From: Naegleria gruberi
Taxonomy: Eukaryota
Direction: 5' to 3' (one strand)
DNA: 64,000 bases
NCBI GenBank assembly: GCA_000004985.1
Contig: GG738855.1
Part shown: piece by piece, positions 1 through 64,000 of the stretch
Position numbering within the stretch: the stretch's first letter is position 1
Layout: the number at the start of each line of letters is the position of its first letter
Position numbers and translations under genes: made by a program
The notes under the pieces: model-generated
What the model saw: only the letters and a program-made list of their open reading frames with translations
The model's database searches: none
Told to the model about the DNA's origin: nothing

Positions 1-364
1 ATTGATTCCAATCATAATTATCTTCTTCTTCATCATCTTCATCAATCCACTTTGACCAATCAACAGCAATATTTCTATTCTTGATGTTGGATTTAGTGAG
101 TCTTGGCCAGAATTCGCCACTCTCGGTTCTTTCAATGTTAAGATCAATAGATCTACCAGACACTTTCCATTTTGATTTTTCGGTATTGATTTCACCAAAC
201 AATTCCAATTCCAATTCATACTTGTTTTCACCTCCTGTTGCTGAAAACTTTAAAATACTATTATCCAATGAAACTTTGACATCTGTAGCATCTGGGACTT
301 CAACAGTCACATAGACACGATCGGCTCTTGGAGCCCACAAAACGTGAGGAACATGTACAGACAT
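1..364 (-). CDS. HSP90 co-chaperone p23 / CS-domain protein. The N-terminal part is in the window and the CDS continues past the window start.
   Basis: A minus-strand reading frame stays open to position 1, with ATG at 364..362 directly after an A/T run. My translation is MSVHVPHVLWAPRADRVYVTVEVPDATDVKVSLDNSILKFSATGGENKYELELELFGEINTEKSKWKVSGRSIDLNIERTESGEFWPRLTK...VDWSKWIDEDDEEED. This matches the CS-domain p23/PTGES3 pattern (HVLWAQR..V.L.. / W.RL / DWSKWVDEDE acidic tail). It is absent from the supplied ORF track because there is no stop inside the window. Confidence 0.75.
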   Translation of the reverse strand, partial: MSVHVPHVLWAPRADRVYVTVEVPDATDVKVSLDNSILKFSATGGENKYELELELFGEINTEKSKWKVSGRSIDLNIERTESGEFWPRLTKSNIKNRNIAVDWSKWIDEDDEEEDNYDWNQ

Positions 365-980
365 TTTTTTAAGAATTGTGTATTTGATTAAATTCCGAGA
401 ACAACAAGATCATTCCGAATAATATTTATTATTTTCGGAACATACAACAATTTTTGTTCTTCACATTGTCGAAAATTATAGAGTTGGTGATTATTTTGAT
501 AGGATGTAAAATATCAAAGATAACCAATGTTTTAATGTTTTGCTCTAAATCTTCCATTCTCTCATTCAAAACACCCTTAATTTCCCTATCTAATGCATTA
601 ATTTTCATGAGAACATTTAAATCAATCATTAGAAAGAAAGCAATATTTATATCTTTGAAGTTGTTGCAAACCATGATAGATCGATCACCTTCTGTATATT
701 CTATTCTATCAATATTGACATTAACTTTTCCAATAGAATATTGCGAAGAAATGGACGAAGATTTTGATGAAATTTATTCGGATGAAACAAACTTGTCTTG
801 TTATTCCAGAGTACAACATCGTTTTCGAAAAATCAAGTTAAAATTAGTATCTACCGAATCTTGAATATTAAAGATTGGTGGTGATTATTTTGCTATGTTA
901 AATATTATCTTGAAAGTGGAATCTCTCCCTGTTGAAATAAAATAGACAGTATTAAGGTTCCATTTTTTGGTGGGAAGAAG

Positions 981-990
981 TTGGCGCCAA
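981..990. promoter_or_regulatory. Perfect palindrome TTGGCGCCAA (E2F-like double half-site), 105 nt upstream of the NEK kinase ATG
   Basis: Read directly as gaagTTGGCGCCAAaaca. It is a GC-rich 10-mer in an AT-rich spacer. The same 10-mer recurs at 9334, 31509 and 57692, each time in an intergenic promoter region. Confidence 0.55.
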
Positions 991-1094
991 AACATTAAAA
1001 AAAAATACAACAAGATTAATTCGAGTAGAAACCCCATCACGAGTCGAGTCAGTTGTATAGTAATTGTGCTAGGAAGCTAGATTGTAAATAGTGA

Positions 1095-3117
1095 ATGAAT
1101 ATAAATATAATGGGTTTTCAGGATTATGATATTATTGAAGAGCTAGGATCTGGTTCCTACGGAAAAGTTTTCACTGTTCGGGATCGAAGAACTGGAGAAA
1201 TTTGTGTTCAGAAAATTGTTAGCCTAGATGGAGTTGATGAAAAGGATAGAGAAGAAACATTAAATGAGGTTCGTAGGAGTAATTATAATACAGTGCATTG
1301 ACTCTGAATAGGCTCGTTTAATGAGCCAGTGTGAACATTTCAATATCATTAAATATTTGGACTCTTTCATCGAGAATAACTACCTATGTATTATTATGGA
1401 ATATGCATCTGGAGGGGATCTGACAAAGAAAATTAAAGCACAACAGGGAAAACCATTCAAGGAAGATTTAGTGTGGAACTTTTTGATACAGATATCTCAA
1501 GGGTTGAAATATTTGCATGACAAGAGAATTTTGGTAAGTTTGTAAATTATTACAAATATTAAACTGATCACATATTATAGCACAGAGATCTTAAACCTCA
1601 AAATATATTTCTAGATGCAGAGGATAATATTAAAATTGGAGATATGGGTTTAGGAAGAATACTAGGACCTCAATCCTCTTTCGCCTCATCAAATGTAGGA
1701 ACACCTCTTTATCAAAGCCCTGAGCTGTGTCAGGAAAAGCCTTACAATCATAAGAGTGACATTTGGGCTTTTGGATGTCTTTTATATGAGCTAGCAGCTT
1801 TTTCACCTCCATTCTTAGCAACAAATCAGATAGCTCTAGCAAAGTAAGTCTCTTTGTTATACTAAATATACTTATGTTATAATAGGAAAATTGTTGGTGA
1901 TAGACCAAACAGTCTTCCCAAAATCTATTCTATGGAACTTCAATTTTTAATATTTAAAATGTTAGAAAAGGAGCCAAGTAAGAGACCAGATATAAACCAA
2001 ATATTGAATTATTCGGCTGTAAAGTTGAGAATTCAAAAGGCTAAGCTTAGACACAAGGAGTTAAAATTGAAGGAGCAATTTTTAACTTTGGAAAAACAAT
2101 TGAGAATGGATTATGAGACAAAAATTGATATGCTCGAAAGGAAACTCTCTGATTACAGATACCAGGAGGAGCAAGTGCAAATGGAAAGAGAAAATATTGT
2201 ACGTAAATAATTCTTAACATGGAATCTAATAATTTGTTATCTCACAACAGAGAGAAAGAGCTCAAGAGCTGGATAAGAAAGAGAATGGGCTGAGAGAACT
2301 CGAGGAAAAACTGCTGAGAAAGCAACACCAACTCAATGAGCTCATAAAACATGGGCATGTTATTATTTCAACACCAAATTCTGGGATTGGTCCCACCATC
2401 ACACCAAGCATACCATCGCCATTTACTTCGCCTGTGAAAGAGCACGGGACACCACAGAGAAAGGTCGACAGTAAATATTATAAACCTGAAACAACTAAGG
2501 TAGTACAAGAAAAGTTCAACTCACTCTATAACATGTTCCATGAACAACAACCAAATAATAGTCCTAATGCTCAGAAAGCTCGATCAGCACCATCAACACC
2601 TGTTAAAAAGCGAACCGATGCAGTTCCAAAGACTCCAAGCCCTAAACCTGTTCACAGACCAAAGAGCAATGGCAATGCTCCTCTTGAACACACACCAAAA
2701 CAAAAACGAAAGAATTCCAATCCTCCATCAACACCAAATGTAAACTCTTCCCAGGTGAGTGTTGGATCCTCAGTCCAGTTAGACTCTAAATTTGTTGGTA
2801 AGGTAATGGGTAAAATAATGCAGAAGAAGCAAACTACTGAGACACCACTAGGAAATAAGGGAAGAAAGCTAGGTATGGGAGGTTCTCCAGATGAAGGTTT
2901 GGTTGATAATAGGGTAAAGAAAAAGTTATCATTTGAAGAAAGTGAACCAACCTTATTCAGACCAATGCCAAGAACATCGCCCACATCAAGGCACTTTGAC
3001 TTTAGAATTTCAGAACCCAAAATAGAGATTGAAGAGTTCAATTCAGATGAAGAAAACTCAGAAGAAGACCTGTTCGTTTTAAGGAGGAAACTGAAAAATG
3101 AAGAACTAAACAAATAA
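1095..3117 (+). CDS. NIMA-related (NEK) serine/threonine kinase with coiled-coil and S/P/K-rich tail
   Basis: Model: join(1095..1268,1312..1533,1581..1843,1886..2198,2251..3117). Introns of 43, 47, 42 and 52 nt (donors GTTCGT, GTAAGT, GTAAGT, GTACGT; all end in AG) link five track ORFs into one frame. Kinase motifs are GSGSYGKV, HRDLKPQN, DMGLGR and SPE..KPYNHKSDIWAFGC, followed by the NEK-like LMSQCEHFNIIKY. Confidence 0.9.
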
Positions 3118-3118
3118 T

Positions 3119-6100
3119 TTATTCTGTTTGATAATAGATTACAACATTTCTTGTACCACCAGCAGCAAAGAGAGGGAACTTGTCATGGAAGCAGCACGAT
3201 CCAACTTTTTCACCTTCTATATCTTGTAAAATACCTACACACTGGGCAGTTCTGCAATTGAAGATGATAATCAAACCCTTAGACGTTCCAGTGACAAGAT
3301 ATGGAGATATTTCTGCATTTCCAGAAACTCCAATCGCTGTCACATTATCATTTGAAGAATCAGAAAGTTTAGGAATATCCTTCTTATTGTATGTGTGTAA
3401 TCTTGTAGCTGCTTCATTCAAAAAGAACAAACCACAAAGTTGAGCATTTTCAGTAACATTCTCTTTGTGAATAGCAACCAAAAATATTCCTTGGTTTGCT
3501 CCAGTGGTTACAGCCTTAATTACAGAAGAGTAAATAACAGAGTATGGATTTAAAGCTATTTTTTGGAGTAATTTTCCACTACTCATTCTCCAAATGCCAA
3601 TATATGAATTAGTACTTCCAATTACAAAATCTTTCAATTCAGGGACAAACTGAAGGTTATTGATGGCTTCCTTTCCATTAAGGGTTTGGAATGTGACAAC
3701 CTTGACCCTACTCGTAAAATCACTTGTGAGCATGTATTTTAAAAGTTCTCCATTATTGGTTGCAACCATCAAAGTAGAGTCGTAAACTTCCATACAAGAT
3801 ATTGGTGATCTTACATCATCCAAGCTTAATAGGGGTTTTTTCTCTTGACCCAACTGACTTCTGATTGATGACCCATCGATATCAAAGAATCTGATATGAT
3901 AGGAGAGAGTTCCATCAGCTTGGGCAGGATTTTCATCATCCAGTATGGACATGGTCATGGTTATTGATGGTTCAAATGAGGAAGAGGCAATAATCAACAT
4001 TTCTCCATCAGGTGTAAACTTGGAAGAATAAAACTCCTCATTTTCTTCATTTTCTAAACCAAAAAGTTCTGTTTGAATCCATTCTGATCCTGTTAGCTCA
4101 ATTAAGGATACTTGAGTCTTTGTACAAATAGTTAATCTGGGATCACCTACTGGTGAAAATATCATGTTCAAAACTGGACCCTTAATCTTGATCCTACTAT
4201 AGGACTTGAGAGGATGTTGCTTGTCTATTTTTTCGATTGGATGTCTAGGTAGAGAATTTTGTGATAGCACAGGTTGAGATCGCATAGGAGAGGCAAAACT
4301 GGCACGTGGAGGACTGGAAAGTGGAGGTGTGCTTAGATTACTTTTGTCTGCATCATTTTCAGATGTAACAGGTTTTGTGGCACTGGATGAAGCCAGCACA
4401 GGTGAGGAAGGTATTTCTTCCTCATCTTCTGATTCAAAATTCAAACTAAAATTGACAGCGATTGTTGGCTCAAGCTCATATTTAGGTTTAACATCCAAAG
4501 TTTCACCCTTGTTCACTATTGGAGGAGATCCTAAATTAGCTTTTGTTAGAATAGGTGAAAAGTTGATTGGTGGTGAACTGAAATCTTTGATTTCAAAAGT
4601 TTGAGAAGGTGTTCTTGGTGACAATTCATCATCTGTTTCATCATCTTGAACTTGCATAAATGGATTCTTCTTTTTGCTTGGAGAAATATCGCCTGGATTC
4701 AAAACTATCTTTACAGCAGAGTATTGTGTCTCTTCCACCTCTTCAAGAATTACATCAGATTTAGGAGTGGTATATGACAATATTCTACTGGTATTATGTG
4801 GTGGTGTAGACATTGGTGGTGGATTATTATCTTCTTCCATTTCATCATCACTAACATTTGCTCCTTGAGATTCAAGTGGATCGTAATAGACTGTTGGAGG
4901 AATTACAATTTGTGGTGATTGTGCCTTTTCCTTTGGCTTAATTGGAGTTGGGGTTGGTGGAACTTCTTCATCATCAATCATTGTGTCAGCTTGTTTCACA
5001 TTTCCTTCTTTTGTAGTTTCTTCTTTAGCTGGTGGTGTAATATCCAAGTTCATGGATGGAAGGGTTTGAGGTGTTTCATCGTCTTCATCTAATTTATCGG
5101 TAGATGTCTTTTCCAGAGAAATATTTGGTTTCTGAACTGTTGGTGGAGGAGGTGATGGTGCTGTTTCAGTTTTGGTTTCTAATTTCTCTTCCAGATTCGG
5201 AAGCTCGGTTGGTGTACTCAATGATGGTGAATTCAAGTCAGCACTGTCATTGGTATTGAAATTAATGTCAACAGTAGGCATAATGAGAACAGGTTTGTTT
5301 GGTGAGGGTTTTGTGGTCGGGTTAGGACTACTTTGTTTGGCTTCTATGATTGTTATTGTGGTTGTTGCAGAACTGTTGGTGGGAACTGGTTGATGATTGG
5401 CTGGTTCCAAATCCTCCATAAATAATAAATCATCACCTGGAGGCAAAGAATCAGGTGTACTACTTGGAGAATCGAGTGTTGGTGATTTTGGAAGATCAGT
5501 ATTAATTCTGAGGGGAGATTTTGGCTTTTCGATTGGTTCACAAGTTTTTGTTGTGGATTCAATTGGTTTCACTTGTTCCACAATTGTTTCAACCTCAGCT
5601 TGTACAATTTGTTCACTTGTGATGGGTGGTTTCTTCTCAATGGTTTCAATGATGGCTGGTTCAGTAAAAGATGTGTCCTTTGGAGGAGAGTTGAAAGATG
5701 TTTCAACCTTTTCCTCTTGTGTACTTTTCTTGTTATCCAGTGGTTGAATTTCTTCTCCCTCATCCAGCATTGGATCCTTTTTGACTACTTCTTCTGTTGC
5801 TATAGTTATTTCTATTAATGGCTGTACTGTAGTTTCAGAAGGTTTTTCTATGATATCTACAATCATTTTGTCTTCATTTTGCTTAATGGTTTCCTCGATA
5901 GTACTACTAGTTGGAGGAGTAGGTGGTGGAAGAATATTTTGAGATGGTAATGAGGCTGTCAAGGATGAACTAGTACTACTGGACTTTTGGGTACTGCTCT
6001 CTTGGGTTGACCTCTTGGATTGAGATGGAAGGGATGGTACTGCAAATTCTTCGTTTCGTCTCTCGATTGGCATTTTTCGATTTTGCAAAGGAGAAATAAC

Positions 6101-7592
6101 TTTGAGCTTGTCAACTTTTGGTGATTTTGGCATATTTACAAGGGATAGACGGGTGTTTGATGTAGAATTGTCTTCACTGTCACTCTCTTCAGCAATGGAT
6201 TCTTGACTGATAAGATTGGAAGTTTGGCTTGGTATTTTGGGTGGAGAGGAAGAAATTACTTGCTCTTGGTTTGATTTTTCAACTACAATATGAGATGACT
6301 CAGAATGAGTTGGTGTTACTATTGGCTCATCCGCATTGGGTCTCGAAAGAAGCATGAAATCGAGATTTTCTCTTGCATTAGTTGGGGAGGTATTAGAAAC
6401 AGGTGTAACATCATATTCTAAAGTATCCATTTTGAGCTTTTTGAGTGGTGTAATTTCTTCTGATGAAATTATTGATGAAGAAGGTTTTGGAGAAATTTGA
6501 GAAGATTCAGAGTCAGCTCCATTCTCTCTCATTGAATCATCTTCAACATCCTTGATTACTCTCTTACTTCTCTTCTTTCGTCTTTTTACAGCTGTGGTCA
6601 ATATTGTTGATGATGAATCCTCTGAAACAGTATCATCTGTCATTGTATCTGTTTGTTGATTTTCTTCAAGGAGCCGTTTTTTAGTATTTTCTAAACTCGT
6701 AATTTCTTCCAATAACTTTGCTTTTTCCTTTTCCAAAATGTCTTTCCAATATTCTCTGTCTCTTCCTCCAAAATAGTTAACCCTTGTGGGTAAGTGTAAA
6801 TTCTTTTGTTTGGCTATAGAATTGAGTAGATTTTTCAGAAAGTCTTCACAAAATCCAAAAGCTTTCAATCCTGTTAAATCTTCTGTATTGACTCCTATAT
6901 ATACATAATCCACGATAGTTTTATCCGTATTATTGATTGCATTCTCATCTTCAACCATTTCGGGTTGATACATTTGAAATGCTTGTTTGAAAGGTTGAGA
7001 GCAGCAACTTCCCATAAATCTTTCTCCGACACCTTTCCTACTCGAAACATCAGTAACCACAAATTGTGGTCCAACTAAACCTTTTATCACCTCGATTTGA
7101 AATTGTATTAATTCTATAGCATTATCAGTGGACCAATCTTTTTCATTTGGTTTTTTAGTTCTTCTCCTTCTCCTCAGCCTGAGTATTGCTGTATAACCTG
7201 ATGGATAGGGATGTTGATATTCTCCCTTGAATTTCCTCCAATAACTTTCCACTGACCCGAACAAAGTCTTTTTCGTTGATGAATTCCAATCAGGAAGAAG
7301 GAAACTCTATCAAATCACCAAGAGAAATAACCTCCAATGGAAGACATCTCAACGTGAAGGGTGTTGTTACAATTGTTCTAGTGTTCTGTAATGATGTGTT
7401 TTTACTCTCGCCTCGATCGGATCTATTATTATTCACTAATTGATCATCAGAAAAATCGTAAATATCACAACAAAAAGTCGAATATAATTCCTCATGATTT
7501 GTTATCATCACGGAAGAAGCAGATCCTCCACCACTCGATGAAGCAGAAGCAGCAACAGAAGAGGCCGATGATGTTAATATTCTTCCGTTCAT
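3119..7592 (-). CDS. Large protein of about 1450 aa. It has a structured N-terminal region, a very long S/P/T/E-rich disordered centre, and a C-terminal WD40-like beta-propeller.
   Basis: The 1381-aa ORF 3119..7264 has no ATG at its 5' end; the track start is TTG. ORF 7290..7592 lies directly upstream, begins with ATG in the usual A-run context, and is in a different frame. One short intron must join them; candidates are 7252..7318 (67 nt, GTGATT..CAG) or 7307..7331 (25 nt, GTTATT..TAG). The C-terminal 350 aa show repeated beta-strand/WD-like segments (GDPRLTICTK, LMVATNNGELLKY, FVIGSTNSYIGIWR, YLVTGTSKGLIIIFN, FAAGGTRNVVIYY). Confidence 0.7.
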
Positions 7593-7801
7593 TTTTTTTG
7601 TCTTTTCTTAGGAATGAGAGAAATTGTAATTTTGATGATAATTATAACAATATTGTTCGGAAATATCGGAATATTATTGGTTACTATTTGGTTTAATAAT
7701 GAAAGAATTGTTTATTGAATCAGTAACAATTTACAAAAAGATATCTTTTTGCATCATCATTACTCTTTGAACTTTTCGAATAAAAAACAAAATACAAAAA
7801 A

Positions 7802-9208
7802 ATGAAATCGTCCACTTTAATAATATTCATATGTTCACAGGCACTGTTTCTAGCACTGTCAGCACTCACATTTCGATTATATCTATCATCAAAAAACAAT
7901 GAAAAATGTTCAATTTCTTTTTTAATATTGACAGCTCCACGTCAAATGGATGGCAATAGTTTTTATTATCTAGGACAAACAATTAATAGTATTGCTAAAT
8001 TAAAACAACGATTATTCAATCCATGTATTGTAATATTCAATAGCAAGGGAGAAGCTTTTAAAGAAGAAGTTGAATTTATGGTGAGAGGTTCAGCTCTCGA
8101 TGCACAAGTAACAATCTATCACAAGAAGAAGGAATGGGAAAGTAATAATTTTGATAATTCACAATTATCACCTCGGAAGAAACATCAATCCAATGATTTT
8201 TATGATATGATCAAGACGGTTGATTCAAACTTTAGAGTGAAGGATAATACTCCAATTGCCATCATGGAAGATGATTTTATAATGTGTGAAGGAGCTTATT
8301 ATCATTTTGGTAGGATTTTTGAAAAGATTCATGAATTGGAATCGAGTGGAAAGGATTGGGTTGGTTATCGATTCTCCTTCGGTCTGAATGGTGTGCTAAT
8401 TCAGAGAAAGGATCTTGGCAGTATGTTGAGATTTTTGGAGAGAGAATCTGAAACTGATACACCAATTGATTGGCTATTGGAACAATACTTCCATCAATTG
8501 AATCATTATGGAAAATTACGTTTCCAAGACAGATTATTCTATATTTATAGATATCAATTAATGAAACACATTGGTGTCACATCGTCTGTTGGAAATGAGA
8601 GAAATATTGAGAGAAATAATGTTGATTTTCCAAATTGTATGGAACCTCAAACACAATCTCAACTTTTAGTACTGTTCCAGGCAGAGGCATGTCCAAACTC
8701 ATACTTTTTCCCGTGTAATGATACCCTAACTGGATCCAATACACTCACCAAAAGAATTCCAAAGTCAAGTATGGCAGGAGGTATTCCATATATTGACGAT
8801 AAGGACTATGAGTTTGAACATGATACTCTTCGATTGCCTTCCTATTCATCCTCAAATCCTTTACCATTGGTTGAATTGAAGAAAGTGAGAAGTGTTCCAT
8901 GTGATGCATCAGAGAGTTGTTCAACATGTTGTGAACGATTGGGCTCAGTGTGTGAACCTCAATTCTTTTCCTATATTAATAGATGTGATGAGTTGAAACG
9001 ATATGCACCAAATTGTAAGTGCATGTATGAGAGAAATCCTGTTTTGGACTCTAGCTCACCTCTCCTTGATGGAGACTATTGCATTCTTGGTTCAAGACCA
9101 AGCAGATTCAGATGTAAAAATCAAATGGATGGCAAACGAAGATTGTGTCCATGTTTCAGGGAGAAACAAAACTCATTCGATAGGTCAAGAAAGACTTCCA
9201 ATAATTAA
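7802..9208 (+). CDS. Type II membrane glycosyltransferase, GT54 (MGAT4/GnT-IV)-like, with a Cys-rich C-terminal domain
   Basis: A single 468-aa ORF with ATG after an A-run. It has an N-terminal signal anchor (LIIFICSQALFLALSALTF), a DxD-like motif (IAIMEDDFIM), and TPIDWLLEQYF...LMKHIGVTSSVG, which resembles the MGAT4 KPIDWLLDHILW...FQHVGLHSSL block. The family assignment is from memory of the motif and is not verified. Confidence 0.55.
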   Translation: MKSSTLIIFICSQALFLALSALTFRLYLSSKNNEKCSISFLILTAPRQMDGNSFYYLGQTINSIAKLKQRLFNPCIVIFNSKGEAFKEEVEFMVRGSALDAQVTIYHKKKEWESNNFDNSQLSPRKKHQSNDFYDMIKTVDSNFRVKDNTPIAIMEDDFIMCEGAYYHFGRIFEKIHELESSGKDWVGYRFSFGLNGVLIQRKDLGSMLRFLERESETDTPIDWLLEQYFHQLNHYGKLRFQDRLFYIYRYQLMKHIGVTSSVGNERNIERNNVDFPNCMEPQTQSQLLVLFQAEACPNSYFFPCNDTLTGSNTLTKRIPKSSMAGGIPYIDDKDYEFEHDTLRLPSYSSSNPLPLVELKKVRSVPCDASESCSTCCERLGSVCEPQFFSYINRCDELKRYAPNCKCMYERNPVLDSSSPLLDGDYCILGSRPSRFRCKNQMDGKRRLCPCFREKQNSFDRSRKTSNN

Positions 9209-9333
9209 TAAATCTTGAATTTAAAGAAAATATCAAGGTGAGGAACTGATATTGTAATATTGTTTCAAGGTGTGAAGAACTCATTACGGTTATCCAAATC
9301 TTAGGAGAAAAGACAAAACGTAACGGTTTGGAA

Positions 9334-9343
9334 TTGGCGCCAA
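9334..9343. promoter_or_regulatory. Perfect palindrome TTGGCGCCAA, 151 nt upstream of the UBE2S-like ATG, with TAACGG (Myb/MSA-like core) 8 nt to its left
   Basis: Read directly as acgTAACGGtttggaaTTGGCGCCAAgaat. Confidence 0.55.
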
Positions 9344-9493
9344 GAATAAATGCTCATCAGACGTTATTTAAAATTCAAAAAAAAACTACAACACTCTTCA
9401 AAGGTCGTTTGCAGTACATCTTGACGACGACTATTAATTTTAGGAAGACTATCTTCATCTCTTCTATTTATACAATTATAATAATTTAATACA

Positions 9494-10195
9494 ATGAGTA
9501 CTTTCTTGCCACCAAATACACTCCAAAGAGTAACCAAGGAAATTTTCGACCTTCAAAAGAACAAGATTGATGGAATTGAAATTCTCACCTATGATCCTGT
9601 TAGAAATGTAGACTTGTTGAGTGATTTGAGCGAGATTTATGCTTCTATTGATGGTCCACAAGGTACTCCATTCGAAGGAGGTAAATTTACTATCAAATTG
9701 GTCTTGGATCACGAATTCCCTAATAAGCCACCAAAGGGATATTTCGTTACCAAGATTTTCCACCCAAATGTTTCTACACGTGAAGGTGAAATTTGTGTGA
9801 ATACATTGAAGAGAGATTGGAAGTCTACTCTTGGTTTCAGACATGTTCTCATGGTTATTCGTTGTTTGATGATTGAACCAAATCCTGATAGTGCTCTCAA
9901 TGCTGAAGCAGGTAGACTTATTCAAGATAACTATGAAGGTTATTCAAACAAGGCTAAGATGTTCACAGATATCTATGCCAAACAACAACAAGGTGTCACA
10001 AGTCAATCAGAACCTGAAGTGTCCAAGACCATCTCTGAAGAAACTGTTGTTGATTCCGAAAATGCTAAGGAAAATATTTGTAATGTAAATCAAACCCAAC
10101 AAAAGAAACCACTCCTCTTACTCAAAAAGCCAACTACCACCACAACCAATACTTCTACTGTTGCCAAAAAACCAGCAGGTTTGAAACGTCTGTAA
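9494..10195 (+). CDS. UBE2S: Ubiquitin-conjugating enzyme E2, UBE2S-like (APC/C K11 chain-elongating E2 family)
   Basis: A single 233-aa ORF. It contains FPNKPPKGYFVTKIFHPNVSTREGEICVNTLKRDWKSTLGFRHVLMVIRCLMIEPNPDSALNAEAGRL, which closely parallels the UBE2S UBC core (FP..PPKGYFLTKIFHPNV...GEICVNVLKRDW...HPNPESALNEEAG). It has a long C-terminal extension ending in a basic patch (KKPLLLLKKP...AKKPAGLKRL). Confidence 0.88.
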   Translation: MSTFLPPNTLQRVTKEIFDLQKNKIDGIEILTYDPVRNVDLLSDLSEIYASIDGPQGTPFEGGKFTIKLVLDHEFPNKPPKGYFVTKIFHPNVSTREGEICVNTLKRDWKSTLGFRHVLMVIRCLMIEPNPDSALNAEAGRLIQDNYEGYSNKAKMFTDIYAKQQQGVTSQSEPEVSKTISEETVVDSENAKENICNVNQTQQKKPLLLLKKPTTTTTNTSTVAKKPAGLKRL

Positions 10196-10312
10196 ATGAA
10201 ATCTTGTGTAAGGATGTCATTCTAAGAAGATCTAGGCAATAAATAATATTATTTAACAACATAATAGGATATTAGAGAAACAAATTTCACTAATTACATT
10301 TTACAGTTTTAT

Positions 10313-12706
10313 TTAAGGAGCTAGTGCTTTAGCAGAAGTATTCACAATACCAGCAAACAAGTATTCCCCACCATCTTGTTCTTCCTTCATTAAATCCCTT
10401 AAGAAAAGAACAGTTTGCTTTTCAGTATTTTCAATTGATCTATCAATTTCAGCCTCTAATTGATTTCCTTCATATACTGCAGAGGTTTGTTTTCCTTCCA
10501 AAACCCAACTTTCAAATTGGAGAGCCTTAGCATGAGCAATTTCCTTTGTTGGAGCCAAAATACGATAGGCACGCTTGTATAAACTCTTTCTCTTATCTTC
10601 AGAAAGATTCTCGAAAACTTCAACCAAAATATCGTGAAGCAAGAAAGGTAAATCAAAGTTATAGTCTCGTCTGGCAACTTTTTCACAATAATCGAAAATC
10701 TTTTCCTTCTCTATTAATGATTTGGTAATTTCTTCCGTGGCAGTATCCTTATTCATTCTATGAATAATGTAGCTACCATGAATGGATCTGAGTTGAGCCC
10801 AAATCTTGAATTTGTTTTCAAAACAGTCTTCATTTCTTGAAAGAATAATTACAATATTTTCAAGGTATGATTCGAATTGTTCCTCTCTATTGAGTGCATG
10901 ATTTGAGTGTTCCCTCATTTGAGTAACAGCAAATCTCAACAAGTGGAGAGCTTCATTAATAATAACTTCCTTGAAGTTGAAGAAATGTACAGATAATTGA
11001 TTCCAAATTTGAGGGTGATTTTCCTTGATATTAGTTTCAAATGTCAATACATGAGTAATTGACATTAATAAATTATCCCAAACTTGAGCAAATTCGTCCC
11101 AACCAGAGTTTTCACTTTCTTCGCTCAAAAATCCCTTAATGAAAGAAAGTTGAAGTTTGCAAAGTTCAGAACATGCTTGAATTTCGACCTTATCCTTGAG
11201 AAGTTGAAGCATGGCAGATGATGGTTGATCACCAACACTTGGAATTTCATCAGAGAACATTCCAATGCTTTGACCAATACCTGTACCAATGTCAAGCAAT
11301 CTCTTGATTGTCTTTAATCTTGATGGAATATCTAGTGCATTATTTTGAGCTTCTTCACTTTCTTCTTCTTGTTCAGGTTGTTTCTCTCGTTGTTTAACAA
11401 GGAGCATCTTTCTTAAAAAGATTGACCATTCATAGGAAAGTACTACAGAATCTAATACAATTTGTTGACTGGTGAATTTAGGATGCAAAGACTTTTCAGC
11501 AGCAGGTAAGCTGTTCAATTGTCTAGCAGTAAGAAAAGTCAAATCTTCGTAACAAGAATCAGCTGATTTCCATTCATTTGCCATTGTGTACAAATATCCA
11601 AGTTTGAGCAATGATGTCTTGAGTTCGAACAAGTTTAGGCTATCAGATGCAAAGTTAATAGATGCAGGATTCTCTTTTGGAAGAAGCTTTTTAAGGTGAT
11701 CAGCTGAACTCTTAAAATCTTGCACTCTTTCGAATAGAATTGAAAGTCTCTTATCCAAATCTCTAATGTACTGTTCAGTAGATGCTATATGTTTGATAAC
11801 GTCTTGAGTTGAGGAAATGTTTTTAAGAATATTTAGAACCTCTTCCAATTTTTGGTATACAGCAATGAGAGTATTTACAGCATTTCTCAATTGTCCTTCA
11901 CGTTCATAAACAGCTGAGAGTTGGAAATATGTACCAAAAATGCTCATCACAAGATTTTCATTTCTTTTTTGCTCCAAGAAGGATTCTACAACAATTCTGG
12001 TTGCGAATGATGATGCATCATATTGGAAGAAGAGTAATTTTTGAAGAATAATCTTGCTCAATGATGTACATTGAAGAATATTGTAAATTCCGTTCATCTC
12101 GTTCAAATATTTGATAATTTCCTCTTTAGCTTTTTTAACAGTTTCAACATTTTCAGGAAGATGAGAAAGGTCTGTCTTTCTCTTTATCAATGATTGCAAC
12201 TTGCTTGTGGAAAAGCTCAATTTTGATAAATCTGCCAATTTACTATCATCCTTCTTTGACAATTCATGTTCCTTCAAGTATTGTGATGCTACTTGGAGTG
12301 CAATAAGTTGTGGATATATATCTTCGGCATCAGGTCTATCGGCCATATATTGTTTAGAAACATAAACAATACCGTCTATTGTTTTGGTGAGTGTCTCTGT
12401 GAGCGCTTTCTTATCATCTGTAGCATTCTTCCAGCTATAGAGTTGAATAATAAGAGTTTGTAAATGAGTTTGAGTCCACTTTGCTACAGTTTCATCATTT
12501 AAATCGGAAATATGATATTCATTTGCTTGACCAAGGTTTGTATCATAATGATAGGAATTAAAACAAGTGCCAGTTAAAGATGTTGTTGTTTTCAAACAAT
12601 TAATACTATTATGCTTAATTGATGATGATCTATTGTTGGTAACCAATAACGAAGATGAAGAAAGAGTCTTTGGCCTGAAAACCCTTTTCACGATGTGATT
12701 TTTCAT
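10313..12706 (-). CDS. Hypothetical all-helical protein of 797 aa with an S/T/basic N-terminus (possible organellar presequence)
   Basis: A single uninterrupted ORF with ATG at 12706 after an A-run. I recognise no family motif. Confidence 0.65.
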   Translation of the reverse strand: MKNHIVKRVFRPKTLSSSSLLVTNNRSSSIKHNSINCLKTTTSLTGTCFNSYHYDTNLGQANEYHISDLNDETVAKWTQTHLQTLIIQLYSWKNATDDKKALTETLTKTIDGIVYVSKQYMADRPDAEDIYPQLIALQVASQYLKEHELSKKDDSKLADLSKLSFSTSKLQSLIKRKTDLSHLPENVETVKKAKEEIIKYLNEMNGIYNILQCTSLSKIILQKLLFFQYDASSFATRIVVESFLEQKRNENLVMSIFGTYFQLSAVYEREGQLRNAVNTLIAVYQKLEEVLNILKNISSTQDVIKHIASTEQYIRDLDKRLSILFERVQDFKSSADHLKKLLPKENPASINFASDSLNLFELKTSLLKLGYLYTMANEWKSADSCYEDLTFLTARQLNSLPAAEKSLHPKFTSQQIVLDSVVLSYEWSIFLRKMLLVKQREKQPEQEEESEEAQNNALDIPSRLKTIKRLLDIGTGIGQSIGMFSDEIPSVGDQPSSAMLQLLKDKVEIQACSELCKLQLSFIKGFLSEESENSGWDEFAQVWDNLLMSITHVLTFETNIKENHPQIWNQLSVHFFNFKEVIINEALHLLRFAVTQMREHSNHALNREEQFESYLENIVIILSRNEDCFENKFKIWAQLRSIHGSYIIHRMNKDTATEEITKSLIEKEKIFDYCEKVARRDYNFDLPFLLHDILVEVFENLSEDKRKSLYKRAYRILAPTKEIAHAKALQFESWVLEGKQTSAVYEGNQLEAEIDRSIENTEKQTVLFLRDLMKEEQDGGEYLFAGIVNTSAKALAP

Positions 12707-12931
12707 TTTTTTTAAAATTTATTTTTATTCCTTTCCGAACTTTAATTTCCAGTTTGATTGTTGTTCTTATCCGTATTGCATGATTTTGAAAAGAGGGTAG
12801 ATGAAATTTAATGCCACATGTGGCTTACTCTGCTTTACAATGAGAAGAGATGATGATATTTAATGTAGGTGAAACACAAAGCTGTTTTAGTAGATAGGAA
12901 TAGCATTCACCACTTGTTGGAATCAAAAGTT

Positions 12932-12939
12932 TTTGCCGC
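12932..12939. promoter_or_regulatory. TTTGCCGC, matching the E2F consensus TTTSSCGC, 40 nt upstream of the Myb/SANT gene ATG
   Basis: Read directly as aagtTTTTGCCGCCttttttt. It is a single 8-mer match, so chance occurrence is not excluded. Confidence 0.3.
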
Positions 12940-12978
12940 CTTTTTTTAAATATCAAACGAATTGAAAATCAAAACAAA

Positions 12979-14121
12979 ATGGAAAGTGGTCTCTCTTTAA
13001 ACCTTGTAGATTTCAATTCCTTGGTTGTTTCCTCGACAAATAGTGTTGGAGACTCTGCAGTGAATACGAGGAGAATGTTGGCAAAATCGTGGACTTCACT
13101 CCTGTTGGGTGGTGATGAAGGAGAAGACGAAGTCTATTCGTCATCGCCTCCGACCATTCATCACCATCTGCAAAATACTCATTTAAATTCGGATCCTAAT
13201 GATTTAGTTGTTTTGCATGATTTTAATGACAATTCAAGTATTATTACAGATGTCATCAGTAATGTTGATAATGGCAGTAGCAATCACGTGATTGATTCAG
13301 CAGTAATTCAAAAAGAACGATTAATCAAAAAACAATTGGAATGTAAAAAATTGAGAATGCTCTTCTCACCTCCAGAAATGCTAACAGAGGATGGTGAAAT
13401 TGAAGAGTCTTACTTTAGACCAGATCCTTCCAGAATTTTTAATATGGATTGTCTGAAAACACTGACCTGGAATAAGACAGACGAAGAATTGTTGAGAAGA
13501 GGTATTAATGAGTTTGGAAATGATTGGACAGCCATAATTTTGAAATACCTTCCGAATTGGGACGCAAAAGAACTGCAAGAAAAGTGTAAACAATTGAAAA
13601 TCTCAACAAAAAAGGCTCGCACAACTCCTGAACCAAAAATCAATACTAGTGGTAAACTATCCACTTCTTCATCAACAAAGAGGAAGAAAAAAACAAAGAA
13701 AAAACCAGAAAGTGAAGACAAAGAATTTGAAGAAAATGAAACAGATGAAGAATCATTTGAAATTATTTCAGAAGAGGAGAAGAAGCCAAAGAGAAAAACA
13801 TCTAATAAGAAGAATGCCACAACCACTGTAAAATCTAAAACAATATCTAAAACCAATAAGAAATCTAACAGCAAACAAAATGGAAAATCAACCACTAAAA
13901 AGGTGGCTGTAACCAATTCTGAAACTTCTGAAGAGGAGGAAGAATTCAATGAAGATGATTTTATTTCAGAAGAAGAAGAGGAGGATGAAATGAGTGATGA
14001 AGAACCTCCAAAAAGTAGCAAAAGAGGTGGCAGAGCTAGGCCAAAGAGGCAAGTACAAAGGTATTGCTATCATGAAAATTCATCTGGTGAAGATGAAATG
14101 CTCGACCAGTACATTGATTAA
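12979..14121 (+). CDS. Myb/SANT-like DNA-binding domain protein with a K/E/S-rich tail
   Basis: A single 380-aa ORF. It carries one Myb-like repeat, TWNKTDEELLRRGINEFGNDWTAIILKYLPNWDAKELQEKCKQL, followed by lysine/glutamate-rich low complexity. Confidence 0.75.
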   Translation: MESGLSLNLVDFNSLVVSSTNSVGDSAVNTRRMLAKSWTSLLLGGDEGEDEVYSSSPPTIHHHLQNTHLNSDPNDLVVLHDFNDNSSIITDVISNVDNGSSNHVIDSAVIQKERLIKKQLECKKLRMLFSPPEMLTEDGEIEESYFRPDPSRIFNMDCLKTLTWNKTDEELLRRGINEFGNDWTAIILKYLPNWDAKELQEKCKQLKISTKKARTTPEPKINTSGKLSTSSSTKRKKKTKKKPESEDKEFEENETDEESFEIISEEEKKPKRKTSNKKNATTTVKSKTISKTNKKSNSKQNGKSTTKKVAVTNSETSEEEEEFNEDDFISEEEEEDEMSDEEPPKSSKRGGRARPKRQVQRYCYHENSSGEDEMLDQYID

Positions 14122-14141
14122 TGTATCAACACTCTAAAAAA

Positions 14142-15116
14142 ATGTCACCTCATGAATTGCTAGAAGATTATCAATTTTGGATAGAAAAATTAGTGATTGC
14201 ATATTGGATACTCGGAAGTGTCTTGTATTGTCTCCGATTTTTCAACAATTTTTTCCATTCATCATTTCAATATGGAAGATTTTCATCAACGAGTACGGAT
14301 AACTCTCCTCACACCAATCAACCAAGGAATGAATTTCTTGACAAAATTTCACACTTTATTATGAAACCTATTGTGACGGAAAGTTTTCATTGGAGAAGCA
14401 TATACTCAGTCGGATTGGTTGTGAATACTTTTGGAATTTATGTGTTTCACTCTGTGAATGGATTAGAGTGGTCAACAATTTTGATTCTTGTACTGTATGA
14501 AGCTCATCTCCTCAAGAGATGCATTGAAGTCTATTGGTTACAACCATGGGTCAATCCTCCAAGATTTGTTGGATCATTTCTATTCTTGAGTGGTGTTTCG
14601 TATTATGTCATCTCTCCAATTACATTCTTATTGGGATGCCTTAAGCGTACAGATTTGCAGAGGTATCCGCTGAATATTTTAGGAGCTTTCTTCTTTATCT
14701 ATTGCTGGTATGTAATTTGTTAAATATTTAATCACAATTAATTATTTGAATGGTCACTAGCTATCACCAATACCAATGTCACAAGATTCTCTATTCGCTT
14801 GCAAGAGAAAAAAACAAGAATCCAAGCATTGGGTATCAGATTCCAAATGGTGACTTATTTGATTTGTTATATTGTCCACATTACTCAACAGAAATCGGAA
14901 TGTACCTTTCACTCAATATTATCCTATGTTTTTCATACATTCCCTCAATGTAAGTTAATACTCCTTAGAAAATCATCTTAGAGTAATAGATTGTGTTTTG
15001 CATTCACTTCACTTAACCTTGGTTATCACTCAATTGAAACATATCGTTGGTATCAAACAAAATTCCCAAAGAAACTCCCATCTAAGCGCAAAGTACTCAT
15101 TCCTTACCTTTTCTAA
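14142..15116 (+). CDS. Polyprenol reductase / steroid 5-alpha-reductase family membrane protein (SRD5A3/DFG10-like)
   Basis: Model: join(14142..14707,14761..14949,14990..15116). The introns are 53 nt (GTATGT..CTAG) and 40 nt (GTAAGT..ATAG). The joined C-terminus reads YHQYQCHKILYSLAREK..YQIPNGDLFDLLYCPHYSTEIGMY...HSIETYRWYQTKFPKKLPSKRKVLIPYLF, the 3-oxo-5-alpha-steroid 4-dehydrogenase C-terminal pattern. The ORF opens at 14121 (ATG overlapping the upstream stop as TAATG), but the ATG at 14142 has the typical A-run context. Confidence 0.78.
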
Positions 15117-15372
15117 AAAAGGGGAATTTTCTTTGGCCAAACCGTTTGTTATAATGCTGTCTGACTCTGAGCAAATAAACAAACCGGCATTCCACCTCTT
15201 CTATAAGTTATTATTCTTATAAAAAAATTCACCATCCAACCGCTCGCTTACACTGTCGCCTCAATAGACTGCACAAAAACATTAAGCAGCAAACGTAAAC
15301 ATTAAAATTGGATTTTGATAACAATAATAACAATAATAATAATACATCCTATTCAGCTGCTCGACAGGAATT

Positions 15373-17631
15373 ATGTTCCGTCCCTCATCCTTCATAAGAT
15401 CAACAGGATCTCGACAACCCTTGGGAGATTTTTCATCTTCTTCTAATAACTCGACACCAAACACCCCTCCTCCACCTACATCCACTAATGAAACTAATAG
15501 TAATAATAATATTGGAAAATCATTTTTGAGAGGTTCTTCATTTGTTGGAGGATTTACTCAGTCCTTCAACCTTCCTATTAAGAGAACAACAGAAGTAGTG
15601 GAAACAGATAACAATGTCCGAAGAAATAGCGAGGCCACACAACGTCTTCCTTCACCCTCAATAGCAGAAACCATTGAAGTTGATAAAAACCTAGTATCCA
15701 GCATCAAATCATGGGCATTTGAGGGTTCAATTAAGTTACCAGAATGTTTGAATCCAAATTTTAAACCTAAAATACAACCAGAAGAAGAATCAGAAATGAA
15801 AAGATCGGAAAGTGTAGTAATTGATGAAAAAAAGTCTTTTAATGAGCTTTTCGACTCTTTATTCTCATCATCTTCCTTAGAGGAAACAGCAGGAGAAAAA
15901 TCTCCCTCAACAACAGATGATTCTGATGTTGCCTCTCCCCCTAATACACCACCTTCATCAACTAATAGTGTAGGAACACCTCCAAAGGGAGGTTTAAAAT
16001 CTCTTTTATTCGGAAAAAAGTATAAACCAACAACAACAGCAACAGTAAGCAATATTCCTCTGGTTAAGGAAACACCTAAGCCTCTAAATCCATATAGAAT
16101 TGCCCATGTTCCTCTTCGAGATGACCAATTTGGCAGAACAGGGTTTAAATTGGAATTAACAGATTTTCAAATTATAGAAACTTTCAGAGATGTATCTAGA
16201 TATAATAGAAAAAAAGATATTGACGAGCAACGAAGAATGAGAAACCAACTGATGGAAAATTCAAAAAACCAAAATAATGATACTTCAGATTCTGTTCTGG
16301 AAAGAGAGTATGAATACTCGTGCTATAGTTCCCAATCTGATTCCCCTGTTGTGGATAAGAATTCAGAGGAAATATTGAGAAGGAAAAAGTTTATAGAGAA
16401 GGAAATAATGGAAACAGAGATTGGATATGTGAGAAATCTTGTACATTTATTTGAGTATTATTTATTGCCAATTAGGAAAGTTGGTATTCTATCAAAAGAA
16501 AACTATCAGATAGTATTCAAAAACATTAATATGATTCTAGCAATTAATACTACATTGCTTACAGAATTCGAAAAAGCATACTATTCACTAAAACCAAAAG
16601 AGTCGATTGCGTCGATATTCAGTTCTAGAATTCCAGCAATTAAGCTCTATGTAGGATATGTAAATAGTTACCCGAGTGCAATCAAGTGTTTGAATGAAAT
16701 CTTGTCAAAAGATAATAATTTTGATTCATGGGAGAAATCTCAACGAAATACTAAAGTGAACGGAGTTCATTTGTTTCCACTGAGGAGTTTTATTGCGTTA
16801 CCTCTGCAAAGAATTACTAAGTACTACCTCTTATTCAATGATTTGTTGGAAACATTGGATGGTGATGACTATTACTCTCTTAGCGCAGTTATTGATGAAA
16901 TGAAATCCCTGTCCGCTTATTGTATCGAGAAGAAGAATGAATCAGATAATTTGGAAACTCTGTTAGAGTTCCAGAAAAAGCTGAAACTAAAAGAACTGGT
17001 AAGAGGAGATAGAACCTTCCTTAGGGAAGGAGTTGGAAGTGTAGATAATGGTGACACCATAGTTGAGTTATATCTATTCTCAGACCTTTTAGTTTATGTC
17101 ATGTCAAATGAATCGAAACGAGTAGTTAAGGAGGTACCTCTCAAAGCTGGTAATCTTATTGAACTAACCAAAATCTCATCCACAACTGTGATGCTTTCCT
17201 TTCAGAATGAAAAGAGTTATATCACATTTGATTCTGAAGAAGAGCAAAAAGTGTGGTCATCTGCAATCAATGAACAACTCAATTCCAGCTTAACAAAGGC
17301 AAGAATAAGAAGAAGAGGAAATTCAAGCACTCCACTAGAGGAAAAGATTATTTTTGCAGGCTACCTCACAAAATCCAAAGGCTTGAGCAAGAAAACTAGA
17401 TTCCATACATTATCTTCCATGGGAGGTGTAAAATACTATGACAAGCCCAATGGTGACATGAAAGGTTCCTATCAAATCAAGGGAAGTAAGATATTCAAAA
17501 AATCACCTACAACTTTCTTACTCACTGATAGTGATGGTAAATCCTTTTACTATAGCACAGAAAACGACAGTATTGCCTCAACTTGGATCAATCGATTCAT
17601 TGGTTTGGGAGCAGTCATTATGAAACAATAA
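15373..17631 (+). CDS. Rho guanine-nucleotide exchange factor (DH domain, PH-like region, and a second C-terminal PH domain)
   Basis: A single 752-aa ORF. DH-domain hallmarks are RRKKFIEKEIMETEIGYVRNLVHLFEYYLLPI and LPLQRITKYYLLFNDLLE. The C-terminal segment IFAGYLTKSKGLSKKTRFHTLSS..VKYYD is PH-like. Confidence 0.85.
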   Translation: MFRPSSFIRSTGSRQPLGDFSSSSNNSTPNTPPPPTSTNETNSNNNIGKSFLRGSSFVGGFTQSFNLPIKRTTEVVETDNNVRRNSEATQRLPSPSIAETIEVDKNLVSSIKSWAFEGSIKLPECLNPNFKPKIQPEEESEMKRSESVVIDEKKSFNELFDSLFSSSSLEETAGEKSPSTTDDSDVASPPNTPPSSTNSVGTPPKGGLKSLLFGKKYKPTTTATVSNIPLVKETPKPLNPYRIAHVPLRDDQFGRTGFKLELTDFQIIETFRDVSRYNRKKDIDEQRRMRNQLMENSKNQNNDTSDSVLEREYEYSCYSSQSDSPVVDKNSEEILRRKKFIEKEIMETEIGYVRNLVHLFEYYLLPIRKVGILSKENYQIVFKNINMILAINTTLLTEFEKAYYSLKPKESIASIFSSRIPAIKLYVGYVNSYPSAIKCLNEILSKDNNFDSWEKSQRNTKVNGVHLFPLRSFIALPLQRITKYYLLFNDLLETLDGDDYYSLSAVIDEMKSLSAYCIEKKNESDNLETLLEFQKKLKLKELVRGDRTFLREGVGSVDNGDTIVELYLFSDLLVYVMSNESKRVVKEVPLKAGNLIELTKISSTTVMLSFQNEKSYITFDSEEEQKVWSSAINEQLNSSLTKARIRRRGNSSTPLEEKIIFAGYLTKSKGLSKKTRFHTLSSMGGVKYYDKPNGDMKGSYQIKGSKIFKKSPTTFLLTDSDGKSFYYSTENDSIASTWINRFIGLGAVIMKQ

Positions 17632-17670
17632 ACTTGTTCAACAATTTATTGGTAAAATCCAATCAAAAAA

Positions 17671-19938
17671 ATGCTTCAAAAATCAACAAGAAGAATTTCA
17701 TCACTTTATGCTGGTTGTGGTCGTATTTCATCAACACCATCATCATCGGGAGTTGTACTCAACACTAATAGTTCAATCAAAATAATTAACCATCAATACA
17801 GATGTTATAATAATCATTTGGCAAAATTAAATCGTCTATCGGAATTATCAAATAATAACAAGAAACAATTTAAAAATCATCGTGATAGACAATATCAACC
17901 AATGGATAACATTGAAACACCAAAGGAAGTAAAGAATGATGTAACTACAGAATCCTATACTAAAATATTGAAAAAGTTCTTCTTAAAGGTTCACCCTGAC
18001 TTTTTCCAACAAGATCCACCAAAACAACAACAAAACAAGGAGTCCTTCTCAAAATTGAACGAACTTTTAAATTGGACTAACGAATATACCCAATTAACAC
18101 TTGATAATAAGAATTTGAATGAAGAGGAAATAGCTGACCTGGAAAAGAGATTGAATAGACTTGGTCCTATTCCAAGCGTTGATGAATCATTTGTTTTCTA
18201 TGTTAAGGAAACTGGAAGACAAAAATCTGAACCATTTAGAATTGAAGTTTTGTTTTCTTTACCAAAGAAGGTTCAATTCAATGGAAAATTAAAGAGTAGA
18301 TTGATTTTAACTCAACGTTTGGAAGAATTAGTAACTTCACTTTTGGAAAAATCAAAAATCATAACTGCTGAGGAAGCTAAAGCAAGAAGAGACATTGCTT
18401 TGGAACAATACAGAGAAATGGAAGAGTCCGTGGGTTCAAAGGGTAAGAAGACCTATAAATCACTGAAAGAAGAGTTACGTATGGCTCTCCAAAATAATTT
18501 ACAAGGAGCAGTCAACCTTGAAAAATTAAGAAGAGGTGAAGAAGATGATGAAGAATGGTGGTGGGATAAAGACTTGCCATCCATTGAACACTTGGTTACA
18601 CACGGCATGCTCTTCTTCTCTAAGAATATTACAGCAGAACAAACCATCAAAGCTATGAATCAATTGAAGAATGGTCTTGGTGAGATGAGATATTATGAAT
18701 GGAGTGATATTCCATTAATGATTACAGAAAAAACTGGCAAGTATGCTGTAAATGATCCTGTTGATGGGTTCATTTGCATTCCTTATGACTTTACTCCATT
18801 CGATTTTGTCAAGGAAATCATTACCAACGAAAAGAACATGACACTCCTCGTTGAAAAACGTGAATTGACAAGAAAAAAGGCCGAAGCTATTCAAAACATT
18901 AGAGAAAAACTTATTGAAGAAGTTGGTTTCTCTGATTTAACCATTTCACCAGAATTGACCTCAGAAGAACTCTATACATTTATTGAAAACTTTGAAAAGA
19001 GATACTTAAGTAATGACAAGATGAAATTGTTACTGAAAGACCTCTGTATCATCATTGATAACAAGTATTCAGCAAGTCCAGATGGATACATTTCAATTCA
19101 TTGGAACTTTATGCACAATGGAAAGGACAATATGTTCGAATTTTTGAAAGATTTAGGAGCTCAAAAAATCAAGAATATCAAAGATATGGGAAGAACTCTC
19201 AGCAATCTTAAGAGAGCATGTGTTTCACTCGGTGAAGAACTCATTGATAAACTTAAATGTAAAGAACTCAATTTGACAACCTATGCCGATTTGAACGAAT
19301 CCAATATGAAACGGTATCAAACTCTCCCAGTTACCCACGAATATATGAAACGATTGAGAGAATGTTGCCTCTTCTTGGAACGTTATGATTGGAGCACACA
19401 TACTTTCTATTTGGTCAATACTTTGGATTTACCTAAAGGTTTCAAACTTCCACTCAAACAAGTTCCTCATGTCAAGACAGAGGCCGATGTTAAGAGTTTA
19501 ATGAGAAGAATGACAATATATGGTGATACTATCATTGATATGGGCGCCAGAGCAGTCTATATTCCTGTAAACTTTACTGAAAATCAATTGTTCGAAACAG
19601 TCAACAAATATTGGAAGATGATTGAAAAACCTCAATTGCAATTGGATGGTGATGATTTTACAGATGTTGTAGATCCTCAAGGATTCCAACAATATAGAAA
19701 TTTGGCCTCTGAACTCGTCAAACAAGCTGAGTTTATGCTGACAAAGAAGAGAGCAGAAAGATATCAACAATTGGCTGAATTCCTCAACAGTCTTGAAGAT
19801 CAACAATTGTATGGTAAGGGTGCCAATAGTATTATGGAAGCAGCACTAGATAGACAAGAAGATGAAAGATATATCAATCTGTATCGTACTTGGTTCAGAA
19901 TTAGAGATATTCCATTAGATGTTTTTGAAACTCAATAA
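17671..19938 (+). CDS. TCAIM-like mitochondrial protein (DUF4460/DUF4461-type)
   Basis: A single 755-aa ORF with a basic, S-rich N-terminus. FFLKVHPDFFQQDPPKQQQNKESFSKLNELLNW resembles the signature FAVHPDFF..HP.E...NE.SLK.LN block of TCAIM/C3orf23. The family call is from memory. Confidence 0.55.
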   Translation: MLQKSTRRISSLYAGCGRISSTPSSSGVVLNTNSSIKIINHQYRCYNNHLAKLNRLSELSNNNKKQFKNHRDRQYQPMDNIETPKEVKNDVTTESYTKILKKFFLKVHPDFFQQDPPKQQQNKESFSKLNELLNWTNEYTQLTLDNKNLNEEEIADLEKRLNRLGPIPSVDESFVFYVKETGRQKSEPFRIEVLFSLPKKVQFNGKLKSRLILTQRLEELVTSLLEKSKIITAEEAKARRDIALEQYREMEESVGSKGKKTYKSLKEELRMALQNNLQGAVNLEKLRRGEEDDEEWWWDKDLPSIEHLVTHGMLFFSKNITAEQTIKAMNQLKNGLGEMRYYEWSDIPLMITEKTGKYAVNDPVDGFICIPYDFTPFDFVKEIITNEKNMTLLVEKRELTRKKAEAIQNIREKLIEEVGFSDLTISPELTSEELYTFIENFEKRYLSNDKMKLLLKDLCIIIDNKYSASPDGYISIHWNFMHNGKDNMFEFLKDLGAQKIKNIKDMGRTLSNLKRACVSLGEELIDKLKCKELNLTTYADLNESNMKRYQTLPVTHEYMKRLRECCLFLERYDWSTHTFYLVNTLDLPKGFKLPLKQVPHVKTEADVKSLMRRMTIYGDTIIDMGARAVYIPVNFTENQLFETVNKYWKMIEKPQLQLDGDDFTDVVDPQGFQQYRNLASELVKQAEFMLTKKRAERYQQLAEFLNSLEDQQLYGKGANSIMEAALDRQEDERYINLYRTWFRIRDIPLDVFETQ

Positions 19939-19944
19939 ATATAT

Positions 19945-22182
19945 TTATTTCACCAAGTCCAAATAGTTTCCAGAATTATTATCAATATACTTGACCGAAC
20001 AAGACAAACAAGGAAGCAAAATTAAGGGAAGAGGAAGCAAAAACAATGTGGCAAACCCAAAAGAGTACTGTTCTGGATAAGCAATGATAATGGCATGATG
20101 AACGAATAAACAAATCAGACTACACAGTACGGTAATGTACATGTTAATGTACAAACAACGTTTGGTTTTCGAATAGAGAGCTCTACACTCCAAGCAACAC
20201 CACAAAAAGGCAATAAATATCGTTCCAGCAAACAAGAGAAACTCTACTACAAATAGTGGAATCATAGCCACTGCCCAATCAATCTCTGACTCAATAGAAA
20301 ATTGATGAGTAATCATGATTGAACACAGCATACTATAACAAAATGCCACTATTAAAATGATAGAGTTGCAAGTAGAAGTGAGCTTGGAAATCACTGTTCT
20401 GAATTTGATACTTCTCACAATCAACCAAATAAAACAATAAATCAGCATGATTGTCGAAAGTCCACCAAAAACGGCAAACAAATACCATGGAGATTGACTG
20501 AATTGAGAATGAGGCAGACACAAGTACAAATTCCACACAAGTGCAAAAACAATTCCACAAATAGATAAGAGTAACAATCCAATACATGACATGACACTAT
20601 CAAAAAACATCTTCCTCAAACTCAAGATATTCCTCTGTTTTTCCCTTCTCTTACTGTTATTCCTGAGCGCAATTCCAAGTTTCCTCGCTGAAAGTCTCAA
20701 CTCTATTATGGACGATACGAGAATATTAATCATTCCACAATAGAGTGGAAAGAATACCACAATCCAACTCCACTCATTCTCATAATCAATACCAACATTC
20801 ATCAACACTCCCTTAATGGAGAATCCCAATATGAAACATGTGAAAAAGATGTAAACCAAGGGTGCAGAAAATACAAAGTGAATAGAAGATAGCCCCTCAA
20901 TGTCATCCAAAATGAGTTGCTCTGATAGTGGAATAGTTGTGAAACGATCTGATTTTTTCTTTTCAATCTTTCTAAATATGTCAATTCCAAATTGTTTGAC
21001 TTTCTTTTCAGTTTTCAAACATTCACAATAACAATCCTTCTCGAAAATAATATCATTCACTCCCTCAATTGTTACCGATTTGTACTTTTTAAACATAGAT
21101 GGAGGTATCTGAACAGTTGATTCCTCGCTATCACAATCTGATTCATTAATTAGTGTCAATATTTCCATTTCTTCCTCTTCAGAAACATATTCTTCTGAGG
21201 TAAGAGTTTCTGATAATTGATGATCAATCAGAGCAGTTTGGCTAGCACCACTATTATTCGAAAACTCATCCATTTCAATTGAAATTACCTCCTGATGGTT
21301 TCTCTCACCACGTGGAGATTCAATATCCTCAATAAATTCCATAATTTTTGGTGGTGAAAAACATGAATTTTCTATTTTACAAACTCCTCCCAAGTCCAAT
21401 AGAGAAGGTTTCGTATTCACCTTCTTTCCATTCGACATTAAATAATTTAAATGATATTGACCTAAATTTCCACCCTTCTTCCTATTGAAAAAGTAATTCT
21501 TAACTGCCAATATTCTTCTCTTTACAACTTTTTCCTGCACATAAATATCAAAATCCTTAAAGTATAATAATTTCAATTCTCGTATCTTGATTTGATATAA
21601 TCTATTCCAAAAACGTTGTTCTCTATCCAGAAAATTGTACCACATTGAACAAGTATGTGATAAATTGACCATTGTCAAAGAATCATCCAAAAACTCTGAA
21701 ATAATCATCAAAATATCATTTGCAATAATATTCTCAAAATTATGCCATTCAACAGGTTTCAATCGTTGATTATTATTACGATGACGATGATGATGATGAT
21801 TTGCACCATCCAATATAATTGTTCCTTCCTCCTCCGAATCATCATTTCTATTTTCCATTATTATTGTTGTGGTGGTGTTGTGATTGTTGTTGTTATATGA
21901 AGAACTGAGGGCGTGAAAAATTCTGGCAATTGGTGATTTGGTATTGGTTCGTTGTTGATTGTTTATAATGGGAGAAGGTGGCTGGTCAGTTTGGATTGTG
22001 ATATGTTCTTCATCAACATCATGTCTTTCCATCAATAATTGATTACGAGATTGACTAACATGAGTAGTGACAGGTATTGGTGAGTCATCTTCGGAGAGGA
22101 GAGATTCAGAGTTTGCAAAACCAATTTCCGAAGTTTGAATTTGATGGTTGGATTTATTGGTGGATGATCGTTTTCTAGTCAT
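19945..22182 (-). CDS. F-box-like domain fused to a C-terminal polytopic (about 8-10 TM) membrane domain
   Basis: A single 745-aa ORF with ATG at 22182 after an A-run. The F-box-like segment is NDILMIISEFLDDSLTMVNLSHTCSMWYNFLDREQRFWNRLY. The C-terminal 330 aa consist of successive hydrophobic helices. It is paralogous to 35012..37813. Confidence 0.75.
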   Translation of the reverse strand: MTRKRSSTNKSNHQIQTSEIGFANSESLLSEDDSPIPVTTHVSQSRNQLLMERHDVDEEHITIQTDQPPSPIINNQQRTNTKSPIARIFHALSSSYNNNNHNTTTTIIMENRNDDSEEEGTIILDGANHHHHRHRNNNQRLKPVEWHNFENIIANDILMIISEFLDDSLTMVNLSHTCSMWYNFLDREQRFWNRLYQIKIRELKLLYFKDFDIYVQEKVVKRRILAVKNYFFNRKKGGNLGQYHLNYLMSNGKKVNTKPSLLDLGGVCKIENSCFSPPKIMEFIEDIESPRGERNHQEVISIEMDEFSNNSGASQTALIDHQLSETLTSEEYVSEEEEMEILTLINESDCDSEESTVQIPPSMFKKYKSVTIEGVNDIIFEKDCYCECLKTEKKVKQFGIDIFRKIEKKKSDRFTTIPLSEQLILDDIEGLSSIHFVFSAPLVYIFFTCFILGFSIKGVLMNVGIDYENEWSWIVVFFPLYCGMINILVSSIIELRLSARKLGIALRNNSKRREKQRNILSLRKMFFDSVMSCIGLLLLSICGIVFALVWNLYLCLPHSQFSQSPWYLFAVFGGLSTIMLIYCFIWLIVRSIKFRTVISKLTSTCNSIILIVAFCYSMLCSIMITHQFSIESEIDWAVAMIPLFVVEFLLFAGTIFIAFLWCCLECRALYSKTKRCLYINMYITVLCSLICLFVHHAIIIAYPEQYSFGFATLFLLPLPLILLPCLSCSVKYIDNNSGNYLDLVK

Positions 22183-22335
22183 TTTTTTAATGTCGTTTCC
22201 ACCGAGATGACAAATGAAAACTTGTTTTAAAAGATGTTTGGTTGACCTCAGTTTTATGAACCAAATTATGAACTTCTTAACATCATAACTATTTGTATTC
22301 TTAATTTTGTAAACAAGTTCTTTGATTGAATTTAA
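22137..22335. repeat. Direct repeat copy A. It covers the 5' end of the F-box/TM gene plus the spacer up to the DUF4116 ATG.
   Basis: Hand alignment to 23645..23890. For example, gatttattggtggatgatcgttttctagtcatttttttaatgtcgtttc aligns with gatttattggcggaagatcgttttcttgtcatttctttaatatcgtttc with 5 mismatches in 49 nt, and aaaagatgtttggttga aligns with aaaagatgtttggctga. Confidence 0.7.
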
Positions 22336-22340
22336 AAAAA

Positions 22341-23609
22341 ATGCTCAAACGTTTCAACAAATTTCCTCTCAAAATGATCATCTTGCCCTCTGGATACACA
22401 CCTACGCTCCGACAATCACATTCCAATCAAAATGTTGAAAACAACTCCTCCTCCTACCTCAACAATCTTCAAAATATGATCAATGAGGCTTGTTATTCAG
22501 ATGTTGTTGGATCCTATCTCAAAACTGAATTGGTGGATGCCTACATGCAAAAGAATCCCTTCCCAAATAATCAATCAATAATGGAGGAGGGAGTCACACG
22601 TTTAGGATATCTTTTGAAATATTCCAATGACAATGTTAAGAGAAATAAGAATCTTGTTAGTTCTGCTTTGAATGATGAATATCAAAATGAGGTGTTTGAA
22701 TTTTCACATGAATCACTGCGATGTGACAAGTCATTTATTATTGAGAATGTCATTGGAAAGTGTCATGTAATATTACCTTACTTGTGTGATGAATTAAAAA
22801 GAGACAAGGAATTAATCTTGAAAATTATAGAAAGAAATTGTCGTGACTTGTACTATGCCCCTGATGAATTGAAAAGTGACAGGGATATTATTGCAATGGC
22901 AGGTAGAACGAATTTGATGGTCGCTTATGAAAATGGTTCCAAAGAAATACAGCAAGACAGAGAATTCTGGAAGGATTTAATGTCATCAAAATGTTGCAGT
23001 TTTGTTTTTGGAATCCCATTTCCCTTAAATAACGATTTGGAGATGATGAATATTGCTGTGGAGCGTAATTCATTTTTTGCAATTAGTTCAACTTCGAATG
23101 AATTAAGAAATGATCGAGAGCTCATATTAAAAGCAGTGAAATTGGATGGATGGGCTCTCAAGTGGGCATCTGTTGAATTGCAAGATGATTTTGAGATTGT
23201 TTTGGAAGCTGTTAAATGTACTGGGCTTGCTTTTGAGTATGCTTCTGAAAAATTGAGAAATAATGAGATTATTACAATGGAGGCAGTGAAAACATATCCA
23301 AATGCACTATATCATACTCCAACATTGTATGATAATTGGCAGATTGTCATGACAGCTGTCAAAGTGAATGGATGGGCTCTCAAGTGGGCGTCTGATAAAT
23401 TACAAGGAGATTTTGAAATTGCTTTGGAAGCTGTCAAATCAAATGGTGAAGCTCTCCAGTTTGCATCTAAGGAATTGAGAAGTAATAAGATGATTGTAAT
23501 GGAGGCAGTAAAACAGAATGAATTTTCCATCAGATTTGCTTCTGAAGAGCTTCAAAATGATAGTGAAGTTGTAGCTGCTTCTAGAAAATACAGAATATCT
23601 AAAATGTGA
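22341..23609 (+). CDS. DUF4116 repeat protein
   Basis: ORF 22326..23609, with the first ATG at 22341 after an A-run. It contains at least 8 tandem units of about 30 aa of the DUF4116 type (..D.E.vL.AVK.nG.AL.yAS.eLr.D..iv..AV..). Examples are VKLDGWALKWASVELQDDFEIVLEAVK, GLAFEYASEKLRNNEIITMEAVK and GEALQFASKELRSNKMIVMEAVK. Confidence 0.8.
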   Translation: MLKRFNKFPLKMIILPSGYTPTLRQSHSNQNVENNSSSYLNNLQNMINEACYSDVVGSYLKTELVDAYMQKNPFPNNQSIMEEGVTRLGYLLKYSNDNVKRNKNLVSSALNDEYQNEVFEFSHESLRCDKSFIIENVIGKCHVILPYLCDELKRDKELILKIIERNCRDLYYAPDELKSDRDIIAMAGRTNLMVAYENGSKEIQQDREFWKDLMSSKCCSFVFGIPFPLNNDLEMMNIAVERNSFFAISSTSNELRNDRELILKAVKLDGWALKWASVELQDDFEIVLEAVKCTGLAFEYASEKLRNNEIITMEAVKTYPNALYHTPTLYDNWQIVMTAVKVNGWALKWASDKLQGDFEIALEAVKSNGEALQFASKELRSNKMIVMEAVKQNEFSIRFASEELQNDSEVVAASRKYRISKM

Positions 23610-23644
23610 AATTAACTCAAAAAATACCATGTTTCATCCAATCT

Positions 23645-23890
23645 CAGTTAGAGTTTGTTGCATCCTTTTTGGAATCTTCCTCTACATTTACACAAGAGAG
23701 TTGTTTGTGATTAATAATGAATTTGATGATTTATTGGCGGAAGATCGTTTTCTTGTCATTTCTTTAATATCGTTTCTGTGACAAGTGAAATCTTCAAAAG
23801 ATGTTTGGCTGATGGTTATTATTGGTTACCAAATCATAACATCCTTTAAAATAATTATTCCTCTTTGTGAACTATTCAATTAAACTAAAG
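23645..23890. repeat. Direct repeat copy B, a diverged copy of 22137..22335 lying 3' of the DUF4116 gene
   Basis: See copy A. This copy contains a dead start region of an F-box/TM paralogue and a copy of the promoter spacer. Confidence 0.7.
23688..23759 (-). pseudogene. Truncated 5' stub of an F-box/TM paralogue (24 codons then stop)
   Basis: The minus strand from 23759 reads ATG ACA AGA AAA CGA TCT TCC GCC AAT AAA TCA.. = MTRKRSSANKSSNSLLITNNSLV*. The intact neighbour begins MTRKRSSTNKSNHQIQTSE... (22182 downwards). No continuing ORF follows. Confidence 0.6.
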
Positions 23891-23899
23891 TATTCAAAA

Positions 23900-24811
23900 T
23901 TAGTCCAATTCAAATTTGTAATCGAGATCAGGACGTCTTTCTGAAATGTCACCCTCAAATTTAAGCAATTGTTTTTTGACTGACGTCTTTTTATCCAAAG
24001 GTTGATATCTTTGATAAGCTCCAATTCTCAAATCTTGTGAAACATATGATGGCTCATTATAGTCATTCTTTGGAACAATTAGAGGTGCCTTATTACTCGA
24101 CTTCAAATATCTTTGTTGAATGGATTGAGTCGTTTCTTGTCTTTCATTTTCAACAGTTTGATTATTAGACATCTTTTTCAATTGATCCTGTTCAAATTCC
24201 TTTAATTGTCTTCCGACCAACTTTAAATGAGATCTACGCATAGCTTGATACTCAATTGGAAGAGGCTTCCTTTCAGAATCCAAATCTTTCAACATTGTTT
24301 GTCTATCAGCAGAAGGAGCTGCCATAACTAATGGTGAACGACCTGTTGGTATATTTGTAAATAATTCCTCAGTTCCCTCTGCATAGAATCTATTGTAAGG
24401 TCTCCACGATACAAATGACCTAGTATGTTTTGAATCCTCATCCTCATCATCAATTCCTCTAACTGCTTTATCAATTTCATCACTCAAAAACATGGCACTT
24501 CTCAAAACTCTCAAATCAGTAACCTTTCCTCCAGTATCTCTGAAGAAATCTTCCAGTGCTCTTTTCTGTTTCTCTCTATTGGTTATTCTCCTCTCCAAGG
24601 CTTGTTGCTCTGCAGATTTTGCAAAGAGTGATTCCGAACTTGTAAGTGCTGGACTTCCAATAATTACTCTCTTTACATGTTCCGAAAGTAAATGTCTCAA
24701 GAAACGATAGGAAAGCAAACTGACAAGCGATGCTATCAGTGATATCTATTAAATGATTGCAATTTTAATTATCTTTCCGATTAATAATATACTTACAAGT
24801 GATGATCCCAT
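23900..24811 (-). CDS. Hypothetical protein (about 286 aa) with an N-terminal hydrophobic anchor
   Basis: Model: complement(join(23900..24745,24797..24811)). A 5-codon first exon ATGGGATCATCACTT is followed by a 51-nt intron (GTAAGT..AATAG) and then ISLIASLVSLLSYRFL.., in frame with track ORF 23900..24718. No family recognised. Confidence 0.65.
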
Positions 24812-24994
24812 CTAGATAATATCCTCAAATAAATATTAAATTTCCAAAATAATTGTTTAATTCACTCTCCTATTTTAATTTAGAGTTTTTGAAAATGGAA
24901 GTGAAGAAGGAAATAATGCTGATGAAGGATGAAGGGATGAAGGTTGCTCTATTTTTTAAATTTAAAATCTTTTAATAAACAAATTATTAAAAAA

Positions 24995-25572
24995 ATGTCG
25001 GAAAGTGAATCATTAAATTCCATCACCACAAATGATGATCAGCAGCAAATAGTTGTAACAGAGGAAGGGAAGAGTGAAATAAACGAGGAAATTGAAACTT
25101 TGGGAGAAGGAGAAAATAATAGACCATCACCACTTATACCTAAAGAATTAGTTTTTGATTCTAAATTGATACAATATATTTCCGAGTATAGAGATGAAAT
25201 TAAGATGAAGCCGAGATGTGATTTGTTGGAGTGTGAAGCTAAATCATTGGAAGTTTTAATTAATGATCAAGGATTTAAGTATGTGACGAGAAAAATGATG
25301 GGAAAAGAACATTTGGAAGAAGCTTTTTTCATTGAATTTTTAGAAAGCTATTGCTTAGGTAGGTATTATTTATTGAGTGCATTTGATAAAATTCGAATAT
25401 TTGAACTCTTTCAGATTATTACAATTTCATAAATACGGGAGAGGAATTAAATCATGATGAAGAGGAAATTCAAACCCCTGAAGAGGATACATCATCATCA
25501 ACTACAAAAGTACAATCCAATGTTGTGATTGAAGAGTTGACCAATACTGAAGATCTGAAACAAAATGAATAA
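24995..25572 (+). CDS. Hypothetical small acidic protein (about 173 aa)
   Basis: Model: join(24995..25358,25415..25572), with ATG after an A-run. The 56-nt intron (GTAGGT..TTCAG) removes the in-frame stop and continues ..ESYCL-DYYNFINTGEEL..EDLKQNE*. No family recognised. Confidence 0.65.
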
Positions 25573-25748
25573 TATTCAAATAAACACTATTATTCATTCC
25601 AAAAAAAATCACCATCCACTCAATTCCATTATTTATTTAATTAATTTATGATATTAATTCCTCTCAGTGGTAGATTAATTCCTAAATGAAATTTAAAAAG
25701 AAAGAGAAAACTGGTTGAATCAAAAAAGAAATAAAGTTTTATTAAAAA

Positions 25749-26232
25749 ATGCCACGACCATCAATTACACCAAAGACTTTCAAGAGTTTGAATTATATTC
25801 TCGATAATAGAGTTGTTTTTCCAACTAATTTGAAGAAAATAACGACCATCTATAACTCTTACGGAGGACAGGTAAACTCTATTTCTAGAGATTTTGTTGT
25901 TAAACACTATCCAGCTATTCAACATTTCAACCCACAAACAGAATGCAAGAGAGTTAAATATAACAAGACTTCAGGTTTTGCTAAAATTGTCATTGAATTG
26001 GGTAAGTAATTATTATGCGGAACTAATCAAGAACAACAACAACATTACAGATGACGGAACACAAACAGCCATCAAGGTTCAAGAAACAGATAATGAACAA
26101 ACTCTTGCCGAACGTATTAAACAAACTGCTCTCTCATTAACTGAAACTCAATACGAACCAGAAGTTGCTATTTTCATCAAGGATTTTGCTAAGCGTGTTC
26201 AAGAATCCAAGTCATTGGTCCAACAACAATAA
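25749..26232 (+). CDS. MRPS25: Mitochondrial ribosomal protein mS25 (L51/S25/CI-B8 thioredoxin-like domain)
   Basis: Model: join(25749..26001,26051..26232) with a 49-nt intron (GTAAGT..TACAG). The N-terminus KSLNYILDNRVVFPTNLKKITTIYNSYGG...SRDFVVKHYPAIQHFNPQ parallels MRPS25 [46 protein letters not shown]. Confidence 0.72.
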
Positions 26233-26569
26233 TTTAACTACTAGTATTAAATCATAATAACAATGGAAACATAGGATTTACCGAGACAAATATATTTTGA
26301 AATTAGGAATTAGAATAAACATCACCGATAGATTTTAGAATTTATTAATTTCTTACTTTAGATAATTATTAAGGATAATTCTCCCAATCTGTTAATCTAA
26401 ATATAAAGGAAGGGAGCATTCTGTTTGTGAAGAGAGTGTTATCATTATCAAATATGAATACTTTTGGATTTTCGTTGAACAAGGTAGCCGGTGCACATTT
26501 GATATTGTCATCACGTGCCCATCATAAAAATAAAATTGCAATTCATATTGTTGAAAATTAAAATAAAAA

Positions 26570-29500
26570 ATGAGTAAACTCCAAGAAGTAGACGCAAGTA
26601 TTAACTTTGCTAGAGAAGAAGAAAAGACTTTGTCGTATTGGAAAGAAATCGACGCCTTCAATACCAGCTTGAAAAAGTCGGAAGGAAAGAAGCCATTCTC
26701 CTTCTATGATGGTCCACCATTCGCAACAGGGTATGTAAAAATCATCATAACTTGGAAAGCCTAACAATCTATTTAAATGTTGTTGTATATAATGACGATC
26801 TATTAATTATATTACATAGTGTAAGTATTAACTAGGTGATTCAATCAGTATTTACAATTATTTTCAGCTTCCTCACTATGGTCACATTTTAGCAGGTACT
26901 ATTAAAGACGTTGTTACCAGATATGCTCACCAAACTGGTCACTATGTTGAAAGAAGATTTGGTTGGGATTGTCACGGTCTTCCAATTGAATTTGAAATTG
27001 AAAAGATTTTGAAGAGAGACAAGATTTTCGAGGAAAAACTCTTGTCAGAAGAAGAGTTGAAAAACGAAGAATTGATCAAAAAGAAGATTTCAGAAATGAC
27101 TTTGAGTCGTGCTGATATCGAAGAATATGGTATTGCCAGATATAATGACAAATGTGAATCTATTGTCATGAAATACTCTTCCGAATGGGAACAAATCATT
27201 ACAAGATTGGGAAGATGGATTGACTTTAAGAATGACTACAAGACAATGAACTTCTCATTTATGGAAAGTGTTTGGTGGGTTTTCAAGCAATTATGGGATA
27301 AGAATTTGGTTTATAAAGGAGTTCGTGTCATGCCATACAGTACAGGTTGTACAACACCACTCTCCAACTTTGAAGTCACACAAGGATACAGAGATGTCCA
27401 AGATACTGCCATCACAGTTGCTTTCCCAATTAAGAGTGAAGATGAAAAATTCAAGGATACAAGCTTTTTGGTTTGGACAACTACTCCATGGACATTGCCA
27501 AGTAACTTGGCTCTCTGTGTTAATCCTGAATTCACATATGTTAGAGTTTATGATGAACAAAAGAAATGGTACTTTATCGTTTTGAAGGATTTGGCTTCTA
27601 AATATTTCAAGAAGGTCAAAACTGAAGGTGAATTTAAGGGAAGTGATTTGGTTGGTATGAAGTATGAACCTCTCTATAATTTCTATGCTGAAGAATTTGC
27701 TGATGCTTTTAGAGTTATTTCCGATGATTACGTCACAAATTCAAGTGGTACTGGTATTGTCCATCAAGCTCCAGGTTTTGGTGAAGACGATAACCGTGTT
27801 TGTGCCAAGTTTGGAATTATTGATAACAAGACTAGATTACCTCCATGTCCTTTGGATGATATTGGTCGTTATGTTTCACCAATTGAAACTTTCAAGGGAA
27901 TGTACATCAAGGATGCTGATCCATTGATTATTGAAGATTTGAGAAGCAGACTCAGACTTTTCAAGAAGGAAGGTATTACCCACAAGTATCCATTCTGTTG
28001 GAGATCTGATACTCCATTGATTTACAAGACTGTTCCATCTTGGTTCGTTAGAGTTACTGATTTAAGAGATAGACTTCTTGAAAACAATAAGCAAACTTAT
28101 TGGGTTCCTGAACACGTTCAAGAAGGTAGATTCCACAACTGGCTTGCTGATTGTAAGGATTGGACCATTTCTAGAAGTAGATATTGGGGTACTCCAATTC
28201 CTGTCTGGATGAGTGAGGATGGTGAAGAAATGGTTGCTGTTGGTTCTGTTGCTGAATTGGAACAATTGACTGGTATCACTGGAATTAACAATCTCCACAG
28301 ACAACACATTGACAAGCTTACTATTCCTAGCCAAAAGGTACCTGGTAAGGTTTTGAAGAGAGTCAGTGATGTCTTTGATTGTTGGTTTGAATCTGGTTCT
28401 ATGCCATATGCTCAAAACCACTATCCATTTGAAAACCCAGAAAAGTTCCAAGACTCTTTCCCAGCTGATTTCATTGCTGAAGGTTTGGATCAAACTAGAG
28501 GTTGGTTCTACACTTTGTTGGTTTTGGGTACTGCTTTGTTTGACAAGTGTCCATTCCAAAATGTTATTGTAAACGGTCTCGTCCTTGCTGAAGATGGTTC
28601 CAAGATGAGTAAGAGTAAGAAGAATTATCCAGATCCACAAATTGTTATTGACAAGCACGGTTCTGATGCCTTGAGATTATATTTGATCAACTCACCAGTT
28701 GTTAGAGCTGAACCACTCAAGTTCAAGGAAGATGGTGTTTTCGATGTCGTCAAGGAAATCTTGTTGCAATGGTACAATGCTTACAGATTCTTTGTTCAAT
28801 CTGTCAAACGTTATGTTGACGAAACTGGTGAAGATTTTAACAGTGATATTGCCAATGCTGCCAAGATTGATAATATCATGGACAAGTGGATCATTTCCTC
28901 TAGCAACAGTTTGTTGAAGAATATTAGTGCTGAAATGAAGGCCTATCGTTTGTATAATGTTACACCAAAGTTGGAAGGTTTCATTGACCATCTTACTCGT
29001 TGGTATGTCAAGATTAACAACAAGCGTTTGAAGGGTGAACAAAAGGATCAAACTAAGGAAGATAGATTGTCTGCCTTGTCTGCTATGTTCATTGCTTTGT
29101 ATAATGTTGTTAGAATTATGGCTCCATTCACTCCATTCTTGACTGAAAAGATGTATCAAAATCTTAAGAACTTGCTCACAAAGAGTGAAGATTCTGTCCA
29201 CTATGAAATGCTCCCAGAATGTGATGAATCCAAGATTGATTTGGAAATTGAAAGAACTGTTGAAGCTATGCAAGCTGTCATTAAGGTTGGTAGAACTTTG
29301 CGTGTCAGAAAGAACATTCCTTCCAGAACTCCAGTATCTTCCTACATTGTTTGTAACATTGATGAAGATTTCATTAGAAGAGTTAAGAGTATGGAATACT
29401 TTATCAAGAAGGAACTCAACATTCATGGATCTGTTATTGCTACAAGCAACATTCAAGAATATAGTGTTAAATTGGAAGCTACTCCAAATAACAAGGCTTT

Positions 29501-30029
29501 GGGTGTTCGTTTGGGTAAGAAGTTCAAGGATGTCTATAAGGCAATTACTGGTTTGAAACACGAAGAATTGGTTTCATTCTTGATGAAGAAGGAAATTGTT
29601 TTGTGCGGTGAAACTATCAACAATGAAGACTTGATTGTGGCTAACAAGTTTGTTGGTACTGAAAAGAATTACTTTGCTGATGAATGTGGTACTGGTACTT
29701 TGATTTTGAACACTGACTTGTCAGAAGAATTGAAGGAATTAGGTTTCGTCAGAGAAGCTGGTAGTAAAGTCCAACAAATGAGAAAGGAAGCTCGTCTCAA
29801 GTTTGAAGATAAGGTTGACGTTTTCTTGACTGGTAAGAGTTCTCAAACAGTAGTTGAAGTTTTGAAGAAGCACTCTGCCACTCTTGCTCAACATTTGAAG
29901 GGTATGGACGTCTTCTTTGAAGCTGTTCCTTCTGGAAAGGATTTGATCATTCAACAAGAAATGAATGTTGACAGATTAACTCAAGAAGAAAGCAATGTTG
30001 TTGTTTTCACGTTGATTAGAAAAGAATAA
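26570..30029 (+). CDS. IARS1: Isoleucyl-tRNA synthetase, cytosolic (eukaryote/archaeal) type
   Basis: Preferred model: join(26570..26730,26820..26820,26868..30029). Alternative: join(26570..26734,26868..30029). Motifs are [10 protein letters not shown] / [14 protein letters not shown] (HIGH), [43 protein letters not shown] and KMSKSKKN (KMSKS). Confidence 0.95.
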
Positions 30030-30044
30030 ATTTTTGAAAATATT

Positions 30045-31303
30045 TTAATTAATTTCTTTCCTCAGTTTCATCCAATCCATTTCGAAATCCATCTTGTAAC
30101 CCATTCTATTGAAGAGATTGGCAAATTTTGTTCTTAAATAATCATAATCTGGTTTTTCCTCAAATTTCAGTTTCTTTACGTAGAGAAAGTATTGAGTAAA
30201 CTCGATTGGCAAGCCAGCGCATAATTGATTTATGGAAGTGTTCATCTTCTTTTCCATAATCTTTTCATACTTTTTCTGTCTATTGTTTGCCATGAGACCT
30301 TGCCAAGGTAAACTACCATTTAAGAAATATACAAATAAATAACCAATACTTTCCAAATCATCACGACGACTCTGTTCATAACCCAAGTGAGAGTTTGTAC
30401 TTGTATATCTTGCTGTACCTGTAAGAGATTTGTTCTTCCTCATTGGTATATGTTTGAGACCTTCTCCTTTTTCTTCAACCATATATCTCTTAGCGAGACC
30501 AAAGTCTAACATGTAGACGTGGTGACCTTTTTCTTTTCTTCCCATTAGAAAGTTTTCAGGTTTAACTATTAAGGTGTTGGATTAGAGCTAGTTACTAAAA
30601 AAAACTTACCATCTCTATGAATAAAATGTTTGTAATGCAAAAATTCAATTCTTGAAATTAATTGATCTGCCAAAATAAGAACAGTTTTCAATGAAAATCT
30701 TCTACTACAAAAACTAAATAAATCTTCCAAAGATGGGCCAAGACATTCAATTACCATTACATTGAAATCATCTTCTACTCCATACCAATACAATTTTGGA
30801 ATTCCTATCACAGTGGCTTCTTCTTGATGATGTTGTGTAACAGAGAGTACTTCTTGACTCTTTGATGTCCCAATACCTGTACTATTAGGGCTATTTCCAT
30901 GGTTCACATGTAAAGAAGCAGTATCAATAGATGTATTCAAAGCAGCTGAGGCTGCACTTAGAGTTTTCCTGCTTGTAGAGACTGGTAATCCCCAAAGAAT
31001 TTTATAGATTCTACTCTCCGCAAGCAATTGAGGGAATTTACATTTTACTTCTTCAAACTTGATGGCTACTTCTTGATTATTACTTATTATTTTACCTGCG
31101 TGAATAGTACCAAAACTTCCACTTCCTAGTTTTGCTCCTACTAAAAATCGTTTTCCTATTAATCTAGGTATTTGTGGTTTATATGACTGTTGTTGAGCAA
31201 CTTCTATTTGTTGTTGTTGCTGTACTGCTCGAACTCCATTGTCATTCGCTGTCCTATTATTTGGAGAGGAAGGAACGACTTGATTTGAATTTGGTGGATT
31301 CAT
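30045..31303 (-). CDS. Casein kinase I with a roughly 59-aa insertion in the N-lobe and a Q-rich N-terminal extension
   Basis: Model: complement(join(30045..30565,30610..31303)). The 44-nt intron (GTAAGT..AATAG) joins ..FIHRD to VKPENFLMG. Motifs are [48 protein letters not shown] and [10 protein letters not shown]. Confidence 0.9.
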
Positions 31304-31508
31304 GATGAAACAATAATACTACCAATACTACTACAAGGGTGTAAAGGTTTAATATACACGAAAAAGGATTATTGCCAATCCCTTAGTTTGTTGTTCGGAT
31401 ATTGATGATGAAATGGCCAGCGTGTTAGTTCAGCTTGCCCAATGATGATATTTTCTTTTATAAATATTGAAAGGCAGTAAATTTTACGGTTTTTCATCTC
31501 TATGTCTA

Positions 31509-31518
31509 TTGGCGCCAA
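31509..31518. promoter_or_regulatory. Perfect palindrome TTGGCGCCAA in the 622-nt divergent spacer between CK1 (206 nt away) and the GAF-domain gene (408 nt away)
   Basis: Read directly as gtctaTTGGCGCCAAcgcctc. Confidence 0.5.
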
Positions 31519-31925
31519 CGCCTCTCATGAAACCTTTTGGAACTATTATAAGTTTACTCACATCATCATAATTGTACATTATTCCTCTCTCTCAATAATT
31601 GCATATACTACATTCACTATTTGTGAGTGGAATGAAGACATCATCAGGACTTTATCCTAGCAAAACCTCACTTGATTTTCTTGGTATCTAGATTGCTTTA
31701 ATATATTCTACGAAACTTTTCAGTGATTGTCATTCTCAAAGACAATAAACCTAGCAACAACAACAGATTTAACGACTTTTTGTCTACAGTTTCACTATTA
31801 TCTAAGGAGAGAGAAAAAACAGCAGAAAAAAAAGAACTATCATCAACCTCTATTCGGGCTTGGTATAAAATTCATTGATACTAATCATTAACAATAATTG
31901 GATTATTGTTTCTGAACAATAAGAA

Positions 31926-34898
31926 ATGAGTACACTAGTAGGAGGAGGAAATTCCGTGAAGCTTGTCTCATCATCCTCTACAGGATCATTGACAGAAAAA
32001 CAGGCTCTTGGTACAAAATTACCAAGAAGTAGTAGTGAGTTGAGAATTACGGAAAAGACAACATTACAACCTCTCTCACCACTTTCATTCCATGATGAAG
32101 ATAACGAATTTGATGACAATAATCAACAAACTCCAGATAAAAAAGAGGAAGATAAATATCCAGAATTTAAAGTACCAGAATCGGAGTTAAAACAAACAAG
32201 TGATTATTTGAAATTTGTAGGTGATGATGTAGATTTGGATAAGGAAACAGATTCAGATCAAAGTGATGAAGAATTGGATTTAACATCAAATTCTGTTGGA
32301 GAAGATCCAAGATTGAGGAATGTCCACAATCTTCCTGAGGAATTCTTTTACAATCACGAAAAGCTGGGGAAAACAATGGATAGATTATTATCTATTTTTG
32401 ACGAAACTCTTATTTTCAAGACTGGGCAACTAATTGAATCAAAAGATAATGGAGGAAACCATCAAGTTAATATTGGTAAAGTTATTCAACCAAACATATT
32501 CTCTGAGAGTAGGAATGAGTTTGCCAAATGTTCCAAAAAAGTATCATTTCGTTTAAAGGAGATGGAGATTATTTTGAACACCAAGATTAATGATCTGAAA
32601 CAAGAATTGACCATTGCAAAGAAAGAGAAGGACGTAAAAGCACTAGAGTGGAAGGAAAGATATGATAAATTGCAAAAGAGATGGCAAGATGTAATCTCTG
32701 ACATGAACAGCTTACAAAAAGAAAAGGAAGAGATAAGAAAAGAAAGAGACTCACTCTATGGATTAGTTAGACTAAGTGAAACAATACCAGTTGTACCTCA
32801 TCACATTCAAATGCCAACATCTGTTTCTTTAAATGCATTTACTGACGAAGTTGACAAAACCCACCCTCCAATTTCTGAAACTCCTTCACTAATGACAAGT
32901 AAGGTCGAACCTGCCACTACACCAAACAGAATGACAAAAACAAATCTTTTGTCTAAGGAAATCTCTCCTAAACCCCAACGTCTGGAGATGCTTAAAGCTG
33001 TTTCCCAAAGATTGTTAACATCTATGGCGGATTCTCTCTCTTCACAAATGGCAACCATATTTCTCTATAACCCTAGGATTAACGAATTGCAAAGTTTTTG
33101 CATTGTTTGTAAATATGATTTTAACAATCCAGTATTGTATACATTAGTGGAAAATAAGAATCTAAGTAATGCAACACAATACTCGAATAATACACATATA
33201 CTGATTGGAGGACCAAAAGCATTCCCAAAGCAGATATCTGTTCCTGCAAATCAAGGAATCATTGGAGAGACCTTTGCAAAAACAACTGCTTTGAATATTT
33301 TCGATGTTCCAACATTCAAAAAGCATTACAGACAAATAGACAAAGATACTGGGCTTAAAACAAAGGTCGCAATTTCATATCCACTCATTACAAAGAAGAT
33401 GAATAATTGTTTTGGAGTTTTGGAAATTATGAATAAGACACCAAATCCAGATAATCTAGAAGAAATTGAACCTTATGACATTCAGGACGAAGCCAAAATG
33501 CATGAATATTCGACAATAATATCTGACCTTCTCGAAAGCGAAGCAGATTGCTTACCTTATTCAATTTTTGTTGGAAGAAGATCCAATACTCCCGTTGTTG
33601 CAAAAGAAAAGGATGATAAAAATACAGATCTTTCCAGGATCAATGTCACTAGGGTTTATGCACAAAATGCAATGAGAGTTTTTGAGGATTTGGAAGACTC
33701 GAGGACACCTGGAAGTCCGAGTAGCCCAGTTTCTAATCTTGCCCGTCCTACTAACGCTCTGGTTCCAAAAGATATTGAAGAGTACATTAAAAAGTTGGAA
33801 TCTTGTTGGAGGAAATCGGTGAGTGAAACAGCTCAATTCAAGAATGCTGCCACTCAATTGGAAGATCAATTAAATGACAGACAGGGGTATATCAAAAATT
33901 TGGAGAGAAAAGTTGGTGAAATGGAGAAAAATATGGAAGAAGCAAGGGATAAGATGATTTCAGACTTTAAGGAACAAAAGATTGCCAAGCAAGAGTGGAA
34001 AATTAAAGAAAATGAAATGAGAGTGGAATTGGATTTTATTAAAAAGGCTCACAATACCATTGTACAGGAACACATGTTCAGATTGAAGGAAGAAAGTATC
34101 AAGTCACTCTTACTACCTGTGAACCAGAATGAATCGAACTCTTCAAAACCTTCACCCCCACAGCCCCAACAGGAAGCTAAAAGAGATCGAGTTGAATTGC
34201 CCTATCTTGACAAGACTGTAAACCAATCGAAAAGGGTTCAAAATAATAGCACGAACAGTGGCTCCTCAAGAAAGACACCTGTAACAAAGAATGAAAGAGT
34301 CTCTATTGATTTTGCTGAGAGAAATTCTGTATACTATCCGCCAATATTTTACGAGCTTTTTTCTCAATACGCTCTCCCAACTTTGATTCTCAATAGCAAA
34401 TTTAGAATTTGGAAGTACAATGTAAGATTCCTCACTTTAATTGGTTGCAAGACTGAGCAGAACGAAATATTCCTCTCTCAAATATTGGGAATGCAATTTT
34501 CTGATATTTGTGTTGGTATTGAGGCTGATGCTCTGCCGAGACTATTGCAGTATGATGTTTTGCAAGGTTTGGGAATTGCCAAGTTGGGAAATGACAATTC
34601 AACTGATGCATTTAACTCTAATGGATCTAGGTCAGCCTCTCCAATTTTGAATAATTCAGGATTCAATACTTTAGATTTGCGATCAGACTCGAAATCTCCA
34701 ACTCAAAATCTACTTAGTAAGAAGACGTTTGTGAGAGTGACTGCCTACATCAGCAAACTAGGTCAAAATGGACAAAAGTTTTCTACCTACCAAGGAGGAT
34801 CTAAAATATCAGCCTCTCCTATCATGGATGAATCATCTGTTGGTAACAGTAATACATTAATTAAGGGACCTCTCTACAGCATTATTTTCACCAAATAA
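31926..34898 (+). CDS. GAF-domain protein with coiled-coil segments (990 aa)
   Basis: A single ORF. The central segment LLTSMADSLSSQMATIFLYNPRINELQSF....ISVPANQGIIGETFAKTTALNIFDV....ISYPLITKKMNNCFGVLEIMNK has the GAF pattern (..a.l.l.d.....l.......p...Gi.G.v...g..l.i.D.......P......viGVle..nk). Coiled-coil regions flank it. I recognise no catalytic output domain. Confidence 0.6.
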   Translation: MSTLVGGGNSVKLVSSSSTGSLTEKQALGTKLPRSSSELRITEKTTLQPLSPLSFHDEDNEFDDNNQQTPDKKEEDKYPEFKVPESELKQTSDYLKFVGDDVDLDKETDSDQSDEELDLTSNSVGEDPRLRNVHNLPEEFFYNHEKLGKTMDRLLSIFDETLIFKTGQLIESKDNGGNHQVNIGKVIQPNIFSESRNEFAKCSKKVSFRLKEMEIILNTKINDLKQELTIAKKEKDVKALEWKERYDKLQKRWQDVISDMNSLQKEKEEIRKERDSLYGLVRLSETIPVVPHHIQMPTSVSLNAFTDEVDKTHPPISETPSLMTSKVEPATTPNRMTKTNLLSKEISPKPQRLEMLKAVSQRLLTSMADSLSSQMATIFLYNPRINELQSFCIVCKYDFNNPVLYTLVENKNLSNATQYSNNTHILIGGPKAFPKQISVPANQGIIGETFAKTTALNIFDVPTFKKHYRQIDKDTGLKTKVAISYPLITKKMNNCFGVLEIMNKTPNPDNLEEIEPYDIQDEAKMHEYSTIISDLLESEADCLPYSIFVGRRSNTPVVAKEKDDKNTDLSRINVTRVYAQNAMRVFEDLEDSRTPGSPSSPVSNLARPTNALVPKDIEEYIKKLESCWRKSVSETAQFKNAATQLEDQLNDRQGYIKNLERKVGEMEKNMEEARDKMISDFKEQKIAKQEWKIKENEMRVELDFIKKAHNTIVQEHMFRLKEESIKSLLLPVNQNESNSSKPSPPQPQQEAKRDRVELPYLDKTVNQSKRVQNNSTNSGSSRKTPVTKNERVSIDFAERNSVYYPPIFYELFSQYALPTLILNSKFRIWKYNVRFLTLIGCKTEQNEIFLSQILGMQFSDICVGIEADALPRLLQYDVLQGLGIAKLGNDNSTDAFNSNGSRSASPILNNSGFNTLDLRSDSKSPTQNLLSKKTFVRVTAYISKLGQNGQKFSTYQGGSKISASPIMDESSVGNSNTLIKGPLYSIIFTK

Positions 34899-35011
34899 CA
34901 ATAAAGAGTCGCACTTAATTTGAAACCCACTTTCTCCTTTGTTACAAAAAAAGATTCCAAACAATATCTTGTTCTCTAATGAAAACCGATTAACTGTTGG
35001 TTTGCCACACA

Positions 35012-37813
35012 ATGACCGAACATGATCATCATGAAGAAGAGAACAAACATGCTACTAGTTTACCGACAGGTTCCATAGAATTGGATGAAGTCATAACAAC
35101 AATTTCAACGACAAATAATCAATTGCAACAAACTTCTAATAACCATTCCGAAAATTCATCATCAAATCATTCTTCAACAACCTCTACAACAACTCGGAAT
35201 CACCCTAACCTTCCGGAAATAATAATTCCAAAGAATGAAGATATTATCGTAGCCATTTCCAAACATCATACCTCTCCAAATTCTCACCATATTCCCAATA
35301 ATAATACATCTACAGATATTGTCTTTGAGGATAATGGTGAATCCAATACTAGTTTTATGAATACAGAAGATGATATAATTTCAGATTCAACACAAGAGGA
35401 AAACCTCTATGATGATATTGTTCTATCAAATCCGACCCAACCAAACTCTGCGCGATCCAATAGTAACAATAGTACGGCAACAACAACAAGTAGTAACCAA
35501 CCCTCTCCTCTTCAACAATTAAACATTCAGCCCCATCATCAAATACAGGATGGTAGAGTTTCTCCCTCTGCAAATCCCTATCCGACAAGTTCTAATTCAT
35601 CAATTAAACAACAACATTCGGTAATCACGACTCCATCTCCTCCTTCGATTCCTTTTTCATCAGCTGCTACAAGACACCATGTAAATAATAATACACCAAC
35701 ATCATCACTACACAAACATACCACCACTACACCAACCGTAAATATATCAAGACATTATAGTGGCACCAGTAACAAATCTGATATTATCAGTATTGAATCA
35801 TCTTACTCTGAAACTTCGAGTTACAAAGCTAAAAGACATAGAGAAAGGAATATACAATACCAAACCAATACTGTATCTGAAAGGTCAAACAATTCTCATA
35901 GACAATCCAAATTACCTCCCTCTCTCATTTCTGATTTTACACCAAATAGAAACTCTCTAGTAAGGTTTCAAGAAGATAATATCATTGATAATAATTTACA
36001 TCATCAAATTTCCAAGAGACTCACATCCTCTCCAAGGGCTGAAGATGATCAAAGAATGATTGCAAGCAATTTCTTCACCAATGCCTCAGTGCCTAATCTT
36101 TTATCAATTGGAAGTAATATTTTCTTTTCTGGAAACAAGACCTCTACTGTCACAAGTAATAATGTAGACAAGTATAAGGATACTACAAATGTTCTAAGCT
36201 TACCAGATAATATTATGCTGCACATTTTCTCATTTGTTGGAATTCAATATGCAGAGGATAACAATTACAACATGCTCTGTAAGAGGTGGTATGTCTTGTT
36301 GTGCTTGGATTATTTGTGGAAGGAGAGATACTTTAATTTTTTCAATTCGAGATCAATTCAAGCAAATCCAATGCTTCTTTCATATTCTAAAGATTTTGAT
36401 TTTCCTCAAAGAAGCAAATTTAGATATAATTTAATCTTATTGAGAAAGAAGAAGCACCTCCTCAAGCAACGTCTTCTATCTCAAAACAGACACGAAAAAT
36501 CAAGAAGATACTTCCTATTCAACTCATTTGTATTGAATCCATTAGTTGCAATAATATGTTTCATGATTTCCACTGTAGTGTTTGGCCTACAAGAGGATGG
36601 TGTAATTCCAAAGAATGATAGAAATACTTTACTCTTTGTTTTTTTGCCTTTCTTCACATCATTCCTGTTTTCCATTGTTGGAAATGTTTCACTTGGTTTG
36701 AGAGAGACCATTTTCTGCAAGAATGGATTTTATGACATTTCTCACTTTATCCATTTTCTTGTTATTGTACTCGGACAGTACACATTCTATTTTTGCTCTT
36801 TACTGTTTGGTTTAAAGTGGTTTTGGTTTAAAACCTCTTTATGGACTTCCTTCTCCATTCCATGCCTTTGTATCTATATCATGTTTGTTGGATTTTGCTT
36901 TGCATATATTTTGCATAAGTATGTCAAAAGAAGAATTCAATTCCAAGATATGAGAAAGGATAGACCCAACCTGAGTGTAAATAGTCCTGAATACTTTTAT
37001 TTTGCTTATAGACTGAGATCTCATAAGAGAAGAGAATTCTACTCAAAAGCCAAATATATTGCACAACCATACGATGATGATTTTATAGAGTTGAGTGAAG
37101 ATGAAGATATGGGAAATGATACAGATGAGGATCTTGAGGATACTTTTGATGACTCTACTGCATTTGATGATGAAACTGAAACAACATCAAGAAAAACTGA
37201 TGAAATGGTTTCAACACCAAAGACCAGGGAAAGAAAGAAAGAGACAGCCAAGCTTTCTGTCTTTAAAGAGTTTGATAATCAAATGCATATTCAAGATATT
37301 ACTGACATATCCACACTTACCATTATTGTATTTATATTTCTCATACTATTTATGGTAGGATTGGAGATGATTCTGGTACCCCTCAAAATTGATGGGATTA
37401 TTGTATCTTCTTGGAGTTCTGTGTTTGTACCTCTATGGATAGTAATGTTCATTCTTTTATGTGGATTGCCGTCGTGGATAACATGGGAAATTTGCACCAA
37501 AACCAATTTAGACAAGAAAACAATAAGCACTTCAGTGGATGTCATTACTGAAGAATTTTCAAAGGCAACCACCAAAAATAAGAATGACCCAGAAAGATAC
37601 CAACGAGCATATTATTCGTTTGTTGCATGTCCATGGTGTTTTACCATTCCATTGTTTGTTGCTTTGGTTGTTCTTGCAGCCACTCTTGATGGAGCCAACA
37701 TTCCATATGTTGTTTCCTGTGCATTATTTGCATTTTGTGAGTTTGTAATTGGTGGCCTTTACTTGATGATTGTTATACCTTATACTCTAGCACACAACGT
37801 TTGGGATGTTTGA
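35012..37813 (+). CDS. F-box-like domain fused to a polytopic membrane domain (paralogue of 19945..22182)
   Basis: ORF 34997..37813, with the first ATG at 35012. The F-box-like segment is LPDNIMLHIFSFVGIQYAEDNNYNMLCKRWYVLLCLDYLWKERYF. Two blocks of hydrophobic helices follow, separated by an acidic loop (DDDFIELSEDEDMGNDTDEDLED). Confidence 0.75.
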   Translation: MTEHDHHEEENKHATSLPTGSIELDEVITTISTTNNQLQQTSNNHSENSSSNHSSTTSTTTRNHPNLPEIIIPKNEDIIVAISKHHTSPNSHHIPNNNTSTDIVFEDNGESNTSFMNTEDDIISDSTQEENLYDDIVLSNPTQPNSARSNSNNSTATTTSSNQPSPLQQLNIQPHHQIQDGRVSPSANPYPTSSNSSIKQQHSVITTPSPPSIPFSSAATRHHVNNNTPTSSLHKHTTTTPTVNISRHYSGTSNKSDIISIESSYSETSSYKAKRHRERNIQYQTNTVSERSNNSHRQSKLPPSLISDFTPNRNSLVRFQEDNIIDNNLHHQISKRLTSSPRAEDDQRMIASNFFTNASVPNLLSIGSNIFFSGNKTSTVTSNNVDKYKDTTNVLSLPDNIMLHIFSFVGIQYAEDNNYNMLCKRWYVLLCLDYLWKERYFNFFNSRSIQANPMLLSYSKDFDFPQRSKFRYNLILLRKKKHLLKQRLLSQNRHEKSRRYFLFNSFVLNPLVAIICFMISTVVFGLQEDGVIPKNDRNTLLFVFLPFFTSFLFSIVGNVSLGLRETIFCKNGFYDISHFIHFLVIVLGQYTFYFCSLLFGLKWFWFKTSLWTSFSIPCLCIYIMFVGFCFAYILHKYVKRRIQFQDMRKDRPNLSVNSPEYFYFAYRLRSHKRREFYSKAKYIAQPYDDDFIELSEDEDMGNDTDEDLEDTFDDSTAFDDETETTSRKTDEMVSTPKTRERKKETAKLSVFKEFDNQMHIQDITDISTLTIIVFIFLILFMVGLEMILVPLKIDGIIVSSWSSVFVPLWIVMFILLCGLPSWITWEICTKTNLDKKTISTSVDVITEEFSKATTKNKNDPERYQRAYYSFVACPWCFTIPLFVALVVLAATLDGANIPYVVSCALFAFCEFVIGGLYLMIVIPYTLAHNVWDV

Positions 37814-38065
37814 GATTCTTTATTTGCCAAATCCAAATGAAATTCAAAATATCCTCCGTCAAAATAAATTTAAAAATGACAAGTGAATCTCAATTTAAGT
37901 AAGAGAGAATAAAGGGATTGAAATCATTGAATTTGTAATGCTCGCCCTTAGTTTAGAGTCATACAGACAGTGCGCGTATGTTATAATGTTTCACCTCTTA
38001 AACATGCAATATTCAAATTTAAACAAATCAAATAGAGAAAGTTGAAAAAAATTAATTCAAACATC

Positions 38066-39446
38066 ATGAATACTCAACACCTTTCTAATGAGCCATTCCA
38101 TAACACAATACCCTACCTGGAGCTTCTAGGCGTAACTGAATCTCTGGCCAGCAATTCAACAAGTAGCAGCAAAGGTATCAATTTTACTTCTGGCAAAATA
38201 CCTGAAGCTGCTGAAAACATTGGAAGTCTGGTCAATTCTGGCTTCTTCATATTGACTTTAGTTCCTGTTTTTATCATCCTAATTGCCTTTTATTATAAAC
38301 AAAGACAAGAGATGAAACGTAACCAGAGATTACTTTTCATTCTCGTGGCCATCCTAATTGTGGTGGAGGTTGTTGGGTTGTGCATTAGAGTTGTCTACAA
38401 TGCAACTGCACTTCACATGAACCAAATCGATTGGCAATCACTGCCTGACTTGCCTAGTTACAGAATTGTATTGTGGATTTCAGGTGTCTTGGAAAATGCT
38501 ATTGTCTATTCAGTCGTTGTAGCCATCACACTCATTATGGCCTTCGTTCAAGATATTTTGTAAGTTTATCACATTTATTCATGTTGAAATATTAAAGTTA
38601 TTTAGTTTGACAACTGCTGCAGCTGCTGGTTCCATGTCTAAAAAAGTTTACAGAAGATTACGTTACTCACTCATTGTTTTCTCAGTTGTGGCTTCCATCA
38701 TCTTGGGTCTTGTCATTGTAATTAATGCAACACTCAATTTACTAGTGAAAATGTCTATTATTGATAAGAATGCTGGTATTCCACTCCAAGTAGTTCTTTT
38801 AATTGTTTATTTCCTCACAAGTGTCCTCACACTCATTGTATTTTCAATTGTGGCAATCAGATTAATTGGTATTGTGAAAAAAACTTCAAGCAACATTTCC
38901 AGTGCAGTTTCTCCAACTCAAAAGAAGAAACAAAAAAAGGATGTGCCTTATATGAAGATTGTTGGCTTAATGTTTGGTATGATTATCAGTTCCTTCTTTC
39001 AAATCTTGTCAGCAATTATTGGCTTCCTCACCTCTTCATTTGCAGGATATTTACACATTTTGGACTATTTCTGCCAAGCTGTTGGTATTCTAATCTTTGT
39101 CGTTTTCGTTTTATTGTTGTACAATCCATTGTGGAGACGTGAAGTTGCTGAAGATCAACAACGTGCTTTGGATGATACTCAAACAGATACCTCTTCTCAC
39201 ACTCATCCAAATGCAACAAGAAAGAGTTTGAAAATTGAAACTACTTCCAAAATGCAACAATTAGATGATTTGGAAATGACACCTGTCTCACCAATGGTGC
39301 AATCTCCAAAGGCAGAGACAATCACAACAATGAGTGGAGCTGGAGAGGGTTCATCACTAGCTAATTCAATCGTTAATGGAGAATCTCAAGATGAAAACTC
39401 TCATTCTTTGATGGGAAATACTGAAACACCTCAATCTGTTGTTTAA
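38066..39446 (+). CDS. Seven-transmembrane receptor-like protein
   Basis: Model: join(38066..38559,38606..39446) with a 46-nt intron (GTAAGT..TTTAG). I count seven hydrophobic helices, with a basic loop between helices 5 and 6 (KKTSSNISSAVSPTQKKKQKKD). Helix 7 ends LLLYNPLW (NPxxY-like), followed by a hydrophilic tail. Confidence 0.6.
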
Positions 39447-39614
39447 GCTAAGATCACGTCATAACAGCTATTATTGTATCATATATCCTCAAAACATTAA
39501 GAAATAACCCTTTAAATATGAAATGCAGAGTCTATTAATAAATATTGATTTTATTCGCTTTCAAAATTTTGTAATCTCTATATTTTGTTTTTCAACCAGG
39601 TCAATTGAATTAAT

Positions 39615-40811
39615 TTAAGCAAGACGTTCAATAACAACTGCTGAAGCACCACCACCACCATTACAAATGGAAGCACAACCAATTTCTTGATTTCTATGTT
39701 GGAGAGCACTGATCAAAGTACAGAGAATTCTAGCACCTGAACAACCAATTGGGTGACCCAATGAAACAGCACCACCAAAGATGTTTACATTACTAACATC
39801 CAATCCAAGAATCTTCATATTAGCAAGGGCAACAACAGAGAAAGCTTCATTAACTTCCCACAAATCAACATCACCAATATTAACACCAGCATGTCTCAAA
39901 GCAATTGGAACAGCAGCAGAAGGAGCAGTTGGGAAATCAATTGGAGCCTTTTCAGCATCACCATAACCCAAAATTCTAGCAATTGGCTTCAAACCAGCAT
40001 TCTTGGCCTTTTGTTCACTCATCAAAACTAAAGCAGCACCACCATCAGACAGTGTGGAAGCATTGGCAGCGGTGACAGTACCATCCTTCATAAAAACTGG
40101 CTTGAGTTGTGGAACCTTATCAAAGTTAATGTTAGTATATTCTTCATCTTTTTGGAGATAGCTGACAACATCACCCTTCTTCTTTGTTGGAAGAGCAATC
40201 GAGAACATTTCATTAGCCATATATCCCTTTTCATTAGCTTCACGAGCTCTATTATATGATTCAATTGCATAGTTATCTTGATCTTCACGAGTAATACCAA
40301 ATGATTTGGCAGTATGTTCAGCACACCAACCCATATGTTCATTACTGAAGGCATCAGTCAAACCATCCTTCAAAATTGAGTCAACCAATTTACCATCACC
40401 TAATCTGTGACCAGATCTTCCGTGTGGAACATAATATGGTGCATTACTCATAGATTCAAAACCACCAGCAACAACACAATTATGGATTCCTAATTCAATT
40501 GATTGAGTACCATACATGACAGCCTTCATACCAGAAGCACACATCTTGTTGAGTGTTGTACAAACGACACTATCTGGAAGACCAGCATGAATACAAGCTT
40601 GGCGAGCTGGAGCTTGACCCAAATTAGCAGAAATAACATTGCCCATAATTACTTCTTGTACTTCGGAGAGTGTAACACCTGATTTTTGAAGGGCAGAACG
40701 AATGGCCAATGAACCTAATTTTGGTGCATCAAATCCAGAGAGTTTACCAAGGAAGGAACCGATTGGTGTTCTTTGAGCGGCAACAATAACAGCACGAGTC
40801 TTTAAAGTCAT
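39615..40811 (-). CDS. Acetyl-CoA C-acetyltransferase (acetoacetyl-CoA thiolase)
   Basis: ATG at 40811 after an A-run; the track ORF extends upstream only through an alternative start. Motifs include the active-site Cys region LNKMCASGMKAV, NEAFSVVALAN, GGAVSLGHPIGCSGARIL and ASICNGGGGASAVVIE. Confidence 0.92.
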   Translation of the reverse strand: MTLKTRAVIVAAQRTPIGSFLGKLSGFDAPKLGSLAIRSALQKSGVTLSEVQEVIMGNVISANLGQAPARQACIHAGLPDSVVCTTLNKMCASGMKAVMYGTQSIELGIHNCVVAGGFESMSNAPYYVPHGRSGHRLGDGKLVDSILKDGLTDAFSNEHMGWCAEHTAKSFGITREDQDNYAIESYNRAREANEKGYMANEMFSIALPTKKKGDVVSYLQKDEEYTNINFDKVPQLKPVFMKDGTVTAANASTLSDGGAALVLMSEQKAKNAGLKPIARILGYGDAEKAPIDFPTAPSAAVPIALRHAGVNIGDVDLWEVNEAFSVVALANMKILGLDVSNVNIFGGAVSLGHPIGCSGARILCTLISALQHRNQEIGCASICNGGGGASAVVIERLA

Positions 40812-40948
40812 TTTTTTATAATAATTTAATAAATAAATTTTCGCGTTTTTCCATTCAACCAAGAGTATGGACCATTTTAGTTTTGGAAGGAAAAGCGGAT
40901 CTCCATTTTGTAAAGTTAAGCTCAATTGAAATTAATTAATTGAATAAG

Positions 40949-41911
40949 CTAATTGAAAATCTTCCAAATGCCTCTGATTGACTTTTGGTGAACAGCATAT
41001 GGAACCTCAAGAAGACCTCTCAACATTTTCATAATATCTAACCCCATTGTTAAACCGATAATACCAGCAATAGAACCCAATAAACCTGGAATATCTGTCG
41101 ATAGGACTTCATCAATAACTTGAACATCAAGCGTTCCATAAGAGACAGAGATAATAATATCTGCAGAACTGGCATTCGATATTTTGATTTGTGACAAGGT
41201 TGGCTCCCACAGTGTAGTTGAATTCCCATCAAGAAAGTTCTTTGTCACCTTATTCAGAGTATACATATTATCCTTGTATGGAGAAGCAAATTGTGTCTCT
41301 GCAAAAATGTCAGCTTCAGCAGCTATTTCATGGAATGAAATCTGAGCACCATATTTCCCTGCAGTAGGAGCTTTCATTTTAAAGTTCAATGATATTGATC
41401 CTCCAAATCCTGCAGTTGATGTTGTCTTAATACTCTTAATTTCATTATTAAGAAAATAACAATTAAATTTCAGTCCAGAAGTTACAATCTCCTTCTTTTG
41501 ATTTGTAATGGTTGTTGAAGACTTTACTCCAGAGCTGGAGTAAGAATAAGCTCCAGTAAAAGTAATATCACAATAATCACAAGCTTCGGAAGGAGGCTTG
41601 GCATTATAATTACAAATGGTCATCCCAGGAAATTCCATCTTATCCTGAGTGACATACGAGATTGTTGTTGTAGGCTGGTTTTTACTCTTCTCATAGGTAT
41701 CCGATACGTCATAAATATACCAGCCACTAAATCCTAGAAAAATCAACCAACCAATAATTGCGAAAATATCCCTTACTGCAAATTTCCATTTCTTTTTAGG
41801 AGCAGCTGGAGCAGAAATTTGTATACCTATTTTCTCTCCAACCTTTTCAACTCCTTCTACAAGAGTATGCACGGGAACAGTTGAATTCATTTTTTTAAGC
41901 ATGTAGTTCAT
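40949..41911 (-). CDS. Miniature ENaC/DEG/ASIC-family-like two-TM channel subunit (about 313-320 aa)
   Basis: A single ORF, with an alternative ATG at 41890 in an A-run context. TM1 is IFAIIGWLIFLGFSGWYIY, followed by EFPGMTICNYN (compare the family post-TM1 motif FPAVT.CN). A roughly 210-aa ectodomain follows, then IPGLLGSIAGIIGLTMGLDIMKMLRGL (compare LLGDIGGQMGLFIGASILT..E preceding and within TM2). Confidence 0.62.
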   Translation of the reverse strand: MNYMLKKMNSTVPVHTLVEGVEKVGEKIGIQISAPAAPKKKWKFAVRDIFAIIGWLIFLGFSGWYIYDVSDTYEKSKNQPTTTISYVTQDKMEFPGMTICNYNAKPPSEACDYCDITFTGAYSYSSSGVKSSTTITNQKKEIVTSGLKFNCYFLNNEIKSIKTTSTAGFGGSISLNFKMKAPTAGKYGAQISFHEIAAEADIFAETQFASPYKDNMYTLNKVTKNFLDGNSTTLWEPTLSQIKISNASSADIIISVSYGTLDVQVIDEVLSTDIPGLLGSIAGIIGLTMGLDIMKMLRGLLEVPYAVHQKSIRGIWKIFN

Positions 41912-42035
41912 ATTGTATTTGGGGTGTTTCTACAGAGAGTGTATGAACTTGAACATAAAAGCGGGAGATGAATGGCTTCTCGATTATGTTTATTAAATTC
42001 ATAATGTATTATATTACATTGTTGGTTATTAAACC

Positions 42036-42977
42036 TTAATTCAAAGCTTCATAGACCAGTCTGTGTTGTTTAGTTTTGACTGCTTCGAATATAATAAACC
42101 CAACTCTTATCATTTTTAGGAGATCCAGGCCGAACAATACACCCAACATACCAGCAATTTCTCCCATCAATTCAGTCCAAGTTTTAGACTCGAATTCATT
42201 TCTAGTTGTAATGTCCAATTTACCATAACCAACAGAAACCACAACTGTTCCATCAGAATAGTTAATTAATTTTACAGAAGACTTCACTGCCTTATAGAGT
42301 GTGTTATCAGTTCTATACTCGACTGATGTCTTTAATCTCTTAATGTTCTCTAAAGAGAGAGTGAAAAAGTTATCATCTCCAACTGATGCAAAATTGAACT
42401 TGGCATGGTCATTATCGACAGAAACACCTTCATCATAAGTATTGAAAAATACATAAAGACCAGCTCTTTTAAGACTATTAATCTTTGAGAAATCATCAAG
42501 TGTAAACTCAAAAGCAATTGATCCACCATATCCACTTTGATTTGATTTGTATTTTGATTTTCCATCTCCATTAAATGTAAAACACTGATACGTGTAGACA
42601 GTACCTGCCTGTGTTACTGTAATTTTTGATGATGAAAGAGTTTCAGTGCAACTCCCTCCAGGAATTGTGCATCCAGTAAAACTTAGTGCTGTATCTGGTA
42701 TTGATGAACAAAATGTTGTCTTGGGAAAGTTCAATGATGAATAAGAAGTGACATCCACTGATACTGGAGGATGGGTCTGAAGATAAGAGTAGCCAGATAT
42801 AACACTCCACATATAAACTCCCAACATTGCAATACTTCCTAGCCATCCGAAAATTACAAGAAATTCTCCATAAGTGTATCCATATTTCTTCTCAAGCTCA
42901 TCTCTTGCTCCTTCTCCACTTCCATCATCGGAATCTTCTTCTGCTCCTAAAACATCAACAGGTTGATCGGTGGTCAT
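42036..42977 (-). CDS. Miniature ENaC/DEG/ASIC-family-like two-TM channel subunit, tandem paralogue
   Basis: A single 313-aa ORF. TM1 is FLVIFGWLGSIAMLGVYMWSVI, followed by NFPKTTFCSS. It shares GYGGSIAFEF (GFGGSISLNF in the neighbour) and ELMGEIAGMLGVLFGLDLLKMIRV. Confidence 0.58.
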   Translation of the reverse strand: MTTDQPVDVLGAEEDSDDGSGEGARDELEKKYGYTYGEFLVIFGWLGSIAMLGVYMWSVISGYSYLQTHPPVSVDVTSYSSLNFPKTTFCSSIPDTALSFTGCTIPGGSCTETLSSSKITVTQAGTVYTYQCFTFNGDGKSKYKSNQSGYGGSIAFEFTLDDFSKINSLKRAGLYVFFNTYDEGVSVDNDHAKFNFASVGDDNFFTLSLENIKRLKTSVEYRTDNTLYKAVKSSVKLINYSDGTVVVSVGYGKLDITTRNEFESKTWTELMGEIAGMLGVLFGLDLLKMIRVGFIIFEAVKTKQHRLVYEALN

Positions 42978-43046
42978 TCTCTATTTCTTCTCTATGTATC
43001 CCTTAATGATGAAAATTTATTAATTTTTTTGAATATGAACTTGTTA

Positions 43047-43055
43047 TTCCCGCGC
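43047..43055. promoter_or_regulatory. TTCCCGCGC (near-consensus E2F-type site) in the divergent spacer, 70 nt from the ATG at 42977
   Basis: Read directly as gttaTTCCCGCGCattg. It is one position short of TTTSSCGC. Confidence 0.3.
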
Positions 43056-43282
43056 ATTGTACTCTGGAGACATTATTGTAGTGCGATTGATCAGAATGGC
43101 TTGAGGGTTTTGAGGTGAAAGAATGGAAATTGAGCTCCAACTAAGAATAAGTTCCCATTTCAAATAATTGTCAATGGCTCAATGGATTGTTGAGCTTGTA
43201 TGTCAAATTATCACTGTGGCAAAGATTAGACCAAAGAATTCAAGTTTGGTTGCTATGTTTGTCTAAACTTATTGTACTCTAA

Positions 43283-43972
43283 ATGTTTGGTGAAGGAAGA
43301 AAAGAAAAAATGTCATCAAGCAACAACACTCATTCATCATCATCTTCCCTTCTCTTGGATATTGAAGACAATTTGAACAAAAAGAAAGAAAATTCAAATC
43401 CTATTAGTAAACCATCCTTTCTCAAATTATCACAGCAACAAGATGGCACAAATGAAGGAATGCCTAGATTTGCTCCTTCCGAGCTCTTGTCCAGACTACA
43501 AAGCTTTTTACCACAAATTAAAGAAGCAAACGAAAAGCTAGAAAGTGGTGAAGTTGAAGGCTTTTCGGATTGTGTTGAAATTATTGAGAATGATGATGAG
43601 GAGGAACAAGATGGTGCTCAACTTCAAGAGGAAAATTATAATGATGAAGAAGAATCCGAACATAAACCCTATGTGGAGATGAATGTAGTATTGGGAGTAT
43701 TAGAACAAAAACAAAAAACAAGCCTAATTACAGATATAGATGGACCAACAGAGGATGAACAAAAATTGGAAGAAAAAGATGAAGTTGTAAATTTGAGAAT
43801 TGGAAAGGATTTTACTCCACAAGAAAGCAAAAATATTGAACAGGATATGGTGGCATATATGAATATTATGAATTCTCTTCTCGGTTCTTCATCAGCATTG
43901 AAAAGAAAACGAGTAGAGGACAACAGTGATAGTGGCAGTAGTGGTGATAGTAGTGACAGTGATCAAGATTAG
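43283..43972 (+). CDS. NOPCHAP1 (C12orf45/DUF4598)-like acidic protein
   Basis: A single ORF, with an in-frame second ATG at 43310 in an A-run context. ELLSRLQSFLPQIKEANEKLE and YVEMNVVLGVLEQK parallel LLERVKQFLPQMAQANEKLQ and VIQMDVALFEMNQ of human C12orf45, as I recall it. Confidence 0.55.
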   Translation: MFGEGRKEKMSSSNNTHSSSSSLLLDIEDNLNKKKENSNPISKPSFLKLSQQQDGTNEGMPRFAPSELLSRLQSFLPQIKEANEKLESGEVEGFSDCVEIIENDDEEEQDGAQLQEENYNDEEESEHKPYVEMNVVLGVLEQKQKTSLITDIDGPTEDEQKLEEKDEVVNLRIGKDFTPQESKNIEQDMVAYMNIMNSLLGSSSALKRKRVEDNSDSGSSGDSSDSDQD

Positions 43973-45408
43973 AACATTACATTTGCTACATATTTACGTT
44001 TCAAGTATTCAGCCATGGTTCTATCCTCTTTTGCTAATTCTGTTTGACCCAATGCCTCATAGGCTTCGCATCTATCTCTGAAAGCAGGGAAGAAGGTATT
44101 ATCAATATTAATTGCTTCAGTATTGTCATTTACACATTTCCAATACTCCTTCTTTCTGAAATATGACAGACCTCTCTTATTAAGTGCATTGACCTTGTAT
44201 TGTTTCAATATTTGTGCATTTGCTGGATTCTTCTTTAAACAAGTGTCAATATATTCCATACAGTATGCGAAATGAGAACGTGCCATTTCATGATCCTCAT
44301 ACTTTGTGTAAGCAATACCTAATTTCACCAAAATATCCACATAAACTGCATTAAAATCAATATTATTTCCTTTGGCAACACAATCCTTCACAAATAAATT
44401 AAAGTGATCAATAAATCTATTGTAGAATGAAAGAGCAACTTGATCATTACCCAATTTTGAGTGACAATCACCAGCATTCATCTCTGCATGGTATTCAGTT
44501 GGATCTATCTTTAAGATCTTATCATAACAACTGACTGCCTCTTTCAGATAATTTTCTCTTTCTTCAACTCGTGTGATTGGCAAAATTTTGGATAATTCTT
44601 CCAAAAAGATACCCTTAGCATAGAGTAGTCCACAATGTGTGTCGTCCTTTTCAATTGCTCCAGAAACGAGCTTGATTCCCTCCTTCAACATGTCAGTTTT
44701 TTGACTGAGGTCATACCTCTTATCTTGTGAAATTGATAACAAGTTGTAAGATAATTTTTCAATAATAGTTGAGGCCAAAACCGATCTATTTTCACACAAT
44801 TCCAAAGATTTTTCGAGAATTTGATTGGCTTCATTAATATTTCCAGTAGCTACATAACAATCATGTAAATTTACACAAATGTCAGAAATTTCATATTTTG
44901 TCAAAGATTCAGTTGGGATCTTTTCACATTGTTCCAGGTAGAATGATCTTAATTCCTCAAATAATGGCTTTGATTTTTCATATTCTCCCAAAGAAAAGAA
45001 CATTGTGCCAAGAAGTTCTTTCAGCTTGTAAATACTGACTTGGTAATGTTCATCACTTTCATCAATTTCTTCCGAAAAAGTAACAATTTTCTTTTCCAAA
45101 TACTTGATGGCATCCTTGTTATCTAAAACCCAAAATTCCTCTGCATTCTTAGCAGCATCACTAATCTTTTTCGAAAGTATTGATTCGTGAAATGGTGCCT
45201 GTATGAGGTGTGATGGTTTTTCTGGTTTTAAATTTGGATTTGTATCGATGGCCTTGTTGGACAAACCTGGCTTTTGATTTAATACCACACCACCATGATG
45301 AAGTGAGAAAGTTTTCAATTGTACTCTAGTATTTCCGAAAAATGTCAATGATGAAGAAGTTTTATAAAGACGATTGAGTCTGAGAATGCTTTGTCCAATC
45401 TTTTTCAT
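43969..45408 (-). CDS. TPR-repeat protein with a basic N-terminal presequence-like region (about 479 aa)
   Basis: ORF 43969..45420, with the first ATG at 45408. It has multiple 34-aa TPR-like units (e.g. AEMNAGDCHSKLGNDQVALSFYNRFIDH, ALNKRGLSYFRKKEYWKCVNDNTEAINID, AFRDRCEAYEALGQTELAKEDRTMA). The N-terminus is MKKIGQSILRLNRLYKTSSSL. Confidence 0.72.
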   Translation of the reverse strand: MKKIGQSILRLNRLYKTSSSLTFFGNTRVQLKTFSLHHGGVVLNQKPGLSNKAIDTNPNLKPEKPSHLIQAPFHESILSKKISDAAKNAEEFWVLDNKDAIKYLEKKIVTFSEEIDESDEHYQVSIYKLKELLGTMFFSLGEYEKSKPLFEELRSFYLEQCEKIPTESLTKYEISDICVNLHDCYVATGNINEANQILEKSLELCENRSVLASTIIEKLSYNLLSISQDKRYDLSQKTDMLKEGIKLVSGAIEKDDTHCGLLYAKGIFLEELSKILPITRVEERENYLKEAVSCYDKILKIDPTEYHAEMNAGDCHSKLGNDQVALSFYNRFIDHFNLFVKDCVAKGNNIDFNAVYVDILVKLGIAYTKYEDHEMARSHFAYCMEYIDTCLKKNPANAQILKQYKVNALNKRGLSYFRKKEYWKCVNDNTEAINIDNTFFPAFRDRCEAYEALGQTELAKEDRTMAEYLKRKYVANVMF

Positions 45409-45465
45409 TTTTTCTTTCAATTTTAATATTAAATAATTTATGATGAATACGAAATTATTAAAAAA

Positions 45466-46650
45466 ATGTCCTTTCTCTCATCACAATATCAACCAACATC
45501 TGATAATAATTCATCGGCATCAAGCCGATCATCAATTTCCATGTTTCAGCCAACATTCTTTGAAATAATGACACAGGAAAGAATGATTTCTGGATTAAAA
45601 TCAGCGCTCCGATACATCTTGTCAATGGCTGCACAACGCAATTTTAGATATTTGAACATTTTGAAATATTATGATGAATTATTTGGAATACTTCAACTTG
45701 TGATCGAGAGACATTTTCTCTCAAATTTTGACTCTTCTTTTGCCGAGCATTTATTTGGATTGAAACGAGTGGATGCAAATCAATTTACACCTGATAATCA
45801 ATCAAAACCTTCATTTCTTACCAGCAAACAGAGAGCACAAAGTCTTGCATATCTTGTCTTTGTTCCTTATATAAAGGATAAATTGGAAAATTTATATGTT
45901 GATTTGAGAAGAGAGCATGCCTTGTCAGATATTAGAAATTCTACAGAATTGGATAATTCAATTATTCCTTCGGAAATGCTGCAAGAGGAGTCAAGTAATA
46001 TGGGATATCATAGATTTTCAAAAATTGTTAGGACATACTTTATGAAATTATGGCCATATATTAGTACTGCCTATGAGGGCTCTCATTTCTTTTTCATGTT
46101 CCTCTATCTGTTAAAGAGAGATTTCAAATATCATAATCCTTTCATGTATTTGATTGGACTATGTCTTAAGAGATTATCACCATCAGAACATGTACAACAT
46201 TTGAGTGCTATGAATATCAAGAGAAATAATCTCATTGAATCTTTCAAAAAATTGGGGGGAAATTTATTTGGATCTCTTTTTGGTTACATTATCAAATTTT
46301 TATACTCAATTTCTGATTACTCAACTCATTTACTCTTAGCAATAGCCTTCCTTTTCAAATTCTTTGAATGGTATTTCAATAATGAATCATCACTTCTCAC
46401 AAAGGGAAATATCATCATTCCACCTCCACCTTCACAACCAGAGAGAACTCCAGGAGGTCTAGAAATACCAACAAACCCAAGATTATGTCCATTGTGTAAG
46501 AAGGAAAGAAGAAATGCCACTTTATTGACAGTTTCTGGCTTTGTATTCTGTTACAAGTGTATTCAAAATCATTTGATAAGTCATTCAACCTGTCCAATCA
46601 CACTCTCTCCCTGTAACAAATCACATCTTGTAAAGATATTTGAAAATTAG
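45466..46650 (+). CDS. PEX12: Peroxin-12 (peroxisome assembly protein 12, RING peroxin)
   Basis: A single 394-aa ORF. The N-terminal Pex2/Pex12 domain is PTFFEIMTQERMISGLKSALRYILSMAAQRNFRYL.. and the C-terminal degenerate RING is CPLCKKERRNATLLTVSGFVFCYKCIQNHLISHSTCPITLSPC. Confidence 0.85.
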   Translation: MSFLSSQYQPTSDNNSSASSRSSISMFQPTFFEIMTQERMISGLKSALRYILSMAAQRNFRYLNILKYYDELFGILQLVIERHFLSNFDSSFAEHLFGLKRVDANQFTPDNQSKPSFLTSKQRAQSLAYLVFVPYIKDKLENLYVDLRREHALSDIRNSTELDNSIIPSEMLQEESSNMGYHRFSKIVRTYFMKLWPYISTAYEGSHFFFMFLYLLKRDFKYHNPFMYLIGLCLKRLSPSEHVQHLSAMNIKRNNLIESFKKLGGNLFGSLFGYIIKFLYSISDYSTHLLLAIAFLFKFFEWYFNNESSLLTKGNIIIPPPPSQPERTPGGLEIPTNPRLCPLCKKERRNATLLTVSGFVFCYKCIQNHLISHSTCPITLSPCNKSHLVKIFEN

Positions 46651-46703
46651 TACTAACTGAAATAACAGTCTAGGAGCTATCTGTTACTACTCAACAAAAA
46701 TAG

Positions 46704-46714
46704 TTTCCCGCCAA
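46704..46714. promoter_or_regulatory. TTTCCCGCCAA (canonical E2F-type site), 76-86 nt upstream of the CEP41 ATG
   Basis: Read directly as aatagTTTCCCGCCAAtcag in the 139-nt spacer. Confidence 0.5.
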
Positions 46715-46789
46715 TCAGAGTACAAATTTCAAATCAAAAAAAAATTCAACTTTGGATTTTTAATCTCCATTATACTGCACTGTTGTATT

Positions 46790-47787
46790 ATGAGCTGCTA
46801 TTTTAAACCTATTGGTGATGCTAAGGTAGGTTGGGAATATATTGTATGATGATGATGGTCTAATTATTCTTTTGTTTTAATTTAAATCAAAATAACAACA
46901 ATAGATTTTGGAGAAGAAGGCACCATCAAGTGTTTGTTTTAAAGATGTAAGATCATCACTGGATACAGGAAAAGTAAAAAAGAAGGATGATTCAGGTAAG
47001 TTCAAAGATCTTGAATGTTTCCGAACATTACTTTCCTAACAACAGGCGATTCTAAATTATTTAAAAAAGTTGAAAACTTTAAGAGAATGAAAGGAACTGA
47101 ATTAATGAAACTCATTCTTCTCAAATTAAATTCGCAAAATAACACCTCACAAACAGAGCCTCTAGAACATGCTCCACCATCACCAAGTGGATCAAAAAGC
47201 TTGTATTCATCTATGGCTTCTTGCACATTCTCTGAAGCCAAATTAGCAGTGCATCAATCTGATCCAATCCTTGTAAAAACCAGATTGAAGGAAGATGTTC
47301 ATGATGTGGATAATATGGTACTCTTATTGGATGTTAGAGATACAGATGAATATTCAGTATGTCACATCCAGACAGCTTATAGATATCCAGCTGCTACAGT
47401 GAATAGAACTGTTAATCCATTTACACCTGAAATGCTTTCTTTTGTAAGTGTTTAAATCTTTAAAATTGGAACCTTATTGGAATTATTAAGAAAAATCATC
47501 CTCTCAAAAAAATTGTAATATATGACAGGGACGAAAAGATTGCTTGTCCTGCTGCCAACCTTCTCTTTGAAAAGGGTTTTGATAATATTGTAGTTCTTAG
47601 TGGAGGCTTACAAGAATTCTTCCAAAAACACCCAGAGCTCATTGTTGGAGAAGTGCCAAAGGAATGGTATCCTCCTGTTCTAAAGAAGAAAACAAGACCT
47701 CCTTCTGTCGCTAGCTTGAACTCAACAAAGAAGGCTTCGATTACAAAAGAGAAGACGAAATCAACAGGACCAAAACCATTCAAGTAA
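46790..47787 (+). CDS. CEP41: Centrosomal protein CEP41 (rhodanese-domain ciliary/basal-body protein)
   Basis: Model: join(46790..46825,46905..46995,47046..47443,47491..47787). The introns are 79, 50 and 47 nt (GTAGGT, GTAAGT, GTAAGT donors; AG acceptors). The joined protein has [66 protein letters not shown] and [33 protein letters not shown]. These parallel human CEP41 [60 protein letters not shown] and [34 protein letters not shown]. Confidence 0.85.
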
Positions 47788-48006
47788 TTTAGAGGCAGTT
47801 TTTGTCAAGCAAAGACTTCAATTTGTGCATTAAATTCGCAGCGATGTTAACTCGTGTAACATCATTGATAAATACCAACAACAAGAACACGAATAAATTT
47901 TAAATTATGTTTTATTGTTTGATGATGATTAGGAAAAGGTGTTGGGTGGTAGAGAGGGAAAATTGAGAGTGAGTAAATAATCTGAGATTATTAAACATTG
48001 AAATGT

Positions 48007-48351
48007 TTAGAAACCGTGGACTTTAAGAGATTCCTTGGTGACAATACCTTCTTCGAGCAAAAATTCAGAAATATTGCCTCGTTGATCTCCAGAAACTTGG
48101 ATAACTTTACCTGCCTTTTCATCTTCTACTATTGTTCCGTTGCAACAGAATTTATGCTTGACACCACTGATGAATTTCTTAAACTTGAAATTACGAGGCA
48201 ATCCTTCAACAATAGTAACACATTTTCTACCGTTACGCTTTTGGACTCTGATGTGAACGAAGTTTTGTTCAGTAACAGTGGTTGAAAGTTGGTTGTTGTC
48301 TGCGGAATCTCTGAAAGGATCGAATGTTTGGAAGTTTTGAATTTCAGACAT
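48007..48351 (-). CDS. EIF1: Translation initiation factor eIF1 (SUI1)
   Basis: ATG at 48351. The 114-aa product contains FDPF.D......VHIRVQKRNGRKCVTIVEGLP..F.FKKF....KHKFCCNGTIVEDEKAGKVIQVSGDQR..I.EFL, the SUI1 domain pattern. Confidence 0.92.
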   Translation of the reverse strand: MSEIQNFQTFDPFRDSADNNQLSTTVTEQNFVHIRVQKRNGRKCVTIVEGLPRNFKFKKFISGVKHKFCCNGTIVEDEKAGKVIQVSGDQRGNISEFLLEEGIVTKESLKVHGF

Positions 48352-48513
48352 GATGATGCGATGCAATATTTTTTTGTGTTTTTTATTTAAAAAAATAATA
48401 TTACTTGTTTTTTATTGATGATTATTTTTAGTTTGACAAAGTCCATTTGAAATTTGTTATGCTCTGTTTACAATTCAAATTAAAGATGTAAGCCGATTCT
48501 AAAATATTAGCAT

Positions 48514-49152
48514 CTATTGACTGGTTGAAGTACCATTCTTATTTTCAATATCTTTTTTAATGTAAGAGAAATTAGCTTCGAGCTCTCTTTCCAATTCTTG
48601 TTCCTTCTCTTCACTCTTTTTAATCTTGTCATTGAACTTTTTAACCTTGGCTTCCAAATTCTTCCTCTTTACAGCCCAAATCAATAAACAAACAGAAATA
48701 AACAGAACACCAAATGCACGAATACCTCTATAAATAACCTTCTTTAACATGACTTCTGCATCCTTACGGGATTCCAATTCTTTTTGTAACATTTCTCTCT
48801 TTTGTTTCAGACTTTCGGCAGAGTCCATGATGAGAGAAGCTGTCGATTGCAAATTAAAAACATTTTCTGATGTTGTTGATTGTTCTGATGAGGTATTGGT
48901 TTGTTGTTCGTTGGTTGTTGTGGTAGGTTCTTGGGCTGGTGAATTTTCTACCACTGGTTCCGATAATGTTGAGGTTTTTTCTTCTTTACTTTCTGATTGT
49001 TCTGATGAGGTATTTGTTGTTGTTGTATTATTGGATAATAATCTATTAGAAAATTGAGTGGAAAAACATCTTGATGAGAAGGTAGTGGCCAATCTTTGGT
49101 TATATCCTGTTGGCAATCGGAGTAATTGTTTGGTAAATTGTCGTGATAACAT
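48514..49152 (-). CDS. Hypothetical protein (212 aa) with a presequence-like N-terminus, T/S/E/Q-rich repeats, one TM helix and a C-terminal coiled coil
   Basis: A single ORF with ATG after an A-run. The N-terminus is MLSRQFTKQLLRLPTGYNQRLATTFSSRCF. There is an internal duplication (NTSSEQSESKEE / NTSSEQSTTSEN), and the TM helix is AFGVLFISVCLLIWAV. Confidence 0.6.
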   Translation of the reverse strand: MLSRQFTKQLLRLPTGYNQRLATTFSSRCFSTQFSNRLLSNNTTTTNTSSEQSESKEEKTSTLSEPVVENSPAQEPTTTTNEQQTNTSSEQSTTSENVFNLQSTASLIMDSAESLKQKREMLQKELESRKDAEVMLKKVIYRGIRAFGVLFISVCLLIWAVKRKNLEAKVKKFNDKIKKSEEKEQELERELEANFSYIKKDIENKNGTSTSQ

Positions 49153-49248
49153 TTTTTTGTTGTGAATTTAAAAATTGAAAATTATTACACAAGTACCTGC
49201 AAGGTAAATTGAAAATCTAAATCATTTCTTTAGGGTTTTATGGTACAA

Positions 49249-50123
49249 TTAATGAGAGAGTAAATTCAAACGATCTTTCCATGCTGTATCTGCCGAGTGG
49301 AAGGTAATAATTCTCTTTTCGTCTTGCTCATCTGCCACTTCAGAGTTCATGTCTGTATCGACTGGTTCGAAAATAATACAGAGAATGTGACATTTGGTTG
49401 TGTCTGACATGGCATCTTTGATGATAGTGTGATGTGGTTGCTTCATCACATCTTCTTCCAATAATCTATTTCCCCATTCAATGAGCGAAATTCCACTTGA
49501 AAAAACAGATGGTAAATCCAATCTATCAAATCGTTCCAATCTATAGAGGTCAATATGATGAATAGGACTATTAAATTATTATATTTGTTAAATTAAAATT
49601 CATTGTAATAATACGAAACTTACACTTTCTTGCTCGTCATTTTGGATTCGTAAATATTATCTAGCAAAAATGTTGGTGATGGAACATTGAGATTCATATC
49701 CTTTTCCAATACTCTGATAACGTGTCTTGCAAAAACAGATTTTCCACTTCCCATATCACCAATTAATAAGACAACATCTGTAGATTCCAACATGGATGAA
49801 AATCTTTCGGCCAAATTTCTAGTTTCTTCAACTGAATTGACAACAAAAGTTGCTTCAAAATAGGTGGGAGTGACCTGGGATGGTATTTCTCTAGCCGAAT
49901 ATTTATAATCATCCATTTTCTGTTGCTTTTTCAACTCTGGCCCATTTAAACAAGAGTGAGTACTGAATGTTCTTTCTCCGATGAATTTTGTAGATTGATT
50001 CCAATTAGTGGTAGTCCAGTTGGCCGCACTTCCAAGTATAAACTTTCCATTGTTTTTGGTGATGGATTGAATTTGATGGATGAGATTGATACTTCTTCTT
50101 CTGCTGCTGTTGCTCGATAACAT
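49249..50123 (-). CDS. tsaE: TsaE (YjeE)-family P-loop ATPase of the bacterial t6A tRNA-modification system, with a roughly 90-aa N-terminal extension
   Basis: Model: complement(join(49249..49567,49624..50123)) with a 56-nt intron (GTAAGT..AATAG). All TsaE signatures are in order: Walker A LLIGDMGSGKSVFARHVI, SPTFLLDNIY, (intron) PIHHIDLYRLER, and ISLIEWGNRL. Confidence 0.8.
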
Positions 50124-50477
50124 ATTGATTAATGGACAATAGAAGTCTACTACTGTGTGTGTTAATCAAAAATGAAGCTTTGAGGCAAGTTAAAGTTGTG
50201 TGATGATATTTTTTTTTTGTATGAAAGAAGGGTTTGATTCTGATCTTGTTTGTGTGGCTTAGAGTCTATTTATACAATGAAGCCGAAAATAGGAAGTATT
50301 ATTCAAGAATGTACTTGATAAATGACTACTTTAAATAATTTGATTTTACAATGCAAAGTATCATCTACAGAGAGTTTCTATTAAAAGTCAACTCTTGTCG
50401 AACTAAAGTATTTATCCTGTAGAACACAATGATGGAAATTAGTCATCTCCTTGTTCAGGAATAAGTATTTATTAAGC

Positions 50478-51865
50478 TTACTTTTCATAAATTCTATGCA
50501 AATAAATGGTTAGTGGTTCATATTGATCAGTGGCTTCTTCAATGTCAAAACAGTAAGCTTTTGGATATTTTGGTGGTTCTTTTGAAGAGATAGATAGTCC
50601 CTCTGATTCGGCCTCTACTCTTGATATTCCACAAAATGTTTGAAGAGATTCAACAAGGGATGTTGCATTTTCACTCAAAGGATACTCAATTGAATCATTT
50701 TCTGCCTTCTTTCTCCTTTCGTTTGTATAAATTGCTTGTTGATGAAAGGAAAAAATGTTTTCTTTAGTTTCTGATAAGGCAACATCTATTTTGATTCCAC
50801 TCCATTCAGTATCATACTCCTCTGAATCAAATCTATTATCCCTTATTGTAAAGTAGTGTAAATTATCCTTATTGGGAGTATCACATGATTGTCTCATCAT
50901 TTTCTTGAGGAGATCAATAGGAGAACGGTCAATTTGAATTTTCATTGAACGATTGCCAGAGAGAGAACCATCCCAACTACGTAATTGACCCTTCTTGATT
51001 TGTACTGGCTTGTTTGGTTTAACCTTGAGTTTCCAACTCAAAATCATTTCATCTGAATTACCTCCAGGATATCGACTGAATAAAAATTAATAAACTCATT
51101 GAATTAAGAAACATACTCTAGTGCCATGAATAGAATACTGATTGATAGTGAGCAATTCTTCTTGTACTCTTCAACAACAGATGGTAGATTTGAGGTTAGG
51201 TGAACACTAAATCTAGGATCCACCTTCTTACTTCTCATCACTTGTACAAACTCATTTCTATTCATCATATCACAAATGCACGAGTTAAACTTTCCATACA
51301 TTCTAGAATTCAACACTGCCAAATTTGCAAATGATTCAGCATTGAGAAACTTTGAAATTTCATAAATCAAATCATTGGTAAACTCTTCCAATGCACTTGT
51401 TCGTGTGAGTGTTGAGCTTGACATTTTAATCTTTTTAGAAAGATTTTCCTCTTCATCAATTGTAATTTCCAAACTTCTCTTCTTCTCTTGTTTTAACAAT
51501 TCCTCAATTCTTTTCTTATCATTGGCTTTTAATTTTTTTAATCCGTGTATTTCGTGATTCTTCAATTTTTCAACCAAATCATCATCTTTGATATATTCTA
51601 AATTAAATATTATTTGTTATTGATGATGATGGTGGTGTGTGATTATAAAGTATTTACCTTCAAAATTGTACCATTCTGGATAATTTCCACCAAAACTATC
51701 AACCTCTGATCTGACAATCTTTCCAATCCTAAGAACACTTTGTGGAATATTCTTGCCAGTCAACTTGCATTTTGATCGGCTTGATTTACTGTACTCGATC
51801 ATATAATCACCTAGTGGTGGAAATTCAGGCATTTTTTCTTGTGTTTTCTTTCTGTTTGCAAACAT
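50478..51865 (-). CDS. Hypothetical protein (about 428 aa) with a PARP-type zinc-finger-like N-terminus lacking most zinc ligands, an F-box-like segment, and an unknown C-terminal domain
   Basis: Model: complement(join(50478..51075,51117..51597,51658..51865)). Introns of 41 nt (GTATGT..TTCAG) and 60 nt (GTAAAT..TTTAG) join three track ORFs in frame. DYMIEYSKSSRSKCKLTGKNIPQSVLRIGKIVRSEVDSFGGNYPEWYNFE follows the zf-PARP template (EYAKSGRS.CK.C...I.K..LR......S..FDG....WYH..C), but only the first Cys is kept. EEFTNDLIYEISKFLNAESFANLAVLNSRMYGKF is F-box-like. Confidence 0.55.
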
Positions 51866-52151
51866 TTCTGGTTTTTATCTGTGGCCACTGGATGGTTGTT
51901 TGGAAGTAAAAGAATAGAAATTGTAAACTAATGAAAAGTGCGCGCAACGGGATGTGTTTGTGTTGTTTCTGCGAGTCAATTTTGTAAAACTCATGCTGGG
52001 GTTGAATTTATTTTGATACAATGTTATTGAAAAAGCTGACAAACAAACCTTATTGGAATATTTCACACACCACAAAAGAAAATTAGGAATCACAAATTGA
52101 TAAGGACCTTAACGATTCTTACTATACGCACATCAATAGTGAAAACAATAT

Positions 52152-52757
52152 TTATTGAGAGTAATAATCCTTTCTTGGTTTCCAAGTTTTCATTAGTTCA
52201 TTCTTTTGTTTCAAATTCTTAATAGCCTCATTTGGGTCAATAATTGCTAAATATCCAAAATTGAGTGGATGAGTTTGACACAAAGATGGTGTAGCTGTTT
52301 CAGATAATCTCTGATTGACCTCTACTAATTTTCCTTTCACATATGATTGTATTTCCAATGAGCAAATTGTTTCTGGAGACTCATTTGAGGCATATTCAAT
52401 TTTACAAATTATTGTGTTTGGTTGAATTGAGTGACATGGTAATTTTTGTTTGTTCTTTTTTCCATTGTTGTTATTTTGTTGTTTGACCTCCTTTGGTTTT
52501 TCATCATCCTCCATGGCATTATCGGATGGTGTTGTTGTAGTTGGTGGTTGAATTGGAAAATGCACTTTTACTACTCGGAAAGTATTTTGGCAAAGAAAGT
52601 GCTTCGGAGATAAACAAATCACAAATAAACCATTCTTATGTTCTTGAATACATAAATCATAATTTAAAATTGGGTCATTACTGGTTGTTGCAGGTTGAAT
52701 ATAGTAATCATCAATATTCTCGTTGATTAAAAGTTGGGTACGTTCACATTTACTCAT
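52152..52757 (-). CDS. ABITRAM (FAM206A/Simiate)-like protein
   Basis: A single 201-aa ORF with ATG after an A-run. LFVICLSPKHFL and VKGKLVEVNQRLSETATPSLCQTHPLNFGYLAIIDPN parallel human ICVITLAESHPVL and [35 protein letters not shown], as I recall them. Confidence 0.6.
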   Translation of the reverse strand: MSKCERTQLLINENIDDYYIQPATTSNDPILNYDLCIQEHKNGLFVICLSPKHFLCQNTFRVVKVHFPIQPPTTTTPSDNAMEDDEKPKEVKQQNNNNGKKNKQKLPCHSIQPNTIICKIEYASNESPETICSLEIQSYVKGKLVEVNQRLSETATPSLCQTHPLNFGYLAIIDPNEAIKNLKQKNELMKTWKPRKDYYSQ

Positions 52758-52784
52758 TTTTTTAAATTAATTTTAAATTATTAA

Positions 52785-54906
52785 TTATTTATTGAGAGTG
52801 AATTTCTTTCGTTGTTGCTGAGAGTAAGCTAGTGTATTATACATGTTCTTGATTTCTGCTAATTGACGTTTCAATTGATCATTTTCTTCAAGTAATCGTT
52901 TCTGTTCTTCTTCTAATTCTGATTGTTGTGCTTCTGGGTCTAATCTTGGTGGAGTTCTTTGTCTAATAGATGGTAGCTCAAAGCTCGAAGATAATTGTGA
53001 AGATTCTCCTAGTTTATCCTTGAGTGCAGTTATGTGTTGTTCATAATTTCTTTTCTGTGTTTCAATAATTTCTTGGTAGGTCCTGATTTCCTCTTCCTTA
53101 GATCGTTTACTATGCTCAATTGTGAGTTTAAGAGCTTCATTTTCATCTCTGAGGAGCATTATTTCTTCCTGGAGTTGTGATGTTGAAGGATAATCGAACG
53201 TATTTCTTTCTCCTTTCAAGAATTGACATTTTCTTTCCAGTTCTGAAGTTTGCAATCGTTCTTTCATCAGTATTTCATTAGTCTCGTTCAGCTTTTGCTC
53301 CAGCTCTGTTATTTTAGATCCAGTAACTTTTTTAAGTTCTTTCAACTTTTCCAATTCTATAGTTGTAATAGTGAGTTTTAATCTTAATTCCTCATCCGGT
53401 GTGGTATTGGAAATTGGCTGTTTGAGATCGAAACTAGTATTTTGAAATTGTAGAGTGTCTAGTGCTCTTCTACTTGTGCTTTGAAGCTCATTTTTCAAAT
53501 ATTTGATGATTTCATCCTTTTGTTCAATGTCTTTGCCCTATAGAAAATATTAAGCAAAGCTTCATTAAAAGTACTACCTACCAGCCTTTTGATTTCTTGC
53601 TCTAATTGTGGAGCAGATGGTATAGATGCTCCAGATTTTGGCCTTCTTTTCTTTAAATTGTCAATTTCTGCTTTCAACAAATCGACAAGCTTGTTGTCAT
53701 TCTCGGATTTCTCAATCATTCTGGCCTGTTTGGCCTTAATCTCATTGTAGGTCTTTTCTAAAATTTTGTTTCTAGCCACAGATGCATCCAACTTATTCTT
53801 GACAGCTTTGATTTCTTCCACTTTTTCAGTAATTTCTTTTTTCAAATCGACAACTTCATTCCTTCTTTCTTGTTCAAGTTTTTCAATTGCTTTTCTTTGC
53901 CTCTCATCCACAGAAACAGTAGATAGTGTTGAAATGGAGCTGTTTTCATTGGCAGAGACTGATTGAGGAGATATACTATTAATTGTTGATGAGAGAGGAC
54001 TTGGAATATTTGAAATTGTAGGAGAAGAGATTGTTTGTGATTCTAACTTCTTTTGGAGATCCTTGACCTTATTTTTAAGTAAATAAATTTGTTGAGCTCT
54101 TCCTCTAAACCCGTCGCTATTGGTAAGAAGTGAATCAATCGACAAGTCATCACCAACTTCTTTTTGAATAAGAGCTCTCAGTTTCAAATTTTCATTCTTG
54201 TGCTTTTCTCCTTGCTCTCTAAGCATTTTCATTCGTTTCTCATAAGTTGCAGCCCTTTCTTTAAATTGTTTAAGTAATTTCATTGTTTCATCCTCTCCGT
54301 CCTCTTCTTCCACAGATCCTGAATTGGTTTCATTTAAGTTTTCCCTCACCTTAGAACTAAAATGTCTCAGATTGTTATTATTTGTGACTGTTATTGATCG
54401 ACTCGATTGTTGTAATTGTTGTACCTGTTGAGTAAGAACTGCAACTTTAGACTTTTCCTTATTCAATTTTACAATTATATTCTTATTTTTTTTTGCCAGC
54501 TCAATGAGCTTTTTGTCTCTCAAGTCTATTAATTCCTCCGAATCTTGATCATGAAGTCATTAAATTGAATCTTGTTGTAATATTACATACCATCCAAAAA
54601 CAAAGCTTCTACTTCTCGGTTTGTATTCCTCAACTCTTCCACAACTTCTTTTAAATCTCGTATTTCACTCTCCTTTGCTTCAAGCTCCTCTAGGAGAGAT
54701 TTATTTACATCTGGAGAGCCTTCCATTGCAAGTTTATCCAACTTGGCATAGGATGATGGTTTGTTGTTTCCTAAATCCTCAATATTTGGAGGAGTTTCGT
54801 CTCCGCTACTATTCTCTTCATCCAATTCCTTTTTTTTGATGATCTCCTTTGATTTTAATTCTTGTTTTGATGACGATTTTTGTAGTTGTTGTTTACTTGT
54901 CGACAT
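52785..54906 (-). CDS. Long coiled-coil protein (676 aa)
   Basis: Model: complement(join(52785..53537,53582..54543,54591..54906)). Introns of 44 nt (GTAGGT..CTATAG) and 47 nt (GTATGT..TCAAG) join three track ORFs. The exon total of 2031 nt is divisible by 3. There is heptad-rich sequence throughout. Confidence 0.75.
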
Positions 54907-54936
54907 TTTTTTATTTGAATGAAAATTGTACTCTAC

Positions 54937-54949
54937 TTTTGGCGGGAAA
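54937..54949. promoter_or_regulatory. TTTTGGCGGGAAA (canonical E2F-type site, TTTCCCGCCAAAA on the gene strand), 31 nt upstream of the coiled-coil gene ATG
   Basis: Read directly as ctacTTTTGGCGGGAAAgttt in the 99-nt spacer. Confidence 0.55.
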
Positions 54950-55005
54950 GTTTATTCAACCTCCCAACTGTTATCAAGACTTAAAACAGAGGAAATATAT
55001 TTTGA

Positions 55006-57585
55006 TTACATGATCGAACAACACTTAGCCTCCTTTTCTTGGACTGGTTTTCCTGGGTTCTTATTTGGGAGTGGTGTTGGTGGCATGAAAATAGGAGATA
55101 GTTGAATATCATCTGTGTGAAGAGTGTCATTAACATTCTTCGTTTGATTATTCTGTTTAGTGAGTGGAGGAGAGTTGGACTCAGAAGCATTAAGGTTGAC
55201 TGCAAAAATATTCTCATCAGTTTTGAGAGCACTGTTACTGGAGGAGGGTTTTTCCTTGACTGGAGTTTGTGGAGGAGATAGCTGGTATGGTGTGATGTAC
55301 TTTTCATTTTCTGGACCTTTCAAATCCTTGATATGAAAAAGAGAAAAGAATGTAGACTGAAGGGATGGATCCATTGGGTGTGGCTCCAACTTTTGTTTTC
55401 TATCAGCAAAAGGTACTGGTAAATAGAGATTTTCTCGTAATTTCCACTCATATTTGGCTCCTCTTTCGAATGGTATAGTTCTATTGTTCTGCACAACATC
55501 AATATTGTAATAGAAGGATTTGGACAGCTCATCTCTTTCCAACAAATTAGATCCTCCTCCCACGTTTACAAATGAATAGTAGAATGCAAATATTTTGAAT
55601 AATGATTGATTTCTTGAAGGGTCATTTTCAAAAATCTTGTAAAACTCTACAAAACAAGGCACATCTTCCTCAACCCAATCAAGCTCAGTAAGCTTTTTGT
55701 CAAGGAAAAGAGAAATACTGACATTGAGTATAAGTCTATAAGAATTATGGTGTGAGGAAGATATTATATCATCAACGTATCTGGTAACATCAGTTTTTCC
55801 AAAAAATGCTATTGAATGTTGCTCAATAGATCTCTTTTCAATAGCCTTGTTAAAGCTCATATCTATTACTTCCATAACAAAGTCTCGAGCTATAACTATG
55901 GAATCATAGGAGGGCTTGTGTTGTGGACTGGTTGGAGGAGAATAGAAAACGTCAGAAATATATCCAACTGGTGTTGGAGTACTAGACTTGGACTCACCAC
56001 TCATTTTAGAGAATGAAGATGATCGTGTTCTTTCCTTGTAGTTTTCCCTTCTCCACTGCATTAGTTTCCAATTTTTTGGTTGGCTTCTATCGTGCACTTC
56101 AAAAGAAGAAAAATCATTGTCATACATTTCAACACTCTCCGCAGTACTTATTTCACTAAACGTATCAGTGACATCATATTGATCTAGCTCTTGTTTAGTT
56201 TCAGGCAAAGAAGTTGCAACTGTAAGAGGACTGTTTGGCCGAGATGTGGTGAAACTTTTAGAATTTCCAGTTGTGTTGGGCCTAGAAGGTTTCTTCTTTG
56301 CTTTCATGTCCCCTATTGTTGGAGTTTTCACTCTTTGTATTTGAGTATTTACAGGAACTCTTTCCACACTCTTCCTTACATCAGTTACTATGGATGTAAG
56401 TGATGATATACTTCCTCTTCGAGGTGAATTTTGGGCTGATGGTGGTGGAAACATTGTGGAATTTGTGGGTATGGCATCTTTAAGACTTGGTTTCTTAACA
56501 GCAGTTGAACCAATACTACCACTCGATGTATTGGCTGTACTTGTCTTATCCCACTGTTGCTTCTTCTTTTCTGAGGGTTCTTTACATTTAATTTCATCGG
56601 TTGGATTGAAAAATTGAGGCTTATATCCCATATCCTTAATTGGTTTTGAAGGTTCCGATCTCCTTAATGGATCAACGGCATTTGTTTTTGTTTTTGGTTT
56701 AGATTTTGTTATTATTACTGGTTGAGGGGGTGGAGGTTGGTTAATTGTTTCAATTGTGGCTTGTTTCTTTGCTTTTTCATCATTTACATATTTTGACTCG
56801 TCTTCAAGAACTGGGGAAGCTTGGAAAAACTCATCCTCAGAAGAATCTCCAATTAAAAAGTCGTCTTCCTCCTTTTTTTCTACTTTGGAGCCGGGCACTG
56901 AGAATGTTATTTGAGTTTTTGGATTGCCTTGAATGTTAGGAGTAAAAAGCCACTCTCCACTTTCGTCTTCTTGAGCCTCGCTCAGTAATTTTGAGGCAGC
57001 CATCAATCTAATGTTATGAGCAACAGATTTTCTGTCACTAATATTGGGTAAAACCTTATCCTCTGTTAGAAGGTCTTTTTGAGATCCAGGTTTAAGGTTG
57101 AGTAGTTTTGCAGAATTTCCTAACGGAGAAGGGTAATGAATATACTTCTCATTAATTAAATAATTATTTACACCTTTCTTTTCAATTAGATTTCCACTTG
57201 GAGTTTCATATTTGATGTCTGGCATTAGAGAATCCATTTTTGTAATATAATATGCTTTGTCCCTCTCCTTTTTTACCATTATCTCCTTTTCAAAGAATTC
57301 CCCATCCATAAAACGTTTCTCTTCATCACCCATTGAGAGGTTTGCTCTCGGCGTTAGAATTGTTGGAGAAAGCAAAATGTCACTCATTTCAAGAGGTGAT
57401 AATTTACTTCCTGTTGGATCAAAGAAAGATCCTCCTAAAGATCCATTCAAATCATCAAATTCATCATCCAAAATACTTGTTTGTTTGAGCATGGTAAGAT
57501 TGGTATCCATCTCCCGCTGCATCTCCTCAATGGATTGTTGATTATCAAACAAATCCAACTCGCTATTGTCCAACAAACTAGACAT
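55006..57585 (-). CDS. Hypothetical 859-aa protein, largely disordered, with a structured region of about 200 aa near the C-terminus and a terminal CaaX box (CCSIM)
   Basis: A single ORF. It ends ...KEAKCCSIM*, and CSIM fits C-a-a-X with X=M. No family recognised for the region ILNVSISLFLDKKLTELDWVEEDVPCFVEFYKIF...FAFYYSFVNVGGG...YEWKLRENLYLPVPF. Confidence 0.68.
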   Translation of the reverse strand: MSSLLDNSELDLFDNQQSIEEMQREMDTNLTMLKQTSILDDEFDDLNGSLGGSFFDPTGSKLSPLEMSDILLSPTILTPRANLSMGDEEKRFMDGEFFEKEIMVKKERDKAYYITKMDSLMPDIKYETPSGNLIEKKGVNNYLINEKYIHYPSPLGNSAKLLNLKPGSQKDLLTEDKVLPNISDRKSVAHNIRLMAASKLLSEAQEDESGEWLFTPNIQGNPKTQITFSVPGSKVEKKEEDDFLIGDSSEDEFFQASPVLEDESKYVNDEKAKKQATIETINQPPPPQPVIITKSKPKTKTNAVDPLRRSEPSKPIKDMGYKPQFFNPTDEIKCKEPSEKKKQQWDKTSTANTSSGSIGSTAVKKPSLKDAIPTNSTMFPPPSAQNSPRRGSISSLTSIVTDVRKSVERVPVNTQIQRVKTPTIGDMKAKKKPSRPNTTGNSKSFTTSRPNSPLTVATSLPETKQELDQYDVTDTFSEISTAESVEMYDNDFSSFEVHDRSQPKNWKLMQWRRENYKERTRSSSFSKMSGESKSSTPTPVGYISDVFYSPPTSPQHKPSYDSIVIARDFVMEVIDMSFNKAIEKRSIEQHSIAFFGKTDVTRYVDDIISSSHHNSYRLILNVSISLFLDKKLTELDWVEEDVPCFVEFYKIFENDPSRNQSLFKIFAFYYSFVNVGGGSNLLERDELSKSFYYNIDVVQNNRTIPFERGAKYEWKLRENLYLPVPFADRKQKLEPHPMDPSLQSTFFSLFHIKDLKGPENEKYITPYQLSPPQTPVKEKPSSSNSALKTDENIFAVNLNASESNSPPLTKQNNQTKNVNDTLHTDDIQLSPIFMPPTPLPNKNPGKPVQEKEAKCCSIM

Positions 57586-57691
57586 TTAAAATGTTTTTCA
57601 ATGATAATGGTGCAGATGATGTTTTGATCTATCAAATTAAGTAGTGCCTTAAATCGTCCTAGTCGTATTTTTTTTTAAATTTTTAAATCAT

Positions 57692-57701
57692 TTGGCGCCA
57701 A
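57692..57701. promoter_or_regulatory. Perfect palindrome TTGGCGCCAA (as TTTGGCGCCAA), 107 nt upstream of the ATG at 57585, with CAACGG 9 nt to its right
   Basis: Read directly as aatcaTTTGGCGCCAActcctttCAACGGcaac. Confidence 0.55.
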
Positions 57702-57997
57702 CTCCTTTCAACGGCAACAAAGGGCCTGTTCTTTTTTCTAAGGACAAACCATATCAATCCTATGATACGATAACGTATTAATAAATTAATTTGTTTGATT
57801 CAGATCTACAGGATTCTTAGAAGATATATAATACTCTTTGTAAGGAATTGAAAATGATCTCTTCAATATTGAACTAGATACTTTGTTACTACCATATATC
57901 AGCCCAACTCACGGCAATTTATTTAATAATCGTGATAGACCTTGAAATTAGAGGCCTTGAAATTGTTGGCAGGGAAGATGCGTATGGCAAATAAAAA

Positions 57998-58803
57998 ATG
58001 GCTAAACAACTCTTCCAAGTTCATCATCAGCAGAATCAACAACAACAACATGAAGAGGTGAAAGATGTCATCACGGGATTTGGTATTATCATAGTATTAT
58101 GTTTTTCTCAATATTTGATTGGATTCTTTTTAAATTATAATAACTTTACTTTATACGAATACTTTGCCACATGTGTTGTTTCTTTATTTGCATTTGTTGG
58201 AGGATTTGAACTATATTTCAAAGTAAGTGATTATGATTGATAGGTCAATATCTTAATTATCCACAGTCACAAAGAATTGTAATGGCCAAACCTAGAGATT
58301 TTATCAATTTACATTGTAAATTAGATGACTGGATACCCTTTATTCCTCATGCTATTTATTTGTATTCTTTTGGAGATTTATTTATCATGTCTCTGATTAT
58401 ACCCACCTCACCTGATTTGGAATATTTATTTAGAGTCTTATTTGGAATGCTTCTAGTGACAATTACACAATGTATTTTCTTTGTAATTTTCCCATCCAAT
58501 ACTCCAGATTTCTATCGGGATAGCATAGCTCACTATGAGTCAAAAAACGGAAAGTTGGACAACTTGACAAAGTATTTCTATGAAAAGATGCACAAAGCAG
58601 ATCTGAATATCAACACAGTACCATCAGGCCATTGCTCTCTGGCTACCTATTTGTCACTCACTCAACTCCACATTTTTGGATATTGGACTTTATTGAATCC
58701 ATTGGCAATTGGAATAAGTTGTGTCCTCACCAAACAACATTCAATACTGGACACTTTTGCAGGAGCACTATTTGGATATTTTCTCTTCATTCTCATTCAT
58801 TAA
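57998..58803 (+). CDS. PAP2-superfamily integral membrane protein (PAP2_3 / sphingolipid-synthase-like)
   Basis: Model: join(57998..58222,58267..58803) with a 44-nt intron (GTAAGT..CACAG). It has the PAP2 C2 and C3 motifs VPSGHCSLA and KQHSILDTFAG, and multiple TM helices. Confidence 0.68.
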
Positions 58804-58899
58804 ATTCGCTGTATTTCCTTCCTCAATAATATCAAATCACAATTAGAATCTACTCTTTTCCCAACAGCAAAGAAATTAAAAAATCAATTCACATAAAAA

Positions 58900-61637
58900 A
58901 TGGCTGGATTGAAAAAACTTTTAAATAAGAAAAAGTATGTCCTCTCCATGTTTCCCTATCCGAGTGGTAATTTGCACATGGGACATGTTAGAGTGTACAC
59001 AATTTCGGACCTCATTGCTAGGACTCATAAAATGTTAGGGTACAATGTTATTCATCCATTTGGTTTTGATGCCTTTGGATTACCTGCAGAGAATGCTGCC
59101 ATTGAGAGAGGTGTTTCTCCAGCAGATTGGACTCACAAGAATATTGCTCACATGAAGGAACAAATTAAAGCCTTGGATTTTGATTTTGATTGGGAGAGAG
59201 AAGTGATAACTTGCAATCCGGAATATTACAAGTGGACACAATGGCTTTTCCTTCAACTCCACAAGAAGGGATTAGCCTATCAACAAGAAGCTTTGGTAAA
59301 TTGGGATCCGATTGATAATACTGTATTGGCCAATGAACAAGTTGATAGTCAGGGAAGATCTTGGAGATCTGGTGCTTTGGTGGAGAGAAAGAATTTGAGA
59401 CAATGGTTTTTCAAAATTAGAGAATTTGCAAACGTATGTTTAATGCAATATGATTCAGTATTATTTAGTGATGATGATTTTTAAATTTGGAATTTATTAA
59501 TAATTATTCTGTAATTCTGATTTAATGATAATTAATTGATGATTTAATGTTGGATGAATAATATTAATAATAGGAATTATTGGAAGATGCTGATACTTTG
59601 GAAAATTGGCCAATTAATGTTAGAACAATGCAAAAACAATGGATTGGAAAATCGGAAGGAGCTGAATTTTCTTTTGAAACAACTAGTGGAAGTAAGATTA
59701 CTGTCTTTACAACAAGACCAGACACAATTTATGGTGTCACTTATTTAGCTGTTGCTCCAGAAAATGATAAATTAATTGCTGCAATGGTTCCAGAATCGGA
59801 TAAATCTAGAGTTGATGCTTTTATTAAGCGTCTTTCATCATTGACAAGTGTGAAGAGAAATGAAGTTGCCAGCAACTCAAAAGAAGGTTGTTATACTGGT
59901 GTTGATGCTATTCATCCAATCACCAAAGAACGTATTCCAATTTATATTGCCGATTATGTCATTGCTGACTTTGCTGAGGGATGTGTTATGGGAGTCCCAG
60001 CTCACGATACCAGAGATTTTGAATTTGCTCAAAAACACTCCATCCAAGTTAAGAGAGTAATCAAACCACTCGATGATATTGTCGATGAAAATCAATGCTA
60101 CACTGAAAAGAATGGTATTCTCGTTAATTCTGCACAATTTAATGGTATGAAAATTGCTGAAGCTACACCAAAAATTATTCAATTTGCTAAAGAACAAGGT
60201 TTTGGTGGGCCATCTGTCCAATTCAAATTGAGAGATTGGTTAGTTTCAAGACAAAGATACTGGGGTGCACCAATTCCAATCATTCATTGTCCTCAATGTG
60301 GACCTGTTCCAGTTCCTGAAAAGGACTTGCCAGTTCTTTTGCCAACAAATATTGAATTTACTGGTAAGGGACCATCTCCATTGGCCAAAGTTGAAGATTG
60401 GATTAATGTCAAATGTCCATGTGGAAAGGGTATCGATTGTAAACGTGATACTGATACTATGGATACCTTTGTTGATTCATCTTGGTATTTCCACAGATAT
60501 ACCGATGCCAAGAATGATAAGGAGGCATTTAGTGTAGAAAAATCCGATAAGGAAATGAATGTAGATATCTATATTGGAGGTATTGAACATGCCATTCTTC
60601 ACTTGCTCTATTCTAGATTCATTCACAAATTCCTCCACAGTGAAGGATATATGAAACATAAGGAACCATTTGATACTCTCCTCACTCAAGGAATGGTCCA
60701 AGGTGAAACATTCAAAGATTTGGATAACAATAAGTATTACAAACCAGAAGAAATGACAAGATTGGAAGATGGCACAGTTGTAGATAAGAATACTCTCAAA
60801 CCATTGACAAGCGTTTGGGAAAAGATGTCCAAATCCAAATATAATGGTGTAGATCCAGAAGCTGTTGTGAAAGAATTTGGTTCAGATACTGTTCGTCTCT
60901 ACATTCTATTCAAAGCTCCATATGATAAGGAGTTGATGTGGGAACAAAATCAAATTTTGGGGCAACAAAGATTCCTTGCTCGTTTGGATGGTTTGATTTC
61001 CAACTTTGCTAAACGTAAATCTGAAAATGTACAACAATCTGAAGTGGAAACATCTGATGATGAATTCAAATTCTTGAAGGAGATTTATTCTCTCATTGAA
61101 CAAACACGTGAAGGTGTGACATCTCGTTATACATTCAATGTTTGTGTTTCTAATCTCCACAAATATGGTATTGCTCTCCAAGAATATGAAGAAAAGATTG
61201 GAAATACTAAGGCTTATGAAGAAGCAATGCTTTTGTTACCATCTGTTATGGCCCCTTTCACACCAATATTTGCTGAAAAGACCTTCAAGACAGTGACAGC
61301 TCATTTACCAAAAGATCACCCACTCAAACAATGTACATCTGTGTTCGAAACTGCCTTCCCAACTGTTACTCCAAGCGAAATTAAGGTTGAAAAGAAGAGT
61401 CAACTCTGTGTCGTGCAAGTGAACGGTAAGAGAAGAGACGAGCTCCAAATTCCAATGTCCCTTTTAAAGATTGCCAACAATTCTGAAAGACAAACAGCTG
61501 TTGAATCATTTGTTATGAGTAACAGTAGAGTTATTGCTATCAAGAGGGAACAAAATGAAACATTCAAAAAGATTATTCACGTCGACAAGATGAAACATCA
61601 ATATGTAATCAATTACATTGTCGAAGAAAAAGAATAA
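58900..61637 (+). CDS. LARS2: Leucyl-tRNA synthetase, bacterial/mitochondrial (LARS2) type
   Basis: Model: join(58900..59433,59574..61637) with a 140-nt intron (GTATGT..AATAG). Motifs are [25 protein letters not shown] (HIGH), [72 protein letters not shown] and KMSKSKYN (KMSKS). Confidence 0.9.
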
Positions 61638-61641
61638 AAAT

Positions 61642-63380
61642 TTATCTCTTTGGTGGCCTTATCAATTGTTTCTTCACTTTCATTGGGAACATGTTGGCAA
61701 AGAACATTGGATCTTTCATCATTTGTTCACTCATTTTCTTTGGATCCTTCATGGCTGCTGAACCAGCCTTACTGATGAATGATTTCATCTTTTCGTACAT
61801 CTTGAGCATCTTGTTTACATCGGTAACTTCAACCTTAGCTCTCTTAGCCAAGTCCAATCTTCTGGCACTCGATGATTCAACCAAGAGAGGTTGCAATTTT
61901 TCTTGTTCAGACATGCAACTAATGATATGTTCGTGATTATCAATGAATGACAAGTCCATATTATCCAATTTATCTCTGAATTTACCAATAAATTGTTCTG
62001 GAAGGTAACTGGCCATATTTTTCAGAGATCCCATCTTTTTAAGCATTTGAATTTGATCTTGATAATCCTTGAATGTGTATGCACCCTTACTGAATTGAAC
62101 AAGTTTTTGTTGAGCTTGAGCAGCATCCAAATTCATGGCATCCTTAGCTTTTTGAGCGAGAGTCATAATGTCACCTCCACCCAAAATTCTCTTAGCCAAA
62201 CTTTGGGGATCAAAAGTTTCCAAATCATCCATCCTTTCACCAATACCAATATATTTAACACTCAAACCAACAACTTGTTTCATACTGATAGCACAACCAC
62301 CACTGCTAGTACCATCCATTCTTGTCAAAACAATACCAGATAAACCAACACGATCGTGGAATTGAGTAGCAATATTCACAGCGTCGTTACCAAGCATAGA
62401 GTCTGCAACCAACAAGGTTTCATTTGGTTGAACAATAGCTCTTAATTCTTCCAATTCTGTCATGAGTTGTTCGTCAATGTGCATTCTACCAGCTGTATCG
62501 AAAATTACAGTATCAAATTGTTCACCATTTGGACCCACATATTCCATAGCTCTCTTTGCAATTTCAATTGGATTTTGTTCTGGAATAATTGGAAGTGATT
62601 CGACTTGAATTTGTTGAGCCAATGTTTGAAGCTGCATTTGAGCTGCAGGTCTGTAAGTATCAAGTGATACCAACAAGACTCTTCTATTTTCCTTTCTCTT
62701 TAATTGTAAAGCCAACTTGGCACTCGATGTGGTTTTACCAGAACCTTGAATACCTGTCACCATGATAACTGATTTACCTTCAGTGGATGGAATTAATTCC
62801 AAAGGAGCAACACCTCCACCCAACAATTCTGAAAGTCTATCCATCACCATCAAGTAAACAGTAGCAGATTTTGGTAATTCTTCAGCTTTTTGATTCGGAC
62901 CAACCCATTTTGCAATACGTGACAGTATTCCCTTATTTTCCTGTGATTCAACTTGTTTAACAGCTGCAATACCAATGGCATCCTCAGTGGCTTCCTTCAC
63001 AAATTGTGAAACAACAGATTCAGCAACATCAGCATCCAACAAGGCAACTCTAACTTTTTGCATGGCCTCTTCGACATCTTCCTTGGTGAGTGTCTTCTTT
63101 TTGAAGAGATTAGTAAAAGCATCAGACATATTAGAGGTCAAGTTTGAAAATAGACCATATTGTTTTGGTGAAGAGTGGAAGAATCTCACTTGTTGTTGAT
63201 TGTATTGTTGAAGAACATTTGGAGCCCAACATTCTTGTTATTTGATGAAAATAAACTTGTATGATGGCACAAGGCTGGTGAAAATACTTCCGATGATGAA
63301 AAGACAATTTTACAGTGATGATGTGTGTTGGCTGTCTTTAAAAATCGTGAGAGGAGAGAACGACTATTACTTTTAAACAT
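61642..63380 (-). CDS. ffh: Bacterial-type signal recognition particle GTPase Ffh (SRP54 family) with an N-terminal presequence, so a putative mitochondrial Ffh
   Basis: The main ORF is 61642..63189 and has no ATG at its 5' end. An upstream ATG at 63380 in an A-run context opens MFKSNSRSLLSRFLKTANTHHH.. in another frame. One intron is needed: 63189..63313 (125 nt, GTAAAA..CAAG) or 63189..63256 (68 nt, GTTTAT..CAAG). The N, G and M domains are LLDADVAESVV, GIQGSGKTTSSAKLA, DTYRPAAQMQLQTLA, FDTAGRMHIDE, VLTRMDGTSSGG, IGIGERMDDLETF, RILGGGD and a Met-rich C-terminus. These are closer to bacterial Ffh than to cytosolic SRP54. Confidence 0.82.
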
Positions 63381-63617
63381 TTTTTTCTAATCTGTGTTGT
63401 TTTATTATTATAATTGTTTCTTCATGTATCTAATTGATGTGATGATAACAAATTGTTGTACTATTAGATATTATGAACGACGACAATTAAATAATTAATA
63501 TTATATTATAGTTTTTATTGTTTGAAAAAGGTGTCGAAAATTAAAATCAACCAAAACAAAGACCCATTTTGGTTAATATTGTTGTTATTGTTGGTGTTAA
63601 AAGGTGGTAGAGTAGAA

Positions 63618-64000
63618 TTATTGTTTACCTCCGATGATAGACTTCAAGTGTTCGTTGAGCTTGGTTGGTGTATTCTTCCATGAGTGAGAAGTAACAAGAT
63701 TGTAGGTGGAAATGGTTGGTTTGACTGGATATTGAACAAAGAAAGTTTGAGCAGCTTCTTCTTCTCCATTGACAAGATAAGAGTACAGCAAAGCATTACG
63801 CAAGGAAGCAACTTCTCTATCAGTTGAAGCTCTCTTAATATATAATCCAAAGGTAAGTTCAGCATCAGGTACGCTACCAACTTGACCGAAAGCAGCAATA
63901 ATCTTGGCCATATCATCAATTTCCAAATCACGTGGGTGAGCATCGTAGTGTTGCTTGAGAGAAATGAGAGACTTGTAGTCGCTTGCCTTGGCAAATTCTA
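63618..64000 (-). CDS. C-terminal part of a hypothetical helical-repeat protein. The CDS continues beyond the window end.
   Basis: The minus-strand frame stays open from 64000 down to the stop at 63618. It reads ..EFAKASDYKSLISLKQHYDAHPRDLEIDDMAKIIAAFGQVGSVPDAELTFGLYIKRAS...SIIGGKQ*. The track shows only the part after an internal TTG. Confidence 0.45.
   Translation of the reverse strand, partial: EFAKASDYKSLISLKQHYDAHPRDLEIDDMAKIIAAFGQVGSVPDAELTFGLYIKRASTDREVASLRNALLYSYLVNGEEEAAQTFFVQYPVKPTISTYNLVTSHSWKNTPTKLNEHLKSIIGGKQ

Follow-up and report, generated by a model that had tools for sequence, protein, structure and literature searches.

The cytoplasmic IleRS gene of Naegleria very probably contains an exon of one nucleotide. 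In Naegleria gruberi the base concerned is T26820, numbered within the 64,000-nucleotide stretch of DNA that was analysed (the window), and we infer from the genomic sequence an mRNA junction in which this T is retained between two introns. The sequence-only reading had proposed that a 1-nt exon, or resplicing through an AG/N/GT site, is required to keep the PPFATG-LPHYGH segment intact (slashes mark splice boundaries here and below). A listing of splice solutions in three species and the spacing of this segment in 235 of 235 other IleRS proteins support that proposal. The positions it gave for the end of exon 1, the donors, the acceptors, the lone T and the start of LPHYGH, together with both intron sizes, were exact in every case. 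The features of the locus are as follows.

26570..26730, + strand, IleRS exon 1: ATG at 26570; translates as MSKLQ...FYDGPPFAT plus the GG of a Gly codon
26731..26819, + strand, intron 1: 89 nt, GTATGT...CATAG, phase 2, from the sequence and the listing of splice solutions
26735..26740, + strand, rival donor GTAAAA: the choice of the public gene model, inserting a Tyr (PPFATG-Y-LPHYGH)
26803..26807, + strand, candidate branch-site motif TTAAT of intron 1 (putative): the next AG in the 3' direction is at 26818-26819
26820..26820, + strand, proposed 1-nt exon T: third base of the Gly codon GGT, a four-fold degenerate site
26821..26867, + strand, intron 2: 47 nt, GTAAGT...TTTTCAG, phase 0, with GTAAGT at 26821-26826
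26851..26858, + strand, candidate branch region TTTACAAT of intron 2: suggested by reading, with TTCAATC at 26840-26846 as an alternative
26868..30029, + strand, IleRS main exon: LPHYGH to the TAA stop at 30027-30029

The identity of the gene is clear. The protein assembled from the window is 98% identical to the IleRS XP_002679956 when the model is compared with its protein hits. Joining exon 1, the single T and the main exon gives a protein of 1107 amino acids that has the PPFATGLPHYGH and KMSKS motifs and that matches the solved IleRS structure 9w01 with E=1.5e-83. The precomputed Pfam assignments of this N. gruberi IleRS are PF00133, PF08264 and PF19302. The marks of a eukaryote-type cytoplasmic IleRS (class Ia) were thus all found, namely PPFATGxPHYGH (HIGH), KMSKS, tRNA-synt_1, Anticodon_1 and DUF5915. 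No credible gene was seen on the opposite strand overlapping the region. Rfam scans of the junction region returned only an lncRNA match at chance level in N. gruberi and only a sub-threshold C/D snoRNA match in N. fowleri.

Exon 1 ends in ...TTC GCA ACA GG at 26730 and is followed by the GTATGT donor of intron 1 at 26731-26736, whose CATAG acceptor ends at 26819. The main exon opens with CTT CCT CAC TAT GGT CAC at 26868, and its frame is uninterrupted to the TAA. Joining 26730 directly to 26868, which the sequence-only reading had described as out of frame, is indeed so: it produces GGC TTC CTC ACT ATG GTC ACA TTT TAG, with a stop after eight codons. Retention of intron 1 leads to an in-frame stop as well, the open reading frame 26570-26764 ending within the intron, and intron retention was rejected for this reason.

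To cover the ways of bridging the gap, we examined N. gruberi, N. fowleri and N. lovaniensis and listed for each species every single GT-AG intron and every pair of introns around a micro-exon of up to 40 nt (<=40 nt) that connects PFATG and PHYGH in a stop-free frame. Three such solutions, and no more, exist in N. gruberi: the 1-nt exon, which gives PFATG-L-PHYGH, a 133-nt intron and a 118-nt intron. The sequence-only reading had taken the GTAAAA donor at 26735 as the only canonical single-intron alternative; this did not hold, as a second one runs from 26731 to 26848 and adds six residues. Across the three species, single-intron options add from 1 to 6 or more residues to the spacing of the HIGH motif, and among the GT-AG solutions listed only those with a 1-nt exon restore PFATG-x-PHYGH. 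N. lovaniensis has an additional, non-homologous 1-nt option, an A at 3216 followed by the weak donor GTTGAT. The flanking exons are therefore one base out of phase, and the conserved protein cannot be reached by a single canonical intron. The internal AG/N/GT fits the local consensus, and both of the introns that it delimits are of viable size.

The spacing that has to be restored is strictly kept. In a set of 243 IleRS sequences drawn from two database searches, one residue separates PPFATG from PHYGH in all 235 proteins from outside Naegleria, and each of the eight that deviate is a Naegleria model or fragment. The solved cytoplasmic IleRS of human (9w01) and yeast (7d5c) align without gaps to the 1-nt-exon protein in this segment. 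A metagenome scan with the spliced-junction pattern found 19 loci with the same one-residue spacing, none of them from Naegleria and all of them intron-less IleRS genes of other organisms. The same scan with the genomic pattern of exon 1 and donor gave no matches.

The comparison with sister species, which had been suggested by the sequence-only reading, shows that the layout is shared. N. fowleri reads GCA ACA GG/GTATGT...TTTAG/C/GTATGT...CTATAG/CAT CCT CAC, with introns of 208 and 246 nt. N. lovaniensis has the same arrangement around TTTAG/C/GTATGT, with introns of 184 and 188 nt, and a second N. fowleri contig (L024) differs only by 1 nt in the length of intron 1. The corresponding core in N. 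gruberi is CATAG/T/GTAAGT, with introns of 89 and 47 nt. The orthologous retained base is a C in N. fowleri (L001 3394, L024 1893) and in N. lovaniensis (L004 3367), so that Gly is encoded as GGT in N. gruberi and as GGC in the other two. A T/C difference at a Gly site with four-fold degeneracy is what is expected of a real coding base. As N. fowleri is closely related to N. lovaniensis, the comparison comprises two truly independent lineages.

The layout is kept in the orthologues despite the divergence of the introns. When the N. gruberi gap was searched by short-word blastn against the gaps of N. fowleri and N. lovaniensis, collinearity was confined to the GTATGTA donor, the GG/GTATGTA of intron 1 being identical in all three. 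The remaining matches were short and scattered, most of them in reverse orientation. When the gaps of N. fowleri and N. lovaniensis are aligned with each other, only 50% of the columns are identical, and ATTTAGCGTATGT is the second-longest perfectly conserved run in their gap. Judging from these genomic comparisons, the layout has been kept since before the split between N. gruberi and N. fowleri.

The outgroup Willaertia magna has a different arrangement. A single intron of 44 nt (L003 3191-3234) interrupts the same Gly codon in phase 1, the junction being ACT G/gtaagt...tatag/GT CTT CCT, and its public model is correct (GLPHYGH). Since Willaertia has one ordinary intron, the two-intron layout is specific to Naegleria among the available taxa. 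Two origins are possibilities. The second intron may have been gained 1 nt away from an older intron that had slid, or a frameshift at an intron boundary may have been rescued by a cryptic AG/N/GT, by analogy with what Nelson and Syed propose for Fusarium (PMC12940212).

The other introns of the window provide a local standard for the two IleRS introns. Introns that are consistent with open reading frames are 40-60 nt long, three of them exactly 47 nt, in agreement with the sequence-only reading that 47 nt is the modal size. Those flanked by open reading frames on either side begin with GTAAGT or GTATGT, apart from one GTACGT and one GTTGGC. All accepted introns have a G at +5, while the last exon base before the donor is poorly constrained. 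Intron 2 of IleRS is typical in both size and donor, and the accepted genuine donor at 49623 shares the AGT/GTAAGT context of the micro-exon. The confident short introns carry TTAAT, CTAAT or TTAAC motifs 10-25 nt upstream of the AG. In sequence, both IleRS introns look like ordinary Naegleria introns. Resemblance is also the basis on which the competence of each of them was judged, and their putative branch sites are weakly defined in N. gruberi.

A chance origin of the central motif was estimated from the same window. Counting both strands of the 64 kb (128 kb scanned), AGNGTAWGT has 4 occurrences, against 2.59 expected. The expectation is ~2e-5 per position, which amounts to ~0.003 per 137-nt N. 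gruberi gap and to ~0.01 per N. fowleri gap. No other micro-exon of up to 6 nt (<=6 nt) between strong donors and open reading frames was found on either strand of the 64 kb. One micro-exon candidate, at 1534 and 1844, was rejected as an artefact of two ordinary introns.

Among the rival explanations, the 133-nt intron from the GTAAAA donor at 26735 to the AG at 26867 deserves the most attention, although we consider it quite unlikely. It is a canonical GT-AG intron, it stays in frame, and it is the one used in the deposited model XP_002679956; its product would contain an extra Tyr (PPFATG-Y-LPHYGH), with the predicted junction ACAGGGTATCTTCC in N. gruberi and GGGTATCATCC in N. fowleri. All three species have GGG TAT GTA, which gives each of them an equivalent donor at +4. 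However, these donors (GTAAAA in N. gruberi, GTAGTT in N. fowleri and GTACTA in N. lovaniensis) are conserved in GTA only, and none of them has the G at +5 of the accepted local introns. The conserved TAT-GTA is fully accounted for by the GTATGTA donor located one codon upstream. An extra residue ahead of HIGH occurs in none of the 235 other IleRS, which counts against the Tyr, and the conserved internal AG/N/GTAWGT would be left without explanation. The equivalent intron was also passed over by the annotators of N. fowleri. The 118-nt intron (26731-26848, GTATGT...AATCAG) is likewise canonical and in frame and uses the strong donor, but we regard it as having almost no chance of being correct: its six-residue insertion before HIGH, IYNYFQ, is seen nowhere else in the IleRS set, and it has no equivalent solution in N. 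fowleri or N. lovaniensis.

A single intron with a non-canonical boundary, either GT...CA (26731-26866) or the equivalent TA...AG (26732-26867), would give GGG CTT, that is Gly-Leu, with the predicted junction ACAGGGCTTCC in N. gruberi. In each case a G stands at the shifted boundary, so that this solution produces the correct spacing in all three species. We nevertheless find it very unlikely. To our knowledge, neither GT-NA nor TA-AG is a recognised class of spliceosomal introns, the 5' end mismatches the U12 consensus RTATCCTT, and the conserved AG/N/GTAWGT block again remains unexplained. A U12-type or AT-AC intron was rejected in its own right, as the donors GTATGTAAAA and GTAAGTATTA mismatch RTATCCTT. 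Finally, the frame problem could be an artefact, since one missing base near 26729-26735 would cause it in any one assembly, or the gene could be a dead copy; the probability of either is negligible. The sequence-only reading had named an indel error at 26729..26735 as what would overturn it, and this was not borne out. The one-base offset is equal in N. gruberi, N. lovaniensis and two contigs of N. fowleri, and its presence in four independently assembled contigs rules out such an error. As to a pseudogene, the open reading frame of more than 1000 codons is intact, the protein is 78% identical between species, and no second cytoplasmic IleRS is present among the N. gruberi hits.

The public gene models all fail at the same place. 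The N. gruberi model XP_002679956 (RefSeq/JGI) reads GYLPHYGH, with the extra Tyr. The RefSeq models of N. fowleri and N. lovaniensis pass from PPFATG straight to RFGWDCHG, so that the HIGH motif is absent. Another N. fowleri model, CAG4715497, uses the intron 1 acceptor TTTAG/C and continues with a 16-nt exon, resulting in an insertion of five residues, VCKYI. Naegleria gene calls derived from metagenomes and from Logan start downstream of HIGH. A profile search of the protein database with the N-terminal 157 amino acids of the three corrected proteins found no transcript-derived Naegleria IleRS and matched only another broken N. fowleri model. That independent annotations of three genomes break at one codon is what would be produced where gene finders cannot represent the structure.

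We propose that two ordinary U2-type GT-AG introns, lying one nucleotide apart, are both removed from the cytoplasmic IleRS pre-mRNA. T26820 would then complete the Gly codon (GG+T) and set LPHYGH in frame, restoring the universal PPFATG-L-PHYGH. The predicted mRNA junction with the 1-nt exon is ACAGGTCTTCC in N. gruberi (in longer form CCATTCGCAACAGGTCTTCCTCACTATGG) and ACAGGCCATCC in N. fowleri (also given as GCAACAGGCCATCCTCAC). The splice signals appear to lie almost wholly within the short introns, which may allow each intron to be recognised on its own, by intron definition. The AG of intron 1 occupies positions -3/-2 of the intron 2 donor, inside the window bound by U1; the two introns would thus not be fully engaged together and would be removed sequentially, in a ratchet-like manner. 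The likely order is that intron 1 is removed first, during transcription, which would create ACAGGT/GTAAGT, a normal donor, in the half-spliced form ACAGGTGTAAGTATT. The reverse order would leave a normal acceptor, CATAG/TCTT, in the half-spliced form TTACATAGTCTTCCTC. Skipping of the T, through use of the first donor together with the last acceptor, would give the frameshifted junction ACAGGCTTCC in N. gruberi and ACAGGCATCC in N. fowleri. As skipping leads to a stop after eight codons, inclusion of the base is obligatory for a functional enzyme.

It is conceivable, though we think it rather improbable, that the 1-nt exon provides an essential gene with a conserved checkpoint in splicing. The output of IleRS could then be set by how often ordered two-step splicing occurs relative to skipping, through unproductive splicing and nonsense-mediated decay. 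Control elements could lie in the intron blocks next to the micro-exon that are conserved between N. fowleri and N. lovaniensis, for instance TTTCTTGTCATTCTC. If such a checkpoint existed, the locus would be a natural minimal substrate for an intron-defined spliceosome that needs no exon body between introns, in a lineage distant from plants and fungi.

No earlier report of micro-exons, recursive splicing or splice sites in Naegleria was found in the open-access literature. If confirmed, the IleRS case would be the third 1-nt spliceosomal exon, with no precedent in a protist (Heterolobosea) or in an essential housekeeping gene. A third case would show that the smallest exon size is phylogenetically widespread and evolutionarily stable. 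With the 1-nt exon, every public Naegleria IleRS protein would be wrong at the catalytic HIGH motif, an annotation error that is relevant to drug-target or structural work on the aminoacyl-tRNA synthetases of the brain-eating amoeba. Gene finders and spliced aligners have no means of representing 1-nt exons, and the locus would also give them a clean benchmark. The phase-shifted single intron of Willaertia offers an entry point to the question of how such exons arise.

The Naegleria arrangement can be compared with several known systems in which introns are removed in steps. The zero-nucleotide recursive sites of Drosophila, or ratchet points, subdivide introns of tens of kilobases and leave nothing in the mRNA. 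As in Naegleria, a 3' splice site abuts a consensus donor (AG, GTAAGT), and stepwise removal regenerates a donor. Unlike a ratchet point, the Naegleria site retains one base, and the whole unit measures only 137 nt in N. gruberi and 373-455 nt in the other two species. A zero-nucleotide recursive site was rejected at this locus because each of the three species has one base separating AG from GT and the zero-nucleotide join is out of frame. In a stwintron, an inner intron interrupts the GT, the AG or the branch motif of an outer one, and nothing remains between them. The stwintrons of filamentous fungi resemble the Naegleria case in that two introns are in contact and are removed sequentially. 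In contrast to them, both Naegleria introns are complete at their GT...AG ends, a base is retained, and only the exon-side positions -3 to -1 of the second donor are affected. A [D1,2] stwintron was rejected, since a split G/T donor would give ACAG/CTT, which is out of frame.

The closest relatives are the two 1-nt exons already described, and the proposed Naegleria exon adds a further member to this very rare class rather than founding a class of its own. In Arabidopsis thaliana, the single-nucleotide exon of APC11 was demonstrated by cDNA sequencing and mutagenesis (Guo & Liu 2015, PMC4674806). These authors suggested intron definition with recursive, sequential removal, and the identity of the retained base was immaterial for splicing (PMC4674806). 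As in Naegleria IleRS, one base flanked by AG and GT lies within an annotated single intron and is needed for the frame, the public annotation was wrong, and sequential removal of the introns is proposed. APC11 has been proven experimentally, whereas the Naegleria exon is inferred, and it belongs to another kingdom and another gene. Naegleria differs further from APC11 in that intron 2 of N. gruberi is only 47 nt long and in that the exon is kept across the genus with a synonymous T/C change.

The 1-nt exon of Fusarium CYP621A was established from a comparison of 20 orthologues and from SRA reads, and it is counted there as the second 1-nt spliceosomal exon on record (Nelson & Syed 2026, PMC12940212). 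The reasoning closely parallels ours: exon phases within an invariant motif cannot be joined, and a conserved AG/N/GT solves the problem. In CYP621A this AG/N/GT lies in an intron of double length and the base falls within a Gly codon, as in Naegleria, and, with the exception of one transcript record, automated models get the motif wrong. Conversely, the CYP621A exon is invariably G (AGGGT) and occupies the middle position of its codon, whereas the Naegleria base is a variable wobble base. CYP621A is a rarely expressed accessory gene with read support, in contrast to IleRS, which is an essential housekeeping gene.

The public N. gruberi IleRS model (P0001, XP_002679956) excises a stretch within the coding region that is in frame and that we consider doubtful as an intron:

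Window 27044-27106, + strand: in-frame 63-nt predicted intron, GTCAGA...TTTGAG, excised in P0001.

The peptide encoded by this stretch is thereby lost from P0001. The predicted intron is probably false, because N. fowleri, N. lovaniensis and the metagenomic Naegleria contig all keep an open, similar peptide at the equivalent position. The stretch forms part of a Naegleria-specific insertion of ~30 aa (protein residues 103-133), which is absent from Willaertia and from the solved IleRS. Another doubtful predicted intron appears to be present in the N. lovaniensis model P0121 (locus L004), judging from the peptide that it omits: the model lacks EDDYRVCLKHGIFDGKE, which the N. fowleri protein retains, and reads GFG/VLPPCP.

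A second copy of the IleRS locus is carried by a 36 kb N. fowleri contig (L024, VFQX01000045.1), collinear with the N. fowleri locus L001 and identical to it in intron layout. The annotation splits IleRS on this contig between P0124 and P0007, as separate genes. Compared with P0002, P0124 has a frameshifted tail, suggesting that the copy is not a true paralogue but a haplotig or the product of an assembly error.

The region with the two introns flanking the proposed 1-nt micro-exon was located in both congeners:

L001 3186-3640: IleRS two-intron region of N. fowleri.
L004 3183-3555: IleRS two-intron region of N. lovaniensis.

In these two species both introns are 2-5 times as long as in N. gruberi, and they contain perfectly conserved blocks (TTTCTTGTCATTCTC, TCGTGATATCC and TTGGAATTGAA) distant from the splice sites, as well as ATGATGA and CTGA motifs. 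The introns may host a snoRNA or an element that controls splicing, but Rfam returned for the N. fowleri introns only a sub-threshold match to a C/D-box snoRNA (snoZ119, 22 bits, E = 0.17, L001 3208-3284).

An uncultured Naegleria-like IleRS with 79% protein identity was found on an ENA metagenome contig (L002, k141_1301270):

L002 1-30: the same exon start, AATAG/CAT CCT CAC.

The micro-exon is not visible here, since the contig takes in just 25 nt of the intron before it ends.

The outgroup Willaertia magna (locus L003) has a different arrangement:

L003 3191-3234: single intron, phase 1, within the Gly codon that is split in Naegleria too.
L003 3347-3386: second IleRS intron, 40 nt, GTTAGT...TTATTAG.

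The latter, which falls within HG/LP of WDxHGLP, has no counterpart in Naegleria. Relative to Naegleria intron 1, the Gly-codon intron is shifted 1 nt upstream.

What the first reader, a model, noticed from the sequence alone, without database searches (positions are those of the whole stretch)
49249..50123. TsaE (YjeE) homologue in a eukaryotic nucleus with an N-terminal extension
All TsaE signatures are present in order: GDMGSGKS Walker A, SPTFLL..Y, HIDLYRL and IEWG. They are split by a typical 56-nt spliceosomal intron, so this is a bona fide nuclear gene and not contamination. TsaE belongs to the bacterial TsaBDE t6A machinery. The well-studied opisthokont mitochondrial pathway uses only Qri7/OSGEPL1. 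The roughly 90-aa N-terminal extension (MLSSNSSRRRSINLIHQ...) suggests organellar import, which implies a more bacterial-like t6A pathway in this mitochondrion.
Basis: partly seen in the sequence, partly recalled or inferred. Interest (0 to 1): 0.5.

Follow-up and report, generated by a model that had tools for sequence, protein, structure and literature searches.

The report
Mitochondrial TsaE ATPase gene in Naegleria
This is a real, intron-containing nuclear gene of the amoeba Naegleria gruberi for a mitochondrion-targeted copy of TsaE, the helper ATPase bacteria use for the tRNA modification t6A, and reviews of that pathway describe TsaE as absent from eukaryotes.

Summary
On the minus strand, 50123..49249 encodes a 272-aa protein in two exons split by a 56-nt GT..AG intron (49623..49568). 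It passes the curated TsaE models: Pfam PF02367 at 91.4 bits against a cut-off of 26.6, and TIGR00150 at 62.5 against 60.1. Its AlphaFold model matches only solved TsaE structures.

The window is Naegleria gruberi, gene NAEGRDRAFT_57360 (XP_002680077.1). The deposited 342-aa model is a chimera that skips the true second exon and splices into the next gene. Naegleria fowleri, N. lovaniensis and Willaertia magna encode the full protein, with an intron at the same codon and phase.

The roughly 85-aa N-terminal extension is basic and non-conserved. The protein is listed in the published N. gruberi mitochondrial proteome, together with a Qri7/TsaD homologue.

Extended, organelle-type TsaE proteins also occur in green and streptophyte algae and in stramenopiles. 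In a weakly supported tree they group next to Alphaproteobacteria.

I could not test whether Naegleria has TsaB, so a "bacterial-like pathway" remains an inference. UniProt already auto-names the protein TsaE. This is a new member of a known kind, of moderate interest.

The parts
49624..50123 (-). Exon 1 (residues 1-166 plus the first two bases of codon 167). It holds the N-terminal extension, strand 1 and helix 1 of the TsaE fold, the Walker A motif and the SPTF switch.
   Evidence: Sequence and splicing. The region is identical to the first 167 residues of XP_002680077.1.
49869..50123 (-). N-terminal extension, about residues 1-85, a putative mitochondrial presequence plus linker. The first 40 residues have 5 Arg/Lys and no Asp/Glu; the first acidic residue is at position 50. 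The model predicts a helix at 11-23. The region is not conserved between Naegleria species.
   Evidence: composition; pLDDT below 50 for residues 1-9 and 25-54; helix 11-23; alignment; TargetP mitochondrial score 84 in PMC8134430 Suppl. Data 2.
49737..49760 (-). Walker A / P-loop motif GDMGSGKS (residues 122-129).
   Evidence: G122, G125, G127 and K128 are invariant in 51 eukaryote-type sequences.
49668..49679 (-). SPTF motif (residues 149-152). T151 corresponds to E. coli YjeE T43, which coordinates the nucleotide. The motif is followed by LL, which is typical of the eukaryote-type clade.
49568..49623 (-). Spliceosomal intron, 56 nt, GTAAGT...TAATAG, phase 2, inside codon 167.
   Evidence: The same position and phase are used in N. 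fowleri (194 nt), N. lovaniensis (147 nt) and Willaertia magna (45 nt). GC content is 14%.
49249..49567 (-). Exon 2 (last base of codon 167 to residue 272, plus stop TAA at 49251-49249). It holds the Walker B-like motif, switch II and the C-terminal strands and helices. The deposited gene model omits it.
   Evidence: The Pfam match continues through it. pLDDT is 86-97.
49540..49560 (-). HHIDLYR (residues 170-176), the Walker B-like Asp (D173) and switch Tyr (Y175, equivalent to E. coli Y82).
   Evidence: (H171, D173, Y175 and R176 invariant).
49471..49482 (-). IEWG (residues 196-199). E197 and W198 correspond to E. coli YjeE E108 (Mg/ATP coordination) and W109.
   Evidence: (E197 and W198 invariant).

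Best explanation
The locus is the Naegleria gruberi nuclear gene for a mitochondrial TsaE (YjeE) P-loop ATPase. Shown: a two-exon gene encodes a 272-aa protein whose C-terminal ~185 residues form a complete TsaE domain with every nucleotide-binding and switch residue intact. Its N-terminal ~85 residues are a basic, poorly conserved extension. The deposited protein co-fractionates with mitochondria in published proteomics, as does a Qri7/TsaD-family t6A transferase. Inferred: after import and removal of the presequence, TsaE binds ATP and docks onto the dimerisation interface of the mitochondrial TsaD-family enzyme. That partner dimer would be Qri7 paired with a TsaB, if one exists, or with a second Qri7. 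As in bacteria, ATP hydrolysis would release TsaE and reset the transferase, so that it can carry out repeated transfers of threonylcarbamoyl from TC-AMP to A37 of mitochondrial ANN-decoding tRNAs. The gene most likely descends from the alphaproteobacterial ancestor of mitochondria and was lost in opisthokonts and land plants.
For: Family: Pfam PF02367 scores 91.4 bits against a cut-off of 26.6, and TIGR00150 (equivalog) scores 62.5 against 60.1. The best solved relatives are all TsaE: T. maritima 1e-12, B. subtilis YdiB, H. influenzae HI0065. In the AF2 model, residues ~85-272 have pLDDT mostly above 85, and the eight significant Foldseek PDB hits are all TsaE, with target-normalised TM-scores of 0.72-0.80. 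Residues shown to be essential in E. coli YjeE (T43, Y82, E108, W109; PMC4330362) are present as T151, Y175, E197 and W198, and they are invariant in 51 eukaryote-type homologues. Nuclear gene: the organism is N. gruberi; the intron position and phase are conserved in four heterolobosean genomes; the neighbours are eukaryotic; GC content matches the flanks. Mitochondrial location: the N-terminus is basic and free of acidic residues in the two other Naegleria orthologues; Willaertia has one Asp/Glu in its first 40 residues. XP_002680077.1 is among the 946 putative mitochondrial proteins, with TargetP 84, 4 unique peptides and abundance rising towards the densest, most mitochondria-enriched fraction (PMC8134430). 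Four peptides covering 68 residues are hard to obtain from the downstream half of the chimeric model alone. Partner: the Qri7/TsaD homologue XP_002678425.1 is in the same proteome. Origin: an exhaustive HMM search returns a large set of 200-300-aa proteins with N-terminal extensions. Named members include Chlamydomonas eustigma, Tetraselmis, Chara braunii, Tribonema minus, a Leptocylindrus cluster and the heterotrophic stramenopile Incisomonas marina. In a neighbour-joining tree these form one clade of 118 sequences with no labelled bacteria, and its sister group contains all 34 alphaproteobacterial sequences. A motif scan of 185,579 prokaryotic species genomes returned mostly Alphaproteobacteria, 39 of 70.
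Against: No TsaB homologue, the third subunit of the bacterial complex, was found. None appears in the stored part of the mitochondrial proteome table by name or by the GPGxF motif, and the Naegleria genomes could not be searched. The proteomic entry is the chimeric 342-aa model, so the peptides are not formally assigned to the TsaE half. No biochemical activity or t6A data exist for any eukaryotic TsaE. Yeast Qri7 and human OSGEPL1 work without TsaE, so a TsaE requirement is not a given. Support for the tree is weak (82-101 of 200 bootstraps for a bacteria-free eukaryote clade). The bacterial sample was chosen by motifs shared with the query, and it contains no cyanobacteria.
Confidence: 0.7

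Rival explanations
1. Recent horizontal transfer: Heterolobosea acquired tsaE from a bacterium independently of the mitochondrial endosymbiosis, and other eukaryotes obtained theirs separately, for example through plastids.
For: The distribution among named eukaryotes is patchy, and many carriers are algae. Bootstrap support for a single eukaryote clade is only about 40-50%. No cyanobacterial sequences were in the tree.
Against: The intron is shared by Naegleria and Willaertia. The SP[TS][FY]LL signature occurs in 7 of 7 named eukaryote sequences and 81 of 90 extended proteins, against TL in 32 of 34 alphaproteobacteria. A plastid-less stramenopile, Incisomonas, carries the same type. On the full data the eukaryote-type sequences form one clade.
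Confidence: 0.15
2. The protein is a TsaE-fold ATPase that has taken on another mitochondrial job and no longer acts in t6A synthesis.
For: The mitochondrial Qri7/OSGEPL1 enzymes studied so far need no TsaE. Zhang et al. suggest that bacterial YjeE may have other cellular roles. TsaB was not detected. The protein has an extra helix and an acidic loop after IEWG compared with bacterial TsaE.
Against: All TsaE-specific motifs, including the switch residues that respond to TsaBD, are invariant across the eukaryote clade. The protein passes the equivalog-level TIGR00150 model. A TsaD-family partner is in the same organelle.
Confidence: 0.12
3. The deposited 342-aa model is the true product: exon 1 is spliced to the distal acceptor at 49043, giving a truncated P-loop fused to a membrane-anchored tail.
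For: It is the RefSeq/GenBank model. Both models use the same donor, and the distal site has a valid AG. The proteomic identification was made against this model.
Against: That model deletes the Walker B-like and switch II motifs. It scores 115 bits against 197-210 bits for the Naegleria and Willaertia orthologues on the same profile. All four orthologous loci use the proximal intron and encode exon 2. The downstream ORF has its own ATG and its own basic N-terminus.
Confidence: 0.04
4. The locus is bacterial contamination, or a dead remnant, in the assembly.
For: The family is otherwise regarded as bacterial.
Against: The gene has a spliceosomal intron conserved in four genomes, flanking eukaryotic genes, host-like GC content, an intact ORF and detected protein.
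Confidence: 0.01

Closest known systems
Bacterial TsaE/YjeE (Pfam PF02367, TIGR00150), e.g. Thermotoga maritima TsaE in the TsaB2D2E2 complex (PDB 6N9A, 6S84), Bacillus subtilis YdiB (5NP9), Haemophilus influenzae HI0065 (1HTW)
   Same: It has the same fold, with target-normalised TM-scores of 0.72-0.80. It has the same Walker A, SPTF, HxDxYR and EW motifs, in the same order and spacing, and about 40-45% identity to alphaproteobacterial TsaE over the domain.
   Different: The gene is nuclear, has an intron and lies in a eukaryote. The protein has an ~85-aa N-terminal targeting extension, an LL instead of TL after SPTF, and about 35 extra residues (a helix and an acidic loop) after IEWG. A TsaB partner has not been demonstrated.
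Minimal mitochondrial t6A system of opisthokonts (Sua5/YRDC plus Qri7/OSGEPL1)
   Same: It sits in the same organelle, with a Qri7-type transferase present in Naegleria mitochondria. It is presumed to serve mitochondrial ANN-decoding tRNAs.
   Different: That system has no ATPase subunit, and reviews state that TsaB and TsaE have no eukaryotic homologues (PMC4615747; PMC9654439). Naegleria adds a TsaE.
Bud32 of KEOPS
   Same: It plays the analogous role proposed in reviews: an ATPase switch that resets the Kae1/TsaD-family transferase.
   Different: Reviews describe TsaE as evolutionarily unrelated to the other t6A enzymes; Bud32 is described as an atypical protein kinase and belongs to the KEOPS complex of archaea and eukaryotes.
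Other bacterial-type systems retained in Naegleria mitochondria, such as the type II secretion system homologues reported by Horvathova et al. 2021
   Same: It shows the same pattern: a bacterial component kept in the mitochondria of Heterolobosea and a scattering of other protists, and lost in model eukaryotes.
   Different: It is a different pathway. TsaE is also found in many algae.

Membership tests
TsaE/YjeE ATPase (PF02367 / TIGR00150) | Score above the curated family thresholds | tested here: met
   PF02367 scores 91.4 bits against 26.6, and TIGR00150 equivalog scores 62.5 against 60.1 (marginal). The narrower enterobacterial model NF007931 is not reached (37 against 246).
TsaE/YjeE ATPase (PF02367 / TIGR00150) | Walker A motif GxxGxGK[ST] | tested here: met
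   GDMGSGKS at residues 122-129; the motif is invariant in the clade.
TsaE/YjeE ATPase (PF02367 / TIGR00150) | Family-specific SPTF, HxDxYR and EW switch/Walker B-like motifs, with the residues essential in E. coli (T43, Y82, E108, W109) | tested here: met
   T151, D173, Y175, E197 and W198 are present. Their functional importance comes from PMC4330362.
TsaE/YjeE ATPase (PF02367 / TIGR00150) | TsaE three-dimensional fold | tested here: met
   In the AF2 model the domain has pLDDT mostly above 85. The eight Foldseek PDB hits with E of 1e-8 or better are all TsaE; the next hits have E above 2e-3 and are unrelated.
TsaE/YjeE ATPase (PF02367 / TIGR00150) | ATPase activity stimulated by the TsaB-TsaD pair, and support of multi-turnover t6A synthesis | not testable with these tools
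   This needs biochemistry.
Complete bacterial-type TsaB-TsaD-TsaE machinery in the mitochondrion | TsaD-family transferase in the same compartment | tested here: met
   XP_002678425.1 is in the putative mitochondrial proteome with 6 unique peptides; its best BLAST hit is a mitochondrial tRNA N6-adenosine threonylcarbamoyltransferase (PMC8134430 Suppl. Data 2). This rests on published data, not on a search of my own.
Complete bacterial-type TsaB-TsaD-TsaE machinery in the mitochondrion | TsaB (YeaZ) dimerisation subunit encoded by the same genome | not testable with these tools
   The Naegleria genome and proteome are not searchable here. Only weak negative evidence exists: there is no 'TsaB', 'YeaZ', 'dimerization subunit' or GPGxF-motif entry in the stored (truncated) part of the mitochondrial proteome table, and there is no TsaB fusion in the long eukaryote-type TsaE proteins.
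Complete bacterial-type TsaB-TsaD-TsaE machinery in the mitochondrion | TC-AMP synthase (TsaC/YrdC/Sua5) available in the organelle | tested here: inconclusive
   No Sua5 or YrdC annotation appears in the stored part of the table; the single 'yrdc' hit is a chance string inside an acyl-CoA dehydrogenase sequence. The file was cut when stored.
Nuclear-encoded mitochondrial protein | Spliceosomal intron and eukaryotic genomic context | tested here: met
Nuclear-encoded mitochondrial protein | N-terminal presequence and experimental co-fractionation with mitochondria | tested here: met
   TargetP 84 and membership of the mitochondrial cluster come from PMC8134430. Caveat: the database entry used there is the chimeric model, and argue that at least some peptides come from the TsaE half.

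The most novel reading that the evidence does not exclude
The ancestral eukaryotic mitochondrion used a TsaE-dependent, bacterial-style t6A machinery, so the Qri7-only system of yeast and humans is a derived simplification. In Naegleria and other carriers, TsaE may act directly on a Qri7 homodimer without TsaB. That would be a hybrid architecture not described in any domain of life.
Probability: 0.3. Interest if true: 0.65.

Novelty: new member of a known kind. Interest (0 to 1): 0.48.

Why it matters
Reviews of t6A biosynthesis state that TsaB and TsaE are confined to bacteria and describe mitochondria as the one place where a two-protein system suffices. TsaE has been discussed as a bacteria-specific drug target on that basis. 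A conserved, expressed, mitochondrion-associated TsaE in Naegleria contradicts the first statement. So does the sister set of extended TsaE proteins in green algae, Chara, stramenopile algae and a heterotrophic stramenopile. Together they suggest that the minimal mitochondrial system is a lineage-specific loss rather than the ancestral state. The finding also gives a concrete experiment: does a Qri7-type enzyme from such an organism need, or respond to, TsaE, and is TsaB involved? The genus includes the brain pathogen N. fowleri, which carries an orthologue, so a protein absent from the human host has some practical interest. On the annotation side, the RefSeq model for this gene is a chimera and should be replaced by two genes.

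Tried and rejected
1. A profile search of the word-indexed protein database with 51 eukaryote-type sequences scored only 8000 candidates. Beyond sequences I already had, it returned mostly unnamed bacterial or metagenomic TsaE, so it added little on taxonomy.
2. I did not run a TsaB search of that database. Its candidate selection favours close bacterial relatives of any bacterial query, and a Naegleria TsaB would not reach the listed top hits.
3. Literature searches for TsaE with Naegleria, algae or plastid, and for TsaB with Qri7 and protists, found nothing on eukaryotic TsaE. Apparent hits in a Phytophthora acetylome paper and a Cavalier-Smith monograph were irrelevant.
4. The Andalucia and Acanthamoeba mitochondrial-proteome papers do not mention t6A genes in their main text. 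The supplements of the N. fowleri genomics paper held no TsaB, TsaE or PF00814 terms.
5. A Biopython neighbour-joining bootstrap timed out; I replaced it with a numpy implementation.
6. I checked whether the long (300-512 aa) eukaryote-type TsaE proteins are fusions with TsaB. They are not; only the TsaE domain is recognised.
7. I tried to assign the published peptides to one half of the chimeric model from the coverage figure alone. The result is suggestive but not conclusive.

Full report
**Observation.**
The stretch 49249-50123 carries a gene on the minus strand. It starts at ATG (50123) and reads 500 nt to a GTAAGT donor. It skips 56 nt (49623-49568, ending TAATAG) and continues 319 nt to TAA (49251-49249). 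The spliced CDS is 819 nt and encodes 272 aa. Without splicing, the frame stops two codons into the intron.

- GDMGSGKS at residues 122-129
- SPTFLLDNIY at 149-158
- HHIDLYRL at 170-177
- IEWG at 196-199

The intron is 14% GC, against 36-37% for the exons and 34.6% for the window.

**Family.**
Against Pfam, the only family above threshold is TsaE (PF02367): 91.4 bits against a cut-off of 26.6, E = 5.6e-26. The match covers residues 96-214 and profile positions 2-115 of 128, so it runs straight across the splice junction. All other P-loop families score below their cut-offs.

NCBIfam's equivalog model TIGR00150 is passed narrowly (62.5 against 60.1). The narrower enterobacterial model is not reached.

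The closest solved proteins are all TsaE: T. maritima (1e-12), B. subtilis YdiB and H. influenzae HI0065. An AlphaFold2 model built on 51 homologues has pLDDT mostly above 85 from about residue 85 to the end. Residues 1-80 are disordered except for a helix at 11-23. Foldseek against the PDB gives eight hits with E of 1e-8 or better, all TsaE, with target-normalised TM-scores of 0.72-0.80. Everything below them is unrelated.

The residues whose mutation abolishes ATPase activity in E. coli YjeE are T43, Y82, E108 and W109 (PMC4330362). They correspond to T151, Y175, E197 and W198 here, and they are invariant across 51 eukaryote-type sequences.

**Organism and gene model.**
The first 167 residues are identical to XP_002680077.1 / EFC47333.1 (NAEGRDRAFT_57360, UniProt D2V794) of Naegleria gruberi. 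UniRef already auto-names that entry TsaE.

The deposited protein is 342 aa. After ...MTSKKV it continues LLSNNTTTT..., which is the interior of the next ORF downstream (48514-49152, minus strand). The deposited model uses the same donor but an acceptor at 49043. That makes a 581-nt intron, which swallows the true second exon and its stop codon. The result lacks HHIDLYRL and IEWG.

The orthologues in N. lovaniensis (278 aa), N. fowleri (277 aa) and Willaertia magna (227 aa) all contain these motifs and end as the 272-aa model does. I mapped those proteins onto their genomic loci. Each has an intron in phase 2, in the codon just before (P/T/E)IHHIDLY, exactly as in the window. The intron lengths are 56, 194, 147 and 45 nt.

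The conserved intron, the eukaryotic neighbours (a Pex2/Pex12 RING peroxin at 45466-46650 and a TPR protein) and the host-like composition together exclude contamination.

**Location.**
The N-terminal ~85 residues have no counterpart in bacterial TsaE. They are not conserved even within Naegleria. The first 40 residues contain 5-9 Arg/Lys and 0-2 Asp/Glu in the four orthologues.

Independent published evidence exists. Horvathova et al. 2021 (PMC8134430) fractionated N. gruberi and defined 946 putative mitochondrial proteins from 376 markers. Their Supplementary Data 2 lists XP_002680077.1 with these values:
- best BLAST hit: TsaE of Acetobacter aceti (6e-11)
- TargetP mitochondrial score: 84
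- 4 unique peptides, 19.9% sequence coverage
- label-free intensity undetected, then 23.3, then 25.3 across fractions of rising mitochondrial enrichment

The caveat is that the entry searched was the chimeric model. An in-silico digest shows that four peptides covering 68 residues cannot come from the downstream half alone. The only exceptions need either the non-existent junction peptide or the hydrophobic transmembrane peptide with missed cleavages. At least part of the signal therefore probably comes from TsaE exon 1. This is an inference, not a demonstration.

**Partners.**
The same table contains XP_002678425.1, a TsaD/Qri7-family protein. Its best hit is a mitochondrial tRNA N6-adenosine threonylcarbamoyltransferase, and it has 6 unique peptides.

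The stored part of the table is truncated. In it I found no entry named TsaB, YeaZ, Sua5 or YrdC, and no protein with the TsaB GPGxF motif. The tools available cannot search the Naegleria genome for TsaB. The third subunit of the bacterial complex is therefore neither shown nor excluded.

**Distribution and origin.**
An exhaustive HMMER search of 1.84 billion representatives, using a profile of the heterolobosean and two related metagenomic sequences, gave 20,621 hits. The top ~150 are mostly 200-300 aa, with 30-130-residue N-terminal extensions and the signature SP[TS][FY]LL.

The members that carry names are eukaryotes:
- Chlamydomonas eustigma
- Tetraselmis
- Chara braunii
- Tribonema minus
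- a cluster containing Leptocylindrus aporus
- Incisomonas marina, a stramenopile of the order Nanomonadea; I know it as a heterotroph, from background knowledge rather than from a tool result

A scan of one genome from each of 185,579 prokaryotic species, for the motifs G[SV]GKSVFAR and VPSPT[FY]LLD, returned 71 loci. Of the 70 usable loci, 39 are named Alphaproteobacteria, with about 40-45% identity.

I built a neighbour-joining tree of 199 sequences over 152 columns. It places all named eukaryotes in one clade of 118 sequences with no labelled bacterium. The sister group contains all 34 alphaproteobacterial sequences. Only 82-101 of 200 bootstraps keep the eukaryote clade free of bacteria. 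The bacterial sample was motif-selected and lacks cyanobacteria.

The data therefore favour a single, ancient, alphaproteobacterium-related (mitochondrial) origin followed by many losses. They do not prove it.

**Mechanism.**
What is shown: an intact TsaE ATPase domain behind a presequence-like extension, and detection in mitochondrial fractions together with a Qri7-type transferase.

What is inferred comes from the bacterial system (PMC9654439; PMC4330362). ATP-bound TsaE docks at the dimer interface of the TsaD-family enzyme and competes with tRNA. Its hydrolysis-driven release resets the transferase for further rounds of threonylcarbamoyl transfer from TC-AMP to A37. In Naegleria the interface could be Qri7-TsaB or Qri7-Qri7. 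From my own knowledge, the Naegleria mitochondrial genome encodes its own tRNAs, so a resident t6A machinery is needed.

**Comparison with what is known.**
The protein meets every sequence and fold criterion of the TsaE family that I could test; the enzymatic criteria cannot be tested here. It differs from bacterial TsaE in four ways:
- it is a nuclear gene with an intron
- it has an N-terminal extension
- it has LL instead of TL after SPTF
- it has an extra helix and an acidic loop after IEWG

It differs from the canonical mitochondrial system, which has no ATPase subunit. The t6A reviews say that TsaB and TsaE "have no homologs in Eukarya" (PMC4615747), that TsaB has no close eukaryotic orthologues (PMC9654439) and that the two-component system is the mitochondrial one (PMC11077089). 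No paper in the searchable library discusses a eukaryotic TsaE.

On the other hand, UniProt auto-annotation and one line of a proteomics supplement already label this protein TsaE. The gene is thus known to databases but not to the field.

**Verdict.**
It is a new member of a known family in an unexpected host compartment, of moderate interest. It also brings a concrete annotation correction and a testable evolutionary and biochemical question.

Noticed in passing
window 48514-49152 (-) and 49043-49623: The deposited N. gruberi model NAEGRDRAFT_57360 (342 aa) fuses TsaE exon 1 to the interior of the next ORF through a 581-nt 'intron'. That ORF encodes 212 aa with its own ATG, a basic N-terminus (MLSRQFTKQLLRLPTGYNQRLATTF...), a Thr/Ser/Glu-rich stretch, one hydrophobic helix (AFGVLFISVCLLIWAV) and a Lys/Glu-rich tail. 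It has no Pfam match and looks like a separate, possibly mitochondrial membrane protein.
   Followed up: partly
outside the window: XP_002678425.1 as printed in PMC8134430 Suppl. Data 2: The N. gruberi Qri7/TsaD homologue model starts at MERPKILHEQV..., and TargetP does not predict it as mitochondrial (score 11). The deposited model may be truncated at the N-terminus.
   Followed up: no
L001 (N. fowleri) and cluster members P0003/P0011/P0012: N. fowleri has two deposited TsaE entries at 90% identity or more, on different contigs (FDP41_004358, 277 aa, on a 605-kb contig; FDP41_004969, 290 aa, on a 30-kb contig), plus a 252-aa model from another assembly. This may be a haplotig or duplicate, with differing start and end calls.
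   Followed up: no
L001 and L073 against the window: In N. fowleri and N. lovaniensis the TsaE gene lies next to an Arf-family GTPase and a pyridoxamine-phosphate oxidase gene. The ORFs flanking the N. gruberi gene (50478-51047 and 48514-49152) have no Pfam match, so local gene order may differ.
   Followed up: no
L074 3665-4007 (Willaertia magna): The Willaertia TsaE model has two extra 3' introns that give an odd C-terminus (..TSSFCCIFLSEAIHSSFIHLN), unlike the Naegleria proteins. This is probably a mis-annotated 3' end.
   Followed up: no
window 45466-46650 (+): An uninterrupted ORF encodes a Pex2/Pex12-type RING peroxin (PF04757, 116 bits, plus a C3HC4 RING finger).
   Followed up: no
proteins P0202 and P0203 (metagenomic): Some TsaE homologues of about 500 aa carry a PF01636 (aminoglycoside phosphotransferase-like kinase) domain fused to TsaE. 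These appear to be bacterial fusions unrelated to the eukaryote clade.
   Followed up: no

What the first reader, a model, noticed from the sequence alone, without database searches (positions are those of the whole stretch)
54937..54949. Canonical asymmetric E2F-type sites upstream of centriole and coiled-coil genes
TTTTGGCGGGAAA (54937-54949) lies 31 nt before the 676-aa coiled-coil gene. TTTCCCGCCAA (46704-46714) lies about 80 nt before CEP41. Weaker matches are TTTGCCGC (12932-12939, before the Myb/SANT gene) and TTCCCGCGC (43047-43055). TTTCCCGCC/GGCGGGAAA is the classic E2F site in animals and plants. Together with the palindromic copies, about 8 of roughly 25 promoter spacers in the window carry such a GC-rich element. 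This hints at a conserved E2F-like regulon that includes basal-body genes in a cell that builds centrioles de novo.
Basis: partly seen in the sequence, partly recalled or inferred. Interest (0 to 1): 0.55.

Follow-up and report, generated by a model that had tools for sequence, protein, structure and literature searches.

The report
Conserved E2F-type promoter sites in Naegleria
Short GC-rich sequences that match the binding site of the cell-cycle regulator E2F lie just upstream of a few Naegleria gruberi genes, including two centriole/cilium genes, and they are kept at the same promoters in distant relatives, so they are very probably real control elements.

Summary
The window is Naegleria gruberi. 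All four quoted sites are at the stated coordinates.

The fuller pattern is a 10-mer, TTGGCG[C/G][C/G]AA. It occurs at six places, as 10 strand matches against 0.13 expected. All six are non-coding and lie 30-410 nt upstream of start codons. The downstream genes are a NEK kinase, a UBE2S orthologue, CEP41, the 676-aa coiled-coil gene (identified here as a CCDC13 orthologue), the unknown gene NAEGRDRAFT_64718, and a CK1/unknown divergent pair. Housekeeping genes in the window lack the site.

The orthologous CEP41, CCDC13 and 64718 promoters in N. lovaniensis, N. fowleri, Willaertia magna and Acrasis kona all carry TTGGCGC/GCGCCAA within 50 nt of the ATG. That is 7 of 7 target promoters against 2 of 62 other promoters in the same loci.

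N. gruberi encodes E2F, DP, a DEL/E2F7-8 type protein and Rb. Its E2F recognition helix is identical to that of human E2F4.

The best reading is promoter-proximal E2F-family binding sites. This is a new lineage for a well-known element. The proposed link to de novo basal-body assembly is plausible but untested, because the expression data could not be reached.

The parts
54937..54949 (-). Reported site. It reads TTTCCCGCCAAAA in the orientation of the downstream minus-strand gene (core 10-mer 54939-54948). It lies 30 nt upstream of the CCDC13-like ATG.
   Evidence: Orthologous promoters carry GTGCGCCAAAA (N. lovaniensis), TCGCGCCAAAA (N. fowleri) and TTGGCGCC (Willaertia), 29-35 nt from the ATG.
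46704..46714 (+). Reported site TTTCCCGCCAA, 75 nt upstream of the CEP41 ATG (46790).
   Evidence: Orthologous CEP41 promoters carry TTTTTGGCGCCC (N. lovaniensis, 37 nt from the ATG) and ATTTGGCGCC (Acrasis kona, 9 nt from the ATG).
981..990 (.). Palindromic TTGGCGCCAA, 119 nt upstream of the ATG (1110) of a NEK-family kinase.
   Evidence: The kinase matches NEK1, 2 and 7 at 1e-65 to 1e-55 in the PDB search.
9334..9343 (.). Palindromic TTGGCGCCAA, 150 nt upstream of the ATG (9494) of a UBE2S orthologue.
   Evidence: UBE2S scores 2.5e-49 against about 1e-28 for the next match.
31509..31518 (.). Palindromic TTGGCGCCAA in a 620-nt divergent spacer. The flanking genes are a CK1-like kinase (ATG 31303, minus; NAEGRDRAFT_64704) and a 990-aa gene of unknown function (ATG 31926, plus; NAEGRDRAFT_64705). 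The target gene is ambiguous.
57692..57701 (.). Palindromic TTGGCGCCAA, 106 nt upstream of the ATG (57585, minus) of the 859-aa gene NAEGRDRAFT_64718.
   Evidence: The N. lovaniensis and N. fowleri orthologues are 32-33% identical at protein level and have different neighbouring genes. Both carry TTGGCGCCAA 22-26 nt from the ATG.
12932..12940 (+). Weaker match TTTGCCGCC, 37 nt upstream of the Myb/SANT gene ATG (12979). It is in a divergent spacer shared with the 797-aa gene (ATG 12706, minus).
   Evidence: Conservation was not tested.
43047..43055 (+). Weaker match TTCCCGCGC in a divergent spacer. The flanking genes are an ASC-like gene (ATG 42977, minus; 69 nt away) and NOPCHAP1-like (ATG 43283, plus; 227 nt away). 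It is flanked by AGAGTACAA.
52785..54906 (-). The 676-aa coiled-coil gene, a CCDC13 orthologue. Exons are 54906-54591, 54543-53582 and 53537-52785.
   Evidence: The spliced model gives 676 aa. A profile of four heterolobosean orthologues finds 338 proteins at E<=1e-10. The named ones are CCDC13 from mammal, axolotl, amphioxus, sea urchin, Nematostella and Diplonema.
46790..47787 (+). CEP41 orthologue with a rhodanese domain and at least four exons.
   Evidence: One search finds vertebrate CEP41 at 1e-27 to 1e-31 and N. lovaniensis at 70% identity.
46717..46725 (+). AGAGTACAA, 2 nt after the CEP41 E2F-type site. The same 9-mer is at 54926-54934 (minus), 4 nt after the CCDC13 site, and at 43057-43065 (minus), abutting the 43047 site.
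   Evidence: There are 7 exact copies in the window against 0.52 expected.
46736..46750 (+). A9 run followed by TTCAAC, downstream of the CEP41 site. Sister elements are at 997-1011 (+), 9377-9392 (+), 57662-57676 (-) and 54899-54912 (-). This may be the transcription-start region.
   Evidence: The pattern A{7,}N{0,3}[AT]C[AG]AC has only 5 hits in the window. All five lie downstream of strict E2F-type sites, in gene orientation. The pattern was derived after looking at the data.

Best explanation
The elements are promoter-proximal binding sites for the Naegleria E2F family: the E2F/DP heterodimer and possibly the DEL (E2F7/8-type) protein. The winged-helix recognition helices (RRxYD motif) of E2F and DP contact the central GGCGCC or GGCGGG core. 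The T- and A-rich flanks complete the TTTSSCGC-type site.

The sites sit tens of nucleotides upstream of the start codon, just before an A-run that probably marks the transcription start. A factor bound there, together with the Rb-family pocket protein that N. gruberi also encodes, could switch the promoter on or off.

The target set in this window combines cell-cycle genes (UBE2S, a NEK kinase) with centriole/cilium genes (CEP41, CCDC13) and two unknowns.

Shown here:
- The motif, its excess over chance and its restriction to non-coding DNA.
- Its conservation at orthologous promoters.
- The presence of matching trans-factors in the species.

Inferred:
- Physical binding.
- The direction of regulation.
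- When the regulon is active (cell cycle, differentiation, or both).
For: (1) Motif identity. Four sites are TTGGCGCCAA, the core of the human E2F1 SELEX consensus TTTGGCGCCAAA. Two are TTTCCCGCCAA(AA), matching the E2F7/8/RB1 ChIP cluster tTTCCCGCCAaAa and the E2F1-6/DP cluster TTCCCGCC.

(2) Excess and placement. There are 10 strand matches against 0.13 expected. All 6 loci are non-coding. An unbiased 8-mer count over 200 nt upstream of 36 start codons ranks TGGCGCCA second.

(3) Phylogenetic footprint. Seven of 7 orthologous promoters of CCDC13, CEP41 and 64718 carry TTGGCGC/GCGCCAA within 150 nt of the ATG. The species are N. lovaniensis, N. fowleri, Willaertia magna and Acrasis kona. Only 2 of 62 other promoters in the same loci carry it. 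All 9 strict sites there fall in the 31 kb of intergenic DNA and none in the 123 kb of genic DNA. In an alignment of eight promoters, the only invariant positions are six columns within the TT[GC][GC]CGCC core.

(4) Trans-factors. Medina et al. 2016 list NgruE2F, NgruDP, NgruDEL and NgruRB. NgruE2F aligns with the E2F4 chain of the E2F4-DP2 crystal entry 1CF7 at 7e-25, and the stretch [24 protein letters not shown] is identical. NgruDP aligns with DP2 at 5e-28.

(5) Selectivity. IleRS, LeuRS, SRP54, thiolase, Pex2/12, RhoGEF and GT18 promoters lack the site. UBE2S and NEK are cell-cycle-type genes.
Against: - No binding or expression evidence was available.
- No canonical E2F target (MCM, PCNA, RNR, cyclins) lies in the window or the fetched loci, so the classic regulon could not be checked.
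- The 10-mer pattern was refined after looking at the data. The a-priori pattern TTTSSCGC alone is only modestly enriched (5 against 1.06).
- Transcription start sites are unknown, so 'promoter-proximal' is measured from ATG codons.
- N. lovaniensis and N. fowleri are sister species, so their sites are not fully independent observations.
- Amoebae have no centrioles. A purely cell-cycle E2F programme driving CEP41 and CCDC13 therefore needs an extra explanation.
Confidence: 0.75

Rival explanations
1. The element is a real, conserved promoter element, but a different and possibly lineage-specific factor reads it. NF-Y at CCAAT could account for a subset. On this view the resemblance to E2F sites is coincidental.
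For: The CEP41 site reads GCCAATCAG, a good CCAAT box. Several sites contain GCCAA. No binding data exist. The sites are accompanied by other species-specific elements (AGAGTACAA, A-run plus TACAAC), so other factors clearly act at these promoters.
Against: The invariant part across orthologues is GGCGC/GCGCC, not CCAAT. N. lovaniensis CEP41 has GGCGCCCTTT and Willaertia CCDC13 has GGCGCCGTTT. The match to the E2F consensus extends over 10-13 nt. The species has E2F and DP with unchanged recognition helices.
Confidence: 0.15
2. The sites are E2F-family sites read mainly by the atypical DEL (E2F7/8-type) repressor. It would keep centriole/cilium genes silent in amoebae until differentiation. 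The asymmetric TTTCCCGCCAAAA sites would be DEL sites and the palindromes E2F/DP sites. This is a sub-variant of the best explanation.
For: The CCDC13 site is an exact TTTCCCGCCAAAA, the human E2F7/8 motif cluster. NgruDEL exists with two DNA-binding domains. Both asymmetric sites precede centriole/cilium genes and share an adjacent AGAGTACAA.
Against: The asymmetry is not conserved. The orthologous sites are GCGCCAAAA or TTGGCGCC, which are palindrome-type. Only two or three examples exist.
Confidence: 0.15
3. The matches arise by chance or from base composition, as rare GC-rich words in AT-rich spacers, and have no function.
For: TTTSSCGC alone reaches 5 matches in 1 of 100 shuffles. TTTGGCGCCAAA with up to 2 mismatches gives 7 against 2.25 expected.
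Against: The 10-mer gives 10 matches against 0.13 expected, with 0 of 100 shuffles reaching that. Non-coding DNA is poorer in GC (30%) than coding DNA (35%), yet it holds all the sites. Conservation is 7 of 7 target promoters against 2 of 62 others, P about 5e-10.
Confidence: 0.02
4. The palindrome has a non-transcriptional role, for example as a replication-origin, chromatin-boundary or DNA-modification target. It contains CpG, and Naegleria has Tet-like enzymes.
For: It is a palindrome with a central CpG in CpG-depleted DNA. The CpG observed/expected ratio is 0.38 in coding DNA and 0.57 in non-coding DNA.
Against: The site keeps a position close to start codons of specific, orthologous genes. 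It is absent from 3' spacers except for one 7-mer at 23734. Nothing else supports such a role.
Confidence: 0.05

Closest known systems
Canonical E2F/DP binding sites of animals and plants (TTTSSCGC; SELEX TTTGGCGCCAAA)
   Same: The sequence is the same over 10-12 nt and includes the palindromic form. The location is close to gene starts. The organism has E2F, DP and Rb, with recognition helices identical or near-identical to the human proteins crystallised on DNA (1CF7). The targets include cell-cycle-type genes (UBE2S, NEK).
   Different: The lineage is Heterolobosea (Discoba), where I found no description of such sites. Binding and regulation are untested. Classic S-phase targets could not be examined. 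The sites come with Naegleria-specific neighbouring elements.
Atypical E2F7/E2F8 (plant DEL) sites, TTTCCCGCCAAAA
   Same: The CCDC13 site is an exact 13-mer match and the CEP41 site an 11-mer match. N. gruberi has a DEL-type protein with two DNA-binding domains.
   Different: The asymmetric form is not conserved in orthologous promoters. Nothing indicates repression.
E2F4/5-Multicilin (MCIDAS/GEMC1) programme for centriole amplification in vertebrate multiciliated cells
   Same: E2F-family sites lie in front of centriole/cilium genes in a cell that builds basal bodies outside the normal centriole duplication cycle (review PMC12183034).
   Different: MCIDAS and GEMC1 are geminin-family cofactors known from vertebrates, and they were not searched for here. 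No evidence shows the Naegleria sites are used during differentiation. Only two centriole/cilium genes were examined.
CDE/CHR elements bound by DREAM (E2F4-DP-p130-MuvB) at G2/M genes
   Same: A GC-rich E2F-like element is followed a few nucleotides downstream by TTTAAA or TTTGAA-like sequence in several promoters (64718 in three species; CCDC13 in N. fowleri).
   Different: The spacing varies from 3 to 7 nt or more, whereas the CDE/CHR element has a fixed 4 nt. TTTAAA is common in this AT-rich genome. MuvB/LIN54 in Naegleria was not examined.
Fungal SBF/MBF sites (SCB/MCB, ACGCGT) of the G1/S regulon
   Same: A short CG-containing promoter element that defines a cell-cycle regulon.
   Different: The transcription factor family is different (KilA-N derived) and replaced E2F in fungi (Medina et al. 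2016, PMC4862756). Naegleria retains the ancestral E2F/DP/Rb set.

Membership tests
E2F-family binding site (cis element) | Sequence matches the consensus TTTSSCGC / TTTGGCGCCAAA / TTTCCCGCCAAA | tested here: met
   Six sites match TTGGCGSSAA exactly. Five loci lie within 2 mismatches of the 12-mer E2F1 SELEX consensus. The CCDC13 site equals the E2F7/8 cluster 13-mer.
E2F-family binding site (cis element) | Located in promoters, close to the gene start | tested here: met
   All six sites are non-coding. Five lie 30-150 nt upstream of an ATG; the sixth lies in a divergent spacer, 205 and 407 nt from the two flanking ATGs. In the other species the sites lie 9-37 nt upstream. Transcription starts are unknown.
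E2F-family binding site (cis element) | The organism encodes E2F and DP with intact DNA-recognition residues (RRxYD helix) | tested here: met
   Sequences of NgruE2F, NgruDP, NgruDEL and NgruRB come from Medina et al. 2016 source data. Alignments to 1CF7 chains A and B show identical or near-identical recognition helices. These genes are not in the window.
E2F-family binding site (cis element) | Evolutionary conservation at orthologous promoters | tested here: met
   Seven of 7 orthologous promoters in four species carry the strict 7-mer, against 2 of 62 other promoters.
E2F-family binding site (cis element) | Physical binding by E2F/DP (EMSA, ChIP, DAP-seq) | not testable with these tools
   No binding data for Naegleria were found in the literature searches.
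E2F-family binding site (cis element) | Downstream genes are co-regulated with the cell cycle or a proliferation/differentiation switch | tested here: inconclusive
   Kennard et al. Data S2 holds RNA-seq time courses. The stored copy is cut before the window's gene ids, and CEP41 and CCDC13 are apparently unannotated.
E2F-family binding site (cis element) | Presence upstream of classic targets (MCM, PCNA, RNR, CDC6, cyclins) | not testable with these tools
   No such genes lie in the window or the seven fetched loci. Further Naegleria loci could not be fetched because the homologue searches were exhausted.
CDE/CHR (DREAM) bipartite element | CHR (TTYRAA) exactly 4 nt downstream of the GC-rich CDE | tested here: not met
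   TTTAAA or TTTGAA follows at variable distances of 3-7 nt or more, or is absent.
NF-Y CCAAT box | Invariant CCAAT pentamer conserved among orthologues | tested here: not met
   CCAAT is present only in N. gruberi CEP41 and N. lovaniensis 64718. The orthologous sites read CCAAA, CCCTT or CCGTT.
CCDC13 family (for the 676-aa gene) | Full-length profile similarity to named metazoan CCDC13 | tested here: met
   Profile hits cover most of the length. Named members come from Suricata, Ambystoma, Branchiostoma, Lytechinus, Nematostella and Diplonema. No reciprocal search was done.

The most novel reading that the evidence does not exclude
In Heterolobosea the ancestral E2F/DP/DEL-Rb module directly controls centriole and cilium biogenesis genes (CEP41, CCDC13, NEK kinases). 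It would be the missing transcription factor behind Naegleria's rapid de novo basal-body programme, in an organism that lacks RFX, FOXJ1 and XAP5. That would make the E2F-centriole link seen in vertebrate multiciliated cells (E2F4/5-Multicilin) an ancient eukaryotic feature, not a vertebrate invention.
Probability: 0.25. Interest if true: 0.8.

Novelty: new member of a known kind. Interest (0 to 1): 0.5.

Why it matters
The transcription factors behind Naegleria's amoeba-to-flagellate switch are unknown. A 2025 review notes that RFX, FOXJ1 and XAP5 are all absent and that other factors must regulate cilia genes (PMC12183034).

This work supplies a conserved, easily recognised cis element with an obvious candidate factor in front of centriole/cilium genes. 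That yields a concrete, testable hypothesis. The tests are a genome-wide motif scan compared with published RNA-seq clusters, and EMSA or CUT&RUN with NgruE2F/DP.

It also extends direct cis-regulatory evidence for the E2F network to Discoba. [quoted passage not shown]

If the sites prove to be ordinary cell-cycle E2F sites, the result is a useful annotation but not a surprise.

Tried and rejected
- Expression test. Kennard et al. (bioRxiv 10.1101/2024.01.08.573270) Data S2 lists log2 fold changes per JGI gene. The stored file is cut at about jgi_39xxx, so the window's genes (jgi_64718, 64705, 64704, 47217 and others) could not be found. The PMC copy holds no supplements. Fritz-Laylin & Cande 2010 and the published Kennard 2025 paper are not held.
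- An exact look-up of the window's 859-aa protein in the contig index failed twice. N. fowleri CEP41 (P0008) is not on record, so that promoter is missing.
- Chance and composition were rejected on shuffles and conservation.
- The NF-Y/CCAAT and CDE/CHR readings were rejected on lack of conservation and variable spacing.
- A repeat or transposon origin was considered and set aside. The sites share only the 10-mer and short neighbouring elements, and the orthologous promoters have unrelated flanks.
- Pfam gave nothing for the 676-aa, 859-aa and 990-aa proteins. Only the profile search named the first of these.
- MAFFT misaligned the N. gruberi CCDC13 site against its orthologues. The comparison for that gene rests on the anchored listing.
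- TCAACCAA and TATCATCA, which also ranked high in the 8-mer count, are mostly coding or codon-repeat artefacts of windows that overlap neighbouring genes.

Full report
**Source and observation.** The window is from Naegleria gruberi. The 859-aa ORF at 55006-57585 (minus) is 100% identical to NCBI XP_002680080.1 / NAEGRDRAFT_64718, on a 613-kb scaffold. GC content is 32-38%.

- TTTTGGCGGGAAA (54937-54949) ends 30 nt from the ATG at 54906 of a minus-strand gene. I spliced that gene into exactly 676 aa, with exons 54906-54591, 54543-53582 and 53537-52785.
- TTTCCCGCCAA (46704-46714) lies 75 nt before an ATG at 46790.
- That ATG begins a multi-exon gene encoding a rhodanese-domain protein. Its best named homologues are vertebrate CEP41.

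TTCCCGCC gives 2 against 0.14.

Listing all SSCGSS-type words showed a sharper pattern. The 10-mer TTGGCG[C/G][C/G]AA occurs at six loci.
- Four are the perfect palindrome TTGGCGCCAA, at 981, 9334, 31509 and 57692.
- Two are TTGGCGGGAA, at 46705 (minus) and 54939 (plus).

This gives 10 strand matches against 0.13 expected, and 0 of 100 shuffles reached that number. The pattern was refined after looking at the data, so it needed independent support.

All six loci are non-coding, even though non-ORF DNA is only about 13-20% of the window and is poorer in GC than coding DNA. An unbiased 8-mer count over the 200 nt upstream of 36 start codons ranks TGGCGCCA second.

**Which genes carry the site.**
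- 981-990 lies 119 nt upstream of a NEK-family kinase (NEK1 at 1.4e-65).
- 9334-9343 lies 150 nt upstream of a UBE2S orthologue. UBE2S scores 2.5e-49 against about 1e-28 for the next match.
- 31509-31518 lies in a 620-nt divergent spacer between a CK1-like kinase and a 990-aa protein of unknown function.
- 46705 precedes CEP41.
- 54939 precedes the 676-aa gene.
- 57692 lies 106 nt upstream of the unknown 859-aa gene 64718.

The 676-aa protein has no Pfam match. A profile built from it and three heterolobosean orthologues finds 338 proteins at E<=1e-10. The named ones are CCDC13 from meerkat, axolotl, amphioxus, sea urchin, Nematostella, Diplonema and a labyrinthulid. CCDC13 is discussed extensively in a study of evolutionarily conserved centriolar-satellite components required for sperm flagellum formation (PMC12203921). 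So both asymmetric sites precede genuine centriole/cilium genes.

Promoters of IleRS, LeuRS, SRP54, thiolase, Pex2/12, RhoGEF, GT18 and others carry no site.

**Independent test: orthologous promoters.** I fetched the loci of the orthologues from other Heterolobosea.

| Gene | Species | Site | Distance to ATG |
|---|---|---|---|
| 64718 | N. lovaniensis | TTGGCGCCAA | 22 nt |
| 64718 | N. fowleri | TTGGCGCCAA | 26 nt |
| CCDC13 | N. lovaniensis | GTGCGCCAAAA | 29 nt |
| CCDC13 | N. fowleri | TCGCGCCAAAA | 35 nt |
| CCDC13 | Willaertia magna | TTGGCGCC | 31 nt |
| CEP41 | N. lovaniensis | TTTTTGGCGCCC | 37 nt |
| CEP41 | Acrasis kona | ATTTGGCGCC | 9 nt |

- The 64718 orthologues are only 32-33% identical at protein level and their called neighbouring genes differ from those in the window. 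Yet both carry the site with otherwise unrelated flanks.
- The CCDC13 and CEP41 sites are shown.
- Across the seven loci (154 kb), the strict 7-mer TTGGCGC/GCGCCAA lies within 150 nt upstream of the ATG in 7 of 7 target promoters.
- Only 2 of 62 other promoters carry it, which gives P about 5e-10 at the background rate.
- All nine strict sites fall in the 31 kb of intergenic DNA and none in the 123 kb of genic DNA.
- In an alignment of eight promoters, the only invariant positions are six columns within the TT[GC][GC]CGCC core.
- N. lovaniensis and N. fowleri are sister species, so the number of independent lineages is smaller than seven. Even so, the result is far beyond chance.

**What reads the site.** TTGGCGCCAA is the core of the human E2F1 HT-SELEX consensus TTTGGCGCCAAA (PMC5449588). 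TTTCCCGCCAAAA, the exact N. gruberi CCDC13 site, is the human E2F7/E2F8/RB1 ChIP motif cluster, and TTCCCGCC is the E2F1-6/DP/LIN9 cluster (bioRxiv 10.1101/2025.11.09.687492).

Medina et al. 2016 (PMC4862756) catalogued one E2F, one DP, one DEL (E2F7/8-type, with two DNA-binding domains) and one Rb in N. gruberi.
- NgruE2F aligns to the E2F4 chain of the E2F4-DP2 crystal entry 1CF7 at 7e-25. The stretch [24 protein letters not shown] is identical.
- NgruDP aligns to DP2 of the same entry at 5e-28. The stretch NIRRRVYDALNVLMA-NIISK is conserved.

With unchanged recognition helices, the expected DNA specificity is the one observed. These factor genes lie outside the window, and binding itself is inferred.

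**Promoter architecture (partly followed up).** The strict sites are followed, in gene orientation, by an A-run plus [AT]C[AG]AC 6-33 nt downstream:
- NEK: AAAAAAAAATACAAC
- UBE2S: AAAAAAAAACTACAAC
- CEP41: AAAAAAAAATTCAAC
- 64718: AAAAAAAAATACGAC
- CCDC13: AAAAAAATGTCGAC, which includes the ATG

The pattern A{7,}N{0,3}[AT]C[AG]AC has only these five hits in the window, against about 1 expected. It was derived after looking at the data. A7-8 directly before the ATG is the usual start context in this window, so the A-run probably lies at or near the transcription start. That would place the E2F-type site just upstream of it, as in animal promoters.

Separately, all three TTCCCGC-type sites (43047, 46705, 54942) abut the 9-mer AGAGTACAA. 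That 9-mer has 7 copies in the window against 0.52 expected, and each copy is oriented like a nearby downstream gene. The CEP41 and CCDC13 promoters resemble each other over about 50 nt. AGAGTACAA is not found beside the orthologous sites in the other species, where only TACAAWTTT is shared.

**Interpretation.** The best explanation (confidence about 0.75) is that these are functional E2F-family binding sites.

This is partly supported. CEP41 and CCDC13 are centriole/cilium genes with conserved sites. UBE2S and NEK suggest a broader cell-cycle and centriole set.

Whether the regulon fires during differentiation is open. A 2025 review states that RFX, FOXJ1 and XAP5 are absent from Naegleria and that other factors must regulate its cilia genes. 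In the readable part of the Kennard et al. table, MCM4, APC6, Aurora and GCP3 show a transient rise at 40 min of differentiation. That is compatible with an E2F-like pulse, but it is only a hint.

**Rivals.**
- A non-E2F factor, about 0.15. The invariant core is GGCGC, not CCAAT.
- A DEL-type repressor reading of the asymmetric sites. This is a sub-variant of the best explanation, and the asymmetry is not conserved.
- Chance, about 0.02.
- A non-transcriptional role, about 0.05.
- A strict CDE/CHR arrangement is not met, because the spacing varies.

**Novelty and score.** E2F sites are among the best-known eukaryotic cis elements, and E2F/DP/Rb were already known in N. gruberi. A specialist would expect such sites to exist.

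I found no description of them in Naegleria or other Heterolobosea (16 papers mention both terms and none deals with promoters). The library lacks many subscription journals, so this is not a complete search.

The finding is therefore a new member of a known kind. It has a moderately interesting and directly testable link to centriole/cilium genes. Interest is 0.5. The most novel reading not excluded is that E2F is the driver of de novo basal-body gene expression, making the E2F-centriole link ancient. I give that a probability of about 0.25.

Noticed in passing
window 46717-46725(+), 54926-54934(-), 43057-43065(-), also 808(+), 43272(-), 45319(-), 51162(-): The 9-mer AGAGTACAA occurs 7 times against 0.52 expected. 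All three TTCCCGC-type sites have a copy within 1-4 nt. None of the four palindromic sites has one adjacent. Each copy is oriented like a nearby downstream gene. It is not conserved beside the orthologous sites in other species. It may be an initiator or a partner-factor site.
   Followed up: partly
window 997-1011(+), 9377-9392(+), 46736-46750(+), 57662-57676(-), 54899-54912(-): An A7-9 run followed by [AT]C[AG]AC lies 6-33 nt downstream of five of the six strict E2F-type sites. These are the only five hits of that pattern in the window. The pattern was derived after looking at the data. It may mark the transcription-start region.
   Followed up: partly
window, e.g. 364(-), 7592(-), 7796(+), 12706(-), 17665(+), 22182(-), 22334(+), 24989(+), 40811(-), 45460(+), 49152(-), 52757(-), 63380(-): AAAAAAA(A)ATG is the usual start-codon context. 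Sixteen of the 43 A7+ runs in the window directly abut an ATG that starts an ORF. This suggests very short A-rich leaders.
   Followed up: no
window 46790-47787(+) and 52785-54906(-): The N. gruberi CEP41 and CCDC13 proteins were not returned by the protein searches; only orthologues from other species were. Both genes therefore seem to be missing from the public N. gruberi gene set. ORF-fragment calls from ENA (P0038, P0039) cover CCDC13 exons.
   Followed up: partly
window 9494-10195(+): The UBE2S orthologue reads as an uninterrupted 233-aa ORF. The NCBI entry EFC47206.1 is a 159-aa partial model.
   Followed up: no
window 52757-52785: Only 27 nt separate the CCDC13 stop codon (52785-52787) from the ATG (52757) of the next minus-strand gene. 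That gene encodes a 201-aa protein with a weak GCV_H-like match, and its start codon has the usual A7 context. There is almost no room for a separate promoter.
   Followed up: no
L005 3100-3108, 21798-21807, 15781-15787; L003 13980-13986; L006 17372-17379: Other promoters in the fetched loci also carry E2F-type sites. In Willaertia these are a 181-aa gene (TTGGCGCC, 37 nt from the ATG), a NOT2/3/5-domain gene (TTGGCGGGAA, 222 nt) and a 126-aa gene (TTGGCGG, 54 nt). In N. lovaniensis they are a 519-aa gene of unknown function (87 nt) and a hemerythrin gene (CCCGCCAA, 95 nt).
   Followed up: partly
Kennard et al. Data S2, part 1 (literature, not the window): MCM4, APC6, Aurora and GCP3 show a transient rise of about 2-3 log2 units at 40 min of amoeba-to-flagellate differentiation. 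Cell-cycle-type genes thus pulse during differentiation.
   Followed up: no
window 51940-51945, 40842-40845, 41961-41966, 23734-23740: Further CG-containing words lie in spacers. TTGCGCGCAC (minus) precedes the 157-aa gene at 51577. TTTTCGCGTTTT is near the thiolase start. GCGGGA lies 50 nt upstream of the ASC-like gene at 41911. TTGGCGG lies in a 3'-3' spacer at 23734. None was evaluated further.
   Followed up: no

What the first reader, a model, noticed from the sequence alone, without database searches (positions are those of the whole stretch)
61642..63380. Bacterial-type Ffh with a spliced-on presequence, a candidate mitochondrial SRP GTPase
The G domain (DTYRPAAQMQLQTLA, FDTAGRMHIDE, VLTRMDGTSSGG, RILGGGD) and the N-terminal LFSNLTSNMSDAF..LLDADVA match bacterial Ffh rather than cytosolic SRP54. 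The main ORF lacks an ATG. A 22-41 codon exon starting at the ATG at 63380 encodes MFKSNSRSLLSRFLKTANTHHH.., which is basic, S-rich and presequence-like. It must be joined by an intron ending at 63189. Mitochondrial Ffh/FtsY relics are known from only a few protist lineages, heteroloboseans reportedly among them. The gene also sits tail-to-tail, 4 nt apart, with another mitochondrial bacterial-type gene (LeuRS).
Basis: partly seen in the sequence, partly recalled or inferred. Interest (0 to 1): 0.6.

Follow-up and report, generated by a model that had tools for sequence, protein, structure and literature searches.

The report
Known Naegleria mitochondrial Ffh gene
This is the already published mitochondrial signal-recognition-particle protein gene (mtFfh) of the amoeba Naegleria gruberi, and the break between its targeting sequence and its body is a one-base error in the reference assembly, not an intron.

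Summary
The ORF at 61642..63189 (-) is a real bacterial-type Ffh with N, GTPase and M domains. Its closest bacterial relatives are alphaproteobacterial. It matches N. gruberi XP_002680081.1 at 100% wherever the two overlap. Pyrih et al. 2021 (PMC8321541) already described this exact gene as NgFfh/mtFfh. They reported organelle proteomics, RT-PCR of the 5' end, peptides, mitochondrial localisation in T. brucei, a phylogeny, the mtFtsY partner and the lack of an SRP RNA.

The proposed intron is wrong. The two frames differ because the assembly lacks one C between 63219 and 63218 (CCAA^ATG). Restoring it gives an uninterrupted 579-aa ORF whose first 110 residues are identical to the published N-terminus.

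I confirmed this independently. A 99.2%-identical environmental genomic contig (L001) carries exactly that C and encodes a continuous 579-aa protein. Four relatives also have single-ORF genes. The proposed intron has coding-like composition.

The 4-nt tail-to-tail spacing with a bacterial-type LeuRS is real but is not conserved in relatives. Verdict: already known, low interest.

The parts
61642..63380 (-). Complete mtFfh (NgFfh) coding region. It is a single exon of 579 codons plus stop once the missing base is restored.
   Evidence: Inserting one C gives a 579-aa ORF whose first 110 residues equal the published N-terminus (PMC8321541 table S1). P0121 from L001 is 579 aa and differs at 3 residues.
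63218..63219 (-). Site of the one-nucleotide assembly deletion. The window reads CCAA^ATG and the true sequence is CCAACATG. This is the real cause of the frame break.
   Evidence: Alignment of the window with L001 shows a single-base gap at this point. PMC8321541 Supp. fig. S2 legend states a one-nucleotide deletion relative to raw Sanger reads.
63154..63380 (-). N-terminal extension of 76 residues in the corrected protein, absent from bacterial Ffh: the mitochondrial presequence. It has 8 K+R, 1 D+E, 16 S+T and 7 H, and an amphipathic stretch at residues 5-20. An R-3-type motif RFF|HSS lies at 63169..63186 (cleavage site inferred).
   Evidence: Alignment A2 places bacterial Met1 opposite L77. 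The N-terminal leader was shown to target mNeonGreen to the T. brucei mitochondrion (PMC8321541).
63189..63313 (-). It is in fact coding sequence.
   Evidence: It has GT..AG ends, but its GC content of 33.6% (30.9% for the alternative) resembles coding sequence (36-38%). The genuine intron in the neighbouring gene has 17.9%. The ORF runs continuously through this stretch in L001.
62956..63141 (-). N domain (SRP54_N helical bundle), including the ALLDADV motif at 63025..63045.
   Evidence: Pfam PF02881, E=9.5e-12; motif coordinates.
62866..62943 (-). A 26-aa insertion (QENKG...LPKS) at the end of the N domain, specific to the Naegleria/Willaertia clade.
   Evidence: Alignment A2. The NCBIfam ffh match is split, with its best stretch starting at residue 108.
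62941..63015 (-). A 75-nt stretch that the old JGI gene model (XP_002680081.1) removed as a false intron. It is coding (VVSQFVKEATEDAIGIAAVKQVESQ).
   Evidence: P0001 equals ORF residues 21-58 plus 84-515. Peptides VALLDADVAESVVSQFVK and EATEDAIGIAAVK appear in PMC8321541 Supp. fig. S1B.
62179..62772 (-). SRP-type GTPase (G) domain. G1 is GIQGSGKTT (62728..62754), G2 is DTYRPAA (62641..62661), G3 is DTAGR (62485..62499) and G4 is TRMDG (62311..62325). The DARGG-equivalent reads TSSGG (62296..62310).
   Evidence: Pfam PF00448, E=1.1e-66; motifs.
61777..62079 (-). M domain (signal-peptide binding). The SRP-RNA-binding motifs are degenerate: CMSEQEK at 61897..61917 and SSSARRLDLAKRAKV at 61831..61875, where bacteria have SMTxxER and SRKRRIAxGSG.
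   Evidence: Pfam PF02978, E=5.7e-18; alignment A2. PMC8321541 reports the same mutated motifs and no SRP RNA.
61638..61641 (.). A 4-nt spacer between the convergent stop codons of mtFfh and LeuRS.
   Evidence: The spacer is 3 nt in L001.
58900..61637 (+). Neighbouring bacterial-type leucyl-tRNA synthetase gene. It has two exons (58900..59433 and 59574..61637) and one GTATGT..AG intron of 140 nt.
   Evidence: NCBIfam leuS_bact scores 632.7 bits against a cut-off of 548.4; Pfam. The intron was read from the sequence and the join restores ..REFAN|[13 protein letters not shown]...

Best explanation
Window 61642..63380 (-) is the nuclear gene for the mitochondrial Ffh (mtFfh, NgFfh) of Naegleria gruberi, as it appears in the reference assembly. 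The gene is intronless and encodes a 579-aa precursor. This consists of a roughly 76-residue basic, Ser/His-rich presequence followed by a bacterial (alphaproteobacterial-type) Ffh with N, G and M domains. The break between the ATG-bearing ORF and the Ffh ORF is a one-base deletion in the assembly, a missing C between 63219 and 63218.

Mechanism. Import into mitochondria is shown by others. The following steps are inferred by homology and are also the published working model. In the matrix, the M domain binds hydrophobic N-terminal segments of mitochondrially encoded membrane proteins as they emerge from the mitoribosome. The NG domain pairs with the NG domain of mtFtsY at the inner membrane in a GTP-dependent way. 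The nascent chain is then handed to Oxa1. No SRP RNA takes part.
For: Domain architecture and bacterial affinity. All named bacterial top hits are Alphaproteobacteria.

Identity with N. gruberi XP_002680081.1 is 100% over residues 21-58 and 84-515 of the ORF.

Published description of this gene (PMC8321541): LOPIT mitochondrial fraction, RT-PCR of the 5' end, peptides, localisation of both the leader and the full protein in T. brucei mitochondria. A monophyletic mtFfh clade is sister to or within alphaproteobacteria and separate from cpSRP54. No SRP RNA was found and the RNA-binding motifs are mutated. The gene has 0 introns and the gene sequence is inaccurate. A one-nucleotide deletion is shown against Sanger reads.

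My own tests. Adding one C reproduces the published N-terminus. The independent genomic contig L001 (99.2% identical over 2.86 kb) carries that C and a continuous 579-aa ORF. All 7 substitutions in the mature part are synonymous. Relatives P0002, P0003 and P0004 are single uninterrupted ORFs with N-terminal extensions and a conserved (R/K/Q)-x-(F/Y)-H-(S/T)-S..G-(L/I/V)-F-S junction. The supposed intron has coding-like GC. The context is eukaryotic, since the neighbouring LeuRS has a spliceosomal intron.
Against: I could not inspect the raw Sanger reads or the RT-PCR product myself. The assembly-error statement rests on the paper plus one near-identical contig from an environmental strain, not on the sequenced clone. 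The NCBIfam ffh equivalog cut-off is not reached (399 against 473 bits), and the DARGG motif reads TSSGG, so the protein is a divergent Ffh. The targeting mechanism (substrates, Oxa1 hand-over, co- versus post-translational mode) has no direct experimental support in any mtFfh-bearing organism. The presequence cleavage site is only inferred.
Confidence: 0.95

Rival explanations
1. A short 5' exon (63380..63314 or 63380..63257) carrying the presequence is spliced to the Ffh ORF at 63188, across a 125-nt or 68-nt GT..AG intron.
For: Both candidate introns have GT..AG ends and restore the reading frame, giving proteins of 537 or 556 aa plus stop. N. gruberi does have short spliceosomal introns, for example in LeuRS at 59434..59573.
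Against: The published RT-PCR-verified model has 0 introns. The frame break is explained by one missing base. L001 genomic DNA reads straight through as an ORF. Four relatives are single ORFs. The 'intron' has 31-34% GC like coding DNA, against 18% for the genuine intron nearby. Its 5' sites, GTAAAA and GTTTAT, differ from the GTATGT of that intron.
Confidence: 0.02
2. The one-base deletion is real in the sequenced genome. It would be a frameshifted pseudogene or allele, or a site of programmed ribosomal frameshifting.
For: The window as given has the frameshift. I could not see the raw reads myself.
Against: The paper shows four raw Sanger reads from the same genome project that carry the extra base, and confirms the corrected 5' end by RT-PCR. 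The protein is detected by mass spectrometry in the mitochondrial fraction. The near-identical strain has the base. The mature part is under purifying selection, with 0 of 7 changes non-synonymous.
Confidence: 0.02
3. Translation starts at the internal Met (MSDAF.., ATG at 63129), as in the old gene model. This would give a cytosolic or otherwise untargeted protein.
For: It is the first ATG in the main frame, and it is the start used in XP_002680081.1.
Against: The residues upstream of it (G-L-F-S-N-L-T-S-N) align with the very N-terminus of bacterial Ffh and are conserved in all relatives, so they must be coding. The protein fractionates with mitochondria, and the extended N-terminus drives mitochondrial import.
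Confidence: 0.01
4. A bacterial contaminant, or a recent horizontal transfer unrelated to mitochondria or related to a plastid.
For: The best non-heterolobosean hits are bacterial, at about 40-45% identity.
Against: The gene lies in a 64-kb low-GC eukaryotic context. It sits next to a gene with a spliceosomal intron, and the paper lists a pentatricopeptide-repeat gene upstream. It has a eukaryote-type N-terminal extension. Orthologues are present in Naegleria, Willaertia and Acrasis. The published phylogeny shows a monophyletic eukaryotic clade separate from cpSRP54.
Confidence: 0.01

Closest known systems
NgFfh / mtFfh of Naegleria gruberi (Pyrih et al. 2021, Mol Biol Evol 38:3170, PMC8321541; GenBank XP_002680081.1, contig ACER01000115.1)
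   Same: It is the same gene. The window ORF is 100% identical to XP_002680081.1 wherever that model is coding. After the one-base correction, the first 110 residues are identical to the published revised protein.
   Different: Nothing biological. The window carries the assembly's one-base deletion. The GenBank model also has a wrong start and a false 75-nt intron.
Bacterial Ffh, especially alphaproteobacterial (TIGR00959; PDB 7o5b, 2xxa, 2ffh)
   Same: It has the N, G and M domain order and intact G1-G4 motifs. The TRxDG form of G4 occurs in all alphaproteobacterial hits examined. The ALLxADV motif is present, and identity is about 42-45%.
   Different: It has a 76-aa presequence and a 26-aa N-domain insertion. 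DARGG is replaced by TSSGG, and the SRP-RNA-binding motifs are degenerate with no RNA partner known. It has a C-terminal tail of a different kind. It scores below the equivalog cut-off and is nuclear-encoded.
Chloroplast cpSRP54
   Same: It is an organellar, nuclear-encoded, bacteria-derived Ffh that in many lineages also works without SRP RNA and has mutated RNA-binding motifs. The sequence score against the cpSRP54 NG domain is similar to that against bacterial NG domains (205 against 192-236 bits).
   Different: cpSRP54 is derived from cyanobacteria and forms a separate clade in the published phylogeny. Naegleria has no plastid, and no cpSRP43-like partner was found for mtFfh.
Cytosolic eukaryotic/archaeal SRP54 (TIGR01425)
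   Same: It belongs to the same superfamily and has the same three domains.
   Different: The scores are much lower (215 bits against a cut-off of 576; PDB eukaryotic SRP54 about 144 bits). N. gruberi has a separate cytosolic SRP54 that fractionates with the ER.

Membership tests
Ffh/SRP54 family of SRP GTPases | N-terminal four-helix-bundle N domain with the ALLEADV-type motif | tested here: met
   Pfam SRP54_N, E=9.5e-12. ALLDADV lies at 63025..63045.
Ffh/SRP54 family of SRP GTPases | SRP-type G domain with G1 (GxxGxGKTT), G2 (DxxRxAA), G3 (DTAGR) and G4 (T[KR]xDG) | tested here: met
   Pfam SRP54, E=1.1e-66. All four motifs are present.
Ffh/SRP54 family of SRP GTPases | DARGG motif following G4 | tested here: not met
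   It reads TSSGG. Of the 121 closest sequences, 116 have D-x-RGG. The other 5, all of the Naegleria/Willaertia clade, have T/S-SSGG.
Ffh/SRP54 family of SRP GTPases | Methionine-rich M domain (signal-peptide binding) | tested here: met
   Pfam SRP_SPB, E=5.7e-18, residues 371-471.
Bacterial Ffh equivalog (NCBIfam TIGR00959) | Score above the curated equivalog cut-off (473.2 bits) | tested here: not met
   The score is 399 bits and the match is split by the N-domain insertion. It is still the best-scoring family by far.
Bacterial Ffh equivalog (NCBIfam TIGR00959) | M-domain SRP-RNA-binding motifs (SMTxxER and SRxRRIAxGSG) and a 4.5S RNA partner | tested here: not met
   The motifs read CMSEQEK and SSSARRLDLAKRAKV. 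Rfam finds no SRP RNA in the window. Published genome-wide and mitogenome searches found none.
mtFfh clade (Pyrih et al. 2021) | Sequence identity with the published N. gruberi mtFfh | tested here: met
   Identity is 100% to XP_002680081.1 in the shared parts. After the 1-nt correction, the first 110 residues are identical to the published revised protein.
mtFfh clade (Pyrih et al. 2021) | N-terminal extension (presequence) relative to bacterial Ffh, in a nuclear eukaryotic gene context | tested here: met
   There is a 76-aa extension with 8 basic and 1 acidic residues. The neighbouring gene has a spliceosomal intron.
mtFfh clade (Pyrih et al. 2021) | Phylogenetic placement with alphaproteobacterial Ffh, apart from cpSRP54 and cytosolic SRP54 | tested here: inconclusive
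   I built no tree. All named bacterial top hits are Alphaproteobacteria. Bit scores rank bacterial Ffh above eukaryotic SRP54 but do not separate it from cpSRP54. The published ML trees give 95-100% support for the mtFfh clade and its alphaproteobacterial affinity.
mtFfh clade (Pyrih et al. 2021) | Mitochondrial localisation | not testable with these tools
   Published: LOPIT proteomics and heterologous expression in T. brucei.
mtFfh clade (Pyrih et al. 2021) | Co-occurring mtFtsY partner | not tested
   It is not in this window. Published as XP_002682642.1 on ACER01000034.1.
   Both candidates meet this. It is necessary but weak evidence.
   L001 reads through it as one ORF once the extra C is present. 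Its GC is 31-34%, against 18% for the true LeuRS intron. The published model has 0 introns.

The most novel reading that the evidence does not exclude
The gene and the frameshift are known, but one detail may not have been discussed. In the Naegleria/Willaertia clade, the otherwise invariant DARGG motif of the Ffh G domain is replaced by T/S-SSGG. The same clade has a 26-33-aa insertion at the N/G junction of the N domain. If these two changes act together, the RNA-less mitochondrial SRP of these amoebae may assemble or activate its Ffh-FtsY GTPase dimer differently from every studied SRP. The substitution and the insertion are observed. Any functional consequence is pure inference.
Probability: 0.15. 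Interest if true: 0.35.

Novelty: already known. Interest (0 to 1): 0.1.

Why it matters
Mitochondrial Ffh/FtsY are rare relics of the bacterial co-translational targeting system, and they bear on how the ancestral mitochondrion inserted its own membrane proteins. That significance was established in 2021 for this very gene. What this re-examination adds is practical. The reference assembly has a one-base deletion here, and the GenBank model XP_002680081.1 has a wrong start and a false intron. A sequence-only reading is therefore led to invent an intron. An independent environmental contig now confirms the corrected, intronless 579-aa gene.

Tried and rejected
- **Exact look-up of four sequences (P0001, the corrected 579-aa protein, the GTG-ORF product and the MSDAF-start product).** The last three were absent from the collection. 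The same call exposed cluster member P0121, which led to the decisive contig L001.
- **The look-up of encoding contigs for P0001** returned nothing, so I could not fetch the reference contig itself. Identity with the reference rests on protein identity and on the paper's coordinates.
- **Rfam on the whole window** found no family at all, so there is no SRP RNA here. This was expected and is not informative about the genome as a whole.
- **PDB bit-score ranking** separates bacterial Ffh from eukaryotic SRP54 but does not separate it from cpSRP54. It is not a substitute for a phylogeny, which I did not build because a well-sampled one is published.
- **Conserved synteny with LeuRS** as a hint of co-regulation was rejected. 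The neighbours differ in L002, L003/L004 and L005.
- **Pfam on the 126 C-terminal residues of the upstream ORF (63621..63998, -)** gave no hit. The pentatricopeptide-repeat label for that neighbour comes only from the paper's table.
- **Structure prediction and the large profile searches** were not used, because they could not change the verdict.

Full report
**What is in the sequence**

On the minus strand, a 515-codon open frame runs from 63189 to the TAA at 61644..61642. Pfam finds the three Ffh/SRP54 domains in the canonical order:
- SRP54_N, residues 17-78, E=9.5e-12
- SRP54 GTPase, residues 140-337, E=1.1e-66
- SRP_SPB, residues 371-471, E=5.7e-18

NCBIfam ranks bacterial ffh first at 399 bits, ahead of eukaryotic SRP54 at 215 bits, although 399 is below the ffh equivalog cut-off of 473. 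Against solved structures, bacterial Ffh scores highest: B. subtilis 286 bits, E. coli 265 and T. aquaticus 230. Archaeal SRP54 scores about 206, the cpSRP54 NG domain 205 and mammalian SRP54 about 144.

The main frame has no ATG upstream of MSDAF. A 64-codon ORF in another frame starts at the ATG at 63380 and ends at a TGA at 63188..63186. The LeuRS ORF on the plus strand ends at 61637, four bases from the Ffh stop. The factual part of the observation therefore holds.

**Whose gene it is**

The best database hit is P0001, which is N. gruberi XP_002680081.1 / EFC47337.1. It equals residues 21-58 and 84-515 of the window ORF without a single mismatch. That gene model started at MSDAF and removed 63015..62941 as an intron.

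The next hits are as follows:
- a N. fowleri-type protein (P0002, 78% identity)
- an unnamed Naegleria-like metagenome protein (P0003, 77%)
- Willaertia magna (P0004, 68%)
- Acrasis kona (P0066, 41%)
- bacterial Ffh at 40-45% identity

Every named bacterial hit is alphaproteobacterial: Commensalibacter, Skermanella, Arboricoccus, Sphingomonadales and Ferrovibrio.

**It is already published**

Pyrih et al. 2021 (PMC8321541) describe exactly this gene as NgFfh/mtFfh. Their findings were:
- They found it in the LOPIT mitochondrial proteome of N. gruberi.
- They corrected the gene model by comparison with N. fowleri.
- They confirmed the 5' end by RT-PCR and the coding sequence by peptides.
- Both the N-terminal leader and the full protein take mNeonGreen into the T. 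brucei mitochondrion (Supp. fig. S1).
- Their phylogenies give a monophyletic mtFfh clade (Heterolobosea, Hemimastigophora, Alveida, Goniomonas). It is sister to or inside alphaproteobacteria and unrelated to cpSRP54.
- They found the partner mtFtsY, found no SRP RNA, and found mutated RNA-binding motifs.

**The frame break is not an intron**

[quoted passage not shown] The legend of Supp. fig. S2 says that the assembly (ACER01000115.1) has a one-nucleotide deletion, evident from raw Sanger reads.

I located the site. Inserting one C between window 63219 and 63218 (CCAA^ATG becomes CCAACATG) fuses the two frames into a 579-codon ORF. Its first 110 residues, MFKSNSRSLLSRFLKTANTHHHCKIVFSSSEVFSPALCHHTSLFSSNNKNVGLQHVLQQYNQQQVRFFHSSPKQYGLFSNLTS.., equal the published sequence.

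**Independent confirmation**

- The 90% cluster of XP_002680081.1 holds a second member, P0121 (579 aa), from an ENA metagenome assembly.
- Its contig L001 (2,856 nt) is 99.2% identical to window 60590..63447.
- L001 carries exactly that extra C. This is the only indel inside the coding region.
- P0121 differs from my corrected model at only three residues (H21Q, N50S, G52V), all in the presequence. The seven substitutions in the mature part are all synonymous.
- L001 is genomic DNA read as one ORF, so no intron is needed.
- The genes of P0002, P0003 and P0004 are likewise single uninterrupted ORFs that include their N-terminal extensions.
- The junction ..(R/K/Q)-x-(F/Y)-H-(S/T)-S-x4-G-(L/I/V)-F-S.. 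is conserved in these sequences.
However, their GC content (33.6% and 30.9%) matches coding DNA here (36-38%). The one clear intron nearby, LeuRS 59434..59573 (GTATGT..AG), has 17.9%.

**Anatomy of the protein (alignment A2)**

- Bacterial Met1 aligns with L77, so the extension is 76 residues.
- The extension has 8 K+R, 1 acidic residue, 16 S+T and 7 H, with an amphipathic stretch around residues 5-20.
- RFF|HSS fits the R-3 rule for the mitochondrial processing peptidase. The cleavage site is my inference.
- G1 to G4 are intact. The TRxDG form of G4 occurs in all alphaproteobacterial hits examined.
- A 26-aa insertion follows the N domain. It is specific to the Naegleria/Willaertia clade.
- DARGG is replaced by TSSGG. 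This occurs in only the five sequences of this clade among the 121 closest sequences.
- The M-domain RNA-binding motifs are degenerate, in agreement with the paper.
- Rfam finds nothing in the window.

**Mechanism**

Nuclear encoding, the presequence, mitochondrial import and the absence of a detectable SRP RNA are shown, by the paper and partly here. The rest is inferred by homology and is also the authors' working model:
- mtFfh binds hydrophobic N-termini of mitochondrially encoded membrane proteins at the mitoribosome.
- It docks through a GTP-dependent NG-NG dimer on mtFtsY at the inner membrane.
- It delivers the nascent chain to Oxa1, because SecYEG is absent.

A post-translational role is not excluded.

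**The LeuRS neighbour**

The neighbour is a bacterial-type LeuRS (leuS_bact 633 bits against a cut-off of 548) with one spliceosomal intron. The 4-nt spacing (3 nt in L001) means that the two 3' UTRs must overlap the opposite gene. The adjacency is absent in the N. fowleri-type contig, the P0003 contigs and Willaertia. It is therefore a species-level accident of a compact genome, not a conserved unit.

**Verdict**

The intron reading is refuted, because the break is a known assembly error. Novelty is 'already known' and interest is low (0.1). The only unremarked details are the TSSGG replacement and the clade-specific N-domain insertion. Their functional meaning is untested.

Noticed in passing
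window 62296..62310 (-): The DARGG motif of the Ffh G domain reads TSSGG. Of the 121 closest proteins, 116 have D-x-RGG and the 5 Naegleria/Willaertia-clade sequences have T/S-SSGG. The word DARGG does not occur in the main text of the 2021 paper.
   Followed up: partly
window 62866..62943 (-): A 26-aa insertion (QENKGILSRIAKWVGPNQKAEELPKS) lies at the end of the N domain. It is present only in Naegleria and Willaertia and is longer in the N. fowleri-type sequence. The false intron of the old gene model (63015..62941) abuts it, overlapping its first three bases.
   Followed up: partly
window 58900..61637 (+), intron 59434..59573: The bacterial-type LeuRS has one 140-nt GTATGT..AG intron of 17.9% GC. 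Its predicted start lies only 13 residues before the [11 protein letters not shown] motif and there is no long presequence, so a 5' exon may be missing from this reading.
   Followed up: partly
window 61638..61641: The convergent stop codons of mtFfh and LeuRS are 4 nt apart (3 nt in L001). The 3' UTR and polyadenylation signals of each gene must therefore lie inside the other gene's coding region.
   Followed up: no
L005 5001..6701 and 7627..9327: Willaertia magna (GCA_041937235.1, JBEGDK010000031.1) carries two identical 566-aa mtFfh genes 2.6 kb apart in tandem. This is either a recent duplication or an assembly artefact.
   Followed up: no
L001 versus window 60590..63447: An environmental N. 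gruberi-like strain (ENA ERZ929261) is 99.2% identical to the window. Three of its 4 substitutions in the presequence change the amino acid, while all 7 in the mature Ffh are synonymous. The constraint is thus relaxed on the presequence and strong on the mature protein.
   Followed up: yes
P0005, P0006, P0007 (metagenome proteins): Three unnamed metagenome proteins at 41-44% identity look like further eukaryotic mtFfh. P0006 and P0007 have basic N-terminal extensions ending in RFYA(A)T, and the M-domain RNA motifs are degenerate in all three. Their source organisms are unknown.
   Followed up: no
window 58237..58803 (+): A PAP2-superfamily ORF (PF14378, E=1e-9) lies just upstream of LeuRS.
   Followed up: no
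window 1..64000: Rfam at gathering thresholds finds no RNA family at all in the 64-kb window.
   Followed up: no
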